Origin: an uncultured Chloroflexia bacterium
GTDB lineage: Bacteria; Chloroflexota; Limnocylindria; Limnocylindrales; CSP1-4
Assembly: GCA_963731995.1 (NCBI GenBank)
Contig: CAVSXV010000004.1
Span: 576,973-640,972, forward strand
Direction of reading: 5' to 3'
DNA length: 64,000 nucleotides
This document shows positions 1 to 64,000 of this stretch, one piece after another. The notes under the pieces were generated by a model that was not told the DNA's origin, made no database searches, and saw only the letters and a list, made by a program, of their open reading frames with translations. The translations under genes and the position numbers were made by a program. How positions within the stretch are numbered: position 1 is the stretch's first letter; each line of letters opens with the position of its first letter.

Positions 1-1
1 C

Positions 2-1054
2 ACGAACGTGACCATCGCCTACCGCCGCACCCGCTCGGAGCTGGTCGTGGACGAGGAGGAGTTGGGGGAGACCGAGCGCGAGGGCGTGACCATGGACTTC
101 CTGGTCAGCCCGGTGGAGCTCATCGACGATGGCGAAGGCAACATCGGCGGGGTCAGGTTCGTGCGCAACAAGCTGGGTGAGCCCGATGCCTCGGGTCGCC
201 GCCGGCCGGTGCCCATCGAGGGCAGCGAGTACGTGGTCCCCGCGCAGACCGTCATCCCGGCCGTGAGCCAGGCGGCGGACAACACCTTCCTGCCCGTGGA
301 GTCCAGCTTCCATATCAACCGCGGCCGCATGCGCGTCGACCCGGGCACCTATGCCACCAACGTCCGTGGCGTCTTCGCCTGCGGCGACTTCGTGACCGGC
401 CCCACCACGCTCATCGAGGCGGCCGGCCACGGCAAGAAGGCTGCCTACGCGATCGACCGCTACCTGTCGGGGCGCTCGACCGTGGAGGTCGATGCCAACG
501 TCCGCATCGTCAGCTCCTCGCGTCACGACATGCCCGAGTCCTACGACCGGCTGGCGCGCCAGCACATCCCGGTCGTGCCGGTAGAGGCGCGCATCCCCAG
601 CGACGACCCGACGGTCAACTTCAGCACGCCGATGGAGATCGGCTACGGTGTCGAGGGCGCCGTGGCCGAGTCCACGCGTTGCCTCATGTGCAACTACAAC
701 ATCTGGTTCGACGGCTTCCGCTGCGTGCTCTGCGGCGCGTGCGCGGACGTCTGCCCCGAGGGCGTCATCCACATGATCGACGTCAACCAGATGAAATCGG
801 AGGGCGCGCTGCCCGAGTTGGTGGACGGCTACGGCTGGACCCAGGGCGCAGCCATGGTCCTCGACGAGGAGCGCTGCATCCGCTGCGCGCTCTGCGTGAA
901 GCGGTGTCCCTACGACGCCATCACCATGGAGCGGTTCGAGATGCAGGAGCTCAGTGAGGACGGTAGGCTCTACAAGGAGTCGTACCGTGACACCCAGCTC
1001 GGGCTGGCGGGTGTCGGAAACCAGGCAGACGCAGGGGGACACACACCTCGATGA
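2..1054 (+). CDS. GltD-like FAD/NAD(P)-dependent oxidoreductase (C-terminal part) fused to a 2x[4Fe-4S] ferredoxin domain; 5' end lies outside the window
   Basis: The frame is open to the window edge. '[18 protein letters not shown]' and '[26 protein letters not shown]' are typical of glutamate-synthase small-subunit-like flavoenzymes. Two CxxCxxCxxxCP boxes are present ([24 protein letters not shown]). Confidence 0.8.
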
Positions 1055-1067
1055 CGGTGACACGGCG

Positions 1068-1796
1068 TTGAGCTTCCTCGAACGCATCGACAACGGGATC
1101 CGCCGCAGCGCGGTCTTCCGCTCGATCTTCCGACAGCCCTATCCCAGCGATGAGCGCTCGCGCGCCATGGCCGTGATGAACAACGTGTTCCTGCACCTTC
1201 ACCCGGTGCGGGTGCGCCAGCACGCGGTCAAGTTCGCCTACACCTTCTGCCTGGGCGGCCTCTCGTTCTTCTTCTTCCTGGTGCTGACGGTCACGGGCGT
1301 CTACCTGATGTTCTTCTACGTCCCGTCGGCGACCCAGGCCTACTCGGACATCCTGCGCATCCAGGCGGAGGTGCCGTTCGGGTTGCTGACCAGGAACATC
1401 CACCGGTGGGCGGCCCACCTGATGGTGTTCTTCGTCTTCCTGCACATGATGCGGGTCTTCTATCACGGCGCCTACAAGCCACCACGCGAGTTCAACTGGG
1501 TGGTCGGCGTGGTGCTGCTGCTGCTGACCGTCTTCCTCTCCTTCACCGGCTACCTGTTGCCGTGGGACCAGATCGCCTACTGGGCCATCACCATCGGCAC
1601 CAACATGGCCACCTTCGCGCCGCTCTTCAACACCCCCAGCCAGCTGCTGCTGCTGGGCGGTATCGAGGTCGGCCAGAACACCCTGCTGCGCTTCTATGTT
1701 CTGCACGTGATCCTGATGCCGCTGGTAGCGGCCATCTTCCTGGCTGTTCACTTCTGGCGTATCCGCAAGGACGGAGGTATCAGCGGTCCCCTGTAG
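1068..1796 (+). CDS. cytochrome b6-type cytochrome b (N-terminal half of a split cytochrome b)
   Basis: ORF 954..1796. '[28 protein letters not shown]', '[15 protein letters not shown]' and '[11 protein letters not shown]' carry the paired haem-ligand histidines in four hydrophobic helices. The start was placed at the in-frame TTG at 1068, just after the upstream stop (1052-1054), and is uncertain. Confidence 0.85.
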
Positions 1797-1811
1797 ACCG
1801 ATGGACAAGCG

Positions 1812-2453
1812 ATGAGCGACGAGAGCAAGACCCCCAAGGTTCCCGCCGCCCCGCCGGCCTCCCAGCCGGAGCGGCGTTCGACCCTGCCTGCTGCCCCGCC
1901 GGAACGGCGCGTGACGGAGATCGACAAGCAGCGCGTGCCGATGGCCGCCAAGCCCTACCGGCTACTGGCCCTGGTCAAGCAGGATGCCGTGGTCCGTGTC
2001 CAGAAGGAACCGGACGACACGGTCATGACCTGGCCGCACCTGCTCAGCATCGAGTTCTTCGCGGCGGCCATGATGAGCATCTTCCTGCTCCTGATGGGCT
2101 TGTTCGTGAACGCCCCGCTCGAGGAGCTGGCCAACGGCAACGTCACCCCCGCCGTGGCCAAGGCGCCGTGGTACTTCGTGGGCCTGCAGGAGCTGCTGGC
2201 CTACTTCCACCCCACGGTCGCCGGCGTGCTCGCGCCCACCGTCATCCTCGTCGGCGCGGCGCTCGTGCCCTTCATCGACCGAGGCCCCAAGGGCGACGGC
2301 GGCTCGCCTCGTCCATCGGACCGCAAGGTCGGCGTGATGCTCTTCACGCTGTTCATGGGCGCGGGCCTGACGATCACCTTCCTGGGAGCCTTCTTCCGCG
2401 GGCCGGGCTACGCCTGGACGATGCCGTGGGATGGCTTCTTCTTCGCACTGTAG
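1812..2453 (+). CDS. cytochrome b subunit IV-like protein (C-terminal half of a split cytochrome b)
   Basis: 'KAPWYFVGLQELLAYFHP' is the PEWY-loop equivalent and is followed by hydrophobic helices. There is a Pro/Ala-rich N-terminal extension. The gene lies 15 nt after the cytochrome b6 stop. Confidence 0.75.
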   Translation: MSDESKTPKVPAAPPASQPERRSTLPAAPPERRVTEIDKQRVPMAAKPYRLLALVKQDAVVRVQKEPDDTVMTWPHLLSIEFFAAAMMSIFLLLMGLFVNAPLEELANGNVTPAVAKAPWYFVGLQELLAYFHPTVAGVLAPTVILVGAALVPFIDRGPKGDGGSPRPSDRKVGVMLFTLFMGAGLTITFLGAFFRGPGYAWTMPWDGFFFAL

Positions 2454-2460
2454 GGACACC

Positions 2461-3129
2461 ATGGGTAACTGGAAGCTGACACGAACCCAAGAGCCCCAGG
2501 CGCTGACCGAGCCGGTCCTGAGTGAGATGCGCAAGGGCAAGATCGGTGGCCTCACCCGCCGCCAGCTCATCCGCCGCTCCATCGGGGCGGCTGTGGCGCT
2601 GTGGCTGCTGGAGGTCGGCGCCGGCACGCTCGGCTTCCTGTGGCCCAATCTGGCTCGCGGTTTCGGCGGCCAGGTCAACCTCGGTGACTTCGACACCGTG
2701 GCCGAGAGTCCGGACAATCCGGCCGCGACGCTCACCCAAGGTGGCGCCTCCTACTTCTCGAGTGCCCGTGCCTTCATCGTCCTCAACGATCCCAATCTCG
2801 CGTTCCAGAACGGTGAATCAGCTGATGGCGAAGGGACTGCCACCAACGTCCGGACGCTGTACCAGAAGTGCCCCCACCTGGGCTGCAAGCCCAACTTCTG
2901 CGACACCAACTACTGGTTCGAGTGCCCCTGCCATGGTTCGCGCTACGACCGCCTGGGGACCAAGGTCAAGGAGCTGGGCCCGGCCCCGCGCGGCCTTGAC
3001 CGCTTCCCGCACACCGTGCAGGACGGGAATCTCACGGTCGATACCGGCAGGATCGTGCTCGGGCCGCTGCCCGTGGCCCTCGGTCAGCCCGGCCTTATCC
3101 CGGCCAAGTCGCCCACGGGCTGCATTTGA
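2461..3129 (+). CDS. Rieske 2Fe-2S protein
   Basis: 'CPHLGC' (from 2869) and 'CPCHGSRYD' (from 2923) are the cluster-binding boxes. The N-terminal 'TRRQLIRRSIGAAVALWLL' looks like a Tat-like signal or membrane anchor. ORF 2431..3129; ATG 2461 was chosen as start. Confidence 0.85.
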   Translation: MGNWKLTRTQEPQALTEPVLSEMRKGKIGGLTRRQLIRRSIGAAVALWLLEVGAGTLGFLWPNLARGFGGQVNLGDFDTVAESPDNPAATLTQGGASYFSSARAFIVLNDPNLAFQNGESADGEGTATNVRTLYQKCPHLGCKPNFCDTNYWFECPCHGSRYDRLGTKVKELGPAPRGLDRFPHTVQDGNLTVDTGRIVLGPLPVALGQPGLIPAKSPTGCI

Positions 3130-4779
3130 TGAGCGAAGAGAAGACCGGACGTGAGCTCGCGCCGCGCGAGCCCTCTGATGTCGGGCCCCCGGATGGCTCG
3201 CTGACGCCGGTCGAAGGCGACAACCGCGAGGTCGAGCGGTTCAGCGCCGGTCCCCGTGCTCACAGCGTGGGTCTGACCGAGGAGCGCTCCGCGAAGATCG
3301 TCCGCCAGAGCGCCAACGCGCGCAACGTCGTCTTCCTCGCGATCCTGCTCATCGCACTCTTCATCCCGGTCTACTGGTTCTACGAGAGCGGCATCCCCGC
3401 GCTGGGCACCGAAGGCCGCCTTGCAGCAGAGGCGGACACCCAGTACGTGACCGACGTGGCCCGTGGCTACGAGCTCTACCTCGCCAACTGCGCCACCTGC
3501 CACGGCGAGGACGGCCAGGGCGGAATCGGCCCCCGGCTCAACGACCAGGGCAAGCTCTACAACGTGCTCACGCCCGGCGGCGATCCGGGCACGGGGCACC
3601 TCAACCCCGACTACCTGCACAACGTGCTCAACGTCGGCGGACGCTACGTGTGCGGCGACCCCAACAGCCTGATGGCCCAGTGGCAGCGGCCCGCCGGGCC
3701 GCTCAACTACCGGCAGATCGAGGAGCTCATCGCCTGGGTGACGGCCAGCCAGGACGTCACCTTCGAGCGGCGCGTGGAGACACACGGCGAGGGTGTCCAG
3801 GGCGAACCCGAGTTCATCTCCGGCTGGCGCGACCCCGACTATCAGCCTGGCCCGGAGGACACCCCGGTGCCTGACTGCTGGAAGGCACCCGGTGGACTCG
3901 TACCGGGCACCGTCGAAACCACCGGCACCACCGGTACGACCGGCACTCCCGACACGGGCACGGCGGATACGTCCACCATGGGCATCACCGCCGGCACGCC
4001 AGATGCGCCCCGCGTGATCAGGATGACCGCCACCGCCTCGCTGCAGTTCATCGGCGAGGATGATGCCCCGCTGACCCAGATCGACGTCCTCCCAGGCGAG
4101 ACCATCGAGTTCGTGGTGGACAACGGGGCTGGCTTCGATCACAACTTCTACATCGGCACGCCAGAAGAGCTGCAGGTCCCGTTCGGTGAGACGGATGCTG
4201 GCATCCCCACCTGGCAGTCGGGCGAGCAGACCCTCATCTGGACGGCGCCTGAAACCGGTGTCGACAACCTCCAGTTCGCCTGCACGGTGCCCGGCCACTA
4301 CCAGCCCATGCACGGCGACATCAGGTTCAGCGGTGGTGAGCCCGCCGCGGAAGCGAGCCCGGACGGCGGAGCTGCCGAGGCGACCCCCGCTGCCGGCGAG
4401 ACCGGTGGGGCAGAACCCGCCGCTGGCGTGGGCACTCCGGATGCACCGCGCATCGTCGAATCTCACGGCCACCGCTGCGCTGCAGTTCCTGGGTGAGGAC
4501 GGGGCCCCGCTCAAGCTGCTCGATGCGGTGCCGGGCGAGACCATCGAGTTCGTCATCGACAATGAGGCCGGCTTCGACCACAACTTCTGGATCGGCCCCA
4601 CGGACGAGGTCTCCGTGCCGAACAACGAGACCGACAACGGCATCCCCACCTGGCAGTCCGGCGAACAGACGCTGACGTGGACCGTGCCCGAGGCCGGAAC
4701 CGAGGGTCTGCAGTTCGGCTGCACGATCCCCGGCCACTATGCCGCCGGCATGCACGGCGATATCGTGATCTCGGGCTAG
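3129..4779 (+). CDS. membrane-anchored mono-haem cytochrome c fused to two tandem type-1 copper (cupredoxin) domains; frame broken near 4455-4460
   Basis: ATG 3129 overlaps the Rieske TGA (TGATG). There is a TM helix 'VVFLAILLIALFIPVYWFY' and a haem box 'CATCH' at 3489-3503. Two ~105-aa modules each follow 'GTPDAPR(V/I)': 'GFDHNFYIG...FACTVPGHYQPMHGD' (frame of 3126..4496) and 'GFDHNFWIG...FGCTIPGHYAAGMHGD' (frame of 4186..4779). Confidence 0.75.
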
Positions 4780-4792
4780 GACAGGAGACGAC

Positions 4793-6289
4793 GTGTCACA
4801 GCAAGCACTCCCACAGGGCGCCACCCGCCGACGCGCTGCCTTCGGGCTGTTCGACGCGAACGGCTGGACCTGGGCCGGGCTGAAGGCGACCTTCTGGTTC
4901 CTGTTCATCATCTTCATGCTCGGGGTCGTGCCCAACTGGACCTACTACATCACCACCAGCGAGACCATCACCGTCGGCTACAACTTCGCCTCGATCGTCA
5001 ATCTCTGTCCCGCCGATAACGAGGACCTGCCCTGTCCGGCACCGGCCGGAGCCATGAAGCCCTGGCAGACCTCACCCCCGGAGCTGGCCCTGCCGGCGGC
5101 ACGCTCGGGCTCAGCTGTCTACCAGTCAGGTGCGACCGTCTACCTGCTTGGTGGCGTGGTCGACGGCACGGCCACCGATGAGGTCCTCGAGACCAAGATC
5201 AGCGAGGACGGCAACCTCAGCGGCTGGACCGCCGGTCCGGCCCTGCCGGAGCCACGCAGCGACATGGCTGTGGGCATGTACGGCGGTGTCCCCTTCGTGA
5301 TGGGGGGCCTCGATGGCGAGGGCAAGGCCACAGCCACGGTCTACAAGGGCACCGTGGAGGAAGGCGTACTGACAGGATGGGAGCTGCAGGACGGCCAGGA
5401 CCGCTCGCTACCATTGACCCTGCCGCAGCCGCTCAGCGGCGCCTCGGTGCTTCCCGGTACCAGCGGCTTCGTGCTCATCGGCGGGCGTGACGCCAACGGC
5501 GAACCCGTGAACGGCGTGCACGTAGCCTGGAGCGATACCGGCACCACCTCCGACGACCTCCTGGCCTGGGAGCCGCTCGACGAGCAGCTCGCACTGCCCG
5601 AGCCGCGTGCCGATGCGGTGGTGGCCACGATCGCCGACTTCATCTACGTGGTCGGGGGCGAAGGACCCGATGGGCCTACCGACAGCGTGTTCCGCCTCGA
5701 GCTGCGCGATCGTGAGCCGGCCGTCAACGAGGCCGGCGACCTGCTGGGCTGGGCGGTGGCACCAGCCGAGGAGTCCTTGCCCGCGCCGCGGGCCGATGCC
5801 ACCAGCTTCACCGCCAATGGCGCGGTCTTCGTCATCGGCGGCCTCGACGACCAAGGCGCCCCGCAGACATCGATGTTGTGGGCCGTGCCCGATACGACCA
5901 CCGGCGACATCGATAGCTGGCTGCAGCTCGCGCAGACCGACCTGCCCGTGGCCACCGCGGACGCACCGCTCGTGGGCGTGGGCTCGCATGTGTTCGTCTT
6001 CGGGGGCCAGACGCCCGACGGTCCGACGGACGGGTCGTTGCGCGCGGGAATCTCACCGCGCCCACCGTTCTTCCAGCTGGGCATCGCCGGCGCCACCATC
6101 CCTGGCCTCGCCATCAAGGGTGAGGTCGGCCAGCAGCTGGGCTACATGAACGCCATGGGCGTGGGCATGCTCAACTTCGTGATCCTGATCATCATCGGGG
6201 TGGCCTTCAGCCGGCCGGAGTCGAGCAAGCGCGTGATCGGTCGGATCCTGCGCATCAAGCCGGAGCCGGACGAGCAGTACCGCAGCTAA
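4793..6289 (+). CDS. Kelch-repeat beta-propeller membrane protein
   Basis: Six blade-like repeats are visible (VYLLGGVVDG, PFVMGGLDGEG, FVLIGGRDANG, IYVVGGEGPDG, VFVIGGLDDQG, VFVFGGQTPDG). They lie between an N-terminal TM (FWFLFIIFMLGVV) and a C-terminal TM (MLNFVILIIIGVAF). GTG start with AGGAG upstream. Confidence 0.7.
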   Translation: MSQQALPQGATRRRAAFGLFDANGWTWAGLKATFWFLFIIFMLGVVPNWTYYITTSETITVGYNFASIVNLCPADNEDLPCPAPAGAMKPWQTSPPELALPAARSGSAVYQSGATVYLLGGVVDGTATDEVLETKISEDGNLSGWTAGPALPEPRSDMAVGMYGGVPFVMGGLDGEGKATATVYKGTVEEGVLTGWELQDGQDRSLPLTLPQPLSGASVLPGTSGFVLIGGRDANGEPVNGVHVAWSDTGTTSDDLLAWEPLDEQLALPEPRADAVVATIADFIYVVGGEGPDGPTDSVFRLELRDREPAVNEAGDLLGWAVAPAEESLPAPRADATSFTANGAVFVIGGLDDQGAPQTSMLWAVPDTTTGDIDSWLQLAQTDLPVATADAPLVGVGSHVFVFGGQTPDGPTDGSLRAGISPRPPFFQLGIAGATIPGLAIKGEVGQQLGYMNAMGVGMLNFVILIIIGVAFSRPESSKRVIGRILRIKPEPDEQYRS

Positions 6290-7485
6290 CGCCCCCGCCG
6301 GGCGATCGCCAGCACCGGCTGGGCGGAGTCGTCCACCGCAACCAATCGCAGGTCCGGCGCGCGTGCCACGATGCTCGTGTCCGCCACGGCCACGATGCCT
6401 CCGCGCTCCAGGACCCGGGCCGGATCGAGCTTGGCGTCTGCGGCCATCACCACCAGGCGGTAGTGGCCGTCGGGTAGGTGGCGGGCCTCGTCTGCGGCTG
6501 CGACAAGCCACTCGAAGCCATCGGGAAGGGGTGTGCTGGGCGCTTCTCCGATCCATACGGCCGGGCCTCCGGAAGCCATGGCGGCCGCCTCCGTGACGTG
6601 GACCATCCAGCGGCGCTGCGCCGTCCTGGCAGCCTCGATCCCGACGCGCTCGTAGTCGTCGATCGCGCTGCGCAGCGGTTCGAGGACGGCCGTGTTGGCG
6701 CCATCGAGCCAGGCCACGGTGCTTGCGCCGGCGTCGAGCCAGTCGGTCAGCGGGTCGTTCGAGGGGGCCACCGCCCCCCATGCCAGCTCGCTGTCCGAGA
6801 CGATGGCGCGATCGGGGAGGGGGCCGGGTAGCAGCAGCCGTGCCACGCCCAGCGCGCGGGCCCATTCGAGCCAGGCCTCGAGATCGGCGCTGGCGAGCGC
6901 CTCGGTGGTCAGGGCGGTCCACACCGGCAGTCCCATCTCGAGCGCTTCGACGGTCGCTGTACGCGCGTCTGACTCGCCTCGCTGGCCCTCGACGAGGATG
7001 AGGTCCGGCTCCGCGTCGGCGATGGCCCCGGCCTGGTCGCGGTAGTCGCGTTCGGTCGCAGCTTCATGGGGCAGGAGCCGCCCGGTTGCGACCTCCGGCT
7101 CCTCGTCAAGCGCGGGCAGCGACGCGGCCACGAGGGGTGCGGGGCGGCTTCGGCGGACCTCGTCATCGGGCGCCTCGATGAGGGCTTCCTCGCGTCGCTC
7201 CATGCCGATCTCGAGCGCCTGTCGCGCGGTGCGTACGGCGGCTGCGGTCCAGGCTCCGGCGCGGCGGGTCTCACCGAGGGGCAGCAAGGCCCGACGGTGC
7301 GTCAGCCAGGTGGGTGCGACGACCACGTCGGCACCAGCGGCGACCTGGCCAGCGAGCCGCTCGCGAGCGGCTGGCTCGTCGCGCAGGTGGAGTGGCAGGT
7401 ACCAGTCAGCGTCGTCGGCGTTCGGACGCGCCGGCACCCGCTCCGGACCGACCGATCCAGCCAGCAAGCGCACGCGGTCTGCCAT
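6286..7485 (-). CDS. hypothetical protein; N-terminal region resembles the homocysteine S-methyltransferase fold but has no Cys
   Basis: 399-aa ORF with good GC3. 'LLAGSVGPER...VAAGADVVVAPTWLT' recalls S-methyl_trans domains. The protein contains no cysteine. It lies 23 nt downstream of the rhodanese gene on the same strand. Confidence 0.45.
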   Translation of the reverse strand: MADRVRLLAGSVGPERVPARPNADDADWYLPLHLRDEPAARERLAGQVAAGADVVVAPTWLTHRRALLPLGETRRAGAWTAAAVRTARQALEIGMERREEALIEAPDDEVRRSRPAPLVAASLPALDEEPEVATGRLLPHEAATERDYRDQAGAIADAEPDLILVEGQRGESDARTATVEALEMGLPVWTALTTEALASADLEAWLEWARALGVARLLLPGPLPDRAIVSDSELAWGAVAPSNDPLTDWLDAGASTVAWLDGANTAVLEPLRSAIDDYERVGIEAARTAQRRWMVHVTEAAAMASGGPAVWIGEAPSTPLPDGFEWLVAAADEARHLPDGHYRLVVMAADAKLDPARVLERGGIVAVADTSIVARAPDLRLVAVDDSAQPVLAIARRGR

Positions 7486-7508
7486 GTCGTTCGAGCGGTC
7501 GATGGGAT

Positions 7509-7883
7509 CTAGAAGTCGCCCTCGCCGGGCTCCGGCTCACCACTGGTGGTGGGCAGGCCCGCATTGTGCCAGGCCACGATGCCGCCGCTGACGTTGGTCA
7601 CGTTCTCGAAGCCGTTGGCCGCGAGGAACTGGGTCGCGTTGGCGCTGCGGCCCCCGGTGCGGCACATCAACAGGATCTCGCGGTCACGCGGCAGATCCCT
7701 GACGCGATTGTTGAGACGGCCGAGCGGCAGCAGCACCGCGCCCCTGGCCCGCAGCTGTGCGTATTCATTGGGCTCCCGCACGTCGATGATGAGGGCCCCG
7801 ACATCGTCGCCCTGCATCTCGGCAGCCTGCTTGACGTCGACCGAGGGCACACCCTGGCCCATGAGGTTGCGAAGGAAGGACAT
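7509..7883 (-). CDS. rhodanese-domain sulfurtransferase
   Basis: 'IIDVREPNEY...ILLMCRTGGRSANATQFLAANGFENVTNVSGGIVAWHNAG' carries the active-site CRxGxR loop. ATG 7883 (MSFLRN...) was chosen inside ORF 7509..7970. Confidence 0.85.
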   Translation of the reverse strand: MSFLRNLMGQGVPSVDVKQAAEMQGDDVGALIIDVREPNEYAQLRARGAVLLPLGRLNNRVRDLPRDREILLMCRTGGRSANATQFLAANGFENVTNVSGGIVAWHNAGLPTTSGEPEPGEGDF

Positions 7884-8084
7884 GTCTACTCCAGTTTGGG
7901 TCGGTGGTACGCGGCTGGAGAACGACCCAGCCTTGAGCTTCGTGGAGACACGGCGGCGTCTCAGCGCCATAGCCTAGATGCTACCCGTGCTCCGCGTGCC
8001 AGACGGCTTCAGGCACCGTTGGCGGCGACTGGTGCCACGGCCGTATGCTTCTCACTCGATAGCCGGACTTCGCTCGGAGGGACG

Positions 8085-9275
8085 ATGGTGAGACGCTCAT
8101 TCCCGGTGTTGGTGATGGTCCTCTCGCTGGTGCTGGCCGCCTCGGGCGTGGTGTGGGCCGCGGAGCCGCCGGACGACATCCCCGATGGCATGGAGTGGGA
8201 TGCGACCGAGCAGCGGCTCATCGGACACGACGAGCTTCTCGAGCGCGACGCGCAGGCACTTGCCGACCGCTTCGACTGGTCCCTCGAGTACGCCAAGGCG
8301 CGCGTGCTGACCAGCGAGCGTGCCGACAAGGCCATGGCGCGGGTGCAGCGGCTCCCGAGCTTCGCGGGCTCCTACTGGGACAACGAGGACGGCGGTGCGA
8401 TCACCTTCATGTTCAAGGACGAGGTTCCCGCTGGCGCGCTCGACGAGGTCCGGGAGCTGGCACTGGTGCCGGTCGAGGCGAAGGTAGCGGAGTACTCCAT
8501 GCGCGATCTGGAGCGCTTCCAGCGCCAGGCGAACAAGATCCTCAGGAAGACGCCGGGCGTCGGAGACTGGACGACCGCCCTCGATCCGAGCCGCCAGCTG
8601 GTGGTCGCGTCGGTCGTCGTCGACGACCCGAAGCTGAGCCGGAGCATCGAGGCCAAGGTCGGCCGGCGGGTACCGGAGGGCGTGGTGGATCTCGAGTTCA
8701 AGGTGCAGACTTCAGCGACGCGACCGCGGCAGGACGTCTGCCTCCGCGTCAGCGGCAGCGAGCCAGGCTGGACCAAGGCCATCGCCAGGGACATCACGGC
8801 GGGTACGGCGGCTGTCGATGGCGCCGGGGTGGACTGTGCCGACGCCGAGTGGTCGAGCAAACCGCGGCGGGGGGCCTGTCTGCGGGTCGTCGGCAGCGGT
8901 GAGCTCGAGACCCGTGCCATCGCGCGCCAGGTGGCCGCGGGCAAGGCGAGAGTCGTCGGCGCGGGCACGGCCTGTGGGGCGGACCCGGTGCCGCTCATCG
9001 CGGCCCCCGACACCGACGTCACGAACGTCCGCGAGATCTCGTGGCAGCGGATCGAGGTCGAACCCGGGGGTCGGACCCTGCATGTCTACTACCGCGACGG
9101 TCCCTTCGATTGTCGCGGCCTGGACCGGCTCGAGGTGTCGTCCTCGGACGCCGGCCTCGACGTGCAGGTCTTCAGCGGCTACCGCTCGGACTCGATCTCA
9201 TGTCTCGCGATCGCCGTGCCCTGGGTGGCCATCGTCACGCTCGACGAGCCGGTCGTGCTCGGTGGCGGGGACTAG
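8085..9275 (+). CDS. secreted hypothetical protein with an internal Cys-bracketed repeat
   Basis: ATG 8085 gives the signal peptide 'MVRRSFPVLVMVLSLVLAASGVVWA'. The upstream part of ORF 7314..9275 is antisense to the rhodanese gene. The repeat is 'CLRVSGSEPGWTKAIARDITAG...C' / 'CLRVVGSGELETRAIARQVAAG...C'. Confidence 0.65.
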   Translation: MVRRSFPVLVMVLSLVLAASGVVWAAEPPDDIPDGMEWDATEQRLIGHDELLERDAQALADRFDWSLEYAKARVLTSERADKAMARVQRLPSFAGSYWDNEDGGAITFMFKDEVPAGALDEVRELALVPVEAKVAEYSMRDLERFQRQANKILRKTPGVGDWTTALDPSRQLVVASVVVDDPKLSRSIEAKVGRRVPEGVVDLEFKVQTSATRPRQDVCLRVSGSEPGWTKAIARDITAGTAAVDGAGVDCADAEWSSKPRRGACLRVVGSGELETRAIARQVAAGKARVVGAGTACGADPVPLIAAPDTDVTNVREISWQRIEVEPGGRTLHVYYRDGPFDCRGLDRLEVSSSDAGLDVQVFSGYRSDSISCLAIAVPWVAIVTLDEPVVLGGGD

Positions 9276-9303
9276 CCCACATGGAGATGTCGCGGGGCTA
9301 CGT

Positions 9304-9750
9304 CTACTCCAGCTCGATCAGGGGTTTGCGGCCGGCGATGCCGGCGTCAAGCTCGTGCCAGTAGGCGATGTCGCCCTCGCCCAGCTTCCAGCACAACCAC
9401 ACGGGCCGGCCGTTGACGAGGGCCGGGAAGTCGACCAGGCCGCTGCCGATGTCGCGCAGGGTCACGCCCCACGCGTCGATCTGCACGACGGCCCGTTCCA
9501 TGCTCTTGACCGTGATGGTCATGCCTTCATGCTCGCGGGCGATGAGCACCGGATCGGCTTCGTCGGCCGCATGCAGCTGGGCCAGGCGGAGCTGGCCAGC
9601 GGCGATCTCGTCGCGCGCATCGCGGAGGGCCGCCAAGAGGGGCCGAAGCTCGGCCAGGCGGGCGTTGGCCGCGTCGATGTCGTAGTAACTGGTCACCGTC
9701 CGATTCTCGCACGCCTCCGGCTGAACGCTCGAACGGCCGGCCGCTAGCAT
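9304..9750 (-). CDS. DUF2203 family protein
   Basis: 'YYDIDAANARLAELRPLLAALRDAR' and 'GLVDFPALVNGRPVWLCWKLGEGDIAYWHELDAGIAGRKPL' match the DUF2203 pattern. An alternative GTG start lies at 9695. The rest of ORF 9304..10839 is antisense to the aminotransferase. Confidence 0.7.
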   Translation of the reverse strand: MLAAGRSSVQPEACENRTVTSYYDIDAANARLAELRPLLAALRDARDEIAAGQLRLAQLHAADEADPVLIAREHEGMTITVKSMERAVVQIDAWGVTLRDIGSGLVDFPALVNGRPVWLCWKLGEGDIAYWHELDAGIAGRKPLIELE

Positions 9751-9756
9751 CTTCGG

Positions 9757-10935
9757 ATGCAGGTAGCAGAACGCATCGGCCGGCTGGGCACTGAGTCGGC
9801 GCTGTCGACCGGGGCGCGGGTACGCGAGCTCCGTGCTGCGGGGCGGGACATCATCGCGCTCCACATCGGCGAGCCTGACTTCGACACGCCCGAGCATGTC
9901 ATCGAGGCAGCTCGCAAGGCCCTCGCCGAGGGCCACACCCACTACGCACCACCACTGGGCCTCGACGCTTTCCGTGAAGCGATCGCGGCCGACACCGCCG
10001 CCCGCCTCGGCGTGCGCGTGGAGCCGGGGCGGGTGGTCGTCACGCCCGGCGCCAAGCCGGTCCTGGGTTACGCCTTGATGGCCCTCGTGGACCCGGGTGA
10101 CGAGGTCATCGTGCCCGACCCGGGCTTCCCCATCTACGCCTCGATGGTGCGCTTCGCGGGCGGGGTGCCGGTGCCCATCCCGCTGCGTGCTGAGCTCGAC
10201 TACCGGATCGACCTCGACGAGCTGCGATCGATGGTCTCGCCGCGCACACGCGTGCTCATCGTCAACAGCCCCAGCAACCCCACCGGTGGGATGCTCACAC
10301 GCTCCGACCTCGAAGGTCTGGCCTCGATCGCGCTGGCCCATGACCTCGTCGTCCTGAGCGATGAGATCTACTCGCGCCTGGTGTACGAGGGCGAGCATCA
10401 TTCGCTGCTGCAGATCGAGGGCATGGCCGAGCGGACGGTCGTCCTCGACGGGCTCTCCAAGACCTACGCCATGACCGGCTGGCGCCTCGGTTGGGGCGTG
10501 GTACCCCCGGCATTGGTGGAGCCGTTCGAGCTCCAGATCATCAACACGGTCACCTGTACTGCAGCCTATGCCCAGCTGGCTGGAGCGGCCGCCTTGACCG
10601 GCCCCCAGGAGCCGGCCGCGGCGATGCTGGCCGAGTTCCATGAGCGTCGCCGCCTGGTCGTCGACGGGCTTGATCGCCTGCCGGGCGTCCGCGCGACCAT
10701 GCCCGCAGGTGCCTTCTACGCGTTCCCCGACGTGAGTAGGACCGGCCTCGATGGCGCGACCTTCGCCCGGCGGATGCTCGAAGAGGCCGGTGTGAGCATG
10801 ACCGCCGGCACCGACTTCGGGCAGGTCGCCATCGACCATGTGCGCATCTCGTACGCCAACTCGCAGGCGGTCCTGGCCGTCGCGCTCGAACGCATCGCCG
10901 CGTTCCTCGAGGCCGAACGCCTCGCTAGCCGCTGA
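9757..10935 (+). CDS. class I pyridoxal-phosphate-dependent (aspartate-type) aminotransferase
   Basis: 'IVNSPSNPTGG' and 'LDGLSKTYAMTGWRLGW' (PLP-lysine motif) are present. Length is 392 aa. Confidence 0.85.
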   Translation: MQVAERIGRLGTESALSTGARVRELRAAGRDIIALHIGEPDFDTPEHVIEAARKALAEGHTHYAPPLGLDAFREAIAADTAARLGVRVEPGRVVVTPGAKPVLGYALMALVDPGDEVIVPDPGFPIYASMVRFAGGVPVPIPLRAELDYRIDLDELRSMVSPRTRVLIVNSPSNPTGGMLTRSDLEGLASIALAHDLVVLSDEIYSRLVYEGEHHSLLQIEGMAERTVVLDGLSKTYAMTGWRLGWGVVPPALVEPFELQIINTVTCTAAYAQLAGAAALTGPQEPAAAMLAEFHERRRLVVDGLDRLPGVRATMPAGAFYAFPDVSRTGLDGATFARRMLEEAGVSMTAGTDFGQVAIDHVRISYANSQAVLAVALERIAAFLEAERLASR

Positions 10936-11443
10936 GCGCTTCGAGGATGTCTCCCACGACCGCCTCGATCCCCGACTCGTCGGTGTCGATGGTCAGGCTC
11001 GCCAGCTCTCGGTAGATCCCGTCGCGCTCCGCGTGGCGCGCTTCCAGCCAGGTGAGGTCCGTGGCGTCGTCGCGGCGGCCGTGGCCCGCGCCGATCCGGG
11101 CTCGCAGTGTGTCGGGCTGAGCACGCAGGTAGACCACCATCGGCGTTGCCCGCAGCAGCGCCACCGAGTCTGGGTCGGTGGCCACCCAGGCCGCGGCTGC
11201 GGCGATGAGCGGGGGAGGGACACCCAGGGCGTATCGCAGCGCGTCGGCTTCGGCGGCATGCAGCGCGTCCTCGCCGTCGGTGGCAGCGATCCGTTCGGGC
11301 GCGCGCCCGGCCACGGTCCGTACGAGCTCGTCGTTGTCCATGTAGCGCCAGCCGGTGCGTGCGGCCAGCGCACGGCCCACGGTCGTCTTGCCCGAGCCCA
11401 TCATGCCCAAGAGTACGACGGTGGCGGGTCTGATCGGTAGCAT
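10925..11443 (-). CDS. aroK: shikimate kinase
   Basis: P-loop 'VLLGMMGSGKTTVGRALA' followed by 'YMDNDELV'. Size is 172 aa. Confidence 0.8.
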   Translation of the reverse strand: MLPIRPATVVLLGMMGSGKTTVGRALAARTGWRYMDNDELVRTVAGRAPERIAATDGEDALHAAEADALRYALGVPPPLIAAAAAWVATDPDSVALLRATPMVVYLRAQPDTLRARIGAGHGRRDDATDLTWLEARHAERDGIYRELASLTIDTDESGIEAVVGDILEALSG

Positions 11444-11509
11444 CAGCGCAACTCTACGGCGTTCGGGCCTGGTGGTCGGTACGCCGGCGCGACCTCGTAG
11501 ACTGTCGGC

Positions 11510-11845
11510 GTGCTCATCATCCGTCTCGCCGGGCTCTTCTTCGCCTTCATCCAGATCTCGCTCGTGCTGCGCCTGGTGCTGCCCTTCGTGGAGGTGCCCG
11601 AGGCGCTTCTCGAGTACGTGCCGGCCCTGCTCGACGTGACCGACGTGTGGCTGCTGCCGGTCGACGTCATCGGCGAGCGCTTCGAGATCACCGGCGTTGC
11701 GGAGGACCTGGCCGCGGTCGGCGATGCCTCCGTCACCGGTCCTGAGGAGTTCGAGCCGCTGGTCCTCGCGGCCATGCTCTTCTGGGGCGTGGTCGCCTGG
11801 TTCTCGCTCTTCGTGCTGCGGCTGATCTTCCGGCCGGCCGGGTAA
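11510..11845 (+). CDS. small membrane protein, YggT-like
   Basis: GTG start. Two hydrophobic segments are present ('LFFAFIQISLVLRLVLPFV', 'LAAMLFWGVVAWFSLFVLRLIF'). The family call is weak. Confidence 0.45.
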   Translation: MLIIRLAGLFFAFIQISLVLRLVLPFVEVPEALLEYVPALLDVTDVWLLPVDVIGERFEITGVAEDLAAVGDASVTGPEEFEPLVLAAMLFWGVVAWFSLFVLRLIFRPAG

Positions 11846-11941
11846 GGCGCGGCGCAGGCCGCTGTTCGGCGCTTGGTCAGGGACGGAGCGGTACCTTCGG
11901 GTACGGTCTCGTGCGGTGGCGGAACCGTAGGCTCATCGGTG

Positions 11942-13471
11942 ATGGCCCAGCACGAGATGCCGGCCGCGTCTGCCGAGTCTGCCGACGCCCGCCAAGCCGA
12001 CCCCAGCGACCAGCCTCTCGCGAGCCCTCGCTCGTCACGCTGGGCCATCTCACGCGGCTCGTTGGTCGCTTTCATGGCGGTGCTCCTGCCAGCCGCGGCC
12101 TCTCTGCTGGCGCCCGTGCTCACCGAGGACATCGCCTACCACTTGCGCTCAGGCGCGCACATGCTCGAGACCCGTGCGCTGCTCGACGCGGACCTCTTCA
12201 CCTTCACCGTCGCGGGCGATGCCTGGCTGAACCAGCAATGGGCCGCGAGCGTCCTCTTCGCGGCGGTCTACGACGTCGCTGGCTGGCTGGGCCTGCTGAT
12301 CCTGCGCTCGGTGCTCATCGGAGCCGCCTTCGGGCTGGTCTACCTCGCCTGTCGGGCCAGCCAGGCCAACCGCATCGTGGCTTCGCTGGTGACCCTCGGT
12401 GCGTTCGTGGTGGCGGCCACCAACCTCGCTCTGCGCTCGCAGCTGTTCGGGGTCGTCTTCTTCGCGGGGGTGCTGGCGATCCTGGCCTGGCGTCGGAAGC
12501 ACCCGTGGCTGCTGGTGCTCATCCCGCTCTTGATGGTGGCCTGGGCCAACACGCATGGCTCGTTCTTCATCGGCTGGGCCGCGATCGGGGTGGCCTTCCT
12601 CGAGGACCTCGTCGCCCGAAGACGGCTGGCCGCCGCGACCTTCGCGGTCGGCGTCCTGAGCGTGCTCGCCACGCTGGTCACGCCGTGGGGCGCGGAGATG
12701 TGGGTCTACGTCGTGGATCTCTCCTCCAACCCCGTCGTCGCTGCTCTCGTGAGCGAGTGGCAGGCTCCCACGCTCGGCTCGGCGACCGGGATCTTCTTCT
12801 TCGCCTCGGTCGCGCTGGTGGTCGGCTTGCTGCTGTATCGCGGTCGCGTCATCTCGTGGCTGCAAGTGCTCTGGCTCGGGGGTCTCGTCCTGCTCAGCCT
12901 GATGGCTGCCCGCAGCGTCGTCTGGTGGGCACTTGGCGCCGCCCCGGTGGTGGCGTTGCTCCTGAGTGGCCTGGAGGTCCGCGGTCACCGGGTCGGCGAT
13001 CCCGCCTACGACGAACCCCGCGGCATCGGCTACACCGCCATCGCCGGGCTGCTCATCGTGCTCACGCTCGCGGTCGTGCCCTTCTACCGCCCGAGCGACC
13101 CGCTCTACGGTCCCGAAGGTGTCGTCCAGCACGCGCCACGCGGGGTGACCGAGGCCCTCGCGGCCGAAGCAGGCCCCGGCGACCGGCTCTACGCTGCCCA
13201 GCGATGGGGTTCGTGGTTGGAGTTCGCGCTTCCCGGGGTGCCGGTGATGGTCGACACGCGCATCGAGCTCTTCGACAGCGAGATCTGGTCCGACTACCTG
13301 GCGGTCGCGAGTGGGCGGTCTGACTGGTCGGAGGTCCTGGAGCGCTGGGGCGTCACTCTCATCGCAGCCGAAGCCGGGAACCAGGACCTGCTCCCGTTCG
13401 TCGAGGCCGATGATCGCTGGCAGCGGGTGCACGCCGACGATGAAGGCGCCGTCTACCGGAAGGTGCGGTAG
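11942..13471 (+). CDS. polytopic integral membrane protein (GT-C-like glycosyltransferase fold suspected)
   Basis: More than 10 hydrophobic helices are followed by a soluble C-terminal domain. 'DIAYHLRSGAHMLETRALLDADLFTFTVAGDAWLNQQW' sits near the N-terminus. ORF 11873..13471; ATG 11942 chosen. Confidence 0.55.
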   Translation: MAQHEMPAASAESADARQADPSDQPLASPRSSRWAISRGSLVAFMAVLLPAAASLLAPVLTEDIAYHLRSGAHMLETRALLDADLFTFTVAGDAWLNQQWAASVLFAAVYDVAGWLGLLILRSVLIGAAFGLVYLACRASQANRIVASLVTLGAFVVAATNLALRSQLFGVVFFAGVLAILAWRRKHPWLLVLIPLLMVAWANTHGSFFIGWAAIGVAFLEDLVARRRLAAATFAVGVLSVLATLVTPWGAEMWVYVVDLSSNPVVAALVSEWQAPTLGSATGIFFFASVALVVGLLLYRGRVISWLQVLWLGGLVLLSLMAARSVVWWALGAAPVVALLLSGLEVRGHRVGDPAYDEPRGIGYTAIAGLLIVLTLAVVPFYRPSDPLYGPEGVVQHAPRGVTEALAAEAGPGDRLYAAQRWGSWLEFALPGVPVMVDTRIELFDSEIWSDYLAVASGRSDWSEVLERWGVTLIAAEAGNQDLLPFVEADDRWQRVHADDEGAVYRKVR

Positions 13472-13534
13472 GGAGTCTCCGCTCGCACCAGGTGCACATG
13501 CCGGGGACCGACTCACCGGGCCCGGCGACCGGAC

Positions 13535-14065
13535 CTAGTTGGCGGCGGACTGGTTCAGGACCTGCTTGAGCTCGGCGTTGTAGGTGCGGCCCGCCATGGT
13601 GCGGCTCAGCCACTCGACGTAGTTGCGGTCATAGGCCGCGACCTGCGAGATCGACCAGCCACGATAGCGACCGAAGGAGAGCACGCTGCCCTTGGCCACC
13701 GGATAGCGCGGCGGCGGACCGGCTTCGCCGTACGAGGCTGAGGCTGGCGTGGGCTCGGCCTTGGGACGGATCGACCACGTACCACCCTCGTACTTCAGGT
13801 TGGTGGCGCCGGGCATCGACTGCCGCTCGTGGCCCACCACCTGCCCGGTCTTGGAGACACCGATGATCTCGTCGTATCGAGCACGCTTCTCGGGGTTCGA
13901 GAGGATGGCGAAGGCCTCGTTGATCTGGGCCATCGTCTCGGAGGCCTCGGGACCAGCGTGGTCGGGGTGAAACTGCTTGGCCAAGGCGCGATAGACCGCG
14001 TTGATCACCTCGAGGGTGGCGGTCGGGTGCAGCATCAGCACTTCATACAGCGTCCGCTCCGTCAT
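13535..14065 (-). CDS. J-domain protein with a DUF3820-like C-terminus
   Basis: The J domain reads 'LYEVLMLHPTATLEVINAVYRALAKQFHPDHAG...EAFAILSNPEKRARYD' (HPD motif). The C-terminal 'FGRYRGWSISQVAAYDRNYVEWL' resembles DUF3820. Confidence 0.75.
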   Translation of the reverse strand: MTERTLYEVLMLHPTATLEVINAVYRALAKQFHPDHAGPEASETMAQINEAFAILSNPEKRARYDEIIGVSKTGQVVGHERQSMPGATNLKYEGGTWSIRPKAEPTPASASYGEAGPPPRYPVAKGSVLSFGRYRGWSISQVAAYDRNYVEWLSRTMAGRTYNAELKQVLNQSAAN

Positions 14066-14216
14066 GTGGTGACTCTAGCGGGCGGAAACGCCCGCTCGTA
14101 CTAACCCTTTCGTCATGACCCCACCGCTCGCTACCCGTACCATCGATACCGGCGCGGCCGCTGGGAGGCTGACGCTCGTTCGCGCGGGCACCACCAGCGA
14201 GAAGCGGGTCACGGCG

Positions 14217-15302
14217 CTAGATGAATGAGGGCGTCGTCACCAGCATCTCGAGGTCGCCACTGATGGTCGTGGCAGCGGTGCCGCCGAGGATCGTGAAGGT
14301 GTCGCCGGCCTTCAGCTCCAACGCTCCGTGCGCGGTTTCGGCCAGGCCTGAGCCCGCGGTCACGATGTTGACCGAATAGGCCCCGGCATAGGGCCAGGCG
14401 ACCGAGCCCTTCACGGTCAGGCGGAACCCCTTGAAGTAGGGATCGCTCTGCGAACCCCAGATGTCGTCAGCGGTCCAACCCTCGGTCTCGTTGCCGGCCA
14501 CGCGCCGAGGCTGTCCGCAGAGTACGCCCAACTCATCGGATGTGACCGCGGCGCTGTCGATGACCTGCAGCATCGTGTCCCAGCCCCGATGCATGTGCGC
14601 GATGTCGGGATCGATGGGGTAGCCCGCGTACTCGGCCATGATGCTGAAGTCGGTCGGCTCCTGTGCTTCGACGAGGAAGACCCCGGCGCCGGTGGCGTGC
14701 AGCAGTCCGGGACGCACGAAGACCGCATCACCGGGCGCCACCTCGACCTCGTTCATGGCCCCGCGCATCGCCTCGGTGTCCTGCGCCTCGATCCAGGCGC
14801 GTACCTGTTCGGCCGAGACATCGTCGCGGAAGCCGAGCCAGACGCGGGGTGACGGTGCGCCCTCGATCTGGCGCGTGGCCGCGATGTACCACGCCTCGGC
14901 CTTGCCGAACTGCGAGTCGAAGATCTGGCGGGCGAGGTCGCGCGTCGGGTGCACGTGCACGGGCAGCCGGGACCCCGCGTCGAGCAGCTTGACCAGCAGC
15001 GCGGTGGTGACGCCATAGCGCTCGACGATCCTCGTGCCCGCGACGTCCCGGGGTCGCTCCTGCAGCAGGTCAGCGATGACGTAGTCCCGGCCACCGACTT
15101 CGACGGTACTGAGGCCTTCGCCTTCGTAGGTGTGCTCGGGGGGATTGATGGCGGGCGTGGTGGAGCCGACCCAGTCCTCGGGGAACATCGTGTCCTCAGG
15201 CGAGGGCAAGCCCCGGAAGCGGTCCATGAGACCGCCGCCCTTGTAGAAGCGGTAGACGCGGTTGGGAGCCAGTCGAAGCGGAAGGTGAAGCAGCTCGTCC
15301 AT
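14217..15302 (-). CDS. manA: type I mannose-6-phosphate isomerase
   Basis: 'LLVKLLDAGSRLPVHVHP', 'GKAEAWYI' and 'PGDAVFVRPGLLHATG' are the metal-binding and cupin motifs of class I PMI. Confidence 0.8.
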   Translation of the reverse strand: MDELLHLPLRLAPNRVYRFYKGGGLMDRFRGLPSPEDTMFPEDWVGSTTPAINPPEHTYEGEGLSTVEVGGRDYVIADLLQERPRDVAGTRIVERYGVTTALLVKLLDAGSRLPVHVHPTRDLARQIFDSQFGKAEAWYIAATRQIEGAPSPRVWLGFRDDVSAEQVRAWIEAQDTEAMRGAMNEVEVAPGDAVFVRPGLLHATGAGVFLVEAQEPTDFSIMAEYAGYPIDPDIAHMHRGWDTMLQVIDSAAVTSDELGVLCGQPRRVAGNETEGWTADDIWGSQSDPYFKGFRLTVKGSVAWPYAGAYSVNIVTAGSGLAETAHGALELKAGDTFTILGGTAATTISGDLEMLVTTPSFI

Positions 15303-15366
15303 GACGACACGATGCCATAGGCGAATGGCCTGCGAGAGGCCGGAGCGCCCGGATCGCGTAGAGGGC

Positions 15367-16008
15367 CTAGGACTCGCTGTCCGCTGTCGCCTCGGGCGCT
15401 TGGTCAGCCGCTACGGCGTCGTCTTCAGCCGCGACCGGCTCGAAGAACTCGACGGACTCGGCCACGGTCACCCAGAACGGCTCGTCGGCCTGCCTCGAGG
15501 CACACGTCAGGAGGTAGCGTGCGAAGGTGCCGTCCTCGGCGGGTGGGCCGTCGAAGAGGTACATCCCCCGGATGCGGCCTGTCGAGGAATCGAAGATCTC
15601 GATGCGGTAGGCAGGGCCCGCGGGGATCTCCGTCTCGGCCACGACCATCGCAGCCTCGGCGCTCTCGCTCTGCTGGAGGTAGTTGACGTAGGCGTAGGCG
15701 TGCTCTTCGAGCGCCGAGGTCATGTCCAGGTAGGCATCGACGTCACACCACATGCCGTCGCCACCGTTGGCCAGCATGACCGTGGTCTCCATGATCGGGT
15801 CGCCGGCGGCGTCGGTGAGGGCCGAGATGCGTTCGCCCTCGAGCAAGCTCAGGTGCCAGTCGGCAGGAACGTCGACCGCGAACCCGAGCTCGGCCGACTC
15901 GGCACGCTGGGTCGCCGCATCGGGCGCGGGAGTCTCGTCGGCAGCCAGGGCCGGGGTAGCTCCAAGGAACAGGGTCATGGCCAGAGCGGTCGGGATGGTT
16001 CGTCGCAT
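15367..16008 (-). CDS. secreted hypothetical protein
   Basis: Signal peptide 'MRRTIPTALAMTLFLGATPALAADE'. The mature part is acidic. No family was recognised. Confidence 0.6.
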   Translation of the reverse strand: MRRTIPTALAMTLFLGATPALAADETPAPDAATQRAESAELGFAVDVPADWHLSLLEGERISALTDAAGDPIMETTVMLANGGDGMWCDVDAYLDMTSALEEHAYAYVNYLQQSESAEAAMVVAETEIPAGPAYRIEIFDSSTGRIRGMYLFDGPPAEDGTFARYLLTCASRQADEPFWVTVAESVEFFEPVAAEDDAVAADQAPEATADSES

Positions 16009-16106
16009 CGTGATATCCCTTCTAGGCGTGGGCTCGTATCAACCGTCGACGCTAGCCTGCCACAACCACGGCATCGACCTCGTAGCGTGGCGCTACCATC
16101 GGCGCA

Positions 16107-16523
16107 ATGCGCCCATTCCGAGCCTTCTTCGCCGCGCTGCCTCGCCTCCTGGCCGATGAGTCGTTCCGCGCGGCCTTCGCGATGCTGGTCGCACTGATGG
16201 CCGTGGGCACCGCGTTCTACATGATCGTCGAGGGCTGGGGTCTGATCGACAGTCTCTACTTTGCCGTCATCGCGGCCTCCACCGTGGGCTTCGGGGACTA
16301 CGTGCCGACCACGGACCTGGGGAAGTTGTTCACCATCGTCTACGTGCTCGCGGGCGTCGGCCTGCTGGTGATGATCCTGGGGCGGATCGCGACCGGCATG
16401 GTCGACGTCCATCTCGAGGAGCGGGCCGACGCCGAGCCACGCCCGCCGCGGCGCCGTGTTCGGGCACGTCGGCGGGACACTGGCTCGTCTGACGACAGCG
16501 CGGGCACGACCGACGACGACTGA
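16107..16523 (+). CDS. minimal two-TM potassium channel (KcsA-like pore)
   Basis: Selectivity filter 'ASTVGFGDY' lies between two TM helices. The C-terminal tail is Arg-rich and acidic. No RCK domain is present. Confidence 0.75.
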   Translation: MRPFRAFFAALPRLLADESFRAAFAMLVALMAVGTAFYMIVEGWGLIDSLYFAVIAASTVGFGDYVPTTDLGKLFTIVYVLAGVGLLVMILGRIATGMVDVHLEERADAEPRPPRRRVRARRRDTGSSDDSAGTTDDD

Positions 16524-16548
16524 GGGAGTCCGCAGCGCGGACTCCCTC
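16522..16548. terminator. perfect 12-bp hairpin between convergent genes
   Basis: 'gagggagtccgc' (16522-16533), loop 'agc', then 'gcggactccctc' (16537-16548). There is no U-tract. It sits between the stops of the channel gene and the DUF4397 gene. Confidence 0.5.
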
Positions 16549-16562
16549 AGGCTGTTCGCGGG

Positions 16563-17858
16563 CTACGACGTGGCGTCGACCAGCAGAACGACCCCGAAGG
16601 TGCCATCGGCAGGGGAGCCGATAGCGTAGGCGCTGTAGTTCGTGCCCTTTTCGAGCGAGACTGCCGGCAGGTCGGCGATGACGCTCTTCTTGCCCGGTTT
16701 GCGGACGTCCAGGTCGTAGTCGCCCGCCTTCAGGGTCAGGTACTTGCCGACATCCTTGTAGGAGACCTTCTTGGCGATCGCGTCCTTGGGCTTGGCGCCG
16801 TCGGGAGCGATGTCGACCTTGGGTGCGTCAGCGCTCAGATGACCCAGGCGAAGCTTCGCTCGGTTGGCCTTGGTCACGGTGTTGTCCTTGACGACCGTGG
16901 CGTCGATGTTTGCGAGGTCATTACTCGCGATGATGGTCGTACGCGTCCCACCCTCGAAGGGCAGGGTCGCATCGATGACGACCGGGCTCTCCTCGAGCGA
17001 GCCGCCCGACGGGATGATCTGGATCTGGTTCTCTCCGACCGGCACGGTGAGATAGGGCGAGCTCAGCCCGAACGGCAGGTTCCCGAAGACCCGAACGCCG
17101 TTGATGACGACGTCGATCGGCGGTGCATCTGGTGATCCGTGGAGGATGCGCACCTGTGCCGTGGTAGGGACGGAGGCGTCGAGCGCTGGGACGACGGTGA
17201 ACGTTCCTGCTTCGAGACTGCCGACCGCGAACGCGCTGGAGCTCGTTCCGGCGGCGAACTCGAGCGGCGGCAGTGTGACCACCGCGTCGGGGCTGCCGGT
17301 GGCTCGAACCTCGAGCTCGTAGCTGCCGGGGGGCAGGTTCGCGTAGCCGGAGTCATCCGGATATGCCAGGTTGGTGATGATGGGGTCACCGCCGACAGGT
17401 GCGATGTCGACCGGCGGGGCGTCGAACGCGAAATGGACGACGCGTGCCTGGGCCTCCGTCGGGCTGGGGTTGGGATCGTCGATCACCGACTGCGGGACGA
17501 TGCCGTCCGCGAGGCTGCCAGTGGCCGCCACGGTGGTGGCTGTACCCGCTTCGAACGTGATCGGGGCATCGATGACCACCGGACCCTCGTCGAGCGTCGC
17601 GCCCGCGGGCACGACCTGGATCTGATACTCGGCTCCCGGGACCTCCAGGTAGTCGGTGATGGAGCCGAACTCCAGCCCCTCCACGATGCGATCGCCGTTG
17701 GCGTACACGTCCACGGCCGGTGCATCGCCGGAGCCGTGAAGGACGCGCACCTTGGCGTTCTCGCCCTGGGCCGCTGTTGCCGCCGGCATGGCCAGGAGTG
17801 CCGCAAGTGCTAACGAGCTGGCGAGCACCTTGGCACTGTGGATGGTCGATCGGGGCAT
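16563..17858 (-). CDS. secreted DUF4397 repeat protein
   Basis: A signal peptide is followed by four repeats of the type 'VRVLHGSGDAPAVDVYANG', 'ARVVHFAFDAPPVDIAP', 'VRILHGSPDAPPIDVVING' and 'LRLGHLSADAPKVDIAP'. GGAGGA precedes the ATG. Confidence 0.8.
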   Translation of the reverse strand: MPRSTIHSAKVLASSLALAALLAMPAATAAQGENAKVRVLHGSGDAPAVDVYANGDRIVEGLEFGSITDYLEVPGAEYQIQVVPAGATLDEGPVVIDAPITFEAGTATTVAATGSLADGIVPQSVIDDPNPSPTEAQARVVHFAFDAPPVDIAPVGGDPIITNLAYPDDSGYANLPPGSYELEVRATGSPDAVVTLPPLEFAAGTSSSAFAVGSLEAGTFTVVPALDASVPTTAQVRILHGSPDAPPIDVVINGVRVFGNLPFGLSSPYLTVPVGENQIQIIPSGGSLEESPVVIDATLPFEGGTRTTIIASNDLANIDATVVKDNTVTKANRAKLRLGHLSADAPKVDIAPDGAKPKDAIAKKVSYKDVGKYLTLKAGDYDLDVRKPGKKSVIADLPAVSLEKGTNYSAYAIGSPADGTFGVVLLVDATS

Positions 17859-18076
17859 CTGTTCCTCCTCCGCGCGACTCGTGCTCGGCGAACATCGCGC
17901 AAACCGCCGGGCCTGGGCGAGCAGCGCTCGTCGTGGCTTGGTGCCGCGAACGAAGGTCCAGCCCCCTTACTGGGACCTCGATGCTACACCCGGAGCGTGC
18001 CTGTTCCAACCCGTAAAGGGTTCGCCGAGGTCCAGTTCAGCTAGGTCGTTCCCGTAACACTGAGGCATCGCCTCAC

Positions 18077-18175
18077 GCGGCCAGCGGCCAGCGGCCAGCA
18101 CCGCGGCGGCCAGCGGCGAGCGGCCAGCGGCCAGCACCGCGGCGGCCAGACCGCGGCGGCCAGCGGCCAGCGGCG
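18077..18175. repeat. imperfect GC-rich tandem repeat built from GGCCAGC and ACCGCGGC units
   Basis: It reads 'gcggccagcggccagcggccagcaccgcggcggccagcggcgagcggccagcggccagcaccgcggcggccagaccgcggcggccagcggccagcggcg'. It lies inside an 875-nt divergent intergenic region. Confidence 0.8.
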
Positions 18176-18604
18176 CATCTCCTGGCGCCGGCCCTGCTCC
18201 CTCGACGCGGGAGGGCAGGTCTGCGCAGTCATTGCACGAGATCATCGCGGTTGGGCGTCATGGCGGTACCTGAGCCCACGGCTCCACGCCTGCCGCTGCT
18301 GTGCCCACTCATAGCGGGCATGGATCGTGCCACCGCGGCGTGCCCCGTGGCTCCAAACGCCGCTGATCCCGGCCCGCCGTGCAATGGCTGCGAAGAACCG
18401 GGTTCGAGCGACGGAGGTTGGACGGCACGGTCGGCGGTGTGGTTCCGTGGGCGCGCACCCGGCATGCGCGCGCGGAAGCGGTCGGTCAACACCGATGTCT
18501 CAGTGACCCCGGGGACCCGCGCTGGAGGCGAACAGGTGCTACTTCGCGGGTGAGAGCTCCTGAGGCCATGGCCGGTCGGATCGGGCGGGTCCGTCGGGAC
18601 CGGT

Positions 18605-18678
18605 GGGCCGGTGGCTCAGTGGTCAGAGCAGGGGCGGCCTCGGACCGAAGCGGGCGTCAGCGGTATCGTTGGCTGGCC
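18605..18678 (+). pseudogene. decayed tRNA-like sequence (5' half resembles tRNA-Lys at 20640)
   Basis: 'gggccggtggctcagtggtcagagcagggg' matches the acceptor and D-arm of the tRNA-Lys 2 kb downstream. An acceptor stem is possible only with wobble pairs. The anticodon and T arms do not pair. Confidence 0.4.
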
Positions 18679-18733
18679 GATCGATCCAAGCTGAGGTTTC
18701 CATGTCTGAGCGCTCGCCGATGACCGTCTCCCC

Positions 18734-19417
18734 ATGCGCATGATCTGGCTCGTCCGCGGGGCAACCGCGATGGTGGCACTGGTCGCCATCGCGTCGACCG
18801 CCACCTCCGCCGGCGCCACTGAGGAGCCGTCGACCCCGCCAGCACCCCCGACGTCCGAACCTGCGGAGACATCGGGCCAGGAGTCGACCCAGCCCGCCAC
18901 GGCCGAACCGCGGGAATGCCGGCGCCTCACCGACTTCACCGCCGAGGACACTGGTGCGTGGTTCGTGGTGAACGACGGCGTCATGGGCGGCCGCTCAGAT
19001 GGTGGTGGGTTCATCGATGATTCGGTGCTGCGGTTCGAAGGCAGCGTCGTGACTGCTGGGGGTGGATTCACGAGTGCCAGGCTTCGCCTGGAAGGGGACG
19101 AGCTGGTCGACAGCACCCGTATCGAGATGCGGGTGCGCCCTGACGGACGGAAGTACGGCCTCACGCTGGAGGATGCCGCTGAATTCCGTGGACGCCCGGT
19201 GTCGCACCGGGCTGATCTCGACATCGGTCCTGTCGATGGGGACGGCTGGGCGGTCGCCACCGTGGAGTACGACCAGCTCGTGCCCTCGGTGTTCGGGATC
19301 CTCGTCGACGCGCCGCCGTTCGACCCCGCCACAGCTCGTGAGTTCGGGATCATCATCGCCGATGGCGTCGACGGCGACTTCGCCCTCGACATCGACTGGA
19401 TCGACGCCTGCCCCTGA
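18734..19417 (+). CDS. secreted CIA30-domain protein
   Basis: A signal peptide is followed by 'FVVNDGVMGGRSDGGGFIDDSVLRFEGSVVTAGGGFTSARL', typical of the complex I intermediate-associated protein 30 domain. Confidence 0.7.
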   Translation: MRMIWLVRGATAMVALVAIASTATSAGATEEPSTPPAPPTSEPAETSGQESTQPATAEPRECRRLTDFTAEDTGAWFVVNDGVMGGRSDGGGFIDDSVLRFEGSVVTAGGGFTSARLRLEGDELVDSTRIEMRVRPDGRKYGLTLEDAAEFRGRPVSHRADLDIGPVDGDGWAVATVEYDQLVPSVFGILVDAPPFDPATAREFGIIIADGVDGDFALDIDWIDACP

Positions 19418-19719
19418 GTGGCGGCGGCCCGAATGTTCAGGGGCCTAAGCCGTGCCGGCTGAGCGCTGTGCTTCCCACAGCAGGAACCCCGAGCGTGGTG
19501 GGCATCGTCATCGTCGATGGGCGAGCGCGACATCGCCGTGATGCCGGCAGCGCCGCCGGTGGTCGGTACACTGGTTCTCACCAAGGATGGCGGGACTGAG
19601 GATGTGCCCAGACTGCTGACGGCGCTTGGCGCCGCAGTCATGTTCGCCACGATGTCCTCGGAGTTGATCCACCCTCCTCATCCCGCCGACGCAACTGGGA
19701 CCACATCGGAGGGAGCGAT

Positions 19720-20556
19720 ATGGGACGTATCTCACGAAGCTGGCAACTGGTCAAGGCCAGTTGGGCGGTGCTCCGAGCTGACAAGGAGCTCCTGCTCTTC
19801 CCGGTCGCGTCGGGCATCGCATCGTTCGCCGTGGTCGTCGTGCTCTTCCTCGGCTGGGTCGGGTCAGGTGGCCTCGACAGGCTGGACGGAGATGGCCTCG
19901 GCCCGGTGGACCTCATCCTCCTCTACGCCTTCTACTTCATCACCAGCAGCGTGGTCATCTTCTTCAACTCCGCGCTCATCGCAGCAGCCAACATCCGCCT
20001 CGATGGCGGTGACCCCACGCTCTCGGACGGCTTCCGTATCGCCTTCTCCCACTTGCCGGCCATCTTGGGCTGGGCTGCCATCGCGGCCACCGTCGGGCTG
20101 ATCCTCCAGGCGCTCCGTGAGCGCGGTGGGGCCATAGGGTTCGTCGTCTCGCTGATCGGCGGTGTGGCCTGGGGGCTGATCACGTATCTCGTGGTACCCA
20201 TCCTGGTCGTGGAGGGTATCGGCCCGGTCGATGCCATCAAGCGCTCGGCGTCCCTGCTGCGCAAGACATGGGGTGAGCAGATCGTGGGCAACTTCAGCAT
20301 CGGCCTGGTCATCGGGCTCGCCTTCATCGGCGTCGCGGTCGCTGGCGGCCTCGTCACGGCAGCGCTGTTCAGCGTCTCGGTGGCGCTCGGCGCGTTGGGG
20401 GCCGTCGTGCTAGTAGCCGGGCTCATCATCCTCGCGCTGATCGGTGCTGCACTCTCGGGTATCTACAACATCGCGCTCTATCGGTACGCTGCCGGCAAGG
20501 ATTCGGGCGATCTCTTTCCGCAGGAGACCCTCGCTGGGGCGTTCCGTGTCCGCTGA
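19720..20556 (+). CDS. DUF6159-like polytopic membrane protein
   Basis: 'MGRISRSWQLVKASWAVLRADKELLLFPVASGI' is followed by about 6 TM helices. GGAGGGAG precedes the ATG. Confidence 0.6.
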   Translation: MGRISRSWQLVKASWAVLRADKELLLFPVASGIASFAVVVVLFLGWVGSGGLDRLDGDGLGPVDLILLYAFYFITSSVVIFFNSALIAAANIRLDGGDPTLSDGFRIAFSHLPAILGWAAIAATVGLILQALRERGGAIGFVVSLIGGVAWGLITYLVVPILVVEGIGPVDAIKRSASLLRKTWGEQIVGNFSIGLVIGLAFIGVAVAGGLVTAALFSVSVALGALGAVVLVAGLIILALIGAALSGIYNIALYRYAAGKDSGDLFPQETLAGAFRVR

Positions 20557-20639
20557 CGCCCTTCACGTCGAGGAGGCGGCGACAGGCACCGGAGTGGTGG
20601 GTATCTACTCGATCTGAGCGTGATACCGTCCGAATTCGT

Positions 20640-20715
20640 GGGCCGGTAGCTCAGCGGTCAGAGCAGGGGACTTTTAATCCCTGTGTCCTGGGTTCGAATC
20701 CCAGCCGGCTCACCA
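20640..20715 (+). tRNA. tRNA-Lys (anticodon UUU)
   Basis: It folds by hand: acceptor GGGCCGG/CCGGCTC (one G-U pair), D arm gctc/gagc, anticodon arm gggga-cTTTTaa-tccct, T arm ctggg-ttcgaat-cccag, and an encoded CCA. Confidence 0.9.
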
Positions 20716-20962
20716 GAATCTCTAGGTATTGGTGCGTGGATGCGGCCTTATCTCTCGCGCGCGCGGTATTCCGCCGACACCTGACAGCCACGTTGACAGC
20801 CACGTCGAACGGATCTGGCGTGGGCCGAGCACCACTATGGACACCATGGAGCTGTGCGTGCGGGCTCGTCAGTGACTAGTCGCCCTGCATCGGAGCTTCG
20901 CCAATCCGGGCGGAACCGGAAACGACTCATTCGCCCGGTTCGTAGCGGAAGCTGACGAAACC

Positions 20963-21496
20963 GTGAGTGGAGACGTCGACGCGCTATTGGCCCTAGCAGC
21001 GCTCCGCGAGGAGAAGTACATCAGCCCACCCGAGCTTGGCGTCCTGGCCCAGCGTTCAGCCAGCGAGTCCCAAGGCGTTCTCGAGCGGTTGGCTTCCACG
21101 GACCTGCTGCAGCCAACACGCCGGACTGTGCGAAAGCAGTATCCCAACTATGTCTTGACGGGACACGCTTTGGCCGCGATAGGCCGTGCCGTGAGGTACC
21201 ACCACAGGCAGGGCGATGACGTCGATCGCAAGGTACGTGAACACGTTCGCGAATACGGACACATCACCAATCAGACCATTCGCCGCCTTTTCAACGTCGA
21301 TGTCCAGATTGCTCGGAACGTTCTCAGGGATCTTCAGGATCGCGAGATCCTCCGGAAGCTGGATCCGGGACGTGGCGGCCCCGGCATCAGGTACGGGCGC
21401 GGTGTGCAGTTTGATGCTGATCGCGTCGTATCAGCGCGAGTGGGGGAGCCCGCGCGGTGCTGTCGTCAGTCGGACGGTGAGACGGGGGAGAGGTGA
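20963..21496 (+). CDS. winged-helix DNA-binding protein, probably the C-terminal remnant of a larger AlbA_2/HATPase_c_4-type regulator
   Basis: Two wHTH-like units are visible ('ISPPELGVLAQRSASESQGVLERLASTDLL', 'GHITNQTIRRLFNVDVQIARNVLRDLQDREILRKL'). The upstream in-frame sequence is interrupted by stops. GTG start. Confidence 0.5.
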   Translation: MSGDVDALLALAALREEKYISPPELGVLAQRSASESQGVLERLASTDLLQPTRRTVRKQYPNYVLTGHALAAIGRAVRYHHRQGDDVDRKVREHVREYGHITNQTIRRLFNVDVQIARNVLRDLQDREILRKLDPGRGGPGIRYGRGVQFDADRVVSARVGEPARCCRQSDGETGER

Positions 21497-21554
21497 GGGC
21501 CTCCACGCGTAGAACCGGGCGCGCGACTGCCATGCGCACGGGTAGAGTCGGTGC

Positions 21555-21929
21555 ATGCTCGATGAGACCCGGATTGACCGCTATCTCACCGCGGTGCGGC
21601 TCGTCAAGACGCGCCCGATCGCGTCGCAGCTCTGCGAGGGCGGTCACGTCCTGGTCAACGGCCGGGCTGCTAAGCCATCGACGAGGGTCCGGGTCGGCGA
21701 TCGCGTCGAGGCGCGCATCGCGGATCGCGACCGGATCATCGAGGTCGTCCGGGTGATCGAGGCGCGGGTAGGCGCGCCCGTCGCCGGCACGTGCTACATC
21801 GACCACAGCCCGCCGCCGCCCACCGAGACGCTGCCGCCAGGTATGGCGTGGGCACGTGGTGCCGGCCGGCCGAGCAAGCGCTTGCGTCGCGAGCTGGACC
21901 GGATGCGACGGGGCGGCGGCTCGTCTTGA
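21555..21929 (+). CDS. S4-domain RNA-binding protein (Hsp15-like)
   Basis: 'RIDRYLTAVRLVKTRPIASQLCEGGHVLVNGRAAKPSTRVRVGDRVE' is a canonical S4 motif. The tail is basic ('GRPSKRLRRELDRMRR'). Confidence 0.75.
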   Translation: MLDETRIDRYLTAVRLVKTRPIASQLCEGGHVLVNGRAAKPSTRVRVGDRVEARIADRDRIIEVVRVIEARVGAPVAGTCYIDHSPPPPTETLPPGMAWARGAGRPSKRLRRELDRMRRGGGSS

Positions 21930-21959
21930 GCCCGCAGCGCTGCCAGACGCGGGCCTCTC

Positions 21960-22291
21960 AGAATGCTCGTCTACCCCCAGCACCGCGTCCATCCCCATCG
22001 CCACCGCCCGCTGGCGCTGCTCGAGAGCATGCCCGTAGGTGTTTGACGTCAGCACGATCGAGCTGTGCCCAAGGAGGTTCTTCACATCCTCGAGCGTGAA
22101 GCCCTGGGCTAGCAGGAACGTCGCCGCGGAATGACGCAGATCATGGAACCGGCGGTGGGGAAGGCCAGCAACTTCCAGCGCTCTCTGGAAGGCCCGAGTG
22201 ACGGTGGCGGCATCGAGCGGTGTTCCCCGGATCGTCAGTTCGCAACTGCCTCTGGTGGTCGGGGATTGCAGCCGTGTGTCGGTCGAGCTCG
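21960..22291 (-). pseudogene. tyrosine recombinase (phage-type integrase), C-terminal catalytic remnant only
   Basis: The minus-frame translation is 'ELTIRGTPLDAATVTRAFQRALEVAGLPHRRFHDLRHSAATFLLAQGFTLEDVKNLLGHSSIVLTSNTYGHALEQ' (R...HxxR...Y box). An in-frame stop lies at 22292-22294 and there is no N-terminal domain. Confidence 0.7.
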
Positions 22292-22517
22292 TTAGGACAT
22301 TGAGGGCCTGCGTCTAGTCCTCGAGACGACGAGTGGCGAGCGCTACCGCGTCACGGTGCGCGATGAAGGGGCGGTCGTGGGGCTGTGGTGGCGGTAGGCG
22401 TCGACGCCCCCGAACTACACCTCAGTGGGAGTATCTGCCCATATCGTCCCCGCAGTTGTGCGCCCACCATTTCGTCTGCACGTCTGAACGAGGACCTGCG
22501 CGCATCCGAGGGAGACC

Positions 22518-22697
22518 ATGGCACCGAACACGCATTCCGACGCGCCAGAGGGGCAGTGGACAACAGCACGTCTCATCCCCTCGGTCGGCATCCGGAGCTC
22601 GAAGGAGGCCGAGGCGCGGGCCACGTCGTCGCTCTTCTTCGCGCTCATCAGCTCCCGCTACGTTTGGACCGGCGGTGACACCTTCGTGTTCTGGTGA
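22518..22697 (+). CDS. 59-aa ORF, possibly the N-terminal fragment of a longer nuclease-like family
   Basis: GGAGA lies 4 nt before the ATG. 'ARLIPSVGIRSSKEAEARATSSLFFAL' resembles, from memory only, the N-termini of longer actinobacterial proteins. Its stop overlaps the next start (GTGA). Confidence 0.3.
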   Translation: MAPNTHSDAPEGQWTTARLIPSVGIRSSKEAEARATSSLFFALISSRYVWTGGDTFVFW

Positions 22698-23218
22698 AGT
22701 TGAGGGCATGGGAGATGGACGATGAGTGGCCATCCAGCTTGGACGCAGACTGGACGGCACTCATGGAGGTGATGGATCGACTCCCTGTCGATGCCCAGGC
22801 GCGATCAGATGTGTGGCTCTGGGCGAGCGACTCGGGGCAGACGTGCGACGTCCGTCCGCTTCCATACGGCTCGGTCAAGGTCAAGCACGACCTCCAAGCG
22901 CTCAGCGCCGAATGGCTGGCTGCGTTCCGCGACATCGATGGCGACCTGCCCCCGATCATGGACAAGTGGCACGGATGGCGAGACGACGTCCACGAGGCGT
23001 GGACCGACCTCTATCTCCGTGAGGAAGCCCGCCGCCGCCTGGAGCGCCGCTACTTCGATGGGCGCGGGGTCGTCATGCCGGAACCTGCCGAGCGCCTCGC
23101 TCTGCTCCGGGAGGGCGTTGACTGCCAGCTCGGGCTGTGCGTGGACCTACCCACTTTCCACGGTCTCGCAGGCGGCATCGACGACTATCAGGCCCAGGCC
23201 GGGACGCCGTTCGCCTAG
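22694..23218 (+). CDS. hypothetical Trp-rich acidic protein
   Basis: 174-aa ORF (alternative ATG at 22715). No family was recognised. Its stop overlaps the convergent gene's stop in the palindrome CTAG (23215-23218). Confidence 0.45.
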   Translation: MKLRAWEMDDEWPSSLDADWTALMEVMDRLPVDAQARSDVWLWASDSGQTCDVRPLPYGSVKVKHDLQALSAEWLAAFRDIDGDLPPIMDKWHGWRDDVHEAWTDLYLREEARRRLERRYFDGRGVVMPEPAERLALLREGVDCQLGLCVDLPTFHGLAGGIDDYQAQAGTPFA

Positions 23219-23640
23219 TGCGCGGTGCTGTCCTCGGCCGCCATCAGGCGCAGTGCCAGGTTTTCCATGACTTGGGCACGCACGCTGGGCATCTCGGTCA
23301 TGAGGGCATCGAACTCGCGACGGGCAAGCACGAGCAGCCGTGTATCGGTCAGCAGCGTTACGGTCGCGATGCGTGGCCGGTCCGACAGCAAAGCCATCTC
23401 GCCGAGCACGTCGCCCGGGCCCGCCTCATACAGCAGATGACCGTCGCGCTCGACGTTCGCCCGACCCTCGACGACGACCACGGCCTCAGCACCACGCTCG
23501 CCTTGCTGCATCAGTACCCGGCCGGCCGGCAGATCGAGGACGTCGGCCAGCTGGCCGACACGCTGGAGTTCATGCTTCCCGAGCTGGACGAACAAAGGTA
23601 CGCGAGCCAGAAGGTCCAGCTTCTGATCCCTCGGTGACAT
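23215..23640 (-). CDS. stand-alone cyclic-nucleotide-binding domain protein
   Basis: 'LLARVPLFVQLGKHELQRVGQLADVLDLPAGRVLMQQGERG...GPGDVLGEMALLSDRPRIATVTLLTDTRLLVL' is the cNMP-binding fold. No HTH follows. ATG 23640 has GGGAGG upstream. Confidence 0.75.
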   Translation of the reverse strand: MSPRDQKLDLLARVPLFVQLGKHELQRVGQLADVLDLPAGRVLMQQGERGAEAVVVVEGRANVERDGHLLYEAGPGDVLGEMALLSDRPRIATVTLLTDTRLLVLARREFDALMTEMPSVRAQVMENLALRLMAAEDSTAH

Positions 23641-23797
23641 CCCCACGGTACCTCCCTGACGGACTTGGGTCACCAGCATAGGCTGCCGGACGACGGCGCG
23701 GGCAGGTAGCTCCGCCCCCGTCACAAGGGCCCGCACCGCAGGCTTCGCCGCGTGGCGCGACGATCCGCAGAGCCTCGGGCTGGCGGAAAGGCGAGAT

Positions 23798-24061
23798 CTA
23801 GGTGCCGGCCACTACCCTGTTGGCATGGGTGACCACGACGCCGAGATGGACTGCTCGGCACGTATTGGTGCGTCGCGGTAACACCCGTGGCGCACCCTCG
23901 GCCACGATGGAGGCGTCGTTGTCGTGCACGATCCGCTCGGGCACGCCGCCCAGACGCTCGAGGCAGCCGACGAGTGCCACGCACAGGTCCGCGACCGTCC
24001 GCCCGAGCGTGAAGTCCTCCACTCGATACACTCCTCTCTCCCTCGGTGGGTGTGAGCTCAT
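23798..24061 (-). mobile_element. IS21-family (IstA-like) transposase remnant
   Basis: 'DLCVALVGCLERLGGVPERIVHDNDASIV' matches the GGVPxxxxxDN segment of the IstA DDE core. Only about 85 aa remain. No inverted repeats or IstB gene are present. Confidence 0.55.
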
Positions 24062-24120
24062 GGCTGGTCCACGGCCTCGGGGGTGATGACGTAGAGGCCG
24101 CCGATCTCGCCGCTACGTCG

Positions 24121-25143
24121 CTACGCTGGAGTCCTGTGATACCGGTGAGCCCCCGGCTGTTCACTGTAGGGCAGCGCGAAGCGCTCGAAGAACGCCCACA
24201 TCAGCTCGCTCATGGAAGCGGGAGCCGACTCGATGAGCCAGCCGTGCTCGCCACCGTCAACGACGATCAACTCGACGGCGCCATGGGCGGGACATCGCCA
24301 GGCCATCCTCGTCACGTCTTTGGCGATGGCCTCGCGCTCAGGACCCGGATCGCAGCCGTTGCGCAACGCCATGGCCTCCGCTCGCTCGAGCTCGCTCAGC
24401 GACCAGTCGGGACGCTGGAAGAAGGGCTCGTCGCCCTTCGTCGTGCCCCAGGGCAACCGATCAGAGAGGAAGTCGCCCAGACCGCCATCCCAGAACACGT
24501 ACTCATCAGCGGTCTGACTCAAGGCGAGCACCGGCACGGATCGCTCCGGCTGACAACCCTCGCCGAGGTCGGAGAACATGGCTGCCGGCGCGACCGCCGC
24601 GATGCGGTCCTCGAGCGCACAGGCGAGCGCCATGACGCCGTGGCCGCCCATGGAGAAGCCCGTGGCATAGGCACGGGCGAGATCGAGACACGACTCCTCG
24701 CCCAGGGAGTCGAGCAGCGCATCGATGAAGGCGATGTCGCGGTTGTCGGTCGTGAGCGGGATGTCAGCCACACCTGGCTCCCACATCCAGCCCGAGTCGG
24801 GAGCGTGGCCCTCGGGCGCAACGACGACGACCTCGTGCTCCTCCGCGAAGGGCACGAGGTCGGTCCAGTCCTCGACGCTCGCCGCGCTCATGCCCTGGCC
24901 GTGCAGCCAGAGTACGAGTGGCATGGGCGTCGTCCCGTCGTACGTCGAGGGAACGTACGTGCGCCAACTGCGGGTCTCGCCGGCGACCTCGAGCCTGCCG
25001 CCTGTTGCCGCATCGGCGGACGCATCGTCGCAGCCCGTCGAGGGAACTGGCGCGCCTTCGGCGACGCCGGTCGCGCCATACGCTGGCATCGAAGCAATCA
25101 GCACGAGTGCTACCAAGATCGTGAGTGGCCGGATGGCTCGCAT
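24121..25143 (-). CDS. secreted esterase, PHB-depolymerase (LpqC-like) family
   Basis: Signal peptide 'MRAIRPLTILVALVLIASMPAYG'. Also 'TPMPLVLWLHGQGMSAA' and the nucleophile elbow 'GFSMGGHG'. ATG 25143 was chosen inside ORF 24121..25209. Confidence 0.7.
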   Translation of the reverse strand: MRAIRPLTILVALVLIASMPAYGATGVAEGAPVPSTGCDDASADAATGGRLEVAGETRSWRTYVPSTYDGTTPMPLVLWLHGQGMSAASVEDWTDLVPFAEEHEVVVVAPEGHAPDSGWMWEPGVADIPLTTDNRDIAFIDALLDSLGEESCLDLARAYATGFSMGGHGVMALACALEDRIAAVAPAAMFSDLGEGCQPERSVPVLALSQTADEYVFWDGGLGDFLSDRLPWGTTKGDEPFFQRPDWSLSELERAEAMALRNGCDPGPEREAIAKDVTRMAWRCPAHGAVELIVVDGGEHGWLIESAPASMSELMWAFFERFALPYSEQPGAHRYHRTPA

Positions 25144-25299
25144 CAGTGGTTCCCTCTCTGTCTGGGCGGGTGGACTTCGCCTGATGGCGGGCGGCGACCT
25201 TGCGGCCACCGTAGGACGGACGTGATGTCGCAGCTGGGTGCCATCAGCCCGAGGATCGAGGCCAGCCGGGCTGGGCGCTGCGCTCTGACGAGATCGTTC

Positions 25300-26604
25300 T
25301 CACCGGGATGCAGAGGCAGGCCACGACTCAACTGTCGCGAAGGCCTCAGGTTTGATGACGTACAGACCCGAGTCCTTGACGGCCCAGGCCGACCCATCGG
25401 GAGCGAACGTCAACGGACCCATATCCTGAATCACCCGGTCGGGTAGCTCGAGGCGGACCAGCGACGTGCCATCGAAGCCGGCCATCACGCCGAACGTCGT
25501 GGTTCCGTCCTGGTGAGAGTACGCCTCGGCCGAGGCTCGAGGGACCGCCAGAGGCCCGTACGAGTGCCACCCTTCCCCGTCCCAACTGACGACGGTGAGC
25601 CCGTTCCCGGCGGTGTAGGACGGGACCCAGACGACGCCATCCGCGGTGACAGACATCGGCCCCTGGAATGGCAGGACACTCTCCTTCGGATACGGGATGC
25701 TCGACCAGGACGCGCCGTCATACTTGGCCAAGCCCTCGAACGTGATGGCCACGTCGGACGTCCCACCATCGTCTCTGAAGGCTGGCACCCACACGACGCC
25801 ATCGTTGGCAACCGGCTGCCCAAGACGGATCTCGAACAGAGGGGCTCGGGCGTCGTATCCGAATGATCCGACGTTCCTCGCCGGGACGAACCGACTCTCT
25901 TCGACCGTCTGCTGCATCAAGCCGGGGCCACGCGGTTCATTCTCGAAGCACGTCCCGTCGGCTGCCACGCTCCCGAACAGCCGCACGCAGTTCTCGTAGC
26001 GTGAGCCCTCGTTGGCGATCCACTCCCCGCCCTCGAGGACCGCCGGCACGTCGTAGATCGACTGGGCATAGCCGATGCTCCCGTCGTCGCCGGTCACGAG
26101 TCGCTGGAATGCATGGGCTCCGGTGCTGTCGTCGAGTCGATACGCCACCCCCGGCTCGCCGACCTGCATGATCCGGATCGCCATGCTCTGGTCGACGAAC
26201 TTGAGCACCCAGATGTCCCCCTCGGGCGAGATGGCCACACGGTGGATCTTCGTGTCCAGGCCACGCTGGCCATCGCTGAGCACCCGGAAGACACCGGGTG
26301 CGATCTCTTCCGTGTCGAGCGTCGAGAGCAAGTCAGCCGTCGCAGAGGGGGACGCGGCAGCCGGTGCCGGATCGTCGTTCGGCTGCGTCAGGACCCCCAC
26401 CAGTAGGAAGCCGCCGAACAAGGCCACGATGGCACCGGCGACGACGAACTTGGTCGCGCTGAAGATGGACTGGAACCTCCACTTGGGAAACTGGCTGGCG
26501 GCGACGGCGGCGAAGATCGCGGCGTCATCGACGGGCAGGACCGGGCCAGCGAACCCGTTGAGCTGGCCTTCGATCTGTCGTTCGAGGGCGTTCAGATCAT
26601 CCAT
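25300..26604 (-). CDS. membrane-anchored protein with a beta-propeller-like ectodomain, putative anti-sigma partner
   Basis: The ATG overlaps the sigma-factor stop by 8 nt (ATGGATGA). A short cytoplasmic N-terminus is followed by the TM 'FVVAGAIVALFGGFLLVGVL'. The ectodomain carries repeated 'DG..WV' strands. Confidence 0.55.
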   Translation of the reverse strand: MDDLNALERQIEGQLNGFAGPVLPVDDAAIFAAVAASQFPKWRFQSIFSATKFVVAGAIVALFGGFLLVGVLTQPNDDPAPAAASPSATADLLSTLDTEEIAPGVFRVLSDGQRGLDTKIHRVAISPEGDIWVLKFVDQSMAIRIMQVGEPGVAYRLDDSTGAHAFQRLVTGDDGSIGYAQSIYDVPAVLEGGEWIANEGSRYENCVRLFGSVAADGTCFENEPRGPGLMQQTVEESRFVPARNVGSFGYDARAPLFEIRLGQPVANDGVVWVPAFRDDGGTSDVAITFEGLAKYDGASWSSIPYPKESVLPFQGPMSVTADGVVWVPSYTAGNGLTVVSWDGEGWHSYGPLAVPRASAEAYSHQDGTTTFGVMAGFDGTSLVRLELPDRVIQDMGPLTFAPDGSAWAVKDSGLYVIKPEAFATVESWPASASR

Positions 26605-27145
26605 CGCTGAGATCCTTCCGGAGTCGCTTGAGTAGTCGTTCGAGTCGACTCCGTGTGCCCGAGGGGCTGATGCCGAGCGCGGTAGCAAGTTCGTTGGAGT
26701 CGAAGCCGGCGATGTAGCGCATGGCGAGAAGGACGCGGTCATCCGGTTCGAGCCGAGCCAGCGCCGCCCAGAGGTCGATGGCAGCGACGCCTGATGCAGG
26801 GTCCTGACCTCCAGGAACTCCGGTCGGGTCGACCGCGATCTCGATCCCAGAGCGTCGCCGACGCTTGCGCAGGACCCGTTTCGCCTCGTTTGCCGCGACG
26901 GAAACCAGCCAGGGTCGCAGGTGTGCCTCGTCACGCACGTCGCCGATCTTGTTCCACGCTCGCAGCCACGCTGCCTGTGTCGCTTCCTCGGCGAGTGTCC
27001 GGTCACCAGCGACATAGGTCGCGACGCGACGCATGTCCTCGTGGTGATCCGAGATGATCGTGCGGAAGGCGACTTCGTCCCCGGCAGCGGCAGCCGCAAG
27101 CACGCCTGCGCTATGTCGGTCAGCCATCCGCGTCATAGCCTCCAT
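26597..27145 (-). CDS. ECF (group 4) sigma-70 family factor
   Basis: Region 2 reads 'EEATQAAWLRAWNKIGDVRDEAHLRPWLVSVAANEAKRVLRKRRR'. Region 4 reads 'LLAMRYIAGFDSNELATALGISPSGTRSRLERLLKRLR'. Confidence 0.85.
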   Translation of the reverse strand: MEAMTRMADRHSAGVLAAAAAGDEVAFRTIISDHHEDMRRVATYVAGDRTLAEEATQAAWLRAWNKIGDVRDEAHLRPWLVSVAANEAKRVLRKRRRRSGIEIAVDPTGVPGGQDPASGVAAIDLWAALARLEPDDRVLLAMRYIAGFDSNELATALGISPSGTRSRLERLLKRLRKDLSDG

Positions 27146-27480
27146 GCCTCATAGAAACCTGGGAGGGGGCTTCTGTCTCAGGAGGCGGCAACTATCACAG
27201 GGCTGGGAACCTCACTGCTCGTCCACCACCCCCGCCGCGATCTCGCTCACGTACGGCTCGCGCGGTCAGCACCGCCTCCCGCGGCGTGTCGCCCACGCCC
27301 ACGTCCCGTGACTCTCCGGCGGGGTCAGCAGTCGCTAGGTCGCGCCCGTCGCGCTCGGCGGGTGCAGTCGCAGGTGCTCACTATCTGGTGATGGTGTCGG
27401 CCAGACCAGCAAACCCGGCAGAGATGCCTTCTTGTTCGCTCCCACCAAATGCTGGTTGCGGCCGCAACTATCATGACTGA

Positions 27481-28302
27481 ATGGATGACCCGAAACACCC
27501 GGGCGTGCTCGCTGACCACGATGCCAGTGGACCCATCCCTACCCTCTTCCTCGGCCACGGCGCACCGCCTCTCCTCGAGGATACGGCGTGGATGGCCGAA
27601 CTCCGAGGCTGGGCCGAGCAGCTTCCGCGGCCCAAGCAGATCCTCATCGTCTCGGCGCACTGGGAGAACGCCCCGGTAGCCATCAGCTCGACCCGACGCG
27701 TCCCGCTCGTCTATGACTTCTACGGGTTCCCCGAGCACTACTACCGCATGACGTACGACGCACCTGGGGCGCCAGGGCTGGCCACGGATGTCCGCAAACT
27801 GATGCCGACAGGCGAGCCGGTGCAGGAGTTCGAAGCTCGCGGTCTCGATCACGGGGCCTGGGTCCCACTCAAGGCCATGTATCCGGAAGCGGACGTCCCG
27901 GTGCTGCAGATGTCCATGCCGGACCTCGACCCGGCCCATCTCTTCGAGCTCGGGCGACGGCTGGCACCGCTGCGGGACGAGGGCACGCTCATCGTCGGAT
28001 CGGGCTTCATGACCCATGGCCTGCCCTTCATCCACGAGTACATGGGCCACACCCATGACGCGCCGGCATGGTCGCTGGAGTTCGACCGCTGGGCCGCCGA
28101 GGCGCTCGAGCGCGGAGACCTCGACGAGCTGCTCGCCTTCAGGGAACGGGCGCCCGGCATGCCGTATGCGCACCCGACCGTCGAGCACTTCGCTCCGCTC
28201 TTCGTCACGCTGGGCGCCTCGACGAGGGCGGACGAAGCCCCGGAGACCACGATCGAGGGTTTCTGGTGGGGCTTGTCCAAGAGGGCCTTCCAGACCGGCT
28301 GA
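27481..28302 (+). CDS. class III extradiol dioxygenase (LigB/YgiD, 4,5-DOPA dioxygenase-like)
   Basis: 'LFLGHGAPPLL', 'ILIVSAHWE', 'DHGAWVPL' and 'GSGFMTHGL' motifs are present. Length is 273 aa. Confidence 0.75.
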   Translation: MDDPKHPGVLADHDASGPIPTLFLGHGAPPLLEDTAWMAELRGWAEQLPRPKQILIVSAHWENAPVAISSTRRVPLVYDFYGFPEHYYRMTYDAPGAPGLATDVRKLMPTGEPVQEFEARGLDHGAWVPLKAMYPEADVPVLQMSMPDLDPAHLFELGRRLAPLRDEGTLIVGSGFMTHGLPFIHEYMGHTHDAPAWSLEFDRWAAEALERGDLDELLAFRERAPGMPYAHPTVEHFAPLFVTLGASTRADEAPETTIEGFWWGLSKRAFQTG

Positions 28303-28693
28303 TCTCGCCCCGGAACGACAGGACCGCCAGACGATTGGGCCATCGTGCGGGTGAGTACAGCGGGATATCGGAGCGCCGTCGTCATCGACCCGTCACCCGA
28401 CCGTCTACAGGACGTCACGACATGACGGCAGGCTGAGCGTCGTCGCCAGTCAGGCACCGGTGGGTCACCCCGCCCGGTGCCGGACGAGCCCAGGCATGAC
28501 TCCCGGCTGGCGATGACGGTAGGCGTCGTGCGTCGAGTGAAGGGATCCCGCCCCGCGAGACGGAGCCACGAGCACGTACACCCCACCATCGGTTCGCAGA
28601 TCGTGAGCCAGGGCTTGTCCGATTCCCGGGGTGACGTGGCTGACGCACTGGGGGGACGTCAGTCGCCGGCGATGCCCCCCAAGGAGGAATCCC

Positions 28694-29215
28694 ATGGGTC
28701 AGAAGAGACTGACCATCCTCGCGAGCCTGGTCATGGCCATCGTGGCCATGCCGCTCGCTGCTTCGGTGGCCGCCGCGGGCGGACCAACCACCAACAACGG
28801 CTGGTTCGACGGCCACCAGATCTACTACCTCGACCAAGGCGTGGAGAAGAAGGCCCACCGCGCGAACGTGGCGGACATCTTCCTCATCGGCGGCAACCGC
28901 ACGTACCAGGCCAACGTCGTCGACTCGGTCCCCGGCGTCAAGGGCTACTCCCCGCACTGGGACGTCAACATCGTCACCACCGCGGACGGGGTGACGCTGG
29001 CTGACATCCTGGCCTCTCCCTACGCCTCGAGCAGCTATCCGACGGCGCTGTTCGACAGCGTCCCGGACATCCGCGGTGCCGAGGCCGCGGGCCTGGTCAC
29101 CATCGACGAGCCCGGCGTGCTCGTGCTCTGCCCGATCGTCAACGTGAAGGCGGCGGACGCACCCGGCCACACCCCGGCGTCGGAGGTCTTCCCGACGTTC
29201 CCGGACACCTTCTAG
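28694..29215 (+). CDS. secreted hypothetical protein
   Basis: AAGGAGGA precedes ATG 28694. Signal peptide 'MGQKRLTILASLVMAIVAMPLAASVAAA'. No family was recognised. Confidence 0.6.
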   Translation: MGQKRLTILASLVMAIVAMPLAASVAAAGGPTTNNGWFDGHQIYYLDQGVEKKAHRANVADIFLIGGNRTYQANVVDSVPGVKGYSPHWDVNIVTTADGVTLADILASPYASSSYPTALFDSVPDIRGAEAAGLVTIDEPGVLVLCPIVNVKAADAPGHTPASEVFPTFPDTF

Positions 29216-29227
29216 GCCAGAACCGAT

Positions 29228-29259
29228 CGAGCGGGTCGCATCGAATCGCGGCCCGCTCG
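29228..29259. terminator. hairpin between convergent genes
   Basis: 'cgagcggg' (29228-29235) pairs with 'cccgctcg' (29252-29259). There is no clear U-tract. Confidence 0.35.
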
Positions 29260-29458
29260 GTCGCTCTGAACTCCGTTGGAGATGATGCCTCCGACCGGAT
29301 GGCTGGACCAGGCCCGGCCGGAACCTCCGTCGAGGGACGAACGACGTCGTCACGATGCAGCAATGGTGTGGGACGGTAGCTCGGCTGGTGTGGCGCGGCC
29401 GCATGAGCCGAAGCCCCCGTGGAGGATGGCCGATGGCAATCGGGTGTTCGTCGACCGG

Positions 29459-29830
29459 CTAATCGTTCGCGGTGAAGCAGACGGCGTAGGCGTAGAGGAC
29501 CGAGTCATCCGTCGAGGTCTGGATCCAGGAGATGCGCCAGGCGTAGATGCCATCTGGACGTGACTCGGTGACGTGGAGACCCGAACCGACATGACTGAAG
29601 CCGCCCGCCACCACCTGGCCGGCGGGGCACTCCTCGCGGAGCGAACCCCGCACACCGGGGATGCCCTCCACCACGACGCTGTGGTGCGTCGTGAGGTCGA
29701 GAGCGCTCCTTCGGGCGGGCTCGAGCGCATCCGGTGCGTCATCGAAGGCGAGTGCTTCGCCGAACCCGAGCCAGAGGCTCAGGGTCAGGACGGCCAGCAA
29801 GGACGTGCGGGCGATGGTGGGCGTTCCCAT
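29459..29830 (-). CDS. small secreted hypothetical protein
   Basis: ATG 29830 follows GGAGGAGG. Signal peptide 'MGTPTIARTSLLAVLTLSLWLGFGEALA'. Two Cys residues are present (CPAGQVVAGGF...AVCF). Confidence 0.55.
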   Translation of the reverse strand: MGTPTIARTSLLAVLTLSLWLGFGEALAFDDAPDALEPARRSALDLTTHHSVVVEGIPGVRGSLREECPAGQVVAGGFSHVGSGLHVTESRPDGIYAWRISWIQTSTDDSVLYAYAVCFTAND

Positions 29831-30374
29831 TCGAGACCTCCTCCCCCCGGGCGTGACCGTGCCGTCGGTCGGGGTGCCAAGGCAGCGAGCCAGGCGCGCG
29901 AACCCTACGCCGTGCCCACAGCTCGTGTCCACAACATCGGAGATCGGGAAGTGCAGTCTTCGCTTCGATTGCTCGCCATCCGGTGATGGTGTGCACGAGG
30001 TGAGCCCGGCTTCCATCCCTGCCTCTTCGCCAGTGGCCATGCGGGCACGATCGGACAGGCAGGGCGGTGGGGCTCGGCATCGGCTGCTCTGCGCAGTAGC
30101 GGGATGAAGGCCCCGACTGGATTCTCGGCGAGGCGCTCCCAGGACACGATGACTGCCCACGCCTGACAGGAGAAGAGGCCCACCCCTCGCGGGACGGGCC
30201 TCGGTACACCAAGCCCTAGCCTTCTACAGGCGGGCCGGCGGATGTGTCGTCCTGATGCGCCGACCAGGAGTTCGTCACGCAGCATCGGATGGCCACGCGC
30301 GACCGGCTCGCGCGCGCCAGCCAGGTGGTCTTCGCGGCCTACCGCGCGACGCCTTATCCTCAGCGATCTGATGG

Positions 30375-30779
30375 ATGTGGCAGATGCAAGCGGGAATCAC
30401 GATCCTCAGCGGACTCGAAGGGGAGTACGAAGGCTGGGAGCCGGGCAGGGCCTGGTCCCGAGCGGTCGCGATGGGGGAGGTGGCCGAGCGACTCGGCTTC
30501 GCCTACGCCTGGGTGCCGGACCACCTGCGAGTCGTACACGGACCTGACGCGGCCCCCACCTTCGAGGCCTTCGGCCTCCTTTCGGCCATCGCCGCCCGCA
30601 CCACGCGCGTCCGCCTGGGCCCAGGCGTCGCGTGTGCCGGGTTTCGTAACCCGGCAATGCTGGTGAAGATGGCCATGACCCTCGATGTCGCCTCCGGCGG
30701 CCGTGTCGACCTGGCCCTCGGCGCCGGGTGGCTTGAGGTCGAGTGGCGCTCCTACGGTGGACGCGAAACCCAGATGTGA
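30375..30779 (+). pseudogene. luciferase-like monooxygenase (LLM), N-terminal fragment only
   Basis: 'LGFAYAWVPDHL', 'RVRLGPGVACAGFRNPAMLVKMAMTLDVASGGRVDLALGAGW' resemble the intact LLM at 46364..47305. The ORF stops after about 130 aa, against about 310 aa for the intact gene. Confidence 0.6.
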
Positions 30780-30796
30780 CTTTGTGGTACTCGCCC

Positions 30797-30901
30797 TCAG
30801 TCGGCGAGCGCGTCACCCTCCATCAGGTCCCTGAGGTTGTCGAGGTCGTTCTGGAACTGGCGCTTGGCGGCGGAGGTGAAGAGCGGCCCGAGGACCTCCG
30901 T
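30797..30901 (-). pseudogene. 34-codon C-terminal gene fragment (family not assigned)
   Basis: The minus frame reads 'TEVLGPLFTSAAKRQFQNDLDNLRDLMEGDALAD*' and is bounded upstream by an in-frame TAG. Composition is coding-like but no start is present. Confidence 0.3.
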
Positions 30902-31153
30902 CTACGGCGAAACCCCCCGTGGCCGGGAGTATTACGGGGCGCCATGGGAAGCCTCGTGCCCACTGGCCCCTTCTTCGTGTCCGCTGTGTCCGGTCTCTCC
31001 GTGGGCAGTAAGAACTAGACGTGAAACCCAAGCCACCATGGCGAGGTCGTGCGGGTGTCCCTGCGACAGACGGCAGGCCAACGAGTCTCTTTCTGGGGGC
31101 TATGGACCTCAAGCGGCGATGGTGTCCACTCGCATGGCCACCGACTACGACGA

Positions 31154-32089
31154 TCAGCCCGCCACTGTCTCGCCGGCGAAGGCGCCCGTGAAGAAGTCCA
31201 CGAGCGAGCCATGCAGGAGCTCGTCGACCTCAGGCTGGTACGAGTAGAAGCCGTAGCCGTGATCGGCCTCGGGGATCGTCACGAGTTCGGTGCTAGCGGC
31301 CGAACCCTCAGTCGCAGCGAGGTAGGCCTCCACCTCGCCATACGGGATGATCTGCTCGGCCTCGCCCCACAGGATGAGCACCGGACCCGAGAAGGATCCG
31401 ATATCGCCTGCTGGGTCGGCCGCCATCGTCTCGTCGAAATACTGCAGGCTCGTGGACTGGACCTCGCCGAACGGGGTGGTGACGTCGGCGGAGCCGTTGG
31501 CCTTCGCCTCCTCGTAATAGGCAGCGAACGCGTCGGGACCACCGAAGTACGACCGCAGCACTTCCCTGGGCTGCGCCACCGGCCCCACCAAGGCGATGGC
31601 CTGATACGGGGTATCCGGCTTGCCGGCCTCCATGGCCACGACCGCGGAGCCCTCGCTGTAGCCGAAGGCGCCGATGCGGTCCGCGTCGACGGGCAGGTTC
31701 TCGACCGCGTAGTCCAACGCAGCCTCCGAGTCGGCGAGCATCGTGGTGTAGGAGAGCTCGGTGAACGGCTCCTGGCTGTCCCCGGCTCCCGCGAAATCGA
31801 AGCGGATGCTGATGATGCCGGCCTGCGCCAAGGCATCGGCCACACGGGCCAGACCACCATTCTCGTTGCGGCCTCCCCCGTGCCCGTGGTGGATGACCAC
31901 GAGTGGGAACGTCTCGTCAGCCTCGGCGACCGGGGCCACTACCGTGGCGGGGATCTCGATGCCACGCGACGGGATCTGTAGCTCGGTGGATGTGACCTCA
32001 TACTCCTTGTCGCTCGCAGCAACGGCCGGGCCGGCGGCGATGGCTAGCAGCGCCAGGGCCATGACCACGATGGCAGCAGACTTCTTCAT
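31154..32089 (-). CDS. secreted alpha/beta hydrolase
   Basis: Signal peptide 'MKKSAAIVVMALALLAIAAGPAVAA'. Also 'LVVIHHGHGGGRNE' and nucleophile elbow 'GAFGYSEGSAV'. AGGAGG precedes ATG 32089. Confidence 0.7.
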   Translation of the reverse strand: MKKSAAIVVMALALLAIAAGPAVAASDKEYEVTSTELQIPSRGIEIPATVVAPVAEADETFPLVVIHHGHGGGRNENGGLARVADALAQAGIISIRFDFAGAGDSQEPFTELSYTTMLADSEAALDYAVENLPVDADRIGAFGYSEGSAVVAMEAGKPDTPYQAIALVGPVAQPREVLRSYFGGPDAFAAYYEEAKANGSADVTTPFGEVQSTSLQYFDETMAADPAGDIGSFSGPVLILWGEAEQIIPYGEVEAYLAATEGSAASTELVTIPEADHGYGFYSYQPEVDELLHGSLVDFFTGAFAGETVAG

Positions 32090-32302
32090 GGCGGGAACCT
32101 CCTGACTCGGCGTGGATGGGGACCAACGTCTTCGCACTCTGCCTGGCATCGAGGGGGCCAATCCCGGGTTTCACACGTGACTTCAGGACTATCACCACAT
32201 CGTGTGGTCCCAGTCCCTCCCGGCCGGAGAGCCTCGGCACCCGTTTGACGGACGGGGTCGTTAAGGGCAGGGTACGCGTTTGCCATCAGGAGGACCTCGC
32301 CC

Positions 32303-32614
32303 ATGTTGACGTTGACCCCGGCCGCTGCTGCGGCCCTATCCGCGGCCCGATCCCAGACAGGAGCACCAGAGAGCTACGGCGTCCGCTTCTCGGCTCCGGA
32401 CGCCGCCCCATCGGAGCCGGCGCATCTGACGCTCGACTTCGTCGAGTCGCCGCAGGCCGATGACGCCGTGAGCGAGGAGGGCGGACTCATGACGTACGTG
32501 GCACCTGAGGTGGAGGGGCTCGTCGGCGACGCTGTCGTCGACGTCGAGACGGACGGCCAGCAGTCGGGCCTCGTCATCCGGCACCAGCCGCCGACCGACG
32601 GCGGAGTCGCGTAG
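32303..32614 (+). CDS. HesB/IscA-like protein lacking the cluster-ligand cysteines
   Basis: 'MLTLTPAAAAALSAARSQ...YGVRFS...LTLDFVESPQADD' follows the HesB-type fold pattern. There is no Cys in the 103 aa. AGGAGGA precedes the ATG. Confidence 0.5.
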   Translation: MLTLTPAAAAALSAARSQTGAPESYGVRFSAPDAAPSEPAHLTLDFVESPQADDAVSEEGGLMTYVAPEVEGLVGDAVVDVETDGQQSGLVIRHQPPTDGGVA

Positions 32615-32828
32615 CCGCGACGATCTCGAGACGACTCCCCGGCGCCCAGCGCCCGCACCATCGGCGCATCGTGTCGCTGCAGGACTTGACCGCATGACGC
32701 TATGCCAATGGTCGGGGCGAGAGGGGTAGCGCCAGCTTGGCCCACCTGGGATTGCCGACCTCGATTCGTGATCGAAACGTGACCCTGGCGGCGAGATCGT
32801 GGCCCAGTGGGTACCGGAAGGTCGGCTG

Positions 32829-33317
32829 ATGGCGAAGCAGCGACCGACGCGACGGCAGCTCCTGCGTGCCTACATCCGCCCCGGCTCGGTGGCAGCCGCA
32901 GCGTTCGAGCGCGACATCAGCGAGACGACGGTGCGGCAACACCTCTCGGGGCTGTATCGCCATCCGCCACCCACGTGCGAGGGCTTCCTCTGGGTTTGGG
33001 ATGCCGTGCGCATGAGTCTGGCGATCATCGAGCGCGTCATTGACGCTGGTCGCCGATGCCCAGTTCTGCGCTACGGAGAGACCACAGTGATATCGAGTGG
33101 GCTCGACGAGCACATACATGATCCGCTCAGCTATCGGCGCAGGCCTGATGACCGCATCAGGCGCTCTACGACCGCGTCACCCGGCCGTCGGTGGCGAGCA
33201 GATGGCGACGCAGCCGGGCTCACAAACCCGCTGCCATCTCGCTCGGGTACGGCTGGCCCAGGCACCGTAGCGCGGCCCTCGCCGCCTGCTGCGGCGTATC
33301 GCCGACAGCGACGGTGA
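32829..33317 (+). CDS. possible LuxR/GerE-like HTH ORF, probably decayed
   Basis: 'RRQLLRAYIRPGSVAAAAFERDISETTVRQHLSGLYR' looks like a GerE-type HTH. The downstream sequence has no recognisable features. Confidence 0.3.
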   Translation: MAKQRPTRRQLLRAYIRPGSVAAAAFERDISETTVRQHLSGLYRHPPPTCEGFLWVWDAVRMSLAIIERVIDAGRRCPVLRYGETTVISSGLDEHIHDPLSYRRRPDDRIRRSTTASPGRRWRADGDAAGLTNPLPSRSGTAGPGTVARPSPPAAAYRRQRR

Positions 33318-33531
33318 AGCTTGGACGGCGCGCATCACGATGAACCCGCATACCGCGATGACAGCGCAGGGCCGACCCCGGCCACGCTAGCCCCGCAGAC
33401 GGACATCGATCCAGAAGTCGAGAGGGCGGGTCAGGCGCAGGTGCCGCATGCCTGTCATCGTACTGAACCCGACGCACAGCAAGGGAGCATGGACTAGTGG
33501 GCCGAGCGGTGGACGCCTTGAGACGAGCGCG

Positions 33532-34206
33532 ATGACCGTCGTGGCGGGCATCGATGGCTACCGCCGTGGCTGGGTCGCCATCGTGCTCGTCGAGGGACGC
33601 TTCGAAGCCGCCCTTGCGAAGCCTGACCTCGCCGCCCTCGTGGCTCGGCTCGGGAACGCCTGGACCATCGGCGTCGACATCCCTATCGGTCTGCCGGAGC
33701 GAGGACCACGCTCCGCGGACATCGAAGCACGGCGCTTCGTGGGTCCGCGTCGCAGCAGCGTGTTCCCGACCCTGCCTCGAGCCGTCTGGGAGGCACCTGA
33801 CCTCGTGGCTGCTCGCCAGCTCAACCGCGAGCTCAACGGTCGCTCCGTTTCGGCGCAGACCTTCGCCCTCCGGGACAAGGTCCTCGAAGCTGATGCTTTG
33901 GCGCGGTCCGACCCTCGTATCCGGGAAGCGCACCCGGAGGTCTCCTTCCGGGCCATCGCCGGCCAGCCGCTGGCGTCGTCCAAGTCCTCGTGGGCAGGGA
34001 TCTCGCTGCGGCGCGGGCTCCTGCTCGGTGTCGGCATCGAGCTACCCGATGAGCTGGGTGAGGCTGGGGCGGCCGGCATCGACGACATCAACGACGCGGC
34101 GGTGGTGGCCTGGACGGCCGGTCGCATCGCGACCGGTGAAGCCCAGTCGTTCCCTGCCGTGCCGGTGCCCGGTCCCGACGGGATCGCTGCCGCCATCTGG
34201 TACTAG
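33532..34206 (+). CDS. DUF429 family protein (predicted RNase H-like fold)
   Basis: 'VAGIDGYRRGWVAIVL' and 'IGVDIPIGLPERGPRSADIEARRFVGPRRSSVF' are present. ATG 33532 was chosen inside ORF 33448..34206. Confidence 0.65.
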   Translation: MTVVAGIDGYRRGWVAIVLVEGRFEAALAKPDLAALVARLGNAWTIGVDIPIGLPERGPRSADIEARRFVGPRRSSVFPTLPRAVWEAPDLVAARQLNRELNGRSVSAQTFALRDKVLEADALARSDPRIREAHPEVSFRAIAGQPLASSKSSWAGISLRRGLLLGVGIELPDELGEAGAAGIDDINDAAVVAWTAGRIATGEAQSFPAVPVPGPDGIAAAIWY

Positions 34207-34387
34207 GACCTGTCGCCGGGACCCGCACCACGCATCCATCGTGGCCGGGCTCGCCTCGACGGACAGGTCGTCTAGCAGCGCTTGCGCTGTGGCGGCATCG
34301 CACAGTCCACTGGGACGACGGCTGCTCGCTGAGGCGCATCTAGTACGGCCGGATATTCCCAGACCTCCGCCTCACAGGCCCTGCCGA

Positions 34388-34668
34388 CTATCGATCCGGG
34401 GTGATGACGTAGACCCCGGGGTGCTTTCGATTCCGGTTGGTGCCGAAGGCCCAGATCTCGCCCGTGGGTGTGATAGCCACCGGGCGGAGACAGACGCCGT
34501 CGAGATAGCGGGTCAGCTGCTCCCCGTCGAGCTTGGCGTAGCCCCCACACCCGCTGCCGCGTTTGCTGGCGTCGTCCTCGACGACGTTGACGACCGACCA
34601 GTCGCCATCCGCCTCGAGCCTTGTGGTGTGCCAGGCTCCGCGCTGCCAGATGTCGGGAGATGGCCCGG
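34388..34668 (-). pseudogene. C-terminal fragment of a beta-propeller-type protein
   Basis: It ends 'VAITPTGEIWAFGTNRNRKHPGVYVITPDR*', similar in style to the C-terminus of the 25300..26604 protein ('GSAWAVKDSGLYVIKPEA'). No start codon lies before the upstream gene's stop at 34669. Confidence 0.3.
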
Positions 34669-34929
34669 CTACGACTCGACGAGCATGACGACCGAGTCGG
34701 CGTGGACGCCGTCGTGCTGCATGGCCTCGCTGGCGGCCTCGGAGGCCATCGCCTCCTGAAGCTTGGCTACGTCGGGAACCTCCAGGATCACCCCGGTCCG
34801 CTTCGACCCGCCAGGATCGACGAATGTCCGGACCGTGATGCCGTAGGTTCCGAAGAACGCCGCTCGCTTCGGCGAATTGAGCCAGTGATCGACGTCGTCC
34901 ACCTCGTGGAATGCGATGACGGTCGCCAT
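34669..34929 (-). CDS. small conserved-looking hypothetical protein
   Basis: GAGGAGA precedes ATG 34929. It reads 'MATVIAFHEVDDVDHWLNSPKRAAFFGTYGITVRTFVDPGGSKRTGVILEVPDVAKLQEAM'. No family name was assigned. Confidence 0.55.
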   Translation of the reverse strand: MATVIAFHEVDDVDHWLNSPKRAAFFGTYGITVRTFVDPGGSKRTGVILEVPDVAKLQEAMASEAASEAMQHDGVHADSVVMLVES

Positions 34930-35340
34930 GGTGTCTCCTCGGGCTGTCCCGCCGGGCATATCTGTGCGGCGACGAATCGGGTCCGCGCTGCTCCTCCCCT
35001 TGCCGGCGCGTGCAGCCTACCGCAACGACTCGATGTGGGGAAGATGGCGTCCTGCGCCACGATCGGCGTATCGCGATGTGCCAAGGTAACAACGACCCCG
35101 ACGCGAGCTGTGAGAACGTCGCACCTCGCTCGCCTGCGAACGCAAGCATCAGGTACGGCACCCGGTGCTCATCACCGAAGCTGGCACAGTCGTCGAAGTT
35201 GGCTGCCATGACCACGGAGTCGAGGACGTGAACCCCAGTCAGCTCGACCGAGAGCGAACCGGACTCGTACCGGTCGCCGGTCGATCCCATCTGGGCGCCG
35301 CTGCTCGTATCGCGACCGACCTGTAGCATCCTTCGACGAG

Positions 35341-36078
35341 ATGAGAAGTCGGATCCTCGCCGATCGCGCTCAAACCCCCTGCTATGAGCGCACCCTGGCG
35401 CCCGTCCTGGGAGCGCTGATCGTCGCCGTCGCGCTCATCGTGGGGGCACTCCCGGTCGCCGCTGGATCCGCCCTCTCGCCCTGGAGTGGTGGCGTCGACC
35501 TCTACCGGCCGGGCGTGTTCAGCACCCAGAAGACGTGGCACTGGTGCACCGCGGCGGACGTCCAGATCATGCGCAACATCGTCCACCACGAGACGAACCA
35601 CAAGCGAGCCCAGCAGCACCGGTTCTTCGACCACATGCGGGCCCACGATCGCTACCCGATCCCGGTACGTGACGGCGTCGACCCGGCCGGCTGGACAGCC
35701 GGCTTGCGCCACTTCGTCGACTCGCGCTATCGCCTGGTAGCAAGCCGCAGCTTCAAGGCCGCGCTGCGCTCCGCGGTACGCAACCTACGGCGCACCAACC
35801 TTCCGGTGGGGATCACCGTGGCGCACGGCAACCATGCATGGGTGCTGACCGGCTTTGAAGCCACCGCCGACCCCGCCAGGACCCACCAGTTCAGAGTCAC
35901 GAGCGTCCGTGTAACCGGGCCCTTGTGGGGCCTCCAGAGCCGTAGTTACGGCTACGACATGCATCCCGACAAGGAGCTCACGCGGAGGCAGTTCAAGCGC
36001 TTCTTCACACCATGGCACTACGCGCGGACGCGGATGGCCTGGGAGGGCCGCTGGGTATCGGTGCAACCGATCCCGTAG
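35341..36078 (+). CDS. membrane-anchored or secreted protein with papain-like cysteine peptidase motifs (C39-like)
   Basis: An N-terminal hydrophobic anchor is present. 'STQKTWHWCTAADVQIM' fits Gln...Cys and 'GNHAWVLTGF' fits His, with papain-fold spacing. Confidence 0.4.
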   Translation: MRSRILADRAQTPCYERTLAPVLGALIVAVALIVGALPVAAGSALSPWSGGVDLYRPGVFSTQKTWHWCTAADVQIMRNIVHHETNHKRAQQHRFFDHMRAHDRYPIPVRDGVDPAGWTAGLRHFVDSRYRLVASRSFKAALRSAVRNLRRTNLPVGITVAHGNHAWVLTGFEATADPARTHQFRVTSVRVTGPLWGLQSRSYGYDMHPDKELTRRQFKRFFTPWHYARTRMAWEGRWVSVQPIP

Positions 36079-36388
36079 ATGGCGAACTGCGGACGTCGTG
36101 TCCCCGCATGGGAGTGGCGAGACGACGTCCTTCCGGTTCCCTACGTTCTCGTTGCCCAAGGGCGAGGGTCATCTGCGCCGGGCGCGGCGCGAGATCACGG
36201 CTACCGTCTTGACTCCATCGACAACGAGCAGTACCGATACTGGGTCAAGGACCGCTGGGGCTTCGAACTTCACGGTGCCGAGGGCTTCGACGCCATCGGT
36301 GGACTGCTGCACACCAAGGTGGACGCCGAGAATGACGCCAGAGTGGCACCACCACTTGGTACACGAGTCGGAGGTCGGAAGAGACCTC

Positions 36389-37078
36389 CTACGGGTCCAG
36401 TGCTCCACTGGTCGCCGTCCTCGCTCCCCGCCAGAAGGCCATCACCGCAGCCGCCGCTGTCAACACCATTCCCAACCAGAACAGCGGCCAGGCGGACCAC
36501 GGGGACGTGTCCCCGGCGACGACGCGGTCAGCGTCGACCAGGAAGCTCAGGATGACGAGGCCGCCGCCAGCTAGTGCTATCACCATGCCCCTCCGCCCGA
36601 TGGCGATTTCGCGACCGGCCCGCAGCCGGGCCGCAGCGGCCAGCCCGAAGCCAACGAGGGCAGTGCTCACGGCCATCGGCGCCCAGACCGGTCCGATCCA
36701 GGTCATGGGCACGAGGAAGAGGACGTCCCAGGCATCGAGCGCCGGGGGCCAATCGATGGTCAGCCACAGGCCAGCGTAGTAGACGATGTCCCAGGTCCCG
36801 AACACGACGGCCGCCCAAGCGAGACGCTCGAGCCAGCTGCGGCCGGCGAGCCAGCCGACGGCGGCGATCATGACGAGCGTGGCCAGCTCGCGTGCGATCT
36901 CGATGCCGGCGTAGGCGTCGAACTCCCCAGGCTGGGCCACGGGAACGGGGACGGCGGCATCCAAGCCGAGCGCGGCTCGCAGGTAGACGACGACCGTTGC
37001 CTCGAGGTAGCCCATCGCGATGCCGAAGGCGAGGACCACGATGGCCGTCGCGAGGAACGAGCTCTGCTGTCGGCTCAT
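36389..37078 (-). CDS. polytopic membrane protein, unknown family
   Basis: About 7 hydrophobic helices ('FLATAIVVLAFGIAMGYLEATVVVYLR...'). ATG 37078 was chosen inside ORF 36389..37129. Confidence 0.55.
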   Translation of the reverse strand: MSRQQSSFLATAIVVLAFGIAMGYLEATVVVYLRAALGLDAAVPVPVAQPGEFDAYAGIEIARELATLVMIAAVGWLAGRSWLERLAWAAVVFGTWDIVYYAGLWLTIDWPPALDAWDVLFLVPMTWIGPVWAPMAVSTALVGFGLAAAARLRAGREIAIGRRGMVIALAGGGLVILSFLVDADRVVAGDTSPWSAWPLFWLGMVLTAAAAVMAFWRGARTATSGALDP

Positions 37079-37556
37079 GGCTCGTTCTGACAGGTGAGCA
37101 TCTGGATTCACGGTCGGTCGCTCCCCCATGGCACGGGTGTCAAGGCCGCAGGAGCCGCGTGCGGGCTCGAGAGAGGACTGCTGAACGCCCGGCGAGTGCC
37201 ATCGTCACATCACGCTGCAAGGCCTCATCGTAACGGCCCAGGACGGACACGATCAGGGTGTCCTCTCCGACACCATGCGTCCATCGTGGTTGGTGACGTG
37301 CGCGCCTACCGCTTCCGGCCGAGGCCGACGATGACTGTGACCGGGAGTTCCGTGACGTTCTGGCCGTAGGTCGCCTGGGCGACGAGGCGCTCATCTCGAC
37401 TCCGGCTCGTGCCGGACGACGTCGACGTCCTTGCCGCGCTCGAGGATCGATGCCCCGACCCGGCTGGGTGGACGACCCGGGTTGATCAGGCCGCGCGACC
37501 ACCGACAGTCCACCTTATCCTTGTCTCATCGGCTTCTGGCGTGAACGGGGGGTTCC

Positions 37557-39212
37557 ATGAAGCAAGCGATCGTGGCGGTGCTTGGCGTCGTGCTGATGCT
37601 GCCGACAGGGGTGGCGGCACAGTCAGCCGACGACATGAGCAACCTGTGGGCACAGGTTCCAGCTGGCATGGAGTACAGCTGCCAGGAGCTTGGATACGAC
37701 ACGTTCAAGCGCGTGGTCGAACCGTCCATCGCCGCGCTTCAGTGCTTCTACGAGGGCGGCCCGAACAAGATCGATGATGTCGGGCTCTTCCTCTTCGACT
37801 CCAAGTCTGAACTGCGCGCATTCTGGAAGGCCCGCAAGGAGCAGCGCCTCGGACGGGCGACCCGCGGCGACTGCACCAGGAAGAACGGGGCCGGCGTCAT
37901 GGACATTCCTGGCGGCGAGCTCATCTGCTACGAGAGCTCGGGCCAGGCCAGGACCGCTGGATCAACGAGGACGACCTGCTCTACGGTGCCTTGGACACCA
38001 GCTGGGCCAAGATCGCCTATGCCTACGACTGGTGGGTCAAGAACATCGGTTCGGCAACAAAGCCGGAGGCGGTCGGTGGTGCGGTGGCCGCCCTCCGAGT
38101 CCGAGGCCGCGGCTATCTATCAGGTCCGGGCGGAGCTGATAGAGGCCCTGGTCGAGACCAAGACCGAGTGGGCGAAGTACACGGCCTACCGCGACGAGCC
38201 CAGTGGTACATCGTCGAAGACGGCTGGGGCTATGTCGATGTCGACCGACTGGCCGACTACGTCCCCATCGCGCGCTATGCCAAGAACACCCGCTGCCTTC
38301 GAGGTGTTGAGCCGGCCAGCCGTTCTGGTTGGACTCGTCACTCGTCGCATCGGTGTCGCTGCTCATCGACGAGGCGAGCTCGGGCGCCGACGTTCCGCGA
38401 GCCGCGGAGAAGCTGGCGAAGCGCCTCTCCCAGACCGCGGACGAGAAGGCGCCGACCGTGCGTCCGTACCTGCGGATGGGTCGTGAAGAGACTGAGCTCA
38501 CATCACGGCCATCGATACGCTGGATGCGGTGATCGAAGGGCTAGGGTTTGGCCGTGCCCGGCCCGTCGCCGACGAGGTCGTCGCGGAGCCCCTACCGAGC
38601 CGGAGCACGGCCCGGGCGGGGCCATGGCTGCCTTCCGCCAGGAGCTGGTGGCCGACCTCGCCTACATCGGCGGTCGCATCCAGAACTGCCGCGTCTGGAT
38701 CGACGATCCGCGACACGCACGTTGCCTATGATCCGGACATCGCCGGTTTCGACCTGGAACGACTGTCCGACTTCGAGAGCGCCGTCGAGTTCATTCGCGA
38801 CCACGACTGGGCGTGGGCGATCTTCGATGCGCCGGCCGCTCAAGGCAGTGACCTCGACATCGCCACACAGCTCTATCTCGAAACGCTCAACCCAGTCCCC
38901 GCGACCTCGCGGAGATCGACCGGGGCCGTGATCGAGGCGAACCGTCAGGCCTCCGGCAAGAAGCGGAGCTACTGCTCGGGGCCCCTCGGGGAGGGCAAGC
39001 GCTATCGGGACGCGCTCAAAGCCTCCTTGGCACTCTCGAACGAGATCACGGCGGCCCTCGGTCTGGTCGTGGAGCCGACCTCGCCACCGGTAGAGATCCC
39101 GCCGCCGACCTCGCAGCCAGCCACACCGGCCCCGTCGCCCACACCGGCACCCACCCCTGAGCCGACGCCGCCGTCCGAGCCGGCCGAGTCCTCCCGCCGA
39201 ACCCCTTCCTGA
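37557..39212 (+). pseudogene. secreted protein gene broken by at least 8 frame shifts (first gene of the secreted-protein array)
   Basis: Signal peptide 'MKQAIVAVLGVVLMLPTGVAAQ'. A sensible translation hops between all three frames near 37.95, 38.08, 38.20, 38.29, 38.33, 38.49, 38.60 and 38.71 kb. It ends in a Pro-rich tail 'PPPTSQPATPAPSPTPAPTPEPTPPSEP'. Confidence 0.55.
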
Positions 39213-39228
39213 ACGCGTAGGAGGAGTC

Positions 39229-40515
39229 ATGCACAAGACCAGCTCGACCGTCCTCGGCCTGGCGCTCGCAGCCGTCACGGCACTACCTGCCGTGGCCCAG
39301 GAGGACGGCACGCTCGACGACCAGTCCATCGCTGCGCTGCTGCAGGTCCACCGCGACACCGGCGCCGCCCTTGTCGACGTCCAGCGCGAGCTCGACGAGA
39401 TCCCTCTGCGTATCGAGAGCGATGACTGGCTGGTGTTCCCCAGGCGCGATGGCGACACCATCGAGGTGAACCTGGACGATGTCAAGGGACTCCTGCCGGC
39501 GGTGCAGATCACGTTGGCGCTCGCGCCCGAGGCCAAGCGGGCCGTACTCGATGGGCTCGAGGACGCCGACCACAGCCTGTGGGTCGCAGCCACCCTGGTG
39601 GACGCGCTGGAGGGCGGCATCGAGGGGCAGTCGCCCGACGAGATCGTGTCCCACATCAAGGGGTTCTACCGCCAGACGCCCGAGTACAAGCGCACCACTT
39701 ACGCGGACCACGTGGCCGCGCTCGAGGAGGAGCGCGAACACCTTGACCAGCTCTTCATCGAGACCTTCGAGTGGCTCGATGAGTACGGTGTCGAGGTCGT
39801 GGCCGAGCCGGACCCGATACCGACTCCCGCTCCCGAGCCCGACACCACCAGCGAGCCGATCCAGTACGACGCCCTCGAGGGTCTGATCGGCTGTTGGGGC
39901 AATGAGCTCGGCTGCTACGGGCCCACACTCGAAGCCGGTGCTGACCTCGCGCTGGAGGCCGTAACACCGGACACGGGCGATGGCGCGCTGACCGGGTGCT
40001 GGTGGACACCTCTCGGCATCGGCGGCATGTGGGCGCGCGTCGAACAGTACGGCGACTACTTCACCGGTGGCACGGTCATCAGCTGGCAGTGGGGGACCGA
40101 GACCGGGCGCGAATACGCCATCGGCTGGCTCGAGGGCGACACCCGCAACTACCAGCCTGAAGGCTACTTCTACGGCACGGGGCCCTGGGAGTCGGTCCAC
40201 ACCTGCGATGAGTCCCGCGGAGGCAGCAGCGACTGGGGCAAGTTCTACGCCTGGCTGCACGAGGACGGATCGTTCTGGCAACTGTGCGGCAAGGGCCACG
40301 CCGGGGAGCTGGGCGAGCTCAGCGACCCGTTCGGCAACGACGTCTCCTGGGCGTACACCGGCCATTTCTGGATGGAGCCGACGTCCGCGGCCACGTGCGA
40401 GGAGAAGTTCGAGGAGGCCGCAGCCTACCTCCAGGCCGGGTCATCGACAGCTGCGACAACGACGCCCGGCGAGGCGGCGGAGACTCCGGCCTCCGATCCG
40501 TTCGCCGACCGATAG
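39229..40515 (+). CDS. secreted paralog family protein P1 (unknown function)
   Basis: AGGAGGAG precedes the ATG. A signal peptide is followed by a helical ~180-aa module, a Pro-rich linker, 'IQYDALEGL' and a Cys/Trp/Gly-rich C-terminal domain. The 428-aa ORF is intact. Confidence 0.7.
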   Translation: MHKTSSTVLGLALAAVTALPAVAQEDGTLDDQSIAALLQVHRDTGAALVDVQRELDEIPLRIESDDWLVFPRRDGDTIEVNLDDVKGLLPAVQITLALAPEAKRAVLDGLEDADHSLWVAATLVDALEGGIEGQSPDEIVSHIKGFYRQTPEYKRTTYADHVAALEEEREHLDQLFIETFEWLDEYGVEVVAEPDPIPTPAPEPDTTSEPIQYDALEGLIGCWGNELGCYGPTLEAGADLALEAVTPDTGDGALTGCWWTPLGIGGMWARVEQYGDYFTGGTVISWQWGTETGREYAIGWLEGDTRNYQPEGYFYGTGPWESVHTCDESRGGSSDWGKFYAWLHEDGSFWQLCGKGHAGELGELSDPFGNDVSWAYTGHFWMEPTSAATCEEKFEEAAAYLQAGSSTAATTTPGEAAETPASDPFADR

Positions 40516-40527
40516 CCGAGGACCAAC

Positions 40528-41680
40528 ATGATTCGGAAGCTGACCCCGCTGTTCGCCATCGTCCTGACTGTCGTGTTCGCCGCCCCAACTGCAGCGCAGG
40601 CAGAAGAGTCCGGCCGCGATGTGCTGAATGACATCGAGGCCACGGTCTCCGGGGTGCAGGCCGAGCTCGCGGCCATCGACCAGCGTGTCGCCAGCGACGA
40701 CTGGATGGTCTTCGAAATTTGCCAGGCAGGGGCTGGTGCAGGTCGACCTCGGCGGGCTGGACCAGTGGATCCCCGGCGTGATCTCGCTGCGCCGGGACGC
40801 CGCTGGTTCACTGCCTGCAGATGGCCTCGACCCGCTCGCGGGCACCATGCCGGAGTTGTGGCAGGCATCGGTGCTGCTCGCGGATGCGCCCGACGAGGTG
40901 CTGGAGGCTGGAGCGGAAGCGACCCGTGCCTGGCTGCGCGACCGGTTCGGCCACCTGCAAACCACCGAGCGCAAGGACGCCCTCTACGAAGCCGAGCGTG
41001 CCCGGCTCCTCGACGATCTGGATGCTTTGCGGCAGAGCCGCGAGTTCTTCATGTCCGAGACCCCCCGGACCGAGACCGCTGACACCGAGAGTGCGGCGCA
41101 AAGCGAGACCCTCCAGGTCGAGCAGTGGTGTCGCGAGTTCGCGCTCGGCGAAACCCTCATGTCCGAGGATGGGTCGGTCGAGTTGGGTCCGCAGATGCCA
41201 CCCATCGAGGAGCTGCCCGACTGGTGCCGCGATGCGCTGCTGGCGCGGTTGACCGGCGCTGACGGGCTCACCGCGACGCCCCCGCCAAACGATGAGGTGG
41301 TGGCGCAGGAGCCGGTACGACGCAGTGAGGACCCGCTCGAGTGGGAGGGTGACGAGGCCATCGACCATGGCCGCTGGGATGGCGTCTGGGAGTACTGGGG
41401 CTACCCGGGCCTGACCCTGGTGCAGGTGGGCGGCAACGTCTTCGGCACCTACCAGGCCGGCGACGGCTGGATGAAGCTCGTCGTGGTCGACGAGCACACG
41501 CTCATCGGGCACTGGTACGAAGGCGAGCACCCGGCCGTCTGCGATCGTGAGCGGGACGGCACCGTCCACTGGGGCTCGCTGGAGATGCGTTTCAACGATG
41601 ACTTCAGCGCGTACAGCGGGTCCTTTGGAGACTGTGACAGCCTGACTGACTTCGCGATCGAAGGGAGTCGTGCCCGATGA
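40528..41680 (+). CDS. secreted paralog family protein P2 (one frame break near 40715-40722)
   Basis: A signal peptide is followed by an N-module alignable to P1 and P3 ('SDDWMVFE...GLVQVDLGGLDQWIPGV'). ORFs 40528..41082 and 40628..41680 join at a 'ttt' run. Confidence 0.6.
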
Positions 41681-42884
41681 TCCGCATCCTGCGCTCCCTG
41701 CTGGCGCTGCTCGTGATGGTGGCGCTGACGGTGCCGATCGTGCTCGGGGCCCAGGACGAGGACCTCCAACAGCTCCAGCGACTCCGGCGCGCGACCCTGG
41801 AGGAGCTTGCCGACGTCGGACGCCAGCTCGATGACCTGACCGCTCGGTCGCGTGACGCCGATTGGGTCATCGTGCGGGCCGGGGATGGCTCCTACGTCCA
41901 GGTCGACCTCAAGCGTGTCGACGAGCTGGTTCCATGGGTGCAGATGGCACTCCAGGATCGCGGCGCGGCACCCGCGCTGCTCAAGAAGCTCGAGCAGTAC
42001 ATCCCCTACGCGTCGCTGGCCCTGCTGCTCCCTGACTCGGAGGTCTCGCCACAGGTCAAGCCGTATCTCGATGACCTGCAGCTGCTCGTCGCGGGAGACC
42101 TCGAGTCGATCGACTCGGACAGGATCCGTGACGCGATACGGGCGATCTTCAAGGGCCGGGAGGCACGCATGGCGCAGCACTACGCGGACTTGACGGTGGA
42201 GCTGGAGGAGCAGCGACAGACGCTGGAGATCCTGCTCCAGTTCCTCGACGCGGACATCGAGGCTCGCGGGGGCTTGGTATCACCCGCACCTTCGCTCGAG
42301 CCGACGTGGGAGCTCAGCCTTCCTCCGACCCAGATCGAGGAACTGCCGTCGCCAAGCCCTGCCACGACGCCAAGCCCTGCCTCCACGCCGCCACCTTCCC
42401 TTGACGCCGAACTTCCCCCGACGCCCAGCCGTCGTGAGCCCGACGTCTCCCCCGAGCCCGTGCTCTCCCCCAGCCCACGTCGGGCATGGAGAGCGACGGC
42501 ATCGAATACGACGCGCTGAAGGGCTTGACGAACTGCGGAGAAGGCGACCCCGACTGTGCCGAGCCGACGCCGGTCGCGTGTTCGGAGGCGGACATGTGGT
42601 GCGATGACACGGCCATCGGCCCCTCCCTGTCACCGAGCCTCGCACCTTCGCCGTTCCCGAGCCTTGATCCGGCTGCGTCCGATGACGGCGGCCGGGCCGC
42701 CATCGTCTGCGAAGGCTGGTTGGAACACGCGCTCGAGTCTTCGTACACGAAATTCACCCCGGAGCAGATCGGTGCGTGCTTTGAGGAGTGCGAGACGTGG
42801 ATGTCGTGGCACGCGAGCTTCGGGGATGAACTGCCCAGCGACTGCGCCGAGATCGACCCGGACACGATTCCGCAGCCCTCCTAG
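41677..42884 (+). CDS. secreted paralog family protein P3 (one frame break near 42465-42485)
   Basis: The ATG overlaps the P2 stop (ATGA). A signal peptide is followed by 'DADWVIVRAGDGSYVQVDLKRVDELVPWVQ', a Pro/Ser linker, and then 'IEYDALKGL' and a Cys-rich domain in the frame of ORF 42486..42884. Confidence 0.6.
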
Positions 42885-42986
42885 ACCCCAGCTGATCCCT
42901 GTGTCGTGGGTTCAGATACCAGCCCGCTCGCCGGTATCACGGCGCCGCGGGACCTCGTGTGCCCGGCGCCCGTGTGGCTGTCCTGG

Positions 42987-44297
42987 TCACAAGGGCGAAG
43001 GAGCCTGAGCCGGTCCAGCGCTCGTCTTCGAGTCCATCCCGTGGAACCAGTGCCAGTAGAGCCACGTACCAAGGCTGTAGAGGATGATGACCGTCACGAA
43101 GTTGACCGTGTAGCCCCCATCGAAACCGAGCCTCGCCTGCAGCAGGCTGTACCAGGGGCCGGCCACAGCCCACGCGAGTGACCAGAGCAGGCTGGCGGCG
43201 GCTGCGTAGGTCGCCCGTTCGGAGGCGGGCAGGCGCTCCATGGCGAAGGCGTTGGCGAGGGGATTGCCCGAGTTCATCAGCGAGTTGCGCACGGTCATGG
43301 CCACGATCACGGTCCACAGGATCGGGCTGAAGCCCAGCACCAGCAGGAAGGGGATGCTCAAGCCTTGCACCAGGACCACGGTGCCGACCTTGCCGAACCG
43401 CTTGGCCAGCGCCGGCTGGGCCATCATCGCCAGCACGGTCCCGAGGCCGGTGATGGCGAAGATGAAGTTGAGCGCGGTGAGGTCGAGTCCGAACTTGCCC
43501 TCGATGAAGACGTTGAGGTACGGGATGACCTGGCCGGCCCCGAGTGCGATGAGGAAGTTCGGCACGAGCAGGCGCACGAAGGTTCCTGGGTCGGACAGGC
43601 GTGGGGCGCGCGAGCGCAGGCTTCGCCGGGGTTCAGCGGCCCTGGGCGCTGCGTCCCTGCCCCGACGAGGTCGATCGTCACGCAGGGCGGCGATGGCGAC
43701 GCCAGCCAGCAGAGCGGCGATGGTCATGACTGCCAGCAGCGCCCGATAGACCGCCGGATCGCTCGACTCCACCCCTACGATGGCGCCGATGACCACGGCC
43801 ACGAGCCCGCCCAGGATGGCCGCCCCGATATTGGTGGCGGGCATGATGGCCGCCTGCAGCGAGAACAGCTCGTTGCGGTGCTCCGGCCGGCTGTGCTCCA
43901 TGAGCAGCGGAGACTGGAGCACGAAGAAGGCCTGGCTGGCGGCGCCCATCGCGGCCGCGCCGGCGATGATGGCGGCCGGTCCGGTGAAGACGATGAGACA
44001 GGCCGCCGAGCCGGCAGCGACCGCGGCCCCCGCTACCATCACCAGCCGTCGCCCCAGCCGGTTGGAGGCCAGGCTCAGCGGCAGCGCCACCAGCACCCCG
44101 GCCAGCGACCAGGCTGCACCGGCCAGGCCGATGAATGCGGGCTCGTAGCCAAGGGCGGTGAGGTAGAGGTTGAAGTCGACCCACCACAGGCTGAAGACGA
44201 TGCCGAAGGCGATCGAGGCCAGCAGGAAGATGCGTGCGTCCCGCTCGAAACCCGTGAACGATCGCGCGTAGCGCAGCAGCGCCCTCAGCGCCCTCAT
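42987..44297 (-). CDS. MFS transporter
   Basis: 436 aa with about 12 TM helices and a central basic loop ('RDDRPRRGRDAAPR'). Confidence 0.75.
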   Translation of the reverse strand: MRALRALLRYARSFTGFERDARIFLLASIAFGIVFSLWWVDFNLYLTALGYEPAFIGLAGAAWSLAGVLVALPLSLASNRLGRRLVMVAGAAVAAGSAACLIVFTGPAAIIAGAAAMGAASQAFFVLQSPLLMEHSRPEHRNELFSLQAAIMPATNIGAAILGGLVAVVIGAIVGVESSDPAVYRALLAVMTIAALLAGVAIAALRDDRPRRGRDAAPRAAEPRRSLRSRAPRLSDPGTFVRLLVPNFLIALGAGQVIPYLNVFIEGKFGLDLTALNFIFAITGLGTVLAMMAQPALAKRFGKVGTVVLVQGLSIPFLLVLGFSPILWTVIVAMTVRNSLMNSGNPLANAFAMERLPASERATYAAAASLLWSLAWAVAGPWYSLLQARLGFDGGYTVNFVTVIILYSLGTWLYWHWFHGMDSKTSAGPAQAPSPL

Positions 44298-44422
44298 GCG
44301 CAGCGCTCCACGCGACTGGCGCCCGTCAGGCAGGTCAGGATACGGTCAAGCGAACAGGGAGCCCCCACACCAACATCGTAGCTCCGGCATGCGGAGGCGG
44401 CCGGCGAGGCCCAACGGCCGCG

Positions 44423-45247
44423 TCAGAAGAGCTTGGTCTTGACCCCGAACTCCCGTACCAGCTCGGTACTCTCCTCGTTGGTGAGGCCCTCGCCGTGCCC
44501 GCCGGCCACGATGTCCATGTACTCGTAGCGGGCGCCGGCCTCGGCGTACTCGATGCGGTCCACGGCACGGGTCACGGAGATATCGCTGCGGGCCATGACC
44601 CCGTGCTTGGACCAGACCGTGATGCGATGGTTGCGCAGCGATCGGACGGTGGCCTCGCTGAGCTCGTCCGAGCCCGGACGCATGAAGGGCAGGATGCCGA
44701 TGCCTGCGGGCAGCTGCACGATGGTTTCCGGCTGCCAGCGGATGAGTCGGCGGCTGAAGAAGTCCTCGTGGCGATAGCGCTCGACATGCGAGAGGTACAC
44801 CAGGTGCGGCGGCTGGGCATGGACCACGGCATGGAAGTTGGTGCCGGAGCGGGCGACCGTGTCGTCGTGCACCGCGAGGTGGGAGTTCCACTCTGACGTG
44901 AGGACCTCGAACTGTCGCACGTTGGCCGTATGGAGCGTGCCGTGGACGCCGTCATCGTGAACCAGGACCGCGCCGATCGATTCGAGCGGCAGCCGGTCGA
45001 GGTCTCGGAGCCGTCGGCCGGAGCCGGTGACGAGGAGGGTGTGGCCGGGCAGGCTCGGTGCCGCCAGAGGCAGCTCGATCTCCTCTGCCATAGGGAAGTG
45101 ACGCCGGACCTCGATGGGCCAGCCGATGCAGACGGAGATGTTGCCGGCGCCGCCCTCGGTGGCATCGATGGCCGCCAGCCGACGACCGCCGATGCCGATC
45201 GAGTCGAGGATCTCGTCGAGGCTGGGCAGGGGGTCGGTCAGTGGCAT
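44423..45247 (-). CDS. class II aldolase/adducin-family protein (rhamnulose-1-phosphate aldolase-like)
   Basis: 'ATEGGAGNISV', 'HAVVHAQPPHLVYLSH' and 'GILPFMRPGSDELSEATVRSLRNHRITVWSKHGVMA' are present. ATG 45247 was chosen inside ORF 44423..45457. Confidence 0.65.
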   Translation of the reverse strand: MPLTDPLPSLDEILDSIGIGGRRLAAIDATEGGAGNISVCIGWPIEVRRHFPMAEEIELPLAAPSLPGHTLLVTGSGRRLRDLDRLPLESIGAVLVHDDGVHGTLHTANVRQFEVLTSEWNSHLAVHDDTVARSGTNFHAVVHAQPPHLVYLSHVERYRHEDFFSRRLIRWQPETIVQLPAGIGILPFMRPGSDELSEATVRSLRNHRITVWSKHGVMARSDISVTRAVDRIEYAEAGARYEYMDIVAGGHGEGLTNEESTELVREFGVKTKLF

Positions 45248-45369
45248 CGTGGTCTCCGGTCGCGGCGGTGGGTACGACCTATGGTAGCGACGCCGCCGGA
45301 CACGACGCCGCAGCCGTCGGGAGCCCCGACAGCCACGGAGTAGCCGGCTCGCCGATCCCCTCTGTGCCG

Positions 45370-46035
45370 TCAGCTCGAGAGGGACTCCAGGGTCTCGAGT
45401 GCCACCAAGCCCGTCTGGTCGTGCGGCGCGGTCTGTCGCTCGAGGCGGACGCGGCACGAGAGCTCGGCGTCGAACACGACGAGCGCGACGCGGAGCACAT
45501 CGTCCTCAGCCTCGGCATTCGCGCGCGCATCCTCCAGCTGGTGGAGCACGTCCGCGTTGATGCCGCGAGCCCCCCACTTGCAGTCGTAGGCCTCGGCCGC
45601 ACCTGTGCGCTCGACGGTGACGTCGTAGGGGTGGATCTCGGCCCGCATTCCATCGAACAGGATGCGCCGCTCACGGCGGACGTCCGCGGAGCCGACCCGC
45701 CGTCCGAGCAGTTCCACGGTCAGCAATTCGACGAGCGCGCCACGCAGCTGGTTGCGTGTTTGGTCGCCACGGTCAGCGATGGCCAGCGACACGGTCAGGA
45801 TGGCCTCGGATCGTTCCTGCTCGAGCGGCTCGACCGTCGGTCCGAACAACGTCGGGAACATGGCCCGCCAACCGTCAGGATCGAGTGTCTCACCGTTCAT
45901 CACCGCCCTCGCCAGCAGTCGCTGCGCGGGCGAGGCACCAGCGAGCAAGCCGGCCGCCTGGGCCACCACGGGCTCCGCCTGGATCGCCGCGTAGGTAACG
46001 GCACGGGCGTCTTGCGCAGCATCCTGGAACCTCAT
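45370..46035 (-). CDS. hypothetical protein with a PD-(D/E)xK-like motif in the C-terminal third
   Basis: 'ELLTVELLGRR...IHPYDVTVE...AEAYDCKWG' is present. The ATG overlaps the upstream gene's stop (ATGA at 46032-46035). Confidence 0.5.
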   Translation of the reverse strand: MRFQDAAQDARAVTYAAIQAEPVVAQAAGLLAGASPAQRLLARAVMNGETLDPDGWRAMFPTLFGPTVEPLEQERSEAILTVSLAIADRGDQTRNQLRGALVELLTVELLGRRVGSADVRRERRILFDGMRAEIHPYDVTVERTGAAEAYDCKWGARGINADVLHQLEDARANAEAEDDVLRVALVVFDAELSCRVRLERQTAPHDQTGLVALETLESLSS

Positions 46036-46337
46036 CGCCGTCCGCCCAGGGTGACGAGCACGATCTGCGGGAACGTCGAGAGCCAGTCGATGGCGCGGTG
46101 CGGGTCGCTGATGCGGTCGATCTCATCGATCGCGCGGCTGACGGCCGCCGCCTCGAGCGGGGTCGCGGGCTCGGTACCGTGCTCGTCGACGAGATCCCCG
46201 ATCCGCGCTTGCCATGCGGCAGAGAGGTCGTTCACGTACGTCCACTCGTCCTCGACGTCCTCCGCGAGGCTCACTAGGCCCTCATAGGCTGCGAGCGCAT
46301 CGCGCGCGAGGTCACCGAGGTTGTTCGCTTCATCCAT
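46032..46337 (-). CDS. small acidic hypothetical protein
   Basis: 101-aa ORF, translationally coupled to 45370..46035. No family was recognised. Confidence 0.5.
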   Translation of the reverse strand: MDEANNLGDLARDALAAYEGLVSLAEDVEDEWTYVNDLSAAWQARIGDLVDEHGTEPATPLEAAAVSRAIDEIDRISDPHRAIDWLSTFPQIVLVTLGGRR

Positions 46338-46363
46338 GCCGGCAAGACTACGCGACCTGGCGG

Positions 46364-47305
46364 TCAGCCTCGCTCCACGAGAGGCTTCACCTCGCCCACC
46401 AGCCGGACCAGCGTCTCCTCGTCGAAGGGCGCCAGCTGCTCGATGGTGAACCCCGAGAAGCCGGCGTCGACGAAGCTGGCGAGGCGCTCGGCGATCGACT
46501 CGACCGTTCCGACCCAGAAGCTGGCGTCGCTGCTATCGGGCGTGAGGCTGTTGGCGGTCAGCTGCTGATCGAGGACGGCGCGCGCGTCAGCTTCGCGATC
46601 ACGGATGACGATCTTGCAGTTGTAGGTCAGTTGGATCTCTGATGGATCACGCCCGACGTCGGCGCAGTGTGCCCGCAGCACACCGATCTTGTGTGGCGCC
46701 TCGGCGAGCTCGAGCTGCGCATTCCAGACGTCGGCGTGGCGGGCGACGCTCCGCAGCGTCTTCTTCTCGCCGACGCCGCCGACCATGATGGGCACGCGTG
46801 CCTGGAGCGGAGGAGGCGCGAGGCGCAGGCGCTCGGTCCGGTAGCGCGGGCCATCGTGCGTCACCTCCTCGCCGGCCATCAGCGGGCGTACGATCTGGAG
46901 GGCCTCCTCGAGCCAGTCGAGGCGGTCGCCGAAACCTCTGCCGAACTCGACCCCGAAGGCGGCGTGTTCACGCTCGTGCCAGCCACCGCCGAGCCCGAGG
47001 ACCGCGCGGCCGCCGCTGATATGGTCGATGGTCGCGACCATCTTGGCCACGACCGCCGGGTTGCGGAAGGTGTTGGCGCCGACGAGGAGCCCAAGCTGAG
47101 CCCGAGTCGTCACCGCTGCCCACGCCGCGAGGGTCGTGTAGCCCTCGAAGACGGGTCGGTCGGGATCGCCCACGGCCGCGACGAGGTGGTCCCAGGTCCA
47201 GAGGTCGTCGTAGCCGAGCTCGTCGACGCGGCGCGCAGCCGCGAGGTACGAGGGCCAGTCCGTGTTCTGGGCCCACAGCTGGATCCCGAGTCGGATGGGT
47301 GGCAT
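46364..47305 (-). CDS. LLM-class (luciferase-like), probably F420-dependent oxidoreductase
   Basis: 'LGYDDLWTWDHL', 'GLLVGANTFRNPAVVAKMVATIDHISGGRAVLGLGGGWHEREH' are present. Length is 313 aa. Confidence 0.75.
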   Translation of the reverse strand: MPPIRLGIQLWAQNTDWPSYLAAARRVDELGYDDLWTWDHLVAAVGDPDRPVFEGYTTLAAWAAVTTRAQLGLLVGANTFRNPAVVAKMVATIDHISGGRAVLGLGGGWHEREHAAFGVEFGRGFGDRLDWLEEALQIVRPLMAGEEVTHDGPRYRTERLRLAPPPLQARVPIMVGGVGEKKTLRSVARHADVWNAQLELAEAPHKIGVLRAHCADVGRDPSEIQLTYNCKIVIRDREADARAVLDQQLTANSLTPDSSDASFWVGTVESIAERLASFVDAGFSGFTIEQLAPFDEETLVRLVGEVKPLVERG

Positions 47306-47359
47306 GTTCGAGTCCTCCTCGCTGATCGACGTGTGACTATCTCTGGGCGATCGATACCT

Positions 47360-47638
47360 CTACCGGCGCGGAGGCTTCGTGCCCTGGACGGGACCCTGTG
47401 GCGTCACCGTGGGGGCCTGGGGGTGCAGCCCGAACCGGATCGCCTGGTCCGGCCACTCCGGATCGTCCGGTGTCCAACGGTGCACCCTGGCGCCAGCGCC
47501 ATCGATCTGCTCGATCGTGCCATCCGCTCCGAGGACGAGCTTGGCGCCGTCCCCGAGCTCGAGTCCGTGTGGCTTGAAGCGGCGGCCTCGGGTCTTGGGG
47601 GACGGCGGTGGCTCGCGCCCGCTGGACTCGTCAGTCAT
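47360..47638 (-). CDS. small hypothetical protein
   Basis: AGGAGA precedes ATG 47638. The 92-aa protein is basic and Pro-rich and lies downstream of the sigma factor gene on the same strand. Confidence 0.4.
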   Translation of the reverse strand: MTDESSGREPPPSPKTRGRRFKPHGLELGDGAKLVLGADGTIEQIDGAGARVHRWTPDDPEWPDQAIRFGLHPQAPTVTPQGPVQGTKPPRR

Positions 47639-47705
47639 CGTGGTCTCCTGTCTGTTGCGGTGGGTGGCGATGCGTCGAAGCGGGACGGCCACCCTCGGGA
47701 CGTGG

Positions 47706-49589
<1,884 letters not shown>

Positions 49590-49831
49590 GGGTTACCTGC
49601 ATGATGGAGCGAAGGGGAAGGGGAGGGTCGATCCGTCCGGAGCTTCTTACCCATGGTACTCGCCCACCTTGCATGGCACATCAGATGGGACGGATCGCAC
49701 GACGACCGGCCCTTCGCGACGCCTGCCCTCCACGAGCCACACTCGGCTGCCCGGGCGGGTATCGTTCCTCACCTGGTCCGGTCATCTCCCTGGCGATCGC
49801 AAGGGTGTGAGCGAAGGAGCATGTCCTCACG

Positions 49832-51142
49832 ATGCGACGGCGCGGCGCCTTGAGCGCGGGTGGTGCAGTGCGACGGCTGCTGGCCAGCACCCTGGCGCTA
49901 GGGATGCTCATGTCAGCGATGCCGACGGTGGCTGCCTCCGACGTCATCAGCCATGGCTCGCGGGACCGACATTGGGTCGCGCTGACCTTCGATGATGGCT
50001 GGAACGTGGACCGCTGCGCCCGAATCGCCTCGACGCTCCGAAAGATGGACGTGACGGCCACATTCTTCCCCAATGGAACGTATCTGCGGGCGGCTCCGGA
50101 GCGCTGGCGCGCGATCCTGCGCGGCTTTCCGGTCGCCAACCACACGTACTCGCATGCCTGGCTGGACCGCTCGTCTGCGGCTGCCATCAGGAGGGAGATC
50201 AGCAAGAACGAATCGGTCATCGAGCGCATGTTGGGCCGGCCGATGCTGCACCTGCTGCGCCCGCCCTACGGTGCCTACGACTCACAGGTCGTACGAGTCG
50301 CCGACTCGCTCGGCTACCGCACGGTCCTGTGGGACGTCGATAGCCACGACACCTCGATGTCGTCGTCTTCGACCATCGCCGCCAACGCGAAGAAGGGGAT
50401 CAACGGTTCGATCGTGCTGCTCCACTGCGGCCCCAGCGCCACCCCCGCCGCAGTCAGCGCCATCGTCGCCTCGTACCGTGCGCGAGGCTTCAGGTTCGTC
50501 GACCTGGCCACGATGCTGGACCTCGAACCTGCCGGCCCGGCCATGGCCTGCCGTGTCCGAAACGCCGATACGGGCGTGACCTACGGCAACCTGCAGGCTG
50601 CCATCCGGGCGGCTTCGGTCGGTGGCCACCTGGTCCTGCGCGGCACCTGTCGTGGCACGACCTCGATCGGCAAGTCGTTGAGCGTCAGGGGCATCGAGGG
50701 CCAGCGCTCGGGGACACCGACACTGGCCGGCATGGGCCGCGGGCCGGTGCTGACCGTCCGTCCCGGGGTGGTCGTGACGCTGACCGGCCTGACCGTTCGG
50801 GGTGGAGCGGCGGACCGGGCCGCTGGCATCCTCAATCTCGGCCGGCTGACCCTGCGGGACGCGGTGGTCAGAGGCAACAAGGCCCGGGAAGCTGCTGGTG
50901 CGGTCGCCAACAAGGGCAAGCTCGTGCTGCGTGGCAGCACGATCATCCACGGCAACAGGTCTCGTGGCCACGCGGGCGGGATCCTCAACTGGGGCACGCT
51001 GGTGATGGCCGACTCCAGCGCGATCGTCCGGAACCGTGCGGCCACGCGAGGTGGTGGACTCTTCAACCGGGGCACGCTCGTGGGCGTGGCCTGCGGCCTC
51101 GATGTGCATCACAACACACCAGACGACTGCGTCGGGGCCTGA
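49832..51142 (+). CDS. secreted polysaccharide deacetylase (NodB domain) fused to a beta-helix repeat domain
   Basis: Signal peptide, then NodB motifs 'VALTFDDGW' and 'NHTYSHAWL'. The C-terminal half has repeats 'GGILNLGRLTL', 'GAVANKGKLVL', 'GGILNWGTLVM' and 'GGGLFNRGTLV'. Confidence 0.75.
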   Translation: MRRRGALSAGGAVRRLLASTLALGMLMSAMPTVAASDVISHGSRDRHWVALTFDDGWNVDRCARIASTLRKMDVTATFFPNGTYLRAAPERWRAILRGFPVANHTYSHAWLDRSSAAAIRREISKNESVIERMLGRPMLHLLRPPYGAYDSQVVRVADSLGYRTVLWDVDSHDTSMSSSSTIAANAKKGINGSIVLLHCGPSATPAAVSAIVASYRARGFRFVDLATMLDLEPAGPAMACRVRNADTGVTYGNLQAAIRAASVGGHLVLRGTCRGTTSIGKSLSVRGIEGQRSGTPTLAGMGRGPVLTVRPGVVVTLTGLTVRGGAADRAAGILNLGRLTLRDAVVRGNKAREAAGAVANKGKLVLRGSTIIHGNRSRGHAGGILNWGTLVMADSSAIVRNRAATRGGGLFNRGTLVGVACGLDVHHNTPDDCVGA

Positions 51143-51240
51143 CGCTCAGCCGGCGGTTGCCAGCCGGGGCACCAGCGAGGCGCGGCCGGTGAGGAGGTCG
51201 CCCACACCGTCTGGCTGGGGCTGCGATGCTGACCGAGCCC

Positions 51241-51732
51241 TCAGACCGGTTCGGCCGGCAGGTCCCGTGCGAGGCCATCCACCACCTCGGCACCGAGGGC
51301 GGTCAACACCACCGGTGGGGCATGGACCTTGCGGTCCCGACCTCCGCCCCCGAGGATGATCCGCTCGCGCTCCATGACCCGGGCGTCGACCCAGAGCGGC
51401 AGGCTATCGGGCAGCCCGATGGGCGTCACGCCGCCGATGGCCATGCCCGTCAGCGCCTGCGTGTCCTCGCCGCTCGCGAACGAGGCCTTCCTCGTGCCGA
51501 GGCGCTTGCGCACGACCTTGTTGACGTCAAGGCGCGTGGTGGCCAGCACGACGCAGGCCGCGTACACGGGCGGGTCAGCCCTGCCCATGACCACGATGGT
51601 GTTGGCGGAGTCCTCGAGGGCATAGCCGTATGCCTCACAGAAGGCGGCCGTATCGGCCAGGTCGGGATCACAGGGGACGATCTCGTACTCGACGCCGAGC
51701 GCGTCGAGGCGTTCGATGAATGGGTCGCTCAT
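51241..51732 (-). CDS. YbaK/EbsC-type aminoacyl-tRNA deacylase domain protein
   Basis: 'NTIVVMGRADPPVYAACVVLATTRLDVNKVVRKRLGTRKASFA...TGMAIGGVTPIGL' is present. ATG 51732 was chosen inside ORF 51241..51804. Confidence 0.7.
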   Translation of the reverse strand: MSDPFIERLDALGVEYEIVPCDPDLADTAAFCEAYGYALEDSANTIVVMGRADPPVYAACVVLATTRLDVNKVVRKRLGTRKASFASGEDTQALTGMAIGGVTPIGLPDSLPLWVDARVMERERIILGGGGRDRKVHAPPVVLTALGAEVVDGLARDLPAEPV

Positions 51733-51789
51733 CGGGCGATGGTAGATCCACCACCCTGCCGAAGTTGGCTTGCGCCCGTGGCGACCCGG

Positions 51790-51803
51790 TGGTAACGTTA
51801 TCA
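51790..51803. promoter_or_regulatory. candidate LacI/GalR-family operator (site 1)
   Basis: 'TGGTAACGTTATCA' is a 14-bp palindrome with one symmetric mismatch and a central CG. It lies 58 nt upstream of the epimerase ATG. It shares the half-site TGGTAACG with site 2 at 54592. Confidence 0.5.
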
Positions 51804-51860
51804 TACGAGTGGTGGCGAACCGCCGATCGAGCGCTGCACAAGAAAGAGGAACCGCGACCG

Positions 51861-52922
51861 ATGCCCCAGGAATTCAACGACACCATCCCCGGTACCGACG
51901 TCGAGCGCGGGATGGACAAGGATGACCTCATCGTCATCACCGGCGCCGGCGGCTTCATCGCCGGCTCACTGACCCGCTACTTCGCGGAGCAGGGCTACAC
52001 CAACATCCGCGCCATCGACCGCAAGCCGTTGCCGGATTGGTACCTGCGCGTGCCGGGCGTCGAGTCCATCTGCGCCGATCTCAGCGTCGAGGCCAATGCC
52101 ATCGAGGCGGTCAAGGGCGCGACCGAGGTCTACAACCTCGCGGCCGACATGGGCGGCATGGGCTTCATCGAGAACTTCCGTGTCGAGTGCCTGCGCTCGA
52201 TCCTCGTCAACACGCACCTGACCGAGGCGTCCTACCGGGCCGGCGTGCAGCGCTACTTCTTCAGCTCCAGCGCCTGTGCCTACAACACCGACCTGCAGAA
52301 GACCCCGGAGGTCATCGCCCTCAAGGAGTCCGACGCCTATCCGGCCATGGCCGAGCGCGGCTACGGCTGGGAGAAGCTGGTCAGCGAGATGTTCTGCCAG
52401 GAGTACTGGGAGGAGCGCGGCCTCGAGACCCACATCGCCCGCTTCCACAACATCTACGGCCCCAACGGCACCTGGTTCGGTGGCCGCGAGAAGGCGCCCG
52501 CCGCGATGTGCCGCAAGGTCCTCGAGGCCCAGGACAGCGGCGACATGAAGATCGAGATCTGGGGCGACGGGGAGCAGACCCGCTCGTTCTGCTACATCGA
52601 TGACTGCCTCCACGGCATCGACCTGATCATGCATACCCCGGAACTGATCGCCACACCCATCAACCTCGGCTCCAGCGAGCTGGTCTCGATCAACGAGCTG
52701 GTCACGATGGTCGAGGAGGTCGCCGGCGTGAAGCTCGAGCGTGAGTACAACCTCGATGCGCCCAAGGGCGTGGCCGGCCGCAACAGCGACAACACCTTCA
52801 TCCAGCAGGTCCTTGGCTGGGAGCCCAGCACGCCCCTCAAGGAGGGCATGGCCGAGACCTACGCCTGGATCGCCGAGCAGTTCGCCGATCGCAAGGCCGG
52901 CAAGCGCGTCGTCGAGGGGTAG
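51861..52922 (+). CDS. GDP-mannose 3,5-epimerase-like NAD-dependent epimerase
   Basis: Rossmann motif 'ITGAGGFIAGSL'. 'YGWEKLVSEMFCQEYWEERGLETHIARFHNIYGPNGTWFGGREKAPAAMCRK' closely follows the GME signature. ATG 51861 was chosen inside ORF 51720..52922. Confidence 0.75.
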   Translation: MPQEFNDTIPGTDVERGMDKDDLIVITGAGGFIAGSLTRYFAEQGYTNIRAIDRKPLPDWYLRVPGVESICADLSVEANAIEAVKGATEVYNLAADMGGMGFIENFRVECLRSILVNTHLTEASYRAGVQRYFFSSSACAYNTDLQKTPEVIALKESDAYPAMAERGYGWEKLVSEMFCQEYWEERGLETHIARFHNIYGPNGTWFGGREKAPAAMCRKVLEAQDSGDMKIEIWGDGEQTRSFCYIDDCLHGIDLIMHTPELIATPINLGSSELVSINELVTMVEEVAGVKLEREYNLDAPKGVAGRNSDNTFIQQVLGWEPSTPLKEGMAETYAWIAEQFADRKAGKRVVEG

Positions 52923-52928
52923 CGTTCG

Positions 52929-53744
52929 ATGACGGTGCCGACCGAGGCTCCGCCGACGTCCGCAAGCCTCCAGAGGGCGATCGGCAAGCTCCCGTACCGA
53001 CTCCAGATGGCGGGCGGCTGGATCGACCAGCCGTTCGTCTCGGGGGCCAACCCCGAGCCGCCCGGATCGATGGTGGTCGTGTCCATGCAGCCGAGCGTGC
53101 GGTACATGGAGCGCAGCGGCATGGCCACCGGCACCCGCCGCGTGGCGCAGCAGCTGTGGGGTGACGCAGCTCCCCACCGACCGCCCGCCCGACGTGCTGG
53201 TCCGCGAGCTGTACCAGGCGGAGAACGAAGGCCAGGCTGACCCCTCCGGCTCTCAGGACATGTGCGGGCTCATCTATCCCGGCATCAGCCGCCTCGACTA
53301 CGACGCCGCCGTGGAGGGTGGCTGGTTCCCGAGCCACATCGAGTCCACTTCCGACCCCGAGGTCGTGGCCTGGCTCGAGCGCGTGGTCCATCTGGTGCCG
53401 GTCGGGCGGCCGGCCCGACGGCTACGACCCGCTCCTGACGAGGAACCTCGATCCGGCCTGGGTCGCACGCCTCGGTGCCTGCGGGGCGGCCTGCTACGAC
53501 GCCATCGTGGCCATGGATCTCGATGGCACTGGGCGAGTCGCTCAACGAGAACTCGCTCGCGTGGCGGGCGATCCTGCCCAACGTCTACGAGCACGACACC
53601 ATCAAGAGCGACCTGTGGGGCTTGCTCACGGCCTACATGGCCGACTACCCCGGGGCCATGCAGTCGGGCTGCGGTGGCGGCTACATCATCGTCGCCTCCG
53701 ACGAGCCGCCGGCTGGCTCCGCCCGTATCACCGTGCGGGTGTGA
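52929..53744 (+). pseudogene. GHMP-family sugar kinase (fucokinase/HddA-like), three frame breaks
   Basis: 'YRLQMAGGWIDQPF', 'ERSGMATGTRRVA', 'GSQDMCGLIYPGISRL' and 'QSGCGGGYIIVAS' are spread over ORFs 52929.., 53161.., 53318.. and 53475..53744. Breaks lie near 53160, 53410 and 53525. Confidence 0.6.
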
Positions 53745-54562
53745 CGGCTGCACGTGCGGTCGTCGAGCAGAGTCTCGACGACCTCCGCTCGGACGACGTC
53801 CGGTTCCTGCAGGTAGCGGCCGGTCACGGTGACCTGCACGTCCGCATCCCCTCGGACGCGCTGATCGAGCAGCTCACCGGGGCGTCACCGAAGTTCCCCG
53901 CCGCCGAACGCCTGTTCCTCGCCGACTCGCTCCGCTGGGTGAGCTCGGCCGAGGTCGTGGAGCAGCCGCTCTCGGCGGTGCTCGACTCGGTCGCGGCCGA
54001 TGCCACCACGCTGGCGGTTCGCGCCGAGGACGATGACCCGGCGCTCCGTTCGGCCGCCGAGGTCGGCTGGGCTTGGCGGTACGCGCGATCGGGCCGGACG
54101 AGCGCGCCGGCTTCCCGCTCATCGAGCCGGACCGGGAGTTGCCCGAGGGCGCGCCGAGCGTCGTCGTCACCGGCTGCTTCGACTGGCTCCACTCCGGGCA
54201 CATCCGCTTCTTCATGGATGCAGCAGCGCATGGTGCGCTCTACGTCGTCATCGGCAGCGATCGCAACGTGCGGCTGCTCAAGGGCGCTGGCCACCCGCTC
54301 CAGCGCGAGGAGGAACGGCGCTACATGGTCGGCTCAATGAAGCCGGTGTACCGCTGCCTCGTCTCATCGGGCTCGGGCTGGATGGATGCGGAACCCGAGA
54401 TCGACCTCCTCAAGCCCACGTCATACGTAGTCAACGAGGACGGCGACAAGCCAGAGAAGCGCGCAGTTCTGCGAGGCCCACGGGCTGCGGTACGTCGTGC
54501 TCGAGCGGGTCCCGCACGCGGGGCTGCCGGCCCGTTCCAGCACGGATCTGCGCGGGTTCTAG
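53741..54562 (+). pseudogene. cytidylyltransferase-like nucleotidyltransferase (RfaE domain II/TagD-like) with an N-terminal extension; two compensating frame breaks
   Basis: The GTG overlaps the kinase stop (GTGA). 'VVVTGCFDWLHSGHIRFF' is the (H/T)xGH motif. The middle part (54073..about 54470) is in a different frame from both ends. The C-terminus reads 'FCEAHGLRYVVLERVPHAGLPARSSTDLRGF*'. Confidence 0.55.
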
Positions 54563-54591
54563 GCCCGCTGAACGGGCGCCGGTCGCGCTTG

Positions 54592-54605
54592 TGGTTTCGT
54601 TACCA
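54592..54605. promoter_or_regulatory. candidate LacI/GalR-family operator (site 2)
   Basis: 'TGGTTTCGTTACCA' lies 10 nt upstream of the LacI-family gene ATG, abutting its AAGGAG. Its right half is the exact reverse complement of the left half of site 1. Confidence 0.45.
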
Positions 54606-54614
54606 TAAGGAGCC

Positions 54615-55625
54615 ATGGCCACTGTCCTCGATGTCGCCAAACGCGCCGGCGTCTCGCCCATGACCGTGTCCCGGGTCGTGAACGGATCGGGGCCGGTCAG
54701 TCCCATGCTGCGCGGACGCGTCGAGAAGGCGCTCAAGGAGACGGGCTACGTGCCCAACTCGGTGGCTCGCAACCTGCGCACCAAGCGTACCGACACCATC
54801 GGCCTGGTCATGCCGGACATCACCAACCCCTTCTTCACGCACGTGGTGCGGGGCGTGGAGGTCGCGGCCCGGGACGCCGGGCTGCTGTTGCTGTTGACCA
54901 ACACCGATCAGCGACCTGACGAAGAGCGGCGCGTCGTGACCATGCTGCTCCAGCGTCAGGTGGACGGCATGCTGGCCATCCCCGCGGGCACCTGCGCCGA
55001 CACGGTGCGACGGTGCCGGGAGGCGGAGGTGCCTCTGGTCATCGTGGACCGCCGTCCGGAGATGGCCGGTGTGGACGTGGTCCGGGCTGATGCCGAGGGT
55101 GGCGCCTACCAGCTGGGCAAGCTGCTCGCAGGCCTGGGCCACCAGCACTTGGCCGTGATCACCGGTCCCGAGTACGTGCCCACCGCCGTCGATCGCGCCG
55201 CGGGTTTCACCGAGGCCGTGGAAGAGGAGGGGCTGCCCGCGCCGCGCGTGGTGCACGGCGACTTCTCACTCGAGAGCGGCTACGACATGACGCTCGAGCT
55301 GATGCAGCAGGAGCCCCGGCCGACGGCGATCTTCGCGGCCAATAACTTCCTCGCCATCGGCACCCAGCACGCGCTCGAGGAGCTGGGCCTGGGCATCCCC
55401 GAGGACGTGGCGCTGGTCGGCCTGGACGACCTGCCGGCCGAGATGGTCACGTTCCCGTTCCTGACGGTCGCGGCGCAGCCGGCCGAGGAGATGGGACGTC
55501 GTGCGGTGGAGCTGCTGCTCGAGCGCATCAAGCAGCCTGGGGGCGGCCCCGAGGAGATCCTGCTCCCCACCGAGCTCACCATCCGCCGCTCCAGCGGCGA
55601 GCGGGTCGGGGTCGTGGCGCCCTAA
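54615..55625 (+). CDS. LacI-family transcriptional regulator
   Basis: The N-terminal HTH reads 'MATVLDVAKRAGVSPMTVSRVVNGSGPVSPMLRGRVEKALKETGYVPNSVARNLR'. A periplasmic-binding-protein-like sugar-binding core follows. Confidence 0.9.
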   Translation: MATVLDVAKRAGVSPMTVSRVVNGSGPVSPMLRGRVEKALKETGYVPNSVARNLRTKRTDTIGLVMPDITNPFFTHVVRGVEVAARDAGLLLLLTNTDQRPDEERRVVTMLLQRQVDGMLAIPAGTCADTVRRCREAEVPLVIVDRRPEMAGVDVVRADAEGGAYQLGKLLAGLGHQHLAVITGPEYVPTAVDRAAGFTEAVEEEGLPAPRVVHGDFSLESGYDMTLELMQQEPRPTAIFAANNFLAIGTQHALEELGLGIPEDVALVGLDDLPAEMVTFPFLTVAAQPAEEMGRRAVELLLERIKQPGGGPEEILLPTELTIRRSSGERVGVVAP

Positions 55626-55800
55626 CGGGACGACCGCCACCCGGACGCTTCCGGCTGCTCACCCCACGAGCGATCTCGACCAGCCCGCGGCCGAACGCGC
55701 AGGTCTCGTTCGCCTGCTGTGCAGAGGTGGCATGGCTGCTCATCCCGAGAGCCGGATCAGCCGATCTCGTGCCAGGCACGTCGAGTCTGCTTGCCGGGGA

Positions 55801-55903
55801 GCAGCATCCCGCCTCGCACCAGCCCGCCTCGCAGCAGCGCGGCTCGCACCAGCCCGGCCCGCAGCATCCCGCCTTGCACCAGCCCGGCTCGCACCAGGTC
55901 CGG
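55801..55903. repeat. 30-nt tandem repeat, 3.4 copies
   Basis: Units: 'gcagcatcccgcctcgcaccagcccgcctc', 'gcagcagcgcggctcgcaccagcccggccc', 'gcagcatcccgccttgcaccagcccggctc', 'gcaccaggtccgg'. It lies between the LacI-family gene and thrC, in frame with the long ORF 55727... Confidence 0.8.
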
Positions 55904-55987
55904 GAGCGCCAGAGGCTGATCGGTCGCTTACACGGGGTGGCGCGCCGTCCGCAGCACGCTGCTCACGGCTCCGGCCATACTCGGTCG

Positions 55988-57212
55988 ATGTCGCCCATCG
56001 TCGACCGCCGTTCGTACGTGACCCACCTCGAAGCTGCCATCGATGGCACGGTGCTACCTGCTGGCACGGTCCAGACCACCCACGAGGGGCGCCCGCTGTG
56101 GGTGCGCTACGACCTCGACGCGATCGGCGCGGCCGTCGACCGCGACGCCCTGCGCGACCGACCGGCAGGCATGTGGCGATACACGGAGCTGCTGCCGATC
56201 AGCAATGACCCTGTCTCGCTCGGCGAGACGATGACCCCGCTGCTCGAGGCGCCCCGCCTCGCCGCCCACTTGGGCCTGAAGCACCTACACATCAAGGACG
56301 AGTCGCGACTCCCCACCGGCTCGTTCAAGGCGCGCGGCATGGCGGTGGCCGTGTCGATGGCCAAGGAGCTGGGCCTCACCCGCCTGGCCACCCCGACCGC
56401 CGGCAACGCGGGTGGCGCGCTCGCCGCCTACGCCGCCCGCGCCGGCATGGAGGCCTACGTGTTCATGCCCGTCGACACGCCCATGGTCAACCGCTACGAG
56501 GCTGCGCTCTACGGCGCCCACGCCTATCTCGTCGATGGCCTCATCAACGACTGCGGCGCCATCGTGCGTGACGGGGTCGAGGCCATGGGCTTGGTTCGAC
56601 ATGAGCACGCTCAAGGAGCCGTATCGCATCGAGGGCAAGAAGACGATGGGCCTGGAGCTGGCCGACCAGCTCGACTGGCGGCTGCCCGACGTCGTCCTCT
56701 ATCCCACCGGTGGCGGCACCGGCCTCATCGGCATGTGGAAGGCGTTCGCCGAGCTCGGCGCACTTGGGTGGCTCGAGACCGCGAGGAAGCCGCGCCTCAT
56801 CTCCTGTCAGTCAGACGGTTGTGCCCCGATCGCCGACGCGTGGGCTGCAGGGCAGCGTTTCGCGGAGCCCGCCCGGGACCCCCGGACCATCGCGAGCGGC
56901 ATCCGCGTGCCCGTCGCGGTCGGCGACTTCATGATCCTCGACGCGGTGCGCGACTCCGGGGGCGCTGCGCTCGCCGCCGACGAGCGCCGGATCGGCGAGT
57001 GGATGCGGCTGGCCAACGCGCTCGAAGGCATCGCGCTCTGCCCCGAAGCGGCCGTCTGCGTCGGTGTGCTCGAGCGCCTCGTCAAGGATGGTCAAGTCGT
57101 TGCCGACGAGCAGGTCGTGATCTTCAACACCGGTGCCGCCCAGAAGTACGTCGAGGCCATCACCGCCGACCTCCCGAGCGTGCAGCTGCCGATGGACTAC
57201 GAGGCGCTCTAA
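55988..57212 (+). pseudogene. thrC: threonine synthase, single frame break at 56590-56592
   Basis: 'SRLPTGSFKARGMAVAVSMA' carries the PLP lysine. 'EAMG' then continues as 'WFDMSTLKEPYRIEGKKTMGLE...YPTGGGTGLIGMWKAF' in the frame of ORF 56412..57212. One extra T is present in 'ggcttgg'. Confidence 0.7.
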
Positions 57213-57706
57213 CCCCGGTGGTCGGCCCGCTCCGGGTCCCAGAAGCCCGCGTGCACCGCCGCCGCTTCGGGCAGGTCGGCCGGTCCCTCCACGATGATCT
57301 GGCGCTGCCCTGCGGCCAGCACCGTCGCGGCCGAGAGATGCATCGTGGGGTTCTCGGGATCGGCGCCGGTGAACTCGCCCAGCCGCGACTCGGCCAGGGC
57401 ATAGACCACGCGGCCGATACCGCTCCAGTAGATGCCACCGGCACACATGGCACACGGCTCGGTGCTGCTGTAGAGCGTGGTCTCGGCCAGCTCTTCGGGC
57501 TCGTAGCGGCCGGAGGCAAGGCGGACCAGGTTCAGCTCGGCATGGCCGGTCACGTCGCGTGCGGTGGTGACTGTGTTCTCCGCCTCCAGGAGCACCGCTC
57601 CGGCGGCCGATGCGAGCACGGCACCGAAGGGATGGTTGCCGGCCGCCCTGGCGCGCCCGGCTACATCGATAGCGATGCGAAGGAGTCGCAGGTCGTCGGC
57701 GTCCAT
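57209..57706 (-). CDS. CMP/dCMP-type zinc deaminase (tRNA/nucleoside deaminase family)
   Basis: 'HAELNLV' and 'TEPCAMCAGGI' are the zinc-binding motifs. ATG 57706 was chosen inside ORF 57209..57772. Confidence 0.8.
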   Translation of the reverse strand: MDADDLRLLRIAIDVAGRARAAGNHPFGAVLASAAGAVLLEAENTVTTARDVTGHAELNLVRLASGRYEPEELAETTLYSSTEPCAMCAGGIYWSGIGRVVYALAESRLGEFTGADPENPTMHLSAATVLAAGQRQIIVEGPADLPEAAAVHAGFWDPERADHRG

Positions 57707-57762
57707 GCGCTCGATGGTAGCTGGCGACGCGCCTCGGTATGCTGCAGCGTAGAGGAGGGGAC

Positions 57763-58569
57763 ATGCCCACACGAACGGTCGAACTCATCAGGCACCCCAT
57801 GCGAGTGCGCACGCTGGAGGTGCGGGCCATCAAGCAGACCGGGCCGATCTACCAGCTCATCACGCTCGGTGGCGACGACCTGGCCGACTTCCAGACCCTG
57901 GGCCCGACCGACCACGTGGGCATCGTGCCGCCGACCGAGAACGGGCTCGCCCTACCCGACGTGGTCGATGACCGTCTCCGCTGGCCCGATGGCGAGCGCT
58001 CGCCGATGCGCGAGTACACCGTCCGCCGCTTCGATCCCCAGCAGCGTGAGCTGGCCGTGCGTGTCCTGCTCCACGGTGGCGGCCCGGTCTCTCGATGGGC
58101 AGCCGGCGCCCAAGTCGGCCAGCAGGTCGGCGTCATCGGCCCCCGAGCGTCGAAGGTGATGCCCGACGGCTTCGCCAACTACCTCGTGCTCGGTGACCTC
58201 ACCGCGGTCCCGGCCGTCGCTCGTTGGCTGAGCGTGCTGCCCGAGGGTGCGATGGCACAGGTGCTCATGGCCGCTCGTTCGGAGGCGGATGTCGTCGAGT
58301 TCCAGGCGTCGGTGCCGATATCGGTGCTGTGGCTAACGGACCTCGCGACCCCCGAGGCGGACTTCCTGCTGCCGGCGCTCAAGGAGCTGGAGCTCTACTC
58401 GTCGGACACCTTCGCCTGGGCTGCCGGTGAGGCCGTGGCCATGAAGGAGCTCCGACGCATCCTGCTCGAGCATCACCGCCTGCCGAAGGAGAACGTCAAG
58501 GTCACCGGCTACTGGCGCCGCGATCGCCCGACTTCGATTACGACGCCCCGCTCGACGTTTGACGCGTAG
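57763..58569 (+). CDS. siderophore-interacting protein (FAD-binding 9 / ViuB-like reductase)
   Basis: 'REYTVRRFD', 'GPVSRWAAGAQVGQQVGVIGP', 'YLVLGDLTAVPAVARWL' and 'FAWAAGEAVAMKELRRIL' are present. AGAGGAGGGG precedes ATG 57763. Confidence 0.75.
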   Translation: MPTRTVELIRHPMRVRTLEVRAIKQTGPIYQLITLGGDDLADFQTLGPTDHVGIVPPTENGLALPDVVDDRLRWPDGERSPMREYTVRRFDPQQRELAVRVLLHGGGPVSRWAAGAQVGQQVGVIGPRASKVMPDGFANYLVLGDLTAVPAVARWLSVLPEGAMAQVLMAARSEADVVEFQASVPISVLWLTDLATPEADFLLPALKELELYSSDTFAWAAGEAVAMKELRRILLEHHRLPKENVKVTGYWRRDRPTSITTPRSTFDA

Positions 58570-58571
58570 CG

Positions 58572-59720
58572 TCACTCCGGTGCGGTGATCCGGTAGATGA
58601 AGCCGGCCTTGTCGTCGGAGACGTAGAGCGCACCATCGGCCCCGTCGATGACTCCGGCCGGACGTCCTGTCGCTTGCCCGGTCTGAGGATCGAGGAAGCC
58701 GCCCACGAGCACCTTCGGGGGACCGTCCGGCCCATCATCCCAGGGTAGCCACCACACCTCGTAGCCGACCTTCTCCGAGCGATTCCAGGAGCCATGGAAG
58801 GCGATGACGGCGCCGCCGTCCCAGAAGGTGATGCCGAGCGGCGCCATGTGCGCCTGGAACGTGGCCGCGGGTGCGACGACGCCCTCACAGCCGATCTCAC
58901 CGGTCGTCGGGTCAGGCTCATCGCCGAAGTCGGGATCGACGATGTCCCCGGCGTGGCAGCGAGGCCAGCCGGCATCGGCCCCATCGACCACCCGGTAGAG
59001 CGTTTCGGGCGGCAGGTCGTCGCCGAGCAAGTCGCGGCCGTTGACCGTGGCCCAGGCCTCACCCGTGGCCGGGTCGAAGGCCACGCCGACGGCGTTGCGC
59101 AGGCCGCGCATGAGTACGCGCCAGCTACCGCCCTCAGGCGGAGCGGTGATGATCGCGGCACGCTCCGTATCTTGCTCCCAGCAGACGTTGCAGCTGGACC
59201 CGACGCTGACCAGCAGCGACCCGTCCGGAGCCACCGCGACGGTGCGTGTCGAGTGCTGCCCGCCGGGCACGTAATCCAGGATGACCTCGCGGCTCACTTC
59301 GCGAAGCTGCTCATCGAGCGTCACCCGGAAGAGCGAGCCGGTCCCCGCGACCAGCAGCGATCCGTCTTGGGCGAAGGCCACGGAGTGGGCCACACCGTAG
59401 CCGGAGCCGACCACGATCTTCTCGTCGGCTCGCCCATCGCCATCGCGGTCTGGCAGCGCGGCCACCTGATCCTCGCCCGGTTCGGCCACGAAGAGTGTGC
59501 CGTCGTCGGCAACGGCCATGAAGCGCGGGTGGTCCAGGCCAGAGGCGTAGACACCGGCCTCGAATCCGTCGGGCAGGATCAACGCCGTTTCGCCTGGTGA
59601 GCCCGAATCGAGGCTGACACCGGCGGCCTTCATCAGGGGCTCGCGCAGGATCCACCCCGTCACGCCCAGCAAGGCCACGACCGCGAGGGCGAAGAGCGTG
59701 AGCCGGAATATCCGCTGCAT
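58572..59720 (-). CDS. PQQ-dependent sugar (glucose/sorbosone) dehydrogenase-like beta-propeller
   Basis: An N-terminal anchor is followed by 'GLDHPRFMAVADDGTLFVAE', 'RNAVGVAFDPATGEAWATVNGRD' and 'AGWPRCH'. Confidence 0.7.
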   Translation of the reverse strand: MQRIFRLTLFALAVVALLGVTGWILREPLMKAAGVSLDSGSPGETALILPDGFEAGVYASGLDHPRFMAVADDGTLFVAEPGEDQVAALPDRDGDGRADEKIVVGSGYGVAHSVAFAQDGSLLVAGTGSLFRVTLDEQLREVSREVILDYVPGGQHSTRTVAVAPDGSLLVSVGSSCNVCWEQDTERAAIITAPPEGGSWRVLMRGLRNAVGVAFDPATGEAWATVNGRDLLGDDLPPETLYRVVDGADAGWPRCHAGDIVDPDFGDEPDPTTGEIGCEGVVAPAATFQAHMAPLGITFWDGGAVIAFHGSWNRSEKVGYEVWWLPWDDGPDGPPKVLVGGFLDPQTGQATGRPAGVIDGADGALYVSDDKAGFIYRITAPE

Positions 59721-59728
59721 GGTGGCGC

Positions 59729-60052
59729 CTAGGAGCTGTGCTTGAGCAGGGTCAGCAGCAACACCAGCGGCGTCTTCGCGACCACGCTGTGGGGCGTGTT
59801 GGCTGGCATGTGCAGCCAGGTGCCCGGACGGCCTTCGATCACATCGTCGCCCAGCGTGATGGTGGCTTCGCCCTCGACCACCTCGAGCGTCACCGGCATG
59901 GGAGCGGTGTGGTCGGACAGCTGCTGACCAGTTGCGAACGAGAAGTGCACCACGCGCACGTCATCGTCGTTGTAGATGGCCCGGCTGACGATGCCGTCGT
60001 CGGGTGTCTCGACCGGTGCACGCAGGTCGACGATGGTGGGCGAGTCGGTCAT
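59729..60052 (-). CDS. cupin-domain protein
   Basis: 'LSDHTAPMPVTLEVVEGEATITLGDD...WLHMPANTPHSV' is present. ATG 60052 was chosen inside ORF 59729..60397. Confidence 0.7.
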   Translation of the reverse strand: MTDSPTIVDLRAPVETPDDGIVSRAIYNDDDVRVVHFSFATGQQLSDHTAPMPVTLEVVEGEATITLGDDVIEGRPGTWLHMPANTPHSVVAKTPLVLLLTLLKHSS

Positions 60053-60096
60053 GGCTGGCGTTCCTTGGACTACGTGGCTGGGAACCACGGTAAATC

Positions 60097-60587
60097 CTAG
60101 AGCGTTCGACCATGCGGTGGATGCTGCAGCTCCTTGCGGAACCAGTGGGTCGCGAAGGGCTCCTCGTTGAATGGCTCTACCTCGACGTAGCCGTGCTTCC
60201 GGTACATCGCCAGGGCCGCGTCGAGCTGCTCGTTCGTCTCGAGCCGCGTTGCCGTCTTGCCGGCTGCTGCGGCCGCGGCCTCCAGCTCGTCGAGCAGCCG
60301 ACCTGCCCAGGCCATGGCCGCGCATGCCGGGCGCGACCCACATGCGCTTGATCTCGCCGATCTCGCCCTCGAGCAGCTTCACCGCGCCACAGCCCACGGG
60401 CAGCCCGCCGACTCGCGGACGACCAGCACCAGTCCGCGCGGGCGCGTGAGCTCATCGACGCCCAGCGGCAGAGCCGTGTCGAGCGTCATAGCCGAAGTTC
60501 GACGCCGAGCTCGAGGTAGTACTGCTCGAAGCACCAGCGCACATCGTCGCTGTCGGCGGGTTCCTCAGCGATGGCGAAGCTGTCCAT
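60097..60587 (-). pseudogene. GNAT-family N-acetyltransferase, about three frame breaks
   Basis: 'MDSFAIAEEPADSDDVRWCFEQYYLELG', 'GLPVGCGAVKLLEGEIGEIKRMWVAPGMRGHGLG' and 'RLLDELEAAAAAAGKTATRLETNEQLDAALAMYRKHGYVEV' lie in three different frames. Breaks are near 60305, 60400 and 60490. Confidence 0.6.
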
Positions 60588-60628
60588 GTCGCGGTGAGTA
60601 TCGCGCCTTTGCGCCGTACCATCGAGAT

Positions 60629-62573
60629 ATGAGCGACACACAGACCCTGCCCTACGGCTCCTGGCCGTCTCCCATCAGCATCGACCTCGCGGTCGGTTCC
60701 TCGCGCGGGCTTTCCGAGCCCCGCCAGGACGGCGATGACATCTACCTCCTCGAGTCACGCCCCGAAGAGCAGGGCCGCGTCGTGCTCCTGCTCCGACGCA
60801 CGCCCGACGGCGAGCTCACCGACATGGCGCCCGGGCTCAACGTCCGCACCCGCGTCCACGAGTACGGCGGCGGCGCCTATACCGGTCACCGACGGCGTCA
60901 TCGTCTTCAGCGAGTTCGACGACAACCGCCTGCTGCTCAAGGGCTCGCCCGAGGATGAGCCGGTCGAGCTCGTCACCGATCCGGCGCTGCGCTTCGCCGA
61001 CCTGGCGCTCGACATCGTGCGCGACCGCGTCTACGCCGCGATGGAGGACCAGACCAGCGTCGGCCATCGGCGCGCGCAATCTGCTCGTCGCGGTCTCGCT
61101 CGCCGACGGCGCCATCACCGAGCTCGCGAGCGGGCCACGACTTCTACTCCGACCCGGTCCTGAGCCCGGACGGTTCGCGCCTCGCCTTCCTCACCTGGGA
61201 CTTCCCGCAGATGCCCTGGGACGGCACCGACCTGTGGGTGGCGACCGATCGAGGCCGACGGCACGCTGGGTGAGCCCGTCCATGTCGCGGGCGGTACGCG
61301 CGAGTCGGTCCTGCAGCCCAAGTGGGCGCCCGACGGGGCGCTGTCTACGGCTCCGACCGGAGCGACTGGTGGAACCTCTATCGCTGGCGCGAGGGTGCCG
61401 CGGGTTCATCCGCGGTGGCGCCCATGCCGAGGCGGAGATCGGCGGCCCCCAGTGGGTCTTCGGGCTCTCGGACTACGACATCGACGCCGACGGCACGATC
61501 TACGCCTTCGCCCACGGACCCGAAGGTGCCCGGCTGCTGGCGCTGGGCTCGGGCGAGGCGTCCCCGTGAGATCGACTTCGCCGAGAACGGCCTCGGCCTA
61601 CGTGCGCGTCGCTGACGGTGTGCTCACCGCCATCGCAGGCTGCCTTCACCCGACCGACCGCGCTGGTGCGGCATCGACCTCGCCGCGGGCACCGAAGAGC
61701 GGTTGCTCGAGGCGAGCACCTTGACGGTGGATGAGGCCTACCTCTCGACGCCGACAGCACGTGGCCTTCCCGACCTCGGGCGAGCGCACGGCCTACGGCT
61801 GGTACTACCCGCCGACCAACCCCGACGCCGTTGCGCCCGAGGGCACCCGTCCGCCACTGGTGGTCATGTCACACGGTGGGCCCACGAGCGAGGCGCGTAC
61901 GTCGCTGAGCCTGCAGCGCCAGGCCTTCACCAGCCGCGGCTTCGCGGTCATCGACGTCGACTACGGCGGATCCACCGGCTACGGCCGCGCCTTCCGCGAC
62001 CAGCTGCGTGAGCAGTGGGGGATCGTCGACGTCGACGATTGCACCGCGGCCGCCACCTGGCTGGCTGAGCAGGGTCTGGCCGATCCGGAGCAGCTGGCCA
62101 TCCGGGGCGGCAGCGCCGGTGGCTACACCACGCTGGCCACGCTCTGCTTCAAGGACGTCTTCAGCGCCGGTACCTCGTTCTACGGACTCGGCGACCTGGA
62201 GGCGTTCACTGACATCACCCACAAGTTCGAGTCGCGCTACATGGACGTGCTCATCGGGCCCTACCCCGAGATGGCCGAGCGCTATCGAGAACGCTCGCCG
62301 GACAACCACAGCGACCAGATCCGCTGCCCGGTGCTGGTGATGCAGGGAGCGGACGACAAGATCGTGCCGCCATCGCAGGCGGAAGGCATCGTGCGGGCGC
62401 TGCAGCGCAACGGCCTGCCGCACGCCTACATCCTCTTCGCGGGGGAGGGGCACGGCTTCCGCATGGCTGCCAACCAGCAGCGCGCACTCGAGGCCGAGCT
62501 CTCGTTCTACGCCCAGGTCTTCGGGTTCGAGCTCGCTGACGACTTCGCGCCACTCGAGGTCGTCGGCCTCTAG
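60629..62573 (+). pseudogene. S9-family serine peptidase (prolyl oligopeptidase/acylaminoacyl-peptidase type); the N-terminal propeller part has at least 7 frame breaks
   Basis: The intact catalytic part is ORF 61731..62573 ('LAIRGGSAGGYTTLA', 'PVLVMQGADDKIVP', 'GEGHGF'). Propeller segments ('YGSWPSPIS', '[35 protein letters not shown]', 'GPQWVFGLSDYDIDADGTIYAF') alternate between frames from 60.88 to 61.78 kb. Confidence 0.7.
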
Positions 62574-62647
62574 AGACCGGGCACAGGAACGACGGCCGCC
62601 GGGAGAGGGATCGGCGGCCGTCAGGGAAGAGGGAGGAGAGGTTTCGG

Positions 62648-63306
62648 TCAGGCGTCGGTCGTGGCTGCCTCCTCGGTGGTCTCGTCGACGACCGCCCCGG
62701 CGTCCTCTCGGTTCGTCGGCCGTGGTCGTATCGGTGTCCGTGGCGGGCTGGATCATCACGCGGGAGGCGACGAAGTCGGCTCCGTCCTCGGAGTCGGACC
62801 AGACGACGATCTCAGCTGCCGGCCTCGATGGTTGCCGCGTCGACCTGGGTCGGGACCATCCGGGTGCGGCTCCAGCCGCGGTTGCTGGTGACCTCCTGCT
62901 CCTCGAGCGCGTAGACCTCGGTGTCCTCATCGATGACGACGCTGACGGCCTCGCCACTGCCGAGCGAGAAGCTCAGGCTGCTGTCGCTGGCGCTGTCCGC
63001 GATGCCTTGTTCGACGCGCACGCTGGTCATGCCGTCGGCGGTCTGGACGGTGCGCTCGGTCCGCTCGACATCCGCGCCGAAGCCACGCAGGCCGCCCAAG
63101 CCAGGCTCTCCGCGCATCATGCCGCGGTCGCCACGCATCATCTCGCCGCCCCACGGGGCATCCATACCGGCCATGCCGCGTCCGGCAGGGCCCGGACCGC
63201 GGTCGTCGTCGCGCGGGCCGGCGGCGGAGACTGCCGCCGATCCGGCGAGGACCAGGGCCATGGTGGTGCCGACGATCGCGGCGGTGCGGGTGCTGTTCCT
63301 GTTCAT
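62648..63306 (-). pseudogene. secreted Gly/Met/Arg-rich hypothetical protein, about two frame breaks
   Basis: Signal peptide 'MNRNSTRTAAIVGTTMALVLAGSAAVSAA', then 'GRGMAGMDAPWGGEMMRGDRGMMRGEPG'. The C-terminal part 'EIVVWSDSEDGADFVASRVMIQPATDTD...EEAATTDA*' continues in other frames (breaks near 62815 and 62695). Confidence 0.45.
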
Positions 63307-63501
63307 CTGTTGCTGACCTCGTGGTTCCGCTACGGCGCGAGGGAGGGTCGCGCCGGTCCACCTGGTCGGTGTGACCTGTCGAACGATGGGGACCACAGGT
63401 ATGTCGTGGTGATGGGGCACGTAATCGCGGAGTAAGACGTGGGCGCCATGCTCCGAGACGGCGAGCTTGGCTATGGTTGGAGCCGTGTGTTATAGTCCAT
63501 G

Positions 63502-63576
63502 GGCGAGGTGGAGCAGTGGTAGCTCATCGGGCTCATAACCCGAAGGTCGGCGGTTCGAATCCGTCCCTCGCAACCA
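63502..63576 (+). tRNA. tRNA-Met (CAU), initiator type
   Basis: It folds by hand. The anticodon arm tcggg-cTCATaa-cccga has three consecutive G-C pairs next to the loop. Position 1:72 is unpaired (G1/A72). The T arm is ggcgg-ttcgaat-ccgtc and CCA is encoded. The arm is near-identical to the classical bacterial tRNA-fMet arm. Confidence 0.85.
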
Positions 63577-63594
63577 ACCGATTACTGACGTGAG

Positions 63595-63628
63595 AACCCC
63601 GGGTCCCGCCCCCGGGGTTTTCCTTTTG
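63595..63628 (+). terminator. intrinsic terminator after the tRNA-Met
   Basis: A 9-bp perfect stem 'aaccccggg' / 'cccggggtt' with a 7-nt loop is followed by the T-rich 'ttccttttg'. Confidence 0.7.
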
Positions 63629-63727
63629 CTTCGCTTCTTCGCTTCGCTGCCCTGATCTTATCCTTCCCAGCGCGCTGATATTTCACGCTCTGCGGGCCAT
63701 TCGGGCCGGACGTACTATCTGACCACG

Positions 63728-64000
63728 ATGTCAAGACACGCCACGATCTTCCTGATCCTGTCGGCCCTCCTGGTCCTGCTGGCCACGCCCGCGACGGCCC
63801 AGGAGGAGGCTGCCTCCCCCGCCCCCACAGCGCGTGCCGCCCCCACGCAGTCGACCGAGCCGAGCGAGACGACCGAGCTGCAGACGCCGGCGGCGCCGAC
63901 CGCCATCCCGGCGAGTGATGGTCCGGTCGTGCAGGCCGTCTTCTTCTTCTCGCCGCTCCTGTGGGCACTGCGAGTACGTGATCACCTCCGTCCTGCCGGG
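63728..64000 (+). CDS. secreted thioredoxin-fold (CxxC) protein; 3' end outside the window, frame break near 63945-63950
   Basis: Signal peptide 'MSRHATIFLILSALLVLLATPATAQ'. After 'VQAVFFFSP', a 1-nt shift exposes 'CGHCEYVITSVLP', a typical thioredoxin-like CxxC motif. Confidence 0.45.
   Translation, partial: MSRHATIFLILSALLVLLATPATAQEEAASPAPTARAAPTQSTEPSETTELQTPAAPTAIPASDGPVVQAVFFFSPLLWALRVRDHLRPAG

Follow-up and report, generated by a model that had tools for sequence, protein, structure and literature searches.

A split-cytochrome-b respiratory operon with a GltD-like flavoprotein gene in an uncultured Limnocylindria bacterium

Rieske/cytochrome b complexes are encoded in a variety of gene arrangements, and we describe here a six-gene operon for a cytochrome bc-type respiratory complex, found at the start of a 64,000-nucleotide stretch of DNA (the window). 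The source is an uncultured soil/sediment Chloroflexota bacterium of the class Limnocylindria. Reading of the open reading frames (ORFs) gave six co-oriented, tightly packed genes, all on the + strand, encoding in order a flavoprotein (FP), cytochrome b6, subunit IV, a Rieske protein, a cytochrome c-cupredoxin protein, and a Kelch protein. This composition was given in the initial annotation, and each call was backed by Pfam, the b6, subunit IV, Rieske, cytochrome c/cupredoxin, Kelch, and GltD-like assignments all being supported by HMM searches:

2..1054, + strand, 3′ part (350 codons) of the FP gene; Pfam Pyr_redox_2 tail and two Fer4 domains
1068..1796, + strand, cytochrome b6, 242 aa, TTG start; Pfam Cytochrome_B, E 1e-46
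1812..2453, + strand, subunit IV, 213 aa; Pfam Cytochrom_B_C
2431..3129 (alternative start, 2461), + strand, Rieske [2Fe-2S] protein; Pfam Rieske
3126..4779, + strand, cytochrome c and two cupredoxins in one gene; Pfam Cytochrom_C/CBB3 and Copper-bind
3126..4496 and 4186..4779, + strand, the ORFs of this fifth gene in the raw window; Cytochrom_C/CBB3 and Copper-bind, respectively
4793..6289, + strand, Kelch membrane protein, 498 aa; Pfam Kelch families

The spacers are +13 nt (FP/b6), +15 nt (b6/subunit IV), -4 nt (Rieske/cytochrome c), and +13 nt (cupredoxin/Kelch). An upper limit of 15 nt on gaps and overlaps, as first reported, holds for most junctions, while that between subunit IV and Rieske depends on the start chosen (-23 nt with ATG 2431, +7 nt with ATG 2461). 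Promoter and terminator signals inside the operon were not above chance. The upstream flanking gene, seen in the near-identical locus L031, is divergent and the downstream one is convergent; no other respiratory genes were found within the 64-kb window.

FP is cut by the window edge, and the window holds its C-terminal 350 aa only; the FAD fold and two Cys clusters at the N terminus are encoded by the 5′ part beyond the edge, and full-length FP is 618 to 630 aa in L031 (P0001, 618 aa). It belongs with the GltD/NfnB-like FAD/NAD(P)(H) flavoproteins. Its C-terminal 2x[4Fe-4S] domain has Cys motifs at 680-757 and 875-910, and the protein has no transmembrane (TM) segment. Residues 18-430 align with NfnA/NfnB/GltD in a PDB search (E, 1e-106 to 1e-62), NCBIfam PRK12771 ("NAD(P)-binding protein") covers FP end to end with a score below cut-off, and the NCBIfam gltA/gltD models match below their cut-offs. 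In the FP alignment 21 Cys are conserved. The product is a cytoplasmic protein that has sites for NAD(P)(H) and FAD, and its Cys motifs provide for four [4Fe-4S] clusters. A preference for NADPH over NADH might be read from the conserved "YRRT" motif, its one basis, which is common to NfnA and also present in GltD/NfnB. FP resembles NfnAB, GltD, and dihydropyrimidine dehydrogenase-type proteins in its N-terminal cluster motifs, its FAD and NAD(P)H folds, and a "YRR" motif, but it adds the C-terminal 2x[4Fe-4S] domain and a conserved tail, and its genomic partner is cytochrome b6. Assignment as GltD or NfnB proper was rejected given the extra di-cluster domain and the lack of a GltB or NfnA-type partner beside FP in the window, L031, and 80 loci. 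The nearest FP relatives, P0123 and P0143, are stand-alone genes (neighbor-joining [NJ] tree, bootstraps of 99 and 96), so proteins of this family also function without cytochrome b6. A Nitriliruptorales locus (L080) encodes a 115-aa homologue of the di-cluster domain alone, 12 nt upstream of cytochrome b6, and on this account the domain looks like a docking module.

The core genes encode a split-cytochrome-b (b6-type) Rieske/cytochrome b complex with haems bp, bn, and covalent cn. Cytochrome b6 has its four His haem ligands within 1398-1451 and 1695-1757, spaced H-x13-H in helix B and H-x14-H in helix D, as in b6. The CxGG Cys for haem cn lies in "FCLGG" (1245-1259), and "YTFCLGG" is present in all Limnocylindria and Chloroheliales-like loci. 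In subunit IV, the Qo motif "KAPWYF" (2160-2177), a variant of the PxWY type, is invariant in all 150+ relatives examined, anammox and FP-less loci included, and the conserved Glu of "SIEFF" (2046-2060) is taken to be the putative axial ligand of haem cn. The Rieske protein has a twin-arginine/TM segment (RRQLIRR, 2557-2577), box I CPHLGC (2869-2886), and box II CPCHGSRY with a Ser/Tyr pair (2923-2946); in the PDB it is matched best by 9rk4 and 9rk3, both of them R/b Rieske proteins of Kuenenia (E, 2e-11), followed by the b6f Rieske (E, 2e-8). For anammox complexes, an extra haem b ligated by an N-terminal His of cytochrome b (His62 of Kustd1481) has been proposed. The "FLHLHP" His (1188-1205) is present in the window b6 and is equally conserved in FP-less relatives; b6 motif counts are from an alignment of 148-163 homologues. 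The NCBIfam models ExtP/ExtQ (NF040969/NF040970) score 295.3 for b6 (cut-off, 290) and 46.9 for subunit IV (cut-off, 150). Their name, "selenite/tellurite reduction operon," would mislead here, because the window operon holds bc-complex-type genes plus FP and Kelch only.

The product of the fifth gene has an N-terminal TM anchor (3327-3383) and a mono-haem CATCH motif (3489-3503), followed by two tandem auracyanin-like type-1 copper domains with Cu ligand motifs at 4134-4151/4275-4316 and 4573-4590/4714-4758. Auracyanin B is the best PDB match of both domains. The window cytochrome c has one CxxCH motif, and diverged Limnocylindria have a di-haem c. The Kelch protein consists of TM1 (~4859-4957), a six-bladed propeller on the P side (~5060-6052), TM2 (~6122-6211), and a short amphipathic helix. 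Its AlphaFold2 model has a pLDDT of 82 (propeller, >90) and gave Foldseek matches to the Kelch domains of KLHDC2/LZTR1/Keap1.

The order FP-b6-subunit IV-Rieske-cytochrome c is kept in about 65 of 68 informative Limnocylindria loci (those with enough upstream sequence), a recurrence that places the arrangement far beyond chance, and subunit IV and Rieske follow b6 in 69/71 loci. Within Limnocylindria the order persists down to 67-75% cytochrome b6 and ~51% FP identity, and it recurs in a second Chloroflexota class, the Chloroheliales-like Chloroflexia. The gene order described at first as atypical is so only relative to Bacillus qcrABC and is standard in Chloroflexota; of the proposed six-gene order, the part from FP to cytochrome c is conserved in the two classes, while Kelch is confined to a Limnocylindrales-like subgroup. 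Among 57 loci with at least 5 kb of downstream sequence, Kelch occurs in 38, comprising all of the Limnocylindrales-like group and none at 67-75% b6 identity. RNA-derived (metatranscriptome) contigs from related organisms cross FP/b6 (996-1349 and 1000-1163), b6/subunit IV (1286-1821 and 1674-2233), subunit IV/Rieske (2373-2670), and cupredoxin/Kelch (4755-4953), so that both junctions singled out earlier for a transcript check, 1054/1068 and 4779/4793, are spanned. Sister operons that lack FP were found in Ktedonobacteraceae (L079) and in ~65 loci from other phyla. MAGs of Limnocylindria derive from soil, sediment, and freshwater; the Chloroheliales-like lineage includes a type-I-reaction-centre phototroph.

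By sequence comparison, the closest known systems are the anammox complexes R/b-2 (Kustd1480-1485) and R/b-3 (Kuste4569-4574), which have an NAD(P) oxidoreductase subunit (Hauser 2025, PMC12954380, where Kartal 2013 and de Almeida 2016 are cited for them). Their subunits are reported to co-migrate, and AlphaFold3 models have been described (PMC12954380). Both share with the window operon a split b6 with a CxGG haem-cn site, a subunit IV with an identical KAPWYF, and a cytoplasmic GltD-like FP with N-terminal clusters and C-terminal 2x[4Fe-4S], encoded beside cytochrome b6; an anammox R/b Rieske is, as noted above, the best PDB match of the window Rieske. Brocadia and Scalindua FPs, taken for the comparison from clusters orthologous to Kustd1480-85, are 40-41% identical over residues ~20-598 and keep the same C-terminal Cys motifs. 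The N-terminal domain has 8 Cys, the full set, in Limnocylindria and 6 in anammox bacteria. The Limnocylindria FP lies nearer stand-alone FPs than the anammox FP in the NJ tree, and the two are not sister clades; homology to Kustd1483/Kuste4570 is therefore best placed at the family level. Gene order is Rieske-b6-FP...subunit IV or Rieske-FP-b6-subunit IV in anammox bacteria, as opposed to FP-b6-subunit IV-Rieske-cytochrome c here. On the P side, anammox complexes have hexa/octa-haem cytochromes and an HAO-like protein, whereas a multi-haem partner of this kind was not found in the window operon, which has a mono-haem c (one CxxCH), two copper domains, and Kelch. The hosts also differ, being anaerobic chemolithoautotrophs with an anammoxosome in one case and Chloroflexota of soil, sediment, and freshwater in the other.

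A broader precedent is cytochrome b "subfamily G," which co-occurs with NAD(P)-binding FeS oxidoreductases and is scattered over Planctomycetes, Ktedonobacteria, Nitrospinae, and others (Dibrova et al. 2013, 2017; PMC5600118); large Cys-rich NAD(P)-binding oxidoreductases were also noted near cytochrome b "in many other cases," as a comparative-genomic remark only (PMC5600118). The subfamily has a short cytochrome b with CxGG, as in the window, a likeness by features and not by tree placement. Apart from naming Ktedonobacteria in subfamily G, the main text of that paper does not contain the word "Chloroflexi" and has no cupredoxin fusion or Kelch subunit (PMC5600118). The interpretation in the initial annotation is supported by the HMM searches, the gene order, and the transcripts, but it overlooked that a complex of this kind was already described (anammox R/b-2/3; Dibrova 2017, PMC5600118). 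A bc complex with a built-in NAD(P)H-type flavoprotein has so far been discussed almost only for anammox bacteria; what is new here is the P-side module (cytochrome c-cupredoxin and Kelch) and the host lineage.

A functional analogue, in which NAD(P)H or ferredoxin would drive the reduction of quinone at Qi, is chloroplast and cyanobacterial b6f with bound ferredoxin:NADP+ reductase (FNR) (Zhang et al. 2001, as cited in PMC5600118). It likewise combines b6, subunit IV, and haem cn with an n-side NADP(H) flavoenzyme and a p-side blue-copper acceptor (plastocyanin), but FNR has an unrelated fold and no FeS clusters, is peripherally bound, and is encoded outside the operon; b6f also has cytochrome f, small subunits, and a soluble copper protein, while the window copper domains are fused. 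Auracyanin B of Chloroflexus, in the same phylum, has the C-x4-H-x4-M loop "CT(I/F)PGHY(A/L)AGM" of the cupredoxin domains; it is a free partner and blue-copper acceptor of alternative complex III, whereas the window domains are tandem-fused to the cytochrome c of a Rieske/b complex. Bacillus qcrABC and heliobacterial petCBDA are alike in having a menaquinol-type split cytochrome b with covalent haem ci/cn, but their Rieske gene comes first and they have no FP, cupredoxin, or Kelch. Subunit IV is fused to cytochrome c in Bacillus qcrABC. Classification as Bacillus-type qcrABC was rejected, the order here being b6-subunit IV-Rieske-cytochrome c and subunit IV (213 aa) having no CxxCH.

As the best explanation we propose, with slightly less than even confidence, that FP is a built-in NAD(P)H input to the b6c complex. 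By analogy with the models of the anammox complexes, FP would dock via its C-terminal di-cluster domain on the n-side of cytochrome b6 and would connect haems bn/cn, next to the Qi site, with the pool of NAD(P)(H); the link to NAD(P)H chemistry raised in the initial annotation is the same proposal that was made for those homologues (PMC12954380). Electrons would pass from NAD(P)H through FAD, FeS, and cn/bn to menaquinone, making FP a built-in, non-pumping NAD(P)H dehydrogenase that feeds the Q cycle, and would exit via Rieske, cytochrome c, and the cupredoxins to a terminal oxidase. The two auracyanin-like domains could serve as built-in electron acceptors of the cytochrome c subunit, and on the P side the Kelch protein would have an accessory or docking role; both it and FP would be physically associated with the core. 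The host is probably an aerobic, menaquinone-using heterotroph. The core is not remodelled relative to its FP-less sisters: CxGG, KAPWYF, the subunit IV Glu, and the Rieske Ser are common to FP-linked and FP-less complexes, and only 3 of 242 b6 columns separate the two, the one that was placed (171) being on the p side. These shared motifs suggest that the Qi site is intact. With potentials quoted at -320 mV for NAD(P)H and ~-70 mV for menaquinone (PMC12954380), transfer from the former to the latter would be downhill, given a working Qi. It is not obvious what would be gained by giving complex III an NDH-2-like function, which speaks against the input view, as does the stand-alone state of the nearest FP relatives.

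The same architecture could also run the other way, as a bifurcating menaquinol:cupredoxin/NAD(P)+ oxidoreductase after the anammox R/b-2/3 model, a reading that we rate as possible but unlikely. One electron of the Qo quinol would go downhill to Rieske, cytochrome c, and copper, and the other, via b haems of very low potential, cn, and the FeS chain, to FAD, where NAD(P)H would be produced. Anammox specialists favour this direction and cite high Rieske potentials tuned by a Ser/Tyr pair (PMC12954380). The window Rieske carries both potential-raising residues, which counts against input, yet Ser/Tyr or Ser/Phe motifs also occur in FP-less complexes and so do not discriminate. FP, b6, subunit IV, and Rieske are homologous to the anammox subunits, although the anammox FP has closer relatives than the FP of Limnocylindria. 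If menaquinone is used, a symmetry argument (PMC12954380) predicts a bp haem low enough for NAD(P)+ reduction, and a high-potential sink is available in the cupredoxins and then presumably O2. Bifurcation would, however, need suppressed quinone reduction at Qi, and the n-side of b6 has no systematic change relative to FP-less relatives. FP is kept even in the streamlined freshwater genera Ca. Limnocylindrus and Ca. Aquidulcis (from record titles), which speaks for bifurcation. If this is the main complex III, a heterotroph would waste energy by tying respiration to NAD(P)H synthesis in an obligatory 1:1 ratio. NAD(P)H input is weakly favoured over quinol bifurcation onto NAD(P)+.

The role of the Kelch protein is a separate matter, and it is conceivable, though we doubt it, that it is not a structural subunit and instead is an assembly, copper-delivery, or unrelated envelope protein at the operon end. 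It occurs only in the Limnocylindrales-like group, its fold resembles generic peptide-binding Kelch domains, and it has no conserved His or metal ligands, the only two invariant Cys lying ahead of the propeller. Against this, its gene invariably comes directly after that for cytochrome c, and the junction is covered by RNA-derived contigs. In a second Limnocylindria subgroup, the corresponding place in the operon is taken by a homologous membrane protein that lacks a propeller and that TM1 and TM2 both match (hhalign E, 1e-5 and 4e-5), and the membrane protein ending the Ktedonobacteraceae operon has a motif similar by eye. The kept position, matching TM helices, and similar motif suggest that a propeller was inserted into a conserved membrane subunit.

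That FP is merely co-transcribed, as a soluble NAD(P)H-dependent FeS flavoenzyme (e.g., with a ferredoxin-like partner) and not a b6c subunit, we regard as improbable. The PRK12771-type architecture is widespread, the close relatives P0123, P0143, and P0125 are not beside any cytochrome b, FP has no TM segment, and sister operons (L079 and the ~65 other loci) work without it. Adjacency to b6 is nevertheless kept in two Chloroflexota classes, in anammox bacteria, and in at least one other lineage (L168), even though FP identity falls to 38-51%. The 13-nt spacer, the RNA-derived contigs across FP/b6, the reported co-migration of homologous anammox subunits with their complex (PMC12954380), and the di-cluster-domain-only version adjoining b6 in L080 likewise argue for FP as part of the complex.

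A wider proposition, which we consider rather doubtful, is that the housekeeping complex III of Limnocylindria and the Chloroheliales-like lineage is hard-wired to NAD(P)(H), that FP was recruited more than once, and that the design is general. If true, the complex would be a one-enzyme NAD(P)H:blue-copper oxidoreductase or a reversible/bifurcating NAD(P)H generator, and FP-cytochrome b6 coupling would have arisen more than once, with stand-alone PRK12771-type flavoproteins recruited via the di-cluster domain. In that case, bc complexes linked to NAD(P) would not be an anammox oddity but a general design for respiration and photosynthesis that has been overlooked, and in Chlorohelix they would provide a built-in cyclic-electron-flow route analogous to FNR-b6f.

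The call of the fifth gene as a single cytochrome c/cupredoxin fusion was correct but overlooked a frameshift: in the raw window the frame shifts +1 at 4457/4458, giving two ORFs. The extra base is missing from three independent short-read contig sets (runs X1-X3), one of them otherwise identical over 437 nt, and deleting C4457 restores "APRIVNLTATAALQF", exactly as in L031. The break near 4457 is therefore an assembly error of one base, and reading 3126..4779 as a single gene is correct. Decay of the locus, with this gene a pseudogene through the frameshift, is suggested by the raw +1 shift but is highly improbable given these contigs, the intact orthologues in L031 and L004, and the retention of all Cu ligands in both cupredoxin domains.

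ORF calls and domain searches confirmed the six plus-strand ORFs at 2 to 6289 and the domain content proposed for them in the initial annotation (G+C content of the window, ~68%):

2..1054, + strand: flavoprotein (FP; GltD/NfnB-like, FAD/NAD(P), Fe-S), 3′ portion, with a Pyr_redox_2 tail and two Fer4 motifs by domain search
1068..1796, + strand: cytochrome b/b6 (E 1e-46)
1812..2453, + strand: cytochrome b C-terminal/petD (subunit IV)
2431..3129, + strand: Rieske
3126..4496, + strand: cytochrome c ORF (gene 5, first frame)
4186..4779, + strand: plastocyanin/azurin-type copper ORF (gene 5, other frame)
4793..6289, + strand: Kelch
6286..7485, − strand: S-methyltransferase-like protein, convergent on the operon end

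The spacers are, in order, +13, +15, −23 (or +7 using the ATG at 2461), −4, and +13 nt; the gaps or overlaps of 15 nt or less that had been reported stand for all but the subunit IV/Rieske pair, for which the start codon decides. An exact-sequence look-up of subunit IV found no record. The FP gene is truncated by the window edge; in a near-identical locus (L031, CAVQPG010000006.1), whose cytochrome b6 is 100% identical to that of the window and whose remaining proteins are 87 to 99% identical, FP is 618 to 630 aa long and carries two more Cys clusters and an FAD domain in its N-terminal part. The operon is bounded at both ends, since the downstream gene is convergent and the gene upstream of FP in L031 is divergent. 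Inside it, no promoter- or terminator-like sites above shuffled expectation were found. Metatranscriptome contigs (sediment and salt marsh; about 85 to 98% identical, from related organisms) cover operon genes and cross the FP/b6 (RNA contigs 996 to 1349 and 1000 to 1163), b6/subunit IV (1286 to 1821 and 1674 to 2233), subunit IV/Rieske (2373 to 2670), and cupredoxin/Kelch (4755 to 4953) junctions, including both boundaries singled out initially for a transcript check (1054/1068 and 4779/4793). These contigs support, rather than prove, co-transcription of the operon genes, because metatranscriptome libraries may contain DNA carry-over.

Gene 5 is broken by a +1 frameshift at 4457/4458, where the window reads GTCG and relatives and short-read contigs read GTG. 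Contigs of three independent metagenome runs have one base fewer at this position, one of them being otherwise identical to the window across 437 nt; removal of C4457 gives GTPDAPRIVNLTATAALQF, an exact match to the L031 sequence. The extra base is probably an assembly indel. A pseudogene reading was rejected on account of the contigs that lack the base and the single unbroken ORFs in L031 and a further relative, L004. Because the frameshift is artifactual, gene 5 encodes one 550-aa protein, and its original description as a single cytochrome c/cupredoxin fusion gene holds once the spurious base is removed. From N to C terminus, the product comprises a cytoplasmic N terminus, a transmembrane (TM) anchor, one CATCH heme domain, a Thr/Gly/Pro-rich linker, and two tandem cupredoxins, both with a complete His...Cys-x4-His-x3/4-Met ligand set and with auracyanin B of Chloroflexus as the best solved relative. 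Close relatives differ in how many cupredoxins they carry: the window, L031, and L004 have two, and L002 has one. Across the cytochrome c gene region compared in loci L001 to L056 (about 12060 to 13400, locus coordinates), many match in the cytochrome c part only, with ~400 nt unmatched ahead of the Kelch gene.

A conservation scan with cytochrome b6 against one genome per species found >590 relatives; the best 80 were taken as loci, and nearly all of these are from metagenome-assembled genomes (MAGs) titled Limnocylindria/Limnocylindrales or “Chloroflexia” (Chloroflexota). Among loci with at least 1.9 kb of upstream sequence, a strict automated criterion placed FP immediately ahead of b6 in 58, and 7 more failed it solely through a partial FP match or an overlap with the b6 start, for an overall adjacency of about 65/68. 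Subunit IV and Rieske genes follow b6 in 69/71 loci. Of the proposed six-gene order, FP-b6-subunit IV-Rieske-cytochrome c is kept even in a second Limnocylindria group (67 to 75% b6 and about 51% FP identity); Kelch is found throughout the closer, Limnocylindrales-like group and is absent from the second. The exceptions to FP-b6 adjacency are a Ktedonobacteraceae locus (L079) and two orphan cytochrome b6 paralogs (L047:10001-10729 and L050:10001-10726; 81 to 83% identical to the operon copy). Searches with tblastn found no FP, subunit IV, or Rieske around either paralog in the 20.7-kb loci, and the neighbors in L047 are unrelated by ORF inspection. Some Limnocylindria have a second, stand-alone b6, since L050 shares its MAG with a full-operon locus, L055.

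This kind of system is already known from two anammox Rieske/cytochrome b (R/b) complexes, R/b-2 (Kustd1480-85) and R/b-3 (Kuste4569-74), and from the co-occurrence of “subfamily G” cytochrome b with NAD(P)-binding oxidoreductases described by Dibrova et al. (PMC5600118); our literature search found no published description of one in Limnocylindria. Both anammox complexes include a putative cytoplasmic NAD(P) oxidoreductase (Kustd1483 and Kuste4570) and are proposed to produce NAD(P)H through quinol bifurcation (PMC12954380). The best PDB matches of the window Rieske protein are two R/b Rieske proteins of Kuenenia stuttgartiensis (9rk4 and 9rk3; E 2e-11), with b6f Rieske proteins ranking below. 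Brocadia and Scalindua clusters (L081 to L083), retrieved with a fragment of a Kustd1480-type Rieske protein, encode an FP 40 to 41% identical to that of Limnocylindria over residues about 20 to 598, with a common C-terminal “C..C..C...CP ... C..C..C...CP” domain, a b6 with 54 to 55% identity, and a subunit IV whose KAPWYF motif is identical to that of the window. The order in these clusters, however, is Rieske-b6-FP-...-subunit IV-multiheme c, whereas the window is FP-first, and the anammox multiheme machinery contrasts with one heme c plus blue copper on the P-side in Limnocylindria and the Chloroheliales-like lineage. This homology to complexes proposed to be NAD(P)H-linked supports, by analogy, the link between NAD(P)H chemistry and the quinol oxidase module first suggested for the operon. 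About 65 other loci from the Rieske-fragment scan (titled Planctomycetota, Acidobacteriota, delta-proteobacterial, and other MAGs) have Rieske-b6-subunit IV without FP. FP and subunit IV of the R/b-2-type cluster in “Candidatus Brocadia sapporoensis” flank an ORF of 657 aa (L082:13082-15055) that contains a “DGQQR” motif and resembles, by eye, a DUF262/GmrSD-type protein.

A first homolog search with FP yielded only relatives with >80% identity, and distribution was taken instead from 1.84 billion cluster representatives searched with FP. The architecture (GltD-like plus C-terminal di-cluster domain) is widespread, with many clusters of 560 to 650 aa that are 36 to 47% identical. Genomic context was sampled for a handful of FP clades:

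P0124 (L161): FP-b6-subunit IV-Rieske-cytochrome c-EB_dh
P0131 (L168): FP-b6
P0123, P0143, and P0125 (L164 to L167, L162 to L163): stand-alone, cytochrome b not nearby

P0124-type hosts are MAGs titled Chloroflexia, including “Candidatus Chlorohelix” sp. ELA319, with gene order as in the window; the FP-b6-subunit IV-Rieske-cytochrome c order recurs in most of L161 and L169 to L182 (MAGs titled Chloroflexia), and in L161 an EB_dh-domain (heme-b-type) protein follows cytochrome c. This Chloroheliales-like lineage includes a type-I reaction-centre phototroph, in which cyclic electron flow could run through an NAD(P)-linked b6c complex. In a bootstrapped neighbor-joining tree, Limnocylindria FPs group at 100% and have as their sisters P0123 (99%) and P0143 (96%), both stand-alone, rather than the anammox or Chloroheliales-like FPs. 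Because this tree, though crude and with few contexts known, places them beside stand-alone FPs, it suggests that FP may have been recruited repeatedly or lost repeatedly. A genome scan with P0123 found only Limnocylindria operon FPs (41 to 44% identity). In a Nitriliruptorales MAG, a 115-aa protein homologous to the FP C-terminal domain (L080:4006-4353) consists of the 2x[4Fe-4S] domain alone and is encoded 12 nt upstream of cytochrome b6; it looks like a minimal n-side Fe-S module, and its position points to the di-cluster domain as the cytochrome b6-facing module of FP.

Every motif for the cofactors of a b6c-type quinol oxidase is present: four His ligands, CxGG, the KAPWYF Qo motif, and Rieske boxes with Ser/Tyr. 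A conserved subunit IV Glu in an “EF” motif is here taken as the ligand of heme cn, a ligand type linked to low-potential cn (PMC12954380). In FP, all eight Cys of the two N-terminal cluster motifs are present in addition to the di-cluster domain, and the FAD and NAD(P)H folds can be aligned over their full length with NfnA/NfnB/GltD, “...AYRRT...” included. The “FLHLHP” His, a proposed extra heme b ligand in anammox, was rejected as an FP-linked marker; it is general to the whole cytochrome b6 clade. Only three cytochrome b6 columns (110, 171, and 203) separate FP-linked from FP-less proteins, and no n-side docking signature was found among the columns compared. Comparison with b6f places the clearest, 171 (window 1578-1580, the Y in “QIAYWA”), apparently on the p side. 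All FP-linked groups (Limnocylindria, Chloroheliales-like, anammox, and L168) have Tyr/Phe in this column, and 97% of FP-less relatives, those of Ktedonobacteraceae and Nitriliruptorales among them, have Ile/Met/Val.

FP is predicted to sit on the n-side of cytochrome b6 and to connect NAD(P)(H) with hemes bn/cn. From general knowledge of Chloroflexota, we assume a menaquinone-type quinone and an aerobic lifestyle for the source organism. Sequence does not decide the direction of flow, and entry of NAD(P)H electrons at the Qi side is weakly favored. A working Qi site is likely because the core is not remodeled relative to FP-less sister operons; with such a site, electrons would pass downhill from NAD(P)H (−320 mV) to menaquinone (about −70 mV), and uphill NAD(P)+ reduction would lose out, a difficulty that the anammox authors themselves raise (PMC12954380). 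A reversible enzyme is possible. Flow in the opposite direction, with quinol bifurcation yielding NAD(P)H, has the anammox precedent and the high-potential-type Rieske motif behind it, but we regard such flow as somewhat less likely than input. The Rieske motif in question, the Ser/Tyr pair, was rejected as a bifurcation marker, as FP-less complexes carry it as well.

In the second Limnocylindria group, a ~190-aa multi-TM (apparently four-helix) membrane protein, 48 to 64% identical among its members, is encoded after the diheme cytochrome c. Its first two TM segments match, in the same order, the TM helices at the two ends of the Kelch protein (BLASTP E values, 3e-6 and 0.11; profile-profile E values, 1.3e-5 and 4.2e-5), and a weak TM1 match is seen again at the Kelch gene start in about 45 loci. 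The AF2 model of the Kelch protein (pLDDT 82; propeller, >90) has a helix at 23-55, a six-bladed propeller at ~90-420, and a helix at 444-473. We read the Kelch protein as a small, conserved membrane subunit that in one order gained a Kelch propeller in its P-side loop. The propeller is similar to peptide-binding Kelch domains (e.g., KLHDC2, LZTR1, and Keap1) and is preceded by two invariant Cys (C72 and C81); a copper or other metal site in it was rejected for lack of an invariant His. In an FP-less Ktedonobacteraceae operon, the last genes likewise encode a fusion of cytochrome c with cupredoxin and a large membrane protein, in which a similar “IPGYIYN” motif was noted by eye.

Several features appear to be new: the lineages that host the system, its FP-first gene order, the fusion of monoheme c to two auracyanin-like domains, the Kelch-bearing membrane subunit, and the hint that FP was recruited independently. 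NAD(P)-oxidoreductase-bearing Rieske/cytochrome b complexes have so far been analyzed almost solely in anammox bacteria, where their function is hypothetical; a homologous module is conserved in Chloroheliales-like Chloroflexia and, across hundreds of genomes, in Limnocylindria of soil, sediment, and freshwater. FP-linked and FP-less sister operons in one phylum, together with the di-cluster-only version in Nitriliruptorales, offer comparators for deciding between NAD(P)H input and NAD(P)H production through quinol bifurcation. Source records label the FP gene “glutamate synthase beta” or “formate dehydrogenase beta”; for Kelch, the label is “N-acetylneuraminic acid mutarotase.” Cytochrome b6 (1068-1796) scores 295.3 (cut-off, 290) against NCBIfam NF040969, ExtP, “selenite/tellurite reduction operon b-type cytochrome,” and an automatic name based on this match would be misleading. 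None of these names signals membership of a respiratory complex. None of 20 larger ORFs in the remainder of the window is a further respiratory gene; this part encodes on the minus strand a rhodanese (7509-7970), a four-repeat DUF4397 protein (16563-17858), and a 627-aa RpoD-like sigma-70 factor (47706-49589).

Follow-up and report, generated by a model that had tools for sequence, protein, structure and literature searches.

Positions 3129–4779 of the window (the whole 64,000-nucleotide stretch of Chloroflexota DNA analyzed here) raise the question of whether a Rieske/cytochrome b6 complex can carry its own blue-copper proteins as part of its cytochrome c subunit. The initial annotation had proposed a membrane-anchored cytochrome c covalently joined to two copper modules, forming a built-in electron wire towards a terminal oxidase. 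On the plus strand, on which all features given below lie, the region encodes a predicted cytoplasmic N-segment, a transmembrane (TM) helix, a CATCH haem box and two successive units, each a disordered linker followed by a ∼110-aa cupredoxin. The TM helix with a single CATCH box (3489–3503), the two Thr/Gly/Pro/Ala linkers ending in GTPDAPR(V/I), and the two ∼105-aa modules with GFDHNF and C-x4-H-x3/4-M were recovered as they had been described.

The ATG at 3129 overlaps the stop codon of the Rieske gene (TGATG). The N-terminal segment (3129–3326, residues 1–66, including VERFSAGPRAHSVGLTEERSAKIVRQS) has many invariant columns in 42 sequences, and the Lys and Arg residues before the TM helix would place it inside the cell by the positive-inside rule. 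The single anchor helix, VVFLAILLIALFIPVYWFY (3327–3383, residues 67–85), is a 19-residue hydrophobic run, spanned in the AF2 model by a helix over residues 51–87. The predicted extracytoplasmic mono-haem cytochrome c domain (3384–3881) was recognized by PF13442, PF00034 and invariant columns. Linker 1 (3882–4007; 42 residues, Thr/Gly/Pro/Ala-rich, disordered, ending in GTPDAPRV; AF2 pLDDT 31–49 in an orthologue) leads to cupredoxin module 1 (4008–4334), which carries FDHNF and CTVPGHYQPM (4281–4310) and was assigned by profile match, AF2 and invariant ligands. Linker 2 (4335–4445; 37 residues, Ala/Gly/Glu/Pro-rich, acidic, disordered, ending in GTPDAPRI; pLDDT 33–43) leads to module 2 (4446–4776), of which PRIV is read in frame 0 (4446–4457) and the rest in frame +1 (4459–4776). 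Across the family, linker 1 has a median of 33 aa with a G/A/P/T composition and linker 2 a median of 42 aa; linkers that carry cupredoxins span 21–55 residues, and those between modules 33–55 aa.

The initial annotation had implied a frame break by speaking of a frame-corrected protein. The open reading frame (3126–4496) ends 12 codons past GTPDAPRIV, and module 2 is out of frame because of a single extra G at position 4458. In a MAFFT alignment, this G is absent from all three orthologous DNAs (loci L001, L002 and L003), which encode intact proteins, and the 439-nt spacing of the internal DNA repeat (1 mod 3) reveals the same shift. With the G removed, the product has 549 aa; intact orthologues have 547 aa (n = 3). 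The extra base lies 7 nt before repeat copy 2, at a tandem-repeat edge where consensus polishing may be error-prone. Frameshifts in this gene were found in 7/42 nanopore (MFD) MAG loci, about one-sixth of the copies in nanopore MAGs, vs. 0/38 other MAG loci (Fisher p = 0.012). We consider that the extra G is quite probably an assembly error rather than a real lesion, and that the apparent split into two ORFs has the same origin.

If the lesion were real, a reading that we regard as unlikely but worth stating, the second cupredoxin would be a very recent untranslated relic in this strain. The product, 455 aa long, would consist of the TM helix, haem c and a single cupredoxin, followed by a loose linker and a meaningless tail of 12 residues, so that the strain would make a one-module protein resembling the common architecture of the family. 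Consistent with this, G 4458 is not within a homopolymer, and the ∼13.7-kb alignment of the window DNA with L001 contains no other uncompensated coding indel, suggesting that errors do not abound in the assembly; module 2 lacks a start codon of its own with a signal peptide; and modules have been lost repeatedly, with single-module proteins nested within the two-module clade. Window-specific changes in module 2 (4 non-synonymous:1 synonymous vs. 5:19 elsewhere, Fisher p = 0.02) could reflect relaxed constraint. However, module 2 retains all its ligands and core residues, and all four replacements are states found in intact, functional homologues; the intact L002 module 2 has a ratio of 4:3.

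We analyzed whether the N-terminal half is a cytochrome c, for which the initial annotation had proposed a profile search. The scores exceeded the Pfam cut-offs (PF13442, 30.5 bits, cut-off 27; PF00034, 29.3 bits, cut-off 21.3), and the class I c-type pattern is present, with the sole CxxCH of the subunit (CATCH, residues 121–125) near the start of the domain and Met182 (3672–3674) downstream, within the 50–60 residues or so that separate box and Met in this class. Met182 is invariant (n = 42 sequences) and is the probable sixth haem ligand. Cys175 (3651–3653) and Cys250 (3876–3878) are both invariant and may form a disulphide. The haem domain family is lineage-restricted, and solved cytochromes were matched by the haem-box region only (∼25 residues; QcrC or CcoP chains). 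Membership in the cytochrome c1, f or QcrC families was rejected, since homology is limited to the haem-box region and the NCBIfam QcrC score was 24 bits against a cut-off of 200. The anchor of the window subunit is N-terminal, in contrast to those of cytochromes c1 and f. By its gene position, the window cytochrome is predicted to work like c1, f or QcrC, and it is not a member of any of these families. The AF2 model of the cytochrome domain has pLDDT <50, so it offers no usable haem–copper docking geometry.

In module 1 the predicted ligands are His338 (4140–4142), Cys385, His390 and Met394, with a C-x4-H-x3-M loop as in auracyanin A. In module 2 the His of FDHNF lies at 4579–4581 and the loop, CTIPGHYAAGM (4720–4752), is of the C-x4-H-x4-M type found in Roseiflexus auracyanin. 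The two modules are 68% identical (BLASTP E 8e-54), as are their DNAs to 74% (4026–4300 and 4465–4739), a likeness far beyond chance that indicates duplication. Pfam PF00127 matched module 2 at 26.4 bits (cut-off 21.2) and the whole protein at 33.8 bits; module 1 alone gave no Pfam match at E 0.01. A profile of 36 modules searched against 177,635 PDB sequences retrieved auracyanin A first (2AAN, E 2.5e-7, loop CTVPGHYPLM) and then Roseiflexus auracyanin (6KOL, E 1.2e-3, loop CTYPAHYAGGM). AF2 folded window module 2 into eight strands (pLDDT 96.5, pTM 0.88) and, in an orthologue, both modules at pLDDT 90–98 (module 1, 94–98) with linkers mostly <45. Foldseek aligned the module 2 model to plastocyanin, auracyanins, rusticyanin and azurin (probability 1.00, TM 0.55–0.75), although identity to the auracyanins is only about 21–26%.

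All 146 modules, taken from 117 proteins, keep His47, Cys94, His99 and Met103 (module numbering) without exception; the modules were chosen by the Cys loop, so that His47 alone is an independent test of conservation. The loop is present in all 117 intact proteins among the best 120 hits, the remaining three being frameshifted or partial. The His followed by Asn in FDHNF also occurs in azurin and plastocyanin. Between intact orthologues, module dN/dS is 0.3–0.4, and window module 2 is 93% identical to module 2 of an intact homologue (P0001). Profile, predicted fold and invariant ligands thus support the assignment of the modules as type-1 cupredoxins, with copper binding predicted. The type-1 ligand set of the initial annotation therefore stands: the module profile, AF2 and Foldseek all pointed to cupredoxins, and the orthologues keep the ligands, two of the points on which its reading had been made to depend.

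Electron transfer is not the only role that such modules might have. They could instead serve periplasmic copper resistance, in the manner of CopI, or copper delivery: the two NCBIfam CopI models matched weakly (67.4 and 34.3 bits, the first over two stretches), and JGI names the proteins "uncharacterized cupredoxin-like copper-binding protein". We consider copper handling very unlikely. The scores are far under the cut-offs (280 and 200 bits), the match is mainly to the shared Cys-loop region, and the closest solved relatives are electron-transfer auracyanins. The gene lies within a Rieske/cytochrome b6 cluster in 80 loci, with no copper-resistance genes seen nearby. CopI has an extra His/Met-rich copper site; no Met/His-rich stretch is apparent in the module sequences inspected. 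CopI belongs to the same broad cupredoxin subfamily, but it is a free periplasmic protein of copper-resistance loci rather than a domain of a respiratory cytochrome.

Likewise, two cupredoxins could pack into a haem-fed catalytic unit of the multicopper oxidase or nitrite reductase kind, an arrangement that we find hardly credible. Foldseek of the full-length model does rank three-domain NirK and two-domain laccases first (E about 1e-12), but these matches (rmsd 11–18 Å, TM 0.15–0.21) are due only to two cupredoxin folds being present on each side. The modules are separated by a 33–55-aa disordered linker, neither contains the HxH motif of type-2/type-3 copper, and most family members have a single module. 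It is also very improbable that the protein is a polyprotein in which the invariant Pro-Arg at the module start is a processing site that releases free cupredoxins. Every module does have an invariant P3 and R4 at its N-terminal edge, following GTP(D/E)xPR; however, AF2 sets this Arg at the start of the first β-strand (292–298), where a structural role suffices, the cluster has no protease gene, and released carriers would presumably be lost from a monoderm cell.

The surrounding genes indicate where the subunit may work. The first gene of the cluster runs off the start of the window, which contains its 3′ part (2–1054); the complete gene encodes a 618-aa NfnB/GltD-like NAD(P)H flavoprotein that ends in a 2x[4Fe-4S] ferredoxin domain (matches to Pyr_redox_2 and the Fer4 families of Pfam). 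Its full-length orthologue in L001 matches NfnA 9n5u (E 5e-106), NfnABC 9bov/9bp5 and GltD. It is followed by a four-helix cytochrome b6-type subunit (1011–1796; PF00033 E 1.5e-46, NCBIfam cytochrome b6/ExtP-like), whose ORF opens at 954 and whose GTG start at 1011 was set by orthology (it corresponds to L001 7882); by subunit IV, the PetD-like C-terminal half of cytochrome b (1812–2453; PF00032, ExtQ/b6f subunit IV models); and by the Rieske [2Fe-2S] protein (2431–3129; PF00355 and Rieske models, twin-arginine leader TRRQL, boxes CPHLGC and CPCHGS). The last gene begins 14 nt past the cytochrome gene and encodes a membrane protein with a Kelch β-propeller between N- and C-terminal hydrophobic helices (4793–6289; Pfam Kelch families). 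In every related locus that extends to this point, it lies behind the cytochrome gene (39–79% identity). The six-gene order is kept in 80 species-level loci of Limnocylindria, a class of Chloroflexota. Because its gene directly follows those for cytochrome b6, subunit IV and Rieske in this cluster, the cytochrome c–cupredoxin is predicted to be the cytochrome c subunit of the Rieske/cytochrome b6 complex; the earlier claim that the copper modules are tethered to the complex's own cytochrome c is supported by this context. The modules are, in this light, auracyanin-like and not auracyanins in the strict sense: in 117/117 intact homologues the domain sits at the C-terminal end of a cytochrome c subunit, and the gene neighbors encode cytochrome b6, subunit IV and Rieske, not Alternative Complex III (ACIII).

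The presence of the flavoprotein gene in the cluster suggests that the complex may not be an ordinary bc or plain Q-cycle complex. In an NAD(P)-linked complex of a bifurcating or reversible kind, the copper domains could form the high-potential end: electrons leaving by way of haem c and copper would drive the uphill reduction of NAD(P)+ via the b haems and NfnB-like subunit; in a reverse-flow version the cupredoxins would accept electrons from an external donor, as rusticyanin of Acidithiobacillus does. We regard this as rather unlikely. The flavoprotein gene, with its ferredoxin-type clusters, overlaps the cytochrome b6 start by 44 nt and lies upstream in every related locus whose contig extends there, and its closest solved relatives, NfnABC 9bp5 and FwdF 5t5i, are also those listed for the NAD(P) oxidoreductase subunits of the Kuenenia Rieske/cytochrome b complexes, which have been proposed to produce NAD(P)H at the expense of quinol (PMC12954380). 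However, adjacent genes do not prove that the flavoprotein belongs to the complex, proof of the mechanism is lacking even for the anammox complexes, and Limnocylindria are, according to a limited literature, mostly aerobic heterotrophs that would not obviously need reverse electron flow. Moreover, an NAD(P) link would alter the role of the complex and not that of the cupredoxins as electron carriers.

A survey of databases for the architecture, which the initial annotation had called for, showed that it is widespread. Relatives were found in 174 species-level genomes and in 903 protein clusters, all from Chloroflexota MAGs where named; the hosts are uncultured bacteria of soil and freshwater. 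One-module proteins make up 88 of 109 full-length members, so that a single cupredoxin is the commonest and, judged from these sequences, the ancestral state. Two or three cupredoxins occur in a sub-clade that includes the window protein; its two-module homologues are 61–93% identical to it, with substantially diverged N-terminal domains, and have intact ligands in both modules. The annotated duplication therefore holds for the lineage, but not for the window as it is read, with module 2 out of frame, nor as the norm of the family. In a sister clade, the same cytochrome is fused to a different cupredoxin (PF13473, loop C-x2-H-x2-M), and this independent recruitment of an unrelated cupredoxin family speaks for a joint function of haem c and copper. 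Module order (x3-Met vs. x4-Met loop) is not fixed and copy number ranges from 1 to 3, which makes the obligatory, ordered series implied by an electron wire unlikely and fits independent tethered shuttles better.

We therefore favor tethered carriers: the type-1 copper domains probably relay electrons between the haem c of the complex and a partner protein. The architecture shown by the family is a predicted anchor of one N-terminal TM helix, one c-type haem outside the membrane and one to three C-terminal copper domains. Quinol would be oxidized at the Qo site, and one electron would pass through the Rieske cluster to haem c and then to the copper of a tethered cupredoxin, which would swing out on its linker and pass the electron to a separate partner, most plausibly a haem-copper oxidase. 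The terminal oxidase of the earlier proposal was conjectural: neither the window nor the stretches up to 10 kb from the gene in 83 related loci contained a CuA or CoxA motif, and a Pfam survey of 29 further window ORFs revealed no oxidase. The covalent tether would replace the lipid or TM anchor of free auracyanins and would hold the carrier close to the complex, since the cell probably has no closed periplasm to retain it. The modules would most likely be parallel, independently docking shuttles that provide more carriers and longer reach, rather than a fixed series.

Rieske/cytochrome b complexes that work without a periplasm are known to export electrons through the actinobacterial dihaem cytochrome cc, the membrane-anchored cytochromes of Bacillus and Rhodobacter, or oxidases with a fused cytochrome c. 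The present family would be a further solution, in which disordered tethers attach one to three type-1 copper domains behind haem c, and would link auracyanin-type proteins, until now tied to ACIII, to a Rieske/cytochrome b6 complex. We found no description in the literature of a cytochrome c with tethered blue-copper domains in such a complex. The family is not rare, and its hosts are abundant in soil and lakes but have no cultured model. Natural variation (one, two or three copies, two loop types and a second cupredoxin family) amounts to an experiment already set up in nature, in which tether length, the number of carriers and redox tuning can be compared. A bolder and doubtful extension is that the cluster encodes a previously unrecognised respiratory machine, an anammox-style NAD(P)-linked Rieske/cytochrome b6 complex whose high-potential exit would be, instead of a cytochrome chain, one haem c plus a variable-length "fishing line" of tethered blue-copper domains. 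If so, (i) oxidases or other acceptors across the monoderm envelope, at distances of tens of angstroms, could come within reach of the line; and (ii) the high potential of the line could contribute to quinol-based electron bifurcation to NAD(P)+.

Auracyanins A and B of Chloroflexus aurantiacus and the Roseiflexus castenholzii auracyanin (2AAN, 1QHQ/1OV8, 6KOL) are from the same phylum, have the type-1 His/Cys/His/Met set and are the best sequence and fold matches, sharing the loops CTVPGHYxxM (auracyanin A) and C-x4-H-x4-M or H-Y-A-x-G-M (Roseiflexus). Chloroflexota auracyanins are membrane-tethered rather than freely diffusible, which does not agree with the "normally diffusible" carrier of the initial annotation and is itself a likeness to the window protein. 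They are, however, separate proteins of ∼125–140 aa with their own lipid or TM anchor and ACIII as partner, whereas the window modules (∼110 aa) form the C-terminal part of a Rieske/cytochrome b6 cytochrome c subunit in one to three tandem copies. PMC10873879 places auracyanins at the outer membrane face as partners of a quinol oxidoreductase, as is predicted for the window modules. In QcrC, the dihaem cytochrome cc of the actinobacterial bcc-aa3 system, a monoderm has likewise done away with the mobile carrier by fusing it to the cytochrome c of the complex itself; the window haem-box region matches QcrC chains (7q21_C, 6hwh_M and others), with no homology past the haem box. In contrast to the window protein, its second redox domain is haem c and not copper, and it is rigid in the supercomplex and has no long disordered linker. 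Cytochrome cy of Rhodobacter (match 6xkx) also combines a TM anchor, a long flexible linker and a redox domain, and shuttles between complex III and oxidase while staying at the membrane (bioRxiv 10.1101/2020.06.27.175620), but its carrier is haem, and it is a separate polypeptide of one domain.

A cupredoxin fold and a class I cytochrome c share one polypeptide, with the cognate partner tethered as in the window protein, in caa3 oxidase subunit II and in three-domain copper nitrite reductases (NirK) to which a cytochrome c or a cupredoxin is tethered (PMC13324648); the N-terminal cupredoxin of Hyphomicrobium NirK (2dv6) was matched by Foldseek at TM 0.70. There the fusion is on the acceptor enzyme and not on the quinol oxidoreductase, and the oxidase cupredoxin holds binuclear CuA, whose motif is absent from the window. 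In Sulfolobus (sulfocyanin SoxE of the SoxM complex) and haloarchaea (halocyanins), membrane-bound type-1 copper replaces soluble cytochrome c downstream of Rieske/cytochrome b; unlike the window protein, these are separate proteins and involve no c-type haem. Finally, the anammox Rieske/cytochrome b complexes (Kuste4569–4574 and Kustd1480–1485) are encoded, as here, with an NfnB-like flavoprotein and Fe-S chain beside cytochrome b6, subunit IV and Rieske (PMC12954380), and share the solved homologues 9bp5 and 5t5i with the window cluster. In that phylum, of another lifestyle, the positive-side partners are multihaem cytochromes, whereas the window complex is predicted to use one haem c and type-1 copper.

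The gene at 3129-4779 (+) contains everything that the initial annotation had read in it, namely a transmembrane (TM) anchor, a single haem box, two linkers and two copper modules. Its start codon, an ATG at 3129 (+), shares bases with the stop codon of the Rieske gene upstream (TGATG), and the product opens with a conserved N-terminal hydrophilic segment of 66 residues (+). The TM helix, a 19-residue hydrophobic stretch (VVFLAILLIALFIPVYWFY, 3327-3383, +), is followed by the single haem box, CATCH in translation (3489-3503, +). Linker 1, rich in Thr, Gly, Pro and Ala, terminates in GTPDAPRV (3882-4007, +) and leads to cupredoxin module 1, with FDHNF and CTVPGHYQPM (4008-4334, +). Linker 2, an acidic Ala/Gly/Glu/Pro segment terminating in GTPDAPRI (4335-4445, +), leads to module 2 (from 4446, +), with FDHNF and the loop CTIPGHYAAGM (4720-4752), and the gene ends at 4779 (+). 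The modules share 68% identity (BLASTP, E 8e-54), and a DNA repeat (4026-4300 and 4465-4739) shares 74%; they represent a genuine duplication rather than a chance likeness.

As assembled, the region is split: the ORF at 3126-4496 stops 12 codons past GTPDAPRIV, and module 2 lies in the +1 frame. When the window was aligned with three orthologous DNAs, L001 (90% identity), L002 and L003 (both 94% identity), the sole frame-breaking difference was one extra G at 4458; the other indels in the gene were multiples of three, all within linkers. Intact orthologues continue as ...GTPDAPRIV NLTATAALQF... and give proteins of 547 aa, and the window product without the extra G has 549 aa. Two of these intact proteins, P0001 and P0002, are 93% and 88% identical to the window protein.

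The extra G is probably an assembly error. Among 80 species-level loci, the gene was frameshifted in 7 of the 42 from the nanopore-based MFD series (L009, L010, L025, L040, L051, L067 and L069) vs. none of the 38 from other MAGs (Fisher p = 0.012), and the nearest relative of the window is an MFD MAG. More frameshifted copies were found among the database proteins (P0020, P0023, P0026 and P0076). The extra G sits 7 nt upstream of copy 2 of the tandem DNA repeat, and the edge of that copy would be a plausible spot for a polishing error. It is less probable that the extra G is real and that module 2 is pseudogenised in the window strain, a reading favoured by the position of 4458 outside any homopolymer and by its being the only uncompensated coding indel in the ~13.7 kb of window aligned to L001. 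Window-specific changes numbered 4 replacement to 1 silent in module 2, compared with 5 to 19 elsewhere in the gene (p = 0.02, on small counts); the same module of the intact L002 showed a similar replacement excess (4 replacement and 3 silent), and all four window replacements in module 2 are residues also present in intact homologues. If the extra G were real, the strain would make a one-module protein, the commonest form in the family, and module 2, with neither its own start codon nor its own export signal, would be silent. Look-up of the window's proteins in public assemblies revealed no independent reads or contigs covering 4458. A programmed frameshift is unlikely, as CGC ATC GTC G AAT contains no slippery site and the three orthologues read through.

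Two independent +1 G insertions lie at most 3 codons apart at the start of module 2, in the window (after PRIV) and in L009 (~11346, after PRAIKLD), and the frame shift of P0023 lies ~12 codons further downstream. Such clustering could reflect either a consensus-error hot spot along the repeat edge or a site of genuine slippage.

With the frame corrected, the protein scored above all Pfam cut-offs: 30.5 bits for PF13442 (cut-off 27), 29.3 for PF00034 (21.3) and 33.8 for PF00127 (21.2). A 36-module profile run against all PDB sequences gave Chloroflexus auracyanin A (2AAN, E 2.5e-7) as the best match, followed by Roseiflexus auracyanin (6KOL). The module 1 loop (C-x4-H-x3-M, x3-Met) equals that of auracyanin A (CTVPGHYPLM) in length and pattern, as does the module 2 loop (C-x4-H-x4-M, x4-Met) that of Roseiflexus auracyanin (CTYPAHYAGGM). 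AlphaFold2 (AF2) modelling of an orthologue gave pLDDT values of 90-98 for both modules and <45 for both linkers, and the strictly in-frame portion of module 2 from the window reached 96.5. In Foldseek, this last model matched plastocyanins, auracyanins, rusticyanin and azurin as well as the cupredoxin tethered to Hyphomicrobium nitrite reductase. Hits of the full model to multicopper oxidases and NirK were discarded, with poor superposition (rmsd 11-18 Å) and no HxH motifs. The His, Cys, His and Met ligand residues were invariant in 146 modules, and the Cys loop was missing in only 3 of the best 120 homologues, each frameshifted or partial. Because profile, model and ligand evidence agree, the proposal of type-1 cupredoxins with a conserved ligand set is upheld. 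The modules are auracyanin-like, not auracyanins in the strict sense, being neither free-standing nor linked to ACIII. Pro-Arg is also invariant ahead of each module, and is the sole basis for an improbable reading of the product as a polyprotein cleaved at these points.

When the TM and haem part of the protein was compared with 1.84 billion representatives, ~60 clusters fell below 1e-30; the weaker matches were multihaem proteins with the haem box alone aligned, and among solved structures no relatives of the cytochrome c domain were detectable outside the haem box. By sequence comparison, the domain is a small lineage-specific family. CxxCH, Met182 and the Cys175/Cys250 pair are among the residues invariant across 42 sequences, and Met182 is the probable sixth haem ligand. 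In the AF2 model of the full protein the cytochrome domain had a pLDDT <50, so that the haem-copper docking geometry is unusable.

Copy number of the copper module varies across the family. Of the full-length proteins, 109 in all, 88 carry a single cupredoxin and 21 a pair; since the homologue P0006 and the product of locus L007 (10001-12172, 723 aa, all loops x4-Met) have three, the number spans 1 to 3. The tandem pair described in the initial annotation is encoded in window DNA, but its second member is out of frame and most of the family carries one. In a neighbour-joining tree built on the N-terminal part of the proteins, the root state was one module, and the two-module proteins, the window's included, fell mainly in one sub-clade. 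Single-module proteins are nested in that sub-clade and P0049 is a separate duplication, and at least 6 changes in module number were required. Identity between sibling modules ranged from 57 to 98%, so duplication is both old and ongoing. The x3-Met and x4-Met loops were found in either order, and linkers 1 and 2 had median lengths of 33 (range 21-44) and 42 residues (range 33-55). An apparent second module past the stop codon in L011-L014, read from tblastn match ends, was a joining artefact; a Kelch gene comes directly next.

In a distant sister clade (L068-L083, e.g., L073 10001-11026) the cupredoxin attached to the same TM-cytochrome c belongs to another family, PF13473 Cupredoxin_1 (46 bits against a cut-off of 27), and its C-x2-H-x2-M loop, CSVHPNM, is like that of amicyanin. 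This architecture arose either by domain replacement or by independent fusion. Among the comparative evidence, the attachment of two different copper domains to the same haem subunit argues most strongly for a functional partnership between haem c and type-1 copper. A free-standing protein of 433 aa (P0054; L084 6001-7302) has three auracyanin-like modules, 96-98% identical, without a haem box; its gene has a LuxR-type AAA_16/GerE regulator as neighbour and belongs to no Rieske/b6 cluster.

The cytochrome c-cupredoxin gene occupies position five in a compact six-gene cluster on the + strand. It is preceded by genes for an NfnB/GltD-like NAD(P)H flavoprotein that carries additional 4Fe-4S ferredoxin domains (2-1054; 618 aa in L001, 6069-7925), cytochrome b6 (1011-1796), subunit IV (1812-2453) and a Tat-exported Rieske protein (2431-3129), and is followed by a Kelch beta-propeller membrane protein gene (4793-6289). 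This order is identical in all 80 related loci, as far as contigs extend. Relatives of the cytochrome c-cupredoxin protein were found in 174 species representatives, with 903 matching protein clusters; the named records are Chloroflexota MAGs ('Candidatus Limnocylindria', 'Limnocylindrales', CSP1-4 and many 'uncultured Chloroflexia' MFD MAGs). The Kelch gene starts 14 nt past the cytochrome gene, behind AGGAG, and occupies the same position in all related loci (39-79% identity). Its product, a propeller flanked by N- and C-terminal hydrophobic helices, could serve the Rieske/b6 complex either as an additional subunit or in assembly. A CopI-like role of the cupredoxin modules in copper handling is improbable and would disregard this operon context; the CopI model matches behind it fall well short of the cut-offs (67 bits where 280 are required).

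The NfnB/GltD-like gene overlaps the start of cytochrome b6 by 44 nt and lies upstream of it wherever related loci extend. Its product has NfnA (9n5u), NfnABC (9bov/9bp5) and FwdF (5t5i) as closest solved relatives. For the NAD(P) oxidoreductase subunits in the Rieske/cytochrome b complexes of the anammox bacterium Kuenenia, 9bp5 and 5t5i were likewise reported as structural homologues, and quinol-driven NAD(P)+ reduction was proposed for these complexes (PMC12954380). The gene position and these shared relatives raise the possibility of an NAD(P)-linked Rieske/b6 complex outside anammox bacteria.

Farther along the window, segments ~8010-9248 and ~11876-13415 are absent from the otherwise collinear L001, and the latter codes for a multi-helix membrane protein of 532 aa that matched no Pfam family. 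Positions 16563-17858 (-) encode a protein with four DUF4397 repeats, and 18734-19417 (+) a bacterial CIA30 (complex I intermediate-associated protein 30) domain protein, whose gene is also found at the L001 end. Seven consecutive candidate ORFs of 212-428 aa (33558-42519) have high third-position G+C and no Pfam family at E 1e-4. A PALP (PLP-dependent enzyme) match at 56412-57212 (+) spans profile positions 128-295 only; a truncated gene is possible, as is one split by a further frame error.

The domain identities, the topology signals (basic residues preceding the TM helix and the Tat signal on the Rieske protein), the disordered tethers and the constant operon position were shown, and the electron route is inferred. 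The cytochrome c-cupredoxin subunit would stand in for cytochrome c1, f or QcrC, electrons would pass from the Rieske cluster to haem c and on to a tethered cupredoxin, and the latter would ferry them to a separate acceptor. If this complex also drove NAD(P)+ reduction with quinol, its haem c-copper branch would provide the downhill arm. Of the electron wire first envisaged, the tethering of copper domains to the cytochrome c encoded with the complex stands, but an ordered series is less favoured; we prefer parallel tethered shuttles in view of the variable copy number and module order and the long, flexible linkers. In a search for the acceptor, a CuA and CoxA motif scan gave no hit across the window or, in 83 loci, at distances of up to 10 kb from the gene, and a Pfam survey of 29 further window ORFs gave no oxidase.

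Full-text literature searches turned up neither a cytochrome c-auracyanin fusion nor the Limnocylindria Rieske/b6 cluster, although absence from the papers covered is no proof, and pipeline labels for the family are generic ('c-type cytochrome', 'cupredoxin-like copper-binding protein / cytochrome c family protein'). As far as the literature searched goes, the new element is the fusion of 1-3 type-1 copper domains to the cytochrome c subunit of a Rieske/cytochrome b6 complex, a subunit that is not homologous to cytochrome c1, f or QcrC. Taken singly, the auracyanin-type cupredoxin, the class I cytochrome c and the Rieske/b6 cluster are all familiar types. Carrier tethering is likewise a known principle, with precedents in Rhodobacter cytochrome cy, in the dihaem QcrC of actinobacteria, in caa3 oxidases and in nitrite reductases fused to their partners.

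Follow-up and report, generated by a model that had tools for sequence, protein, structure and literature searches.

A tandem array of modular, predicted secreted proteins with two new domain families in an uncultured Limnocylindria-type Chloroflexota

Organization of the array and predicted export of its products

The DNA analysed here (a stretch of 64,000 nt, hereafter the window) comes from an uncultured soil or freshwater Chloroflexota. Four consecutive genes, designated G1 to G4, were identified on its plus strand. G1 begins at 37557 and ends at 39212 in the raw frame or at 39220 in the corrected frame, which was established by reading all three frames with the orthologue in the related locus L001 as a guide. 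G2 (39229-40515) is an intact open reading frame of 428 aa, while G3 (40528-41680) and G4 (41677-42884) encode 383 and 402 aa, respectively, after frame correction. The gap between G1 and G2 (16 nt raw, 8 nt corrected) contains the Shine-Dalgarno sequence GGAGGAG; G2 and G3 are spaced by 12 nt, and G3 and G4 overlap at ATGA. The close packing of four plus-strand genes noted in the original prediction was thereby borne out; all four belong to a single, translationally coupled operon. Upstream lies an intergenic region of 427 nt (37130-37556), presumed to hold the promoter of the array and bordered by a membrane-protein gene that is divergent from G1 (36389-37129, minus strand). Scanning within the array for promoters and terminators yielded no sigma-70 consensus and no intrinsic terminator except one chance-level match, and an Rfam scan in and near the array returned no family and nothing regulatory.

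Signal peptides were judged by inspection of the translations. All four proteins start with a Sec-type signal peptide, as had been predicted, in which a basic n-region precedes a hydrophobic core (10-15 residues) and an AxA-type site with small residues at positions -3 and -1; a lipobox cysteine is absent, and the cleavage sites are VAA/Q, AVA/Q, AQA/E and LGA/Q for G1 to G4. A lipoprotein reading was dropped for want of that cysteine. The cysteines of G1 to G4 number 6, 6, 4 and 8, with none in the helical module described below; even counts fit with an oxidising compartment. The mature chains are acidic (pI 4.1-4.5). Judged from their translations, the products are Sec-exported, disulfide-bonded, strongly acidic modular proteins.

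Domain composition of the four proteins

In G2, G3 and G4 the signal peptide (39229-39297, 40528-40602 and 41677-41751) is followed by an N-terminal module (39298-39819, 40603-41062 and 41752-42276). BLASTP with composition-based statistics aligned the modules of G2 and G4 at 30% identity over 163 aa (E = 3e-8) and those of G2 and G3 at 28% over 146 aa (E = 4e-4). Against 500 composition-preserving shuffles the z scores were 16.1 (G2-G4), 11.4 (G2-G3) and 3.5 (G3-G4), and profile-profile comparison in hhalign gave 98.9% (E = 1.7e-17), 97.1% (E = 5.6e-11) and 87.7% (E = 3.4e-6) for the same three pairs. The alignment first seen by eye is therefore real, compositional bias being excluded as its cause by the shuffles and the composition-based BLASTP, and the three modules are by sequence comparison paralogous, clearly above chance. 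The module measures about 160 aa and begins directly after the signal peptide, at residue 24-42, in all HMMER hits belonging to the family. AlphaFold2 modelled that of G2 (pLDDT 60-92) as a helical bundle with a beta-hairpin on the conserved motif, in the order long N-terminal helix, hairpin 'SDDWxVF...GxxVxVDL', several short helices and long C-terminal helix. The hairpin is charged (WLVFPRRDGDTIEVN, pattern DDW..RRDGD..E.N). When the G2 model was compared with the PDB and BFVD using Foldseek, only generic coiled-coil hairpins were recovered, and no structural match to the module was significant (best E = 0.4 in the PDB, 0.055 in BFVD).

The module had been assigned to genes 2-4, which holds for those three, but G1 carries it too: the N-module HMM matched G1 orthologues at E = 1e-9 to 1e-11. 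Corrected G1 comprises 556 aa, and its sub-coordinates are good to about 7 nt owing to indels. Its signal peptide (37557-37619, by inspection) is followed by a 4-Cys N-terminal domain (about 37620-38070), a first copy of the helical module (about 38077-38600, located using the N-module HMM and hhalign), what is on sequence grounds probably a second, divergent copy (about 38643-39125), a Pro/Thr linker (about 39126-39190) and a C-terminal peptide conserved in the family alignment (39191-39220, ...PPNPFLNA), the true stop TAG lying at 39218-39220 immediately after ...NPFLNA. Proteins of the G1 type end, after a long Pro/Thr linker, in a ...P(D/N)PF(A/L)D tail, of which the fuller, invariant form is ETPxP(D/N)PFAD(L). 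In at least 10 orthologues the PFAD(L) motif is the extreme C-terminus, with nothing beyond it. The tail is also present on G2 of the window (40426-40515, ending ...ETPASDPFADR). A sortase, exosortase or archaeosortase sorting signal was considered and dropped, as neither a transmembrane helix nor a basic tail follows the motif. Within about 170 kb of related DNA the tail is confined to members of the family, and may thus not be a general sorting signal.

Beyond the N-module, G2 has a Pro/Thr linker (39820-39858), a cassette IQYDALEGLIGCWGNELGC (39859-39915) and a beta-barrel (about 39949-40332, by barrel HMM) with a C-terminal helix next to it. G3 has a spacer containing a 2-Cys segment (41063-41332) and a barrel (41327-41677); G4 has a long Pro/Ser/Thr linker (42277-42500), cassettes IEYDALKGLTNCGEGDPDC (42501-42557) and 'CSEADMWC' (42579-42602), and a 4-Cys C-terminal domain (about 42693-42881). 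A Pro/Thr/Ser linker had been described for genes 2-4; it is present in G2 and G4, but the spacer of G3 is Thr/Glu-rich rather than Pro-rich. The peptide shared directly after the linker, 'IQYDALEGL' in G2 and 'IEYDALKGL' in G4, was confirmed and recurs across the family. The interchangeable extracellular cassettes of the family comprise short C-x6-C and C-x10-C loops, a 4-Cys domain and one or more of the barrels described below; conserved Cys-loop cassettes ('CSEADMWC', 'IEYDALKGLTxCxxxDxxC', 'CxxDGENAIDxLC') occur between long linkers in varying order. G4 of the window lacks a barrel, while its orthologue in L004 has one appended.

The C-terminal domains had been taken as divergent. Instead, those of G2 and G3 are homologous by barrel HMM and alignment, and the C-domains are largely one barrel family, common to G2, G3 and most relatives at 1-2 copies per protein. 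The barrel measures about 110 aa, with eight strands and one invariant disulfide (Cys-Cys pair). The AlphaFold2 model of the G3 C-domain (pLDDT 87.6, pTM 0.77) has 8 strands, antiparallel and up-and-down, and a G-x-W motif lies on the first strand, at the N-terminus of the barrel (in a 26-copy alignment G19 is invariant and W21 nearly so). These are features of the calycins (lipocalins, FABP/CRABP, avidins, GrlR and potempins). All of the top 25 PDB matches in Foldseek were small up-and-down barrels, including GrlR, CRABP2/FABP, the PvdP N-barrel, the NHBA C-barrel, potempin, nitrophorin and TbpB (probability up to 0.99, TM 0.45-0.57, identity 7-15%), at E = 0.03-0.5, which backs the fold class only and not homology. 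Based on the model, the nearest folds would thus be calycin-like barrels at the level of fold class. Unlike calycins, the array barrel gave no Pfam lipocalin, avidin or DUF match in 26 copies, and it has the invariant Cys-Cys pair, a motif of its own ('C.E.R.GT..WG') and tandem copies behind Pro/Thr linkers. A PDB profile search with the barrel gave weak matches over the GxW region to zebavidin (E = 0.13) and FABP (E = 0.96). VHH antibody matches (E = 2e-4), the sole PDB profile matches below 1e-3, were rejected as a spurious coincidence with the 'C...WG' motif. In the related locus L006 the barrel also occurs as a stand-alone ORF of 135 aa.

Reading frames, family extent and related loci

Only G2 is intact as read. 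To open the frame of G1, about 13 indels, each of 1-2 nt and all specific to the window, had to be corrected from 37953 to 39192; G3 has a surplus base in an AAATTT run (near 40716), and in G4 at least one base is missing from a C5 run (near 42468). That about 13 indels cluster in G1 while G2 has 0 sits oddly with random sequencing error. Orthologue comparisons gave dN/dS of 0.2-0.4 for all four genes, which indicates purifying selection. For G1, the values of the window against orthologues (0.28-0.31) were equal to or below those of pairs without the window, and dS equalled that of the intact G2. Since orthologues are intact and dN/dS is 0.2-0.4, the frameshifts most likely stem from errors in the consensus of a long-read assembly rather than from decay. 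Genuine frameshifts would make the locus a decaying, non-functional cluster of pseudogenes, as might be argued from the clustering of indels in G1, the presence of at least one each in G3 and G4, and the fact that the flanking MFS, aldolase, LLM and RpoD genes are all intact ORFs. Against this, the substitution pattern is not relaxed, the shifts in G3 and G4 sit in homopolymer runs, orthologues on short-read contigs are intact, and the assemblies of the closest relatives bear long-read-style names and have frameshifts of their own in other genes. A pseudogene cluster was therefore rejected on its substitution patterns and is regarded as very unlikely, a very recent inactivation keeping its small chance because of the clustering in G1.

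No part of the proteins could be placed in a named family. Pfam and NCBIfam gave nothing at the curated cut-offs for raw or corrected G1-G4 or for 10 distant relatives, nor for 20 N-modules and 26 barrels scanned singly (best stray E-values 0.006-0.03), and sequence profiles of the module, of the barrel and of the G1 family found no credible match in the PDB, in keeping with the original prediction of an unrecognised family. The literature on Limnocylindria yielded no description of such proteins. The helical module and the disulfide-bonded, calycin-like barrel are accordingly two domain families new to the databases. Family size was taken from HMMER, run exhaustively against 1.84 billion representatives because a word-indexed profile search gave four close fragments and missed known members. 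Only 36 relatives were found at E <= 1e-3, and those with names were Limnocylindrales or Chloroflexia MAGs. As far as sequence searches reach, the family is small and so far known only from Limnocylindria-type Chloroflexota.

An array with shuffled cassettes was found again in eight related loci; a genome scan gave one locus, and two metagenome scans gave none. A G1-like gene is always the first of the array, leading it in L001, L003, L004, L007, L008 and L009, some of which are short-read contigs with intact ORFs. The loci differ in cassette order, in gain and loss of domains, and by segmental duplication and linker-to-linker fusion, while the genes around the arrays vary between loci and provide no functional clue. 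These differences agree with the idea of a diversifying system that had been put forward for the array. The purifying selection among orthologues and the predominance of one barrel family do not: there is no sign of positive selection.

Proposed function and alternative readings

No characterised homologue stands behind any functional reading of the locus, and a function could only be inferred. By analogy, we tentatively propose a surface-displayed binding or capture apparatus in which helical modules carry projecting cassettes, a reading that we hold to be possible rather than probable. The helical modules would join the paralogues to one another, attach them to the envelope, or both, in a role comparable to that of the conserved N-terminal modules by which SLH or CWB2 proteins are anchored to the cell wall. 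Pro/Thr spacers would keep the cassettes at a distance from the cell, and the barrels, as predicted heads, would bind small ligands or peptides. G1 may act as scaffold or anchor through its C-terminal tail, and the binding repertoire would be altered by shuffling of cassettes at the linkers. In monoderm bacteria, the CWB2 'Cwp' family of Clostridioides difficile clusters at the slpA locus, and SLH-domain proteins likewise share an anchoring module. With these families the array shares a Sec signal peptide, a conserved module common to paralogues with different domains, clustering of the paralogues in one locus and spacers that project the functional part. Unlike them, its members have no SLH (PF00395) or CWB2 (PF04122) match in Pfam, the module is a single helical bundle with a beta-hairpin instead of three repeats, the family is very small and confined to a single lineage, and wall binding is putative. 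The C-barrels of NHBA, fHbp and TbpB also count among the calycin-like barrels, and an extracellular, surface-exposed context as in NHBA and TbpB is proposed for the array barrels. Rather unlikely is a Chloroflexota surface assembly of a new type, in which the G1 tail ETPxP(D/N)PFADL would be a docking or sorting signal read by the module or the barrels of the co-encoded paralogues, giving a complex like that of cohesin and dockerin, with exchangeable cassettes and made from the two new domain families.

Conserved N-terminal parts, exchangeable C-terminal cassettes, tandem paralogues and recombination at linkers might also suggest secreted antagonistic effectors, either polymorphic-toxin-like, as in the LXG and Rhs systems, or multi-component alpha-helical pore-forming toxins. 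Hbl, Nhe and AhlABC/SmhABC are tripartite alpha-pore-forming toxins of the ClyA superfamily with three paralogues per operon; the array likewise has three or four secreted paralogues, and its helical bundle bearing a beta-hairpin loosely resembles the ClyA family. ClyA was matched by Foldseek at a non-significant E = 2.7, however, the module of about 160 aa is half the size of ClyA-type proteins (at least 300 aa), its hairpin is polar and charged rather than a hydrophobic beta-tongue, and linkers and barrels are added; a ClyA-like toxin was rejected on module size, hairpin and Foldseek score. A polymorphic toxin was rejected as well, since no cassette matches a toxin or enzyme family and the genes abut or overlap, with no small, immunity-like ORF between or after them. 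Unlike LXG and Rhs proteins, those of the array would be exported via Sec, not by T7SS or T6SS, and their C-terminal regions consist of binding-type barrels together with Cys loops. With dN/dS of 0.2-0.4 in addition, effectors of either kind are judged unlikely.

Extracytoplasmic regulators or inhibitors, the barrels inhibiting secreted enzymes or sensing envelope signals with ECF sigma/anti-sigma pairs, are no more probable than effectors. Potempin-type barrels inhibit proteases, the best matches of the barrel include Potempin E and GrlR, and in L001 and L006 the array has ECF sigma genes 2-6 kb upstream. Such genes are not adjacent in the window, L004, L005, L007, L008 or L009, no protease gene is consistently next to the arrays, and the barrel matches reach the fold level only. 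It is most improbable that the products are precursor polyproteins, cut in the Pro/Thr spacers after export so as to free small disulfide-looped C-x6-C peptides, barrels or both, which would then serve as signals or public goods. The very short, highly conserved Cys-loop cassettes between long linkers, in variable order, and the lone barrel ORF of L006 would fit such processing, but that assembly is indel-rich, so that the ORF may be artefactual. Spacers of the Pro/Thr type normally resist proteases, neither a dibasic nor any other repeated cleavage motif was seen beside the cassettes, and the neighbourhood has no conserved gene for a processing protease or for maturation.

The array is presented as a well-delimited family with an inferred function and not as a demonstrated new mechanism. 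Soils and fresh waters abound in Limnocylindria-type Chloroflexota; these bacteria are uncultured, and to our knowledge almost nothing is known of their cell surface. With this locus, two domain families that Pfam and NCBIfam lack are defined, as is a conserved C-terminal peptide, and the parts are reshuffled at Pro/Thr linkers between close relatives. Should the proteins be surface binding heads on stalks, they would give a handle on substrate capture or attachment in these bacteria, and would provide compact new barrel scaffolds.

Gene layout and reading frames

Four consecutive coding regions were identified on the + strand of the window (G+C approximately 68%) between 37557 and 42884, using a GC3 frame plot and three-frame translations. 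Only the second gene, G2 (39229-40515, 428 aa), is an intact ORF. G1 (37557-39220) carries approximately 13 frame changes between 37953 and 39192; its corrected product has 556 aa and ends in ...NPFLNA, the true stop being the TAG at 39218-39220. G3 (40528-41680) contains one frame change, a surplus base near 40716 within a run of AAATTT (corrected product 383 aa), and G4 (41677-42884) at least one, a C lost from a C5 run near 42468 inside the Pro/Ser/Thr linker (corrected product 402 aa). G1 and G2 are separated by 8 nt in the corrected frame versus 16 nt in the raw sequence, G2 and G3 by 12 nt, and G3 is joined to G4 by an ATGA overlap. GGAGG-like Shine-Dalgarno sequences are located upstream of G2, G3 and G4. 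An SPase I-type signal peptide was found at the start of all four products. Both the operon-like arrangement and the secretion put forward in the original prediction were borne out. All mature chains have an acidic pI (4.1-4.5), and they contain 6, 6, 4 and 8 cysteines (G1 to G4), none within the shared module. The only features located in the window using Rfam or ARAGORN were tRNA-Lys(ttt) at 20640-20715 and tRNA-Met(cat) at 63502-63576.

Intact orthologues are present in L001, a 41-kb contig with approximately 93% nucleotide identity to the window, and in further relatives; arrays are fully open on JGI and Logan assembly contigs. In a five-way DNA alignment the small indels of G1 were all restricted to the window. 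They are of 1-2 nt each and clustered, and only part of them fall in homopolymers. The adjacent 1.3 kb of G2 contains no indels, and the flanking genes are open. L001 has frameshifts of its own elsewhere, in an MFS transporter gene and at the 3' end of G2. The dN/dS ratio (Nei-Gojobori) was 0.2-0.4 across all pairs for all four genes; for G1 it was 0.28-0.31 in pairs including the window versus 0.30-0.41 in pairs excluding it, and dS of the window G1 equals that of the intact G2. The reading of these genes as pseudogenes was ranked lower: 13 indels imply an age at which relaxed substitutions would be expected, and none were seen. The window frameshifts are therefore most likely consensus errors, with a small residual chance that G1 was recently inactivated. 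The G1 hot spot could possibly have arisen from low coverage or strain mixing in a long-read consensus.

Helical module, barrel domain and cassettes

The similarity first noticed among G2-G4 proved to be real. Using BLASTP with composition-based statistics, G2 and G4 showed 30% identity over 163 aa (E = 3e-8) and G2 and G3 28% over 146 aa (E = 4e-4). When compared with 500 shuffles, Smith-Waterman scores gave z values of 16.1 (G2-G4), 11.4 (G2-G3) and 3.5 (G3-G4), and profile-profile comparison of orthologue alignments gave 98.9% (E = 1.7e-17), 97.1% (E = 5.6e-11) and 87.7% (E = 3.4e-6), respectively. The module, approximately 160 aa long, is not limited to these genes: residues 167-355 of G1 were aligned to 16-206 of G2 by hhalign (E = 1.5e-5), and an HMM of 20 diverse modules matched G1 orthologues at E = 4e-9 to 1e-11, with a second, weaker match further downstream. 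The rest of the 64-kb window contained no additional copies. The AlphaFold2 model of the G2 module (pLDDT 60-92) consists of a 33-residue helix, a beta-hairpin, four short helices and a 35-residue C-terminal helix, and the best-conserved motif coincides exactly with the hairpin (W67-P71 and T77-N81). Foldseek returned no significant structural neighbour for this model (best E = 0.4 in PDB and 0.055 in BFVD).

The C-terminal domains, originally described as divergent, are homologous in G2 and G3. Iterative HMM searching of the collected proteins showed that residues 246-359 of G2 and 269-383 of G3 constitute one domain of approximately 110 aa located behind the linkers, present in one or two copies in most relatives. 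In a 26-copy alignment G19, C72, W82 and C103 are invariant and W21, G40 and G61 nearly so. A confident eight-stranded model was obtained using AlphaFold2 (pLDDT 87.6, pTM 0.77). Its top PDB matches in Foldseek (GrlR, CRABP2/FABP, the PvdP N-barrel, the NHBA C-barrel, potempin E, nitrophorin and TbpB) are without exception small up-and-down barrels, at probabilities of up to 0.99, yet with E = 0.03-0.5 and TM = 0.45-0.57. The predicted fold is of the calycin-like class, which does not imply family membership.

Further cysteine cassettes are 'IEYDALKGLTxCxxxDxxC', 'CxEADMWC', 'CxxDGENAIDxLC' and a 4-Cys domain ('EAPYTxLSxxQIGACFxxCExWxSWHxSFGDxLPSxC'), in an order that varies from protein to protein. 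Some members of the G1 family, that of the window among them, have an N-terminal 4-Cys domain. In every complete G1-family member retrieved, a long Pro/Thr linker leads into the terminal peptide ETPxP(D/N)PFAD(L), which takes the form ...NPFL(D/N)A in the window's subgroup; the G2 tail of the window is of the same kind (ETPASDPFADR).

Distribution and neighbourhood of the array

Word-indexed searches yielded 4 proteins from the G2 query and 11 from the G1 query, the window's own ORF being counted among the 11; two hits were labelled 'Candidatus Limnocylindrales bacterium' by their sources. The module profile, searched exhaustively with HMMER against 1.84 billion cluster representatives, matched 36 proteins at E <= 1e-3, of which 25 reached E <= 1e-10; two of the weakest hits were repetitive proteins unrelated to the family. 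Apart from these, in full-length members (230-733 aa) the match begins at residue 24-42, just after the signal peptide. A species-level genome collection gave one match, an 'uncultured Chloroflexia bacterium' MAG. Pfam, NCBIfam and PDB sequences gave no match to the module, barrel, cassettes or G1-specific parts, in agreement with the unrecognised family originally proposed.

Arrays recur in related loci. L001 carries G1-G2-G3-G4 and a second G3-G4 copy, L003 G1-G2, L008 G1-like, G3-like and G4-like genes, and L007 a 199-aa mini-G1 with three paralogues; L009 and L002 have (G1-like), G3-like and G2-like genes followed by a 400-aa secreted protein. L004 has a G1 bearing the tail of G2, which is itself missing, then G3 and a G4 with an additional barrel; L005 has a lone G1-like gene and L006 a G1 with an isolated barrel ORF. 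From this gene content, what is conserved is an array with a G1-type gene in first position, and its content alters through duplication, deletion and linker recombination. The near-identical G3-G4 copies of L001 lie at 11302-13637 and 14103-16267, and in front of the second, at approximately 13990-14095, a remnant of the 3' end of G2 survives (...CEEKFEEAAAYLQGGSSSAATTTPDEAAETPASDPFADR and stop), so a segmental duplication of [G2 tail-G3-G4] is indicated; linker length is not the same in the two G4 copies (395 vs 338 aa). The L004 G1 orthologue (10001-11644) terminates in the tail of G2 (GGSSTAVTTTPGEAAETPASDPFADR), and the loss of G2 looks like a deletion through recombination between Pro/Thr linkers. 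The barrel gained at the C-terminus of the L004 G4 orthologue also occurs in L006, as a lone 135-aa ORF.

Flanking genes vary among loci, and those of the window (DUF429, membrane protein, MFS transporter, class II aldolase, LLM oxidoreductase, RpoD) are functionally uninformative. Just upstream of the array, the window encodes a 245-aa protein whose N-terminal part includes a hydrophobic segment (35341-36078, +) and a 246-aa multi-pass membrane protein (36389-37129, -), neither with a Pfam match. An S4-domain protein gene is common to the window (21555-21905) and L001 (47-421; 94% aa identity), lying 16 kb upstream of G1 in the former versus 8 kb in the latter with different genes between; the upstream region is therefore variable among close relatives. 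An ECF sigma factor gene is located upstream of the array in L001 (region 4649-6562) and L006 (region 3508-4831), with no counterpart adjoining the window array. In L001 it adjoins two genes with the common C-terminal domain 'GAW.G...YGWL.GE..Y.G...F......G.IWPG.PPP', one of which may encode an anti-sigma factor. A secreted protein of 400-414 aa ('DPDLMATAELPDG...') without a Pfam family is encoded directly 3' of the array in L002 (1769-2971), L007 (12598-13842) and L009 (3536-4405), followed in L002 and L007 by an adenylate/guanylate cyclase-AAA_16 gene; tblastn did not find it in the window.

Organization of the exported paralogues

The locus is an operon whose modular paralogues are Sec-exported and disulfide-bonded, and the array family is new, lineage-restricted and under purifying selection. 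The original observation and its headline interpretation were correct and are broader than stated: the family also takes in G1, G2 and G3 have homologous C-domains, and conservation extends to the array itself. The helical module may help the paralogues assemble, attach them to the envelope or do both, the spacers would hold the cassettes out from the cell, the barrels are putative binding heads, and G1 could act as scaffold or anchor via its C-terminal tail. Toxin-like effectors, inhibitor or sensor roles and precursor polyproteins were ranked lower than this arrangement. The nearest functional analogues are the SLH and CWB2 cell-wall families, whose members share a common anchoring module, together with surface proteins that bear calycin-like barrels. 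Pfam searches of the array proteins gave no SLH or CWB2 repeat and, for the 26 barrel copies, no match to a lipocalin or avidin model. The family is new to curated databases, and its overall design is familiar among surface and secreted proteins.
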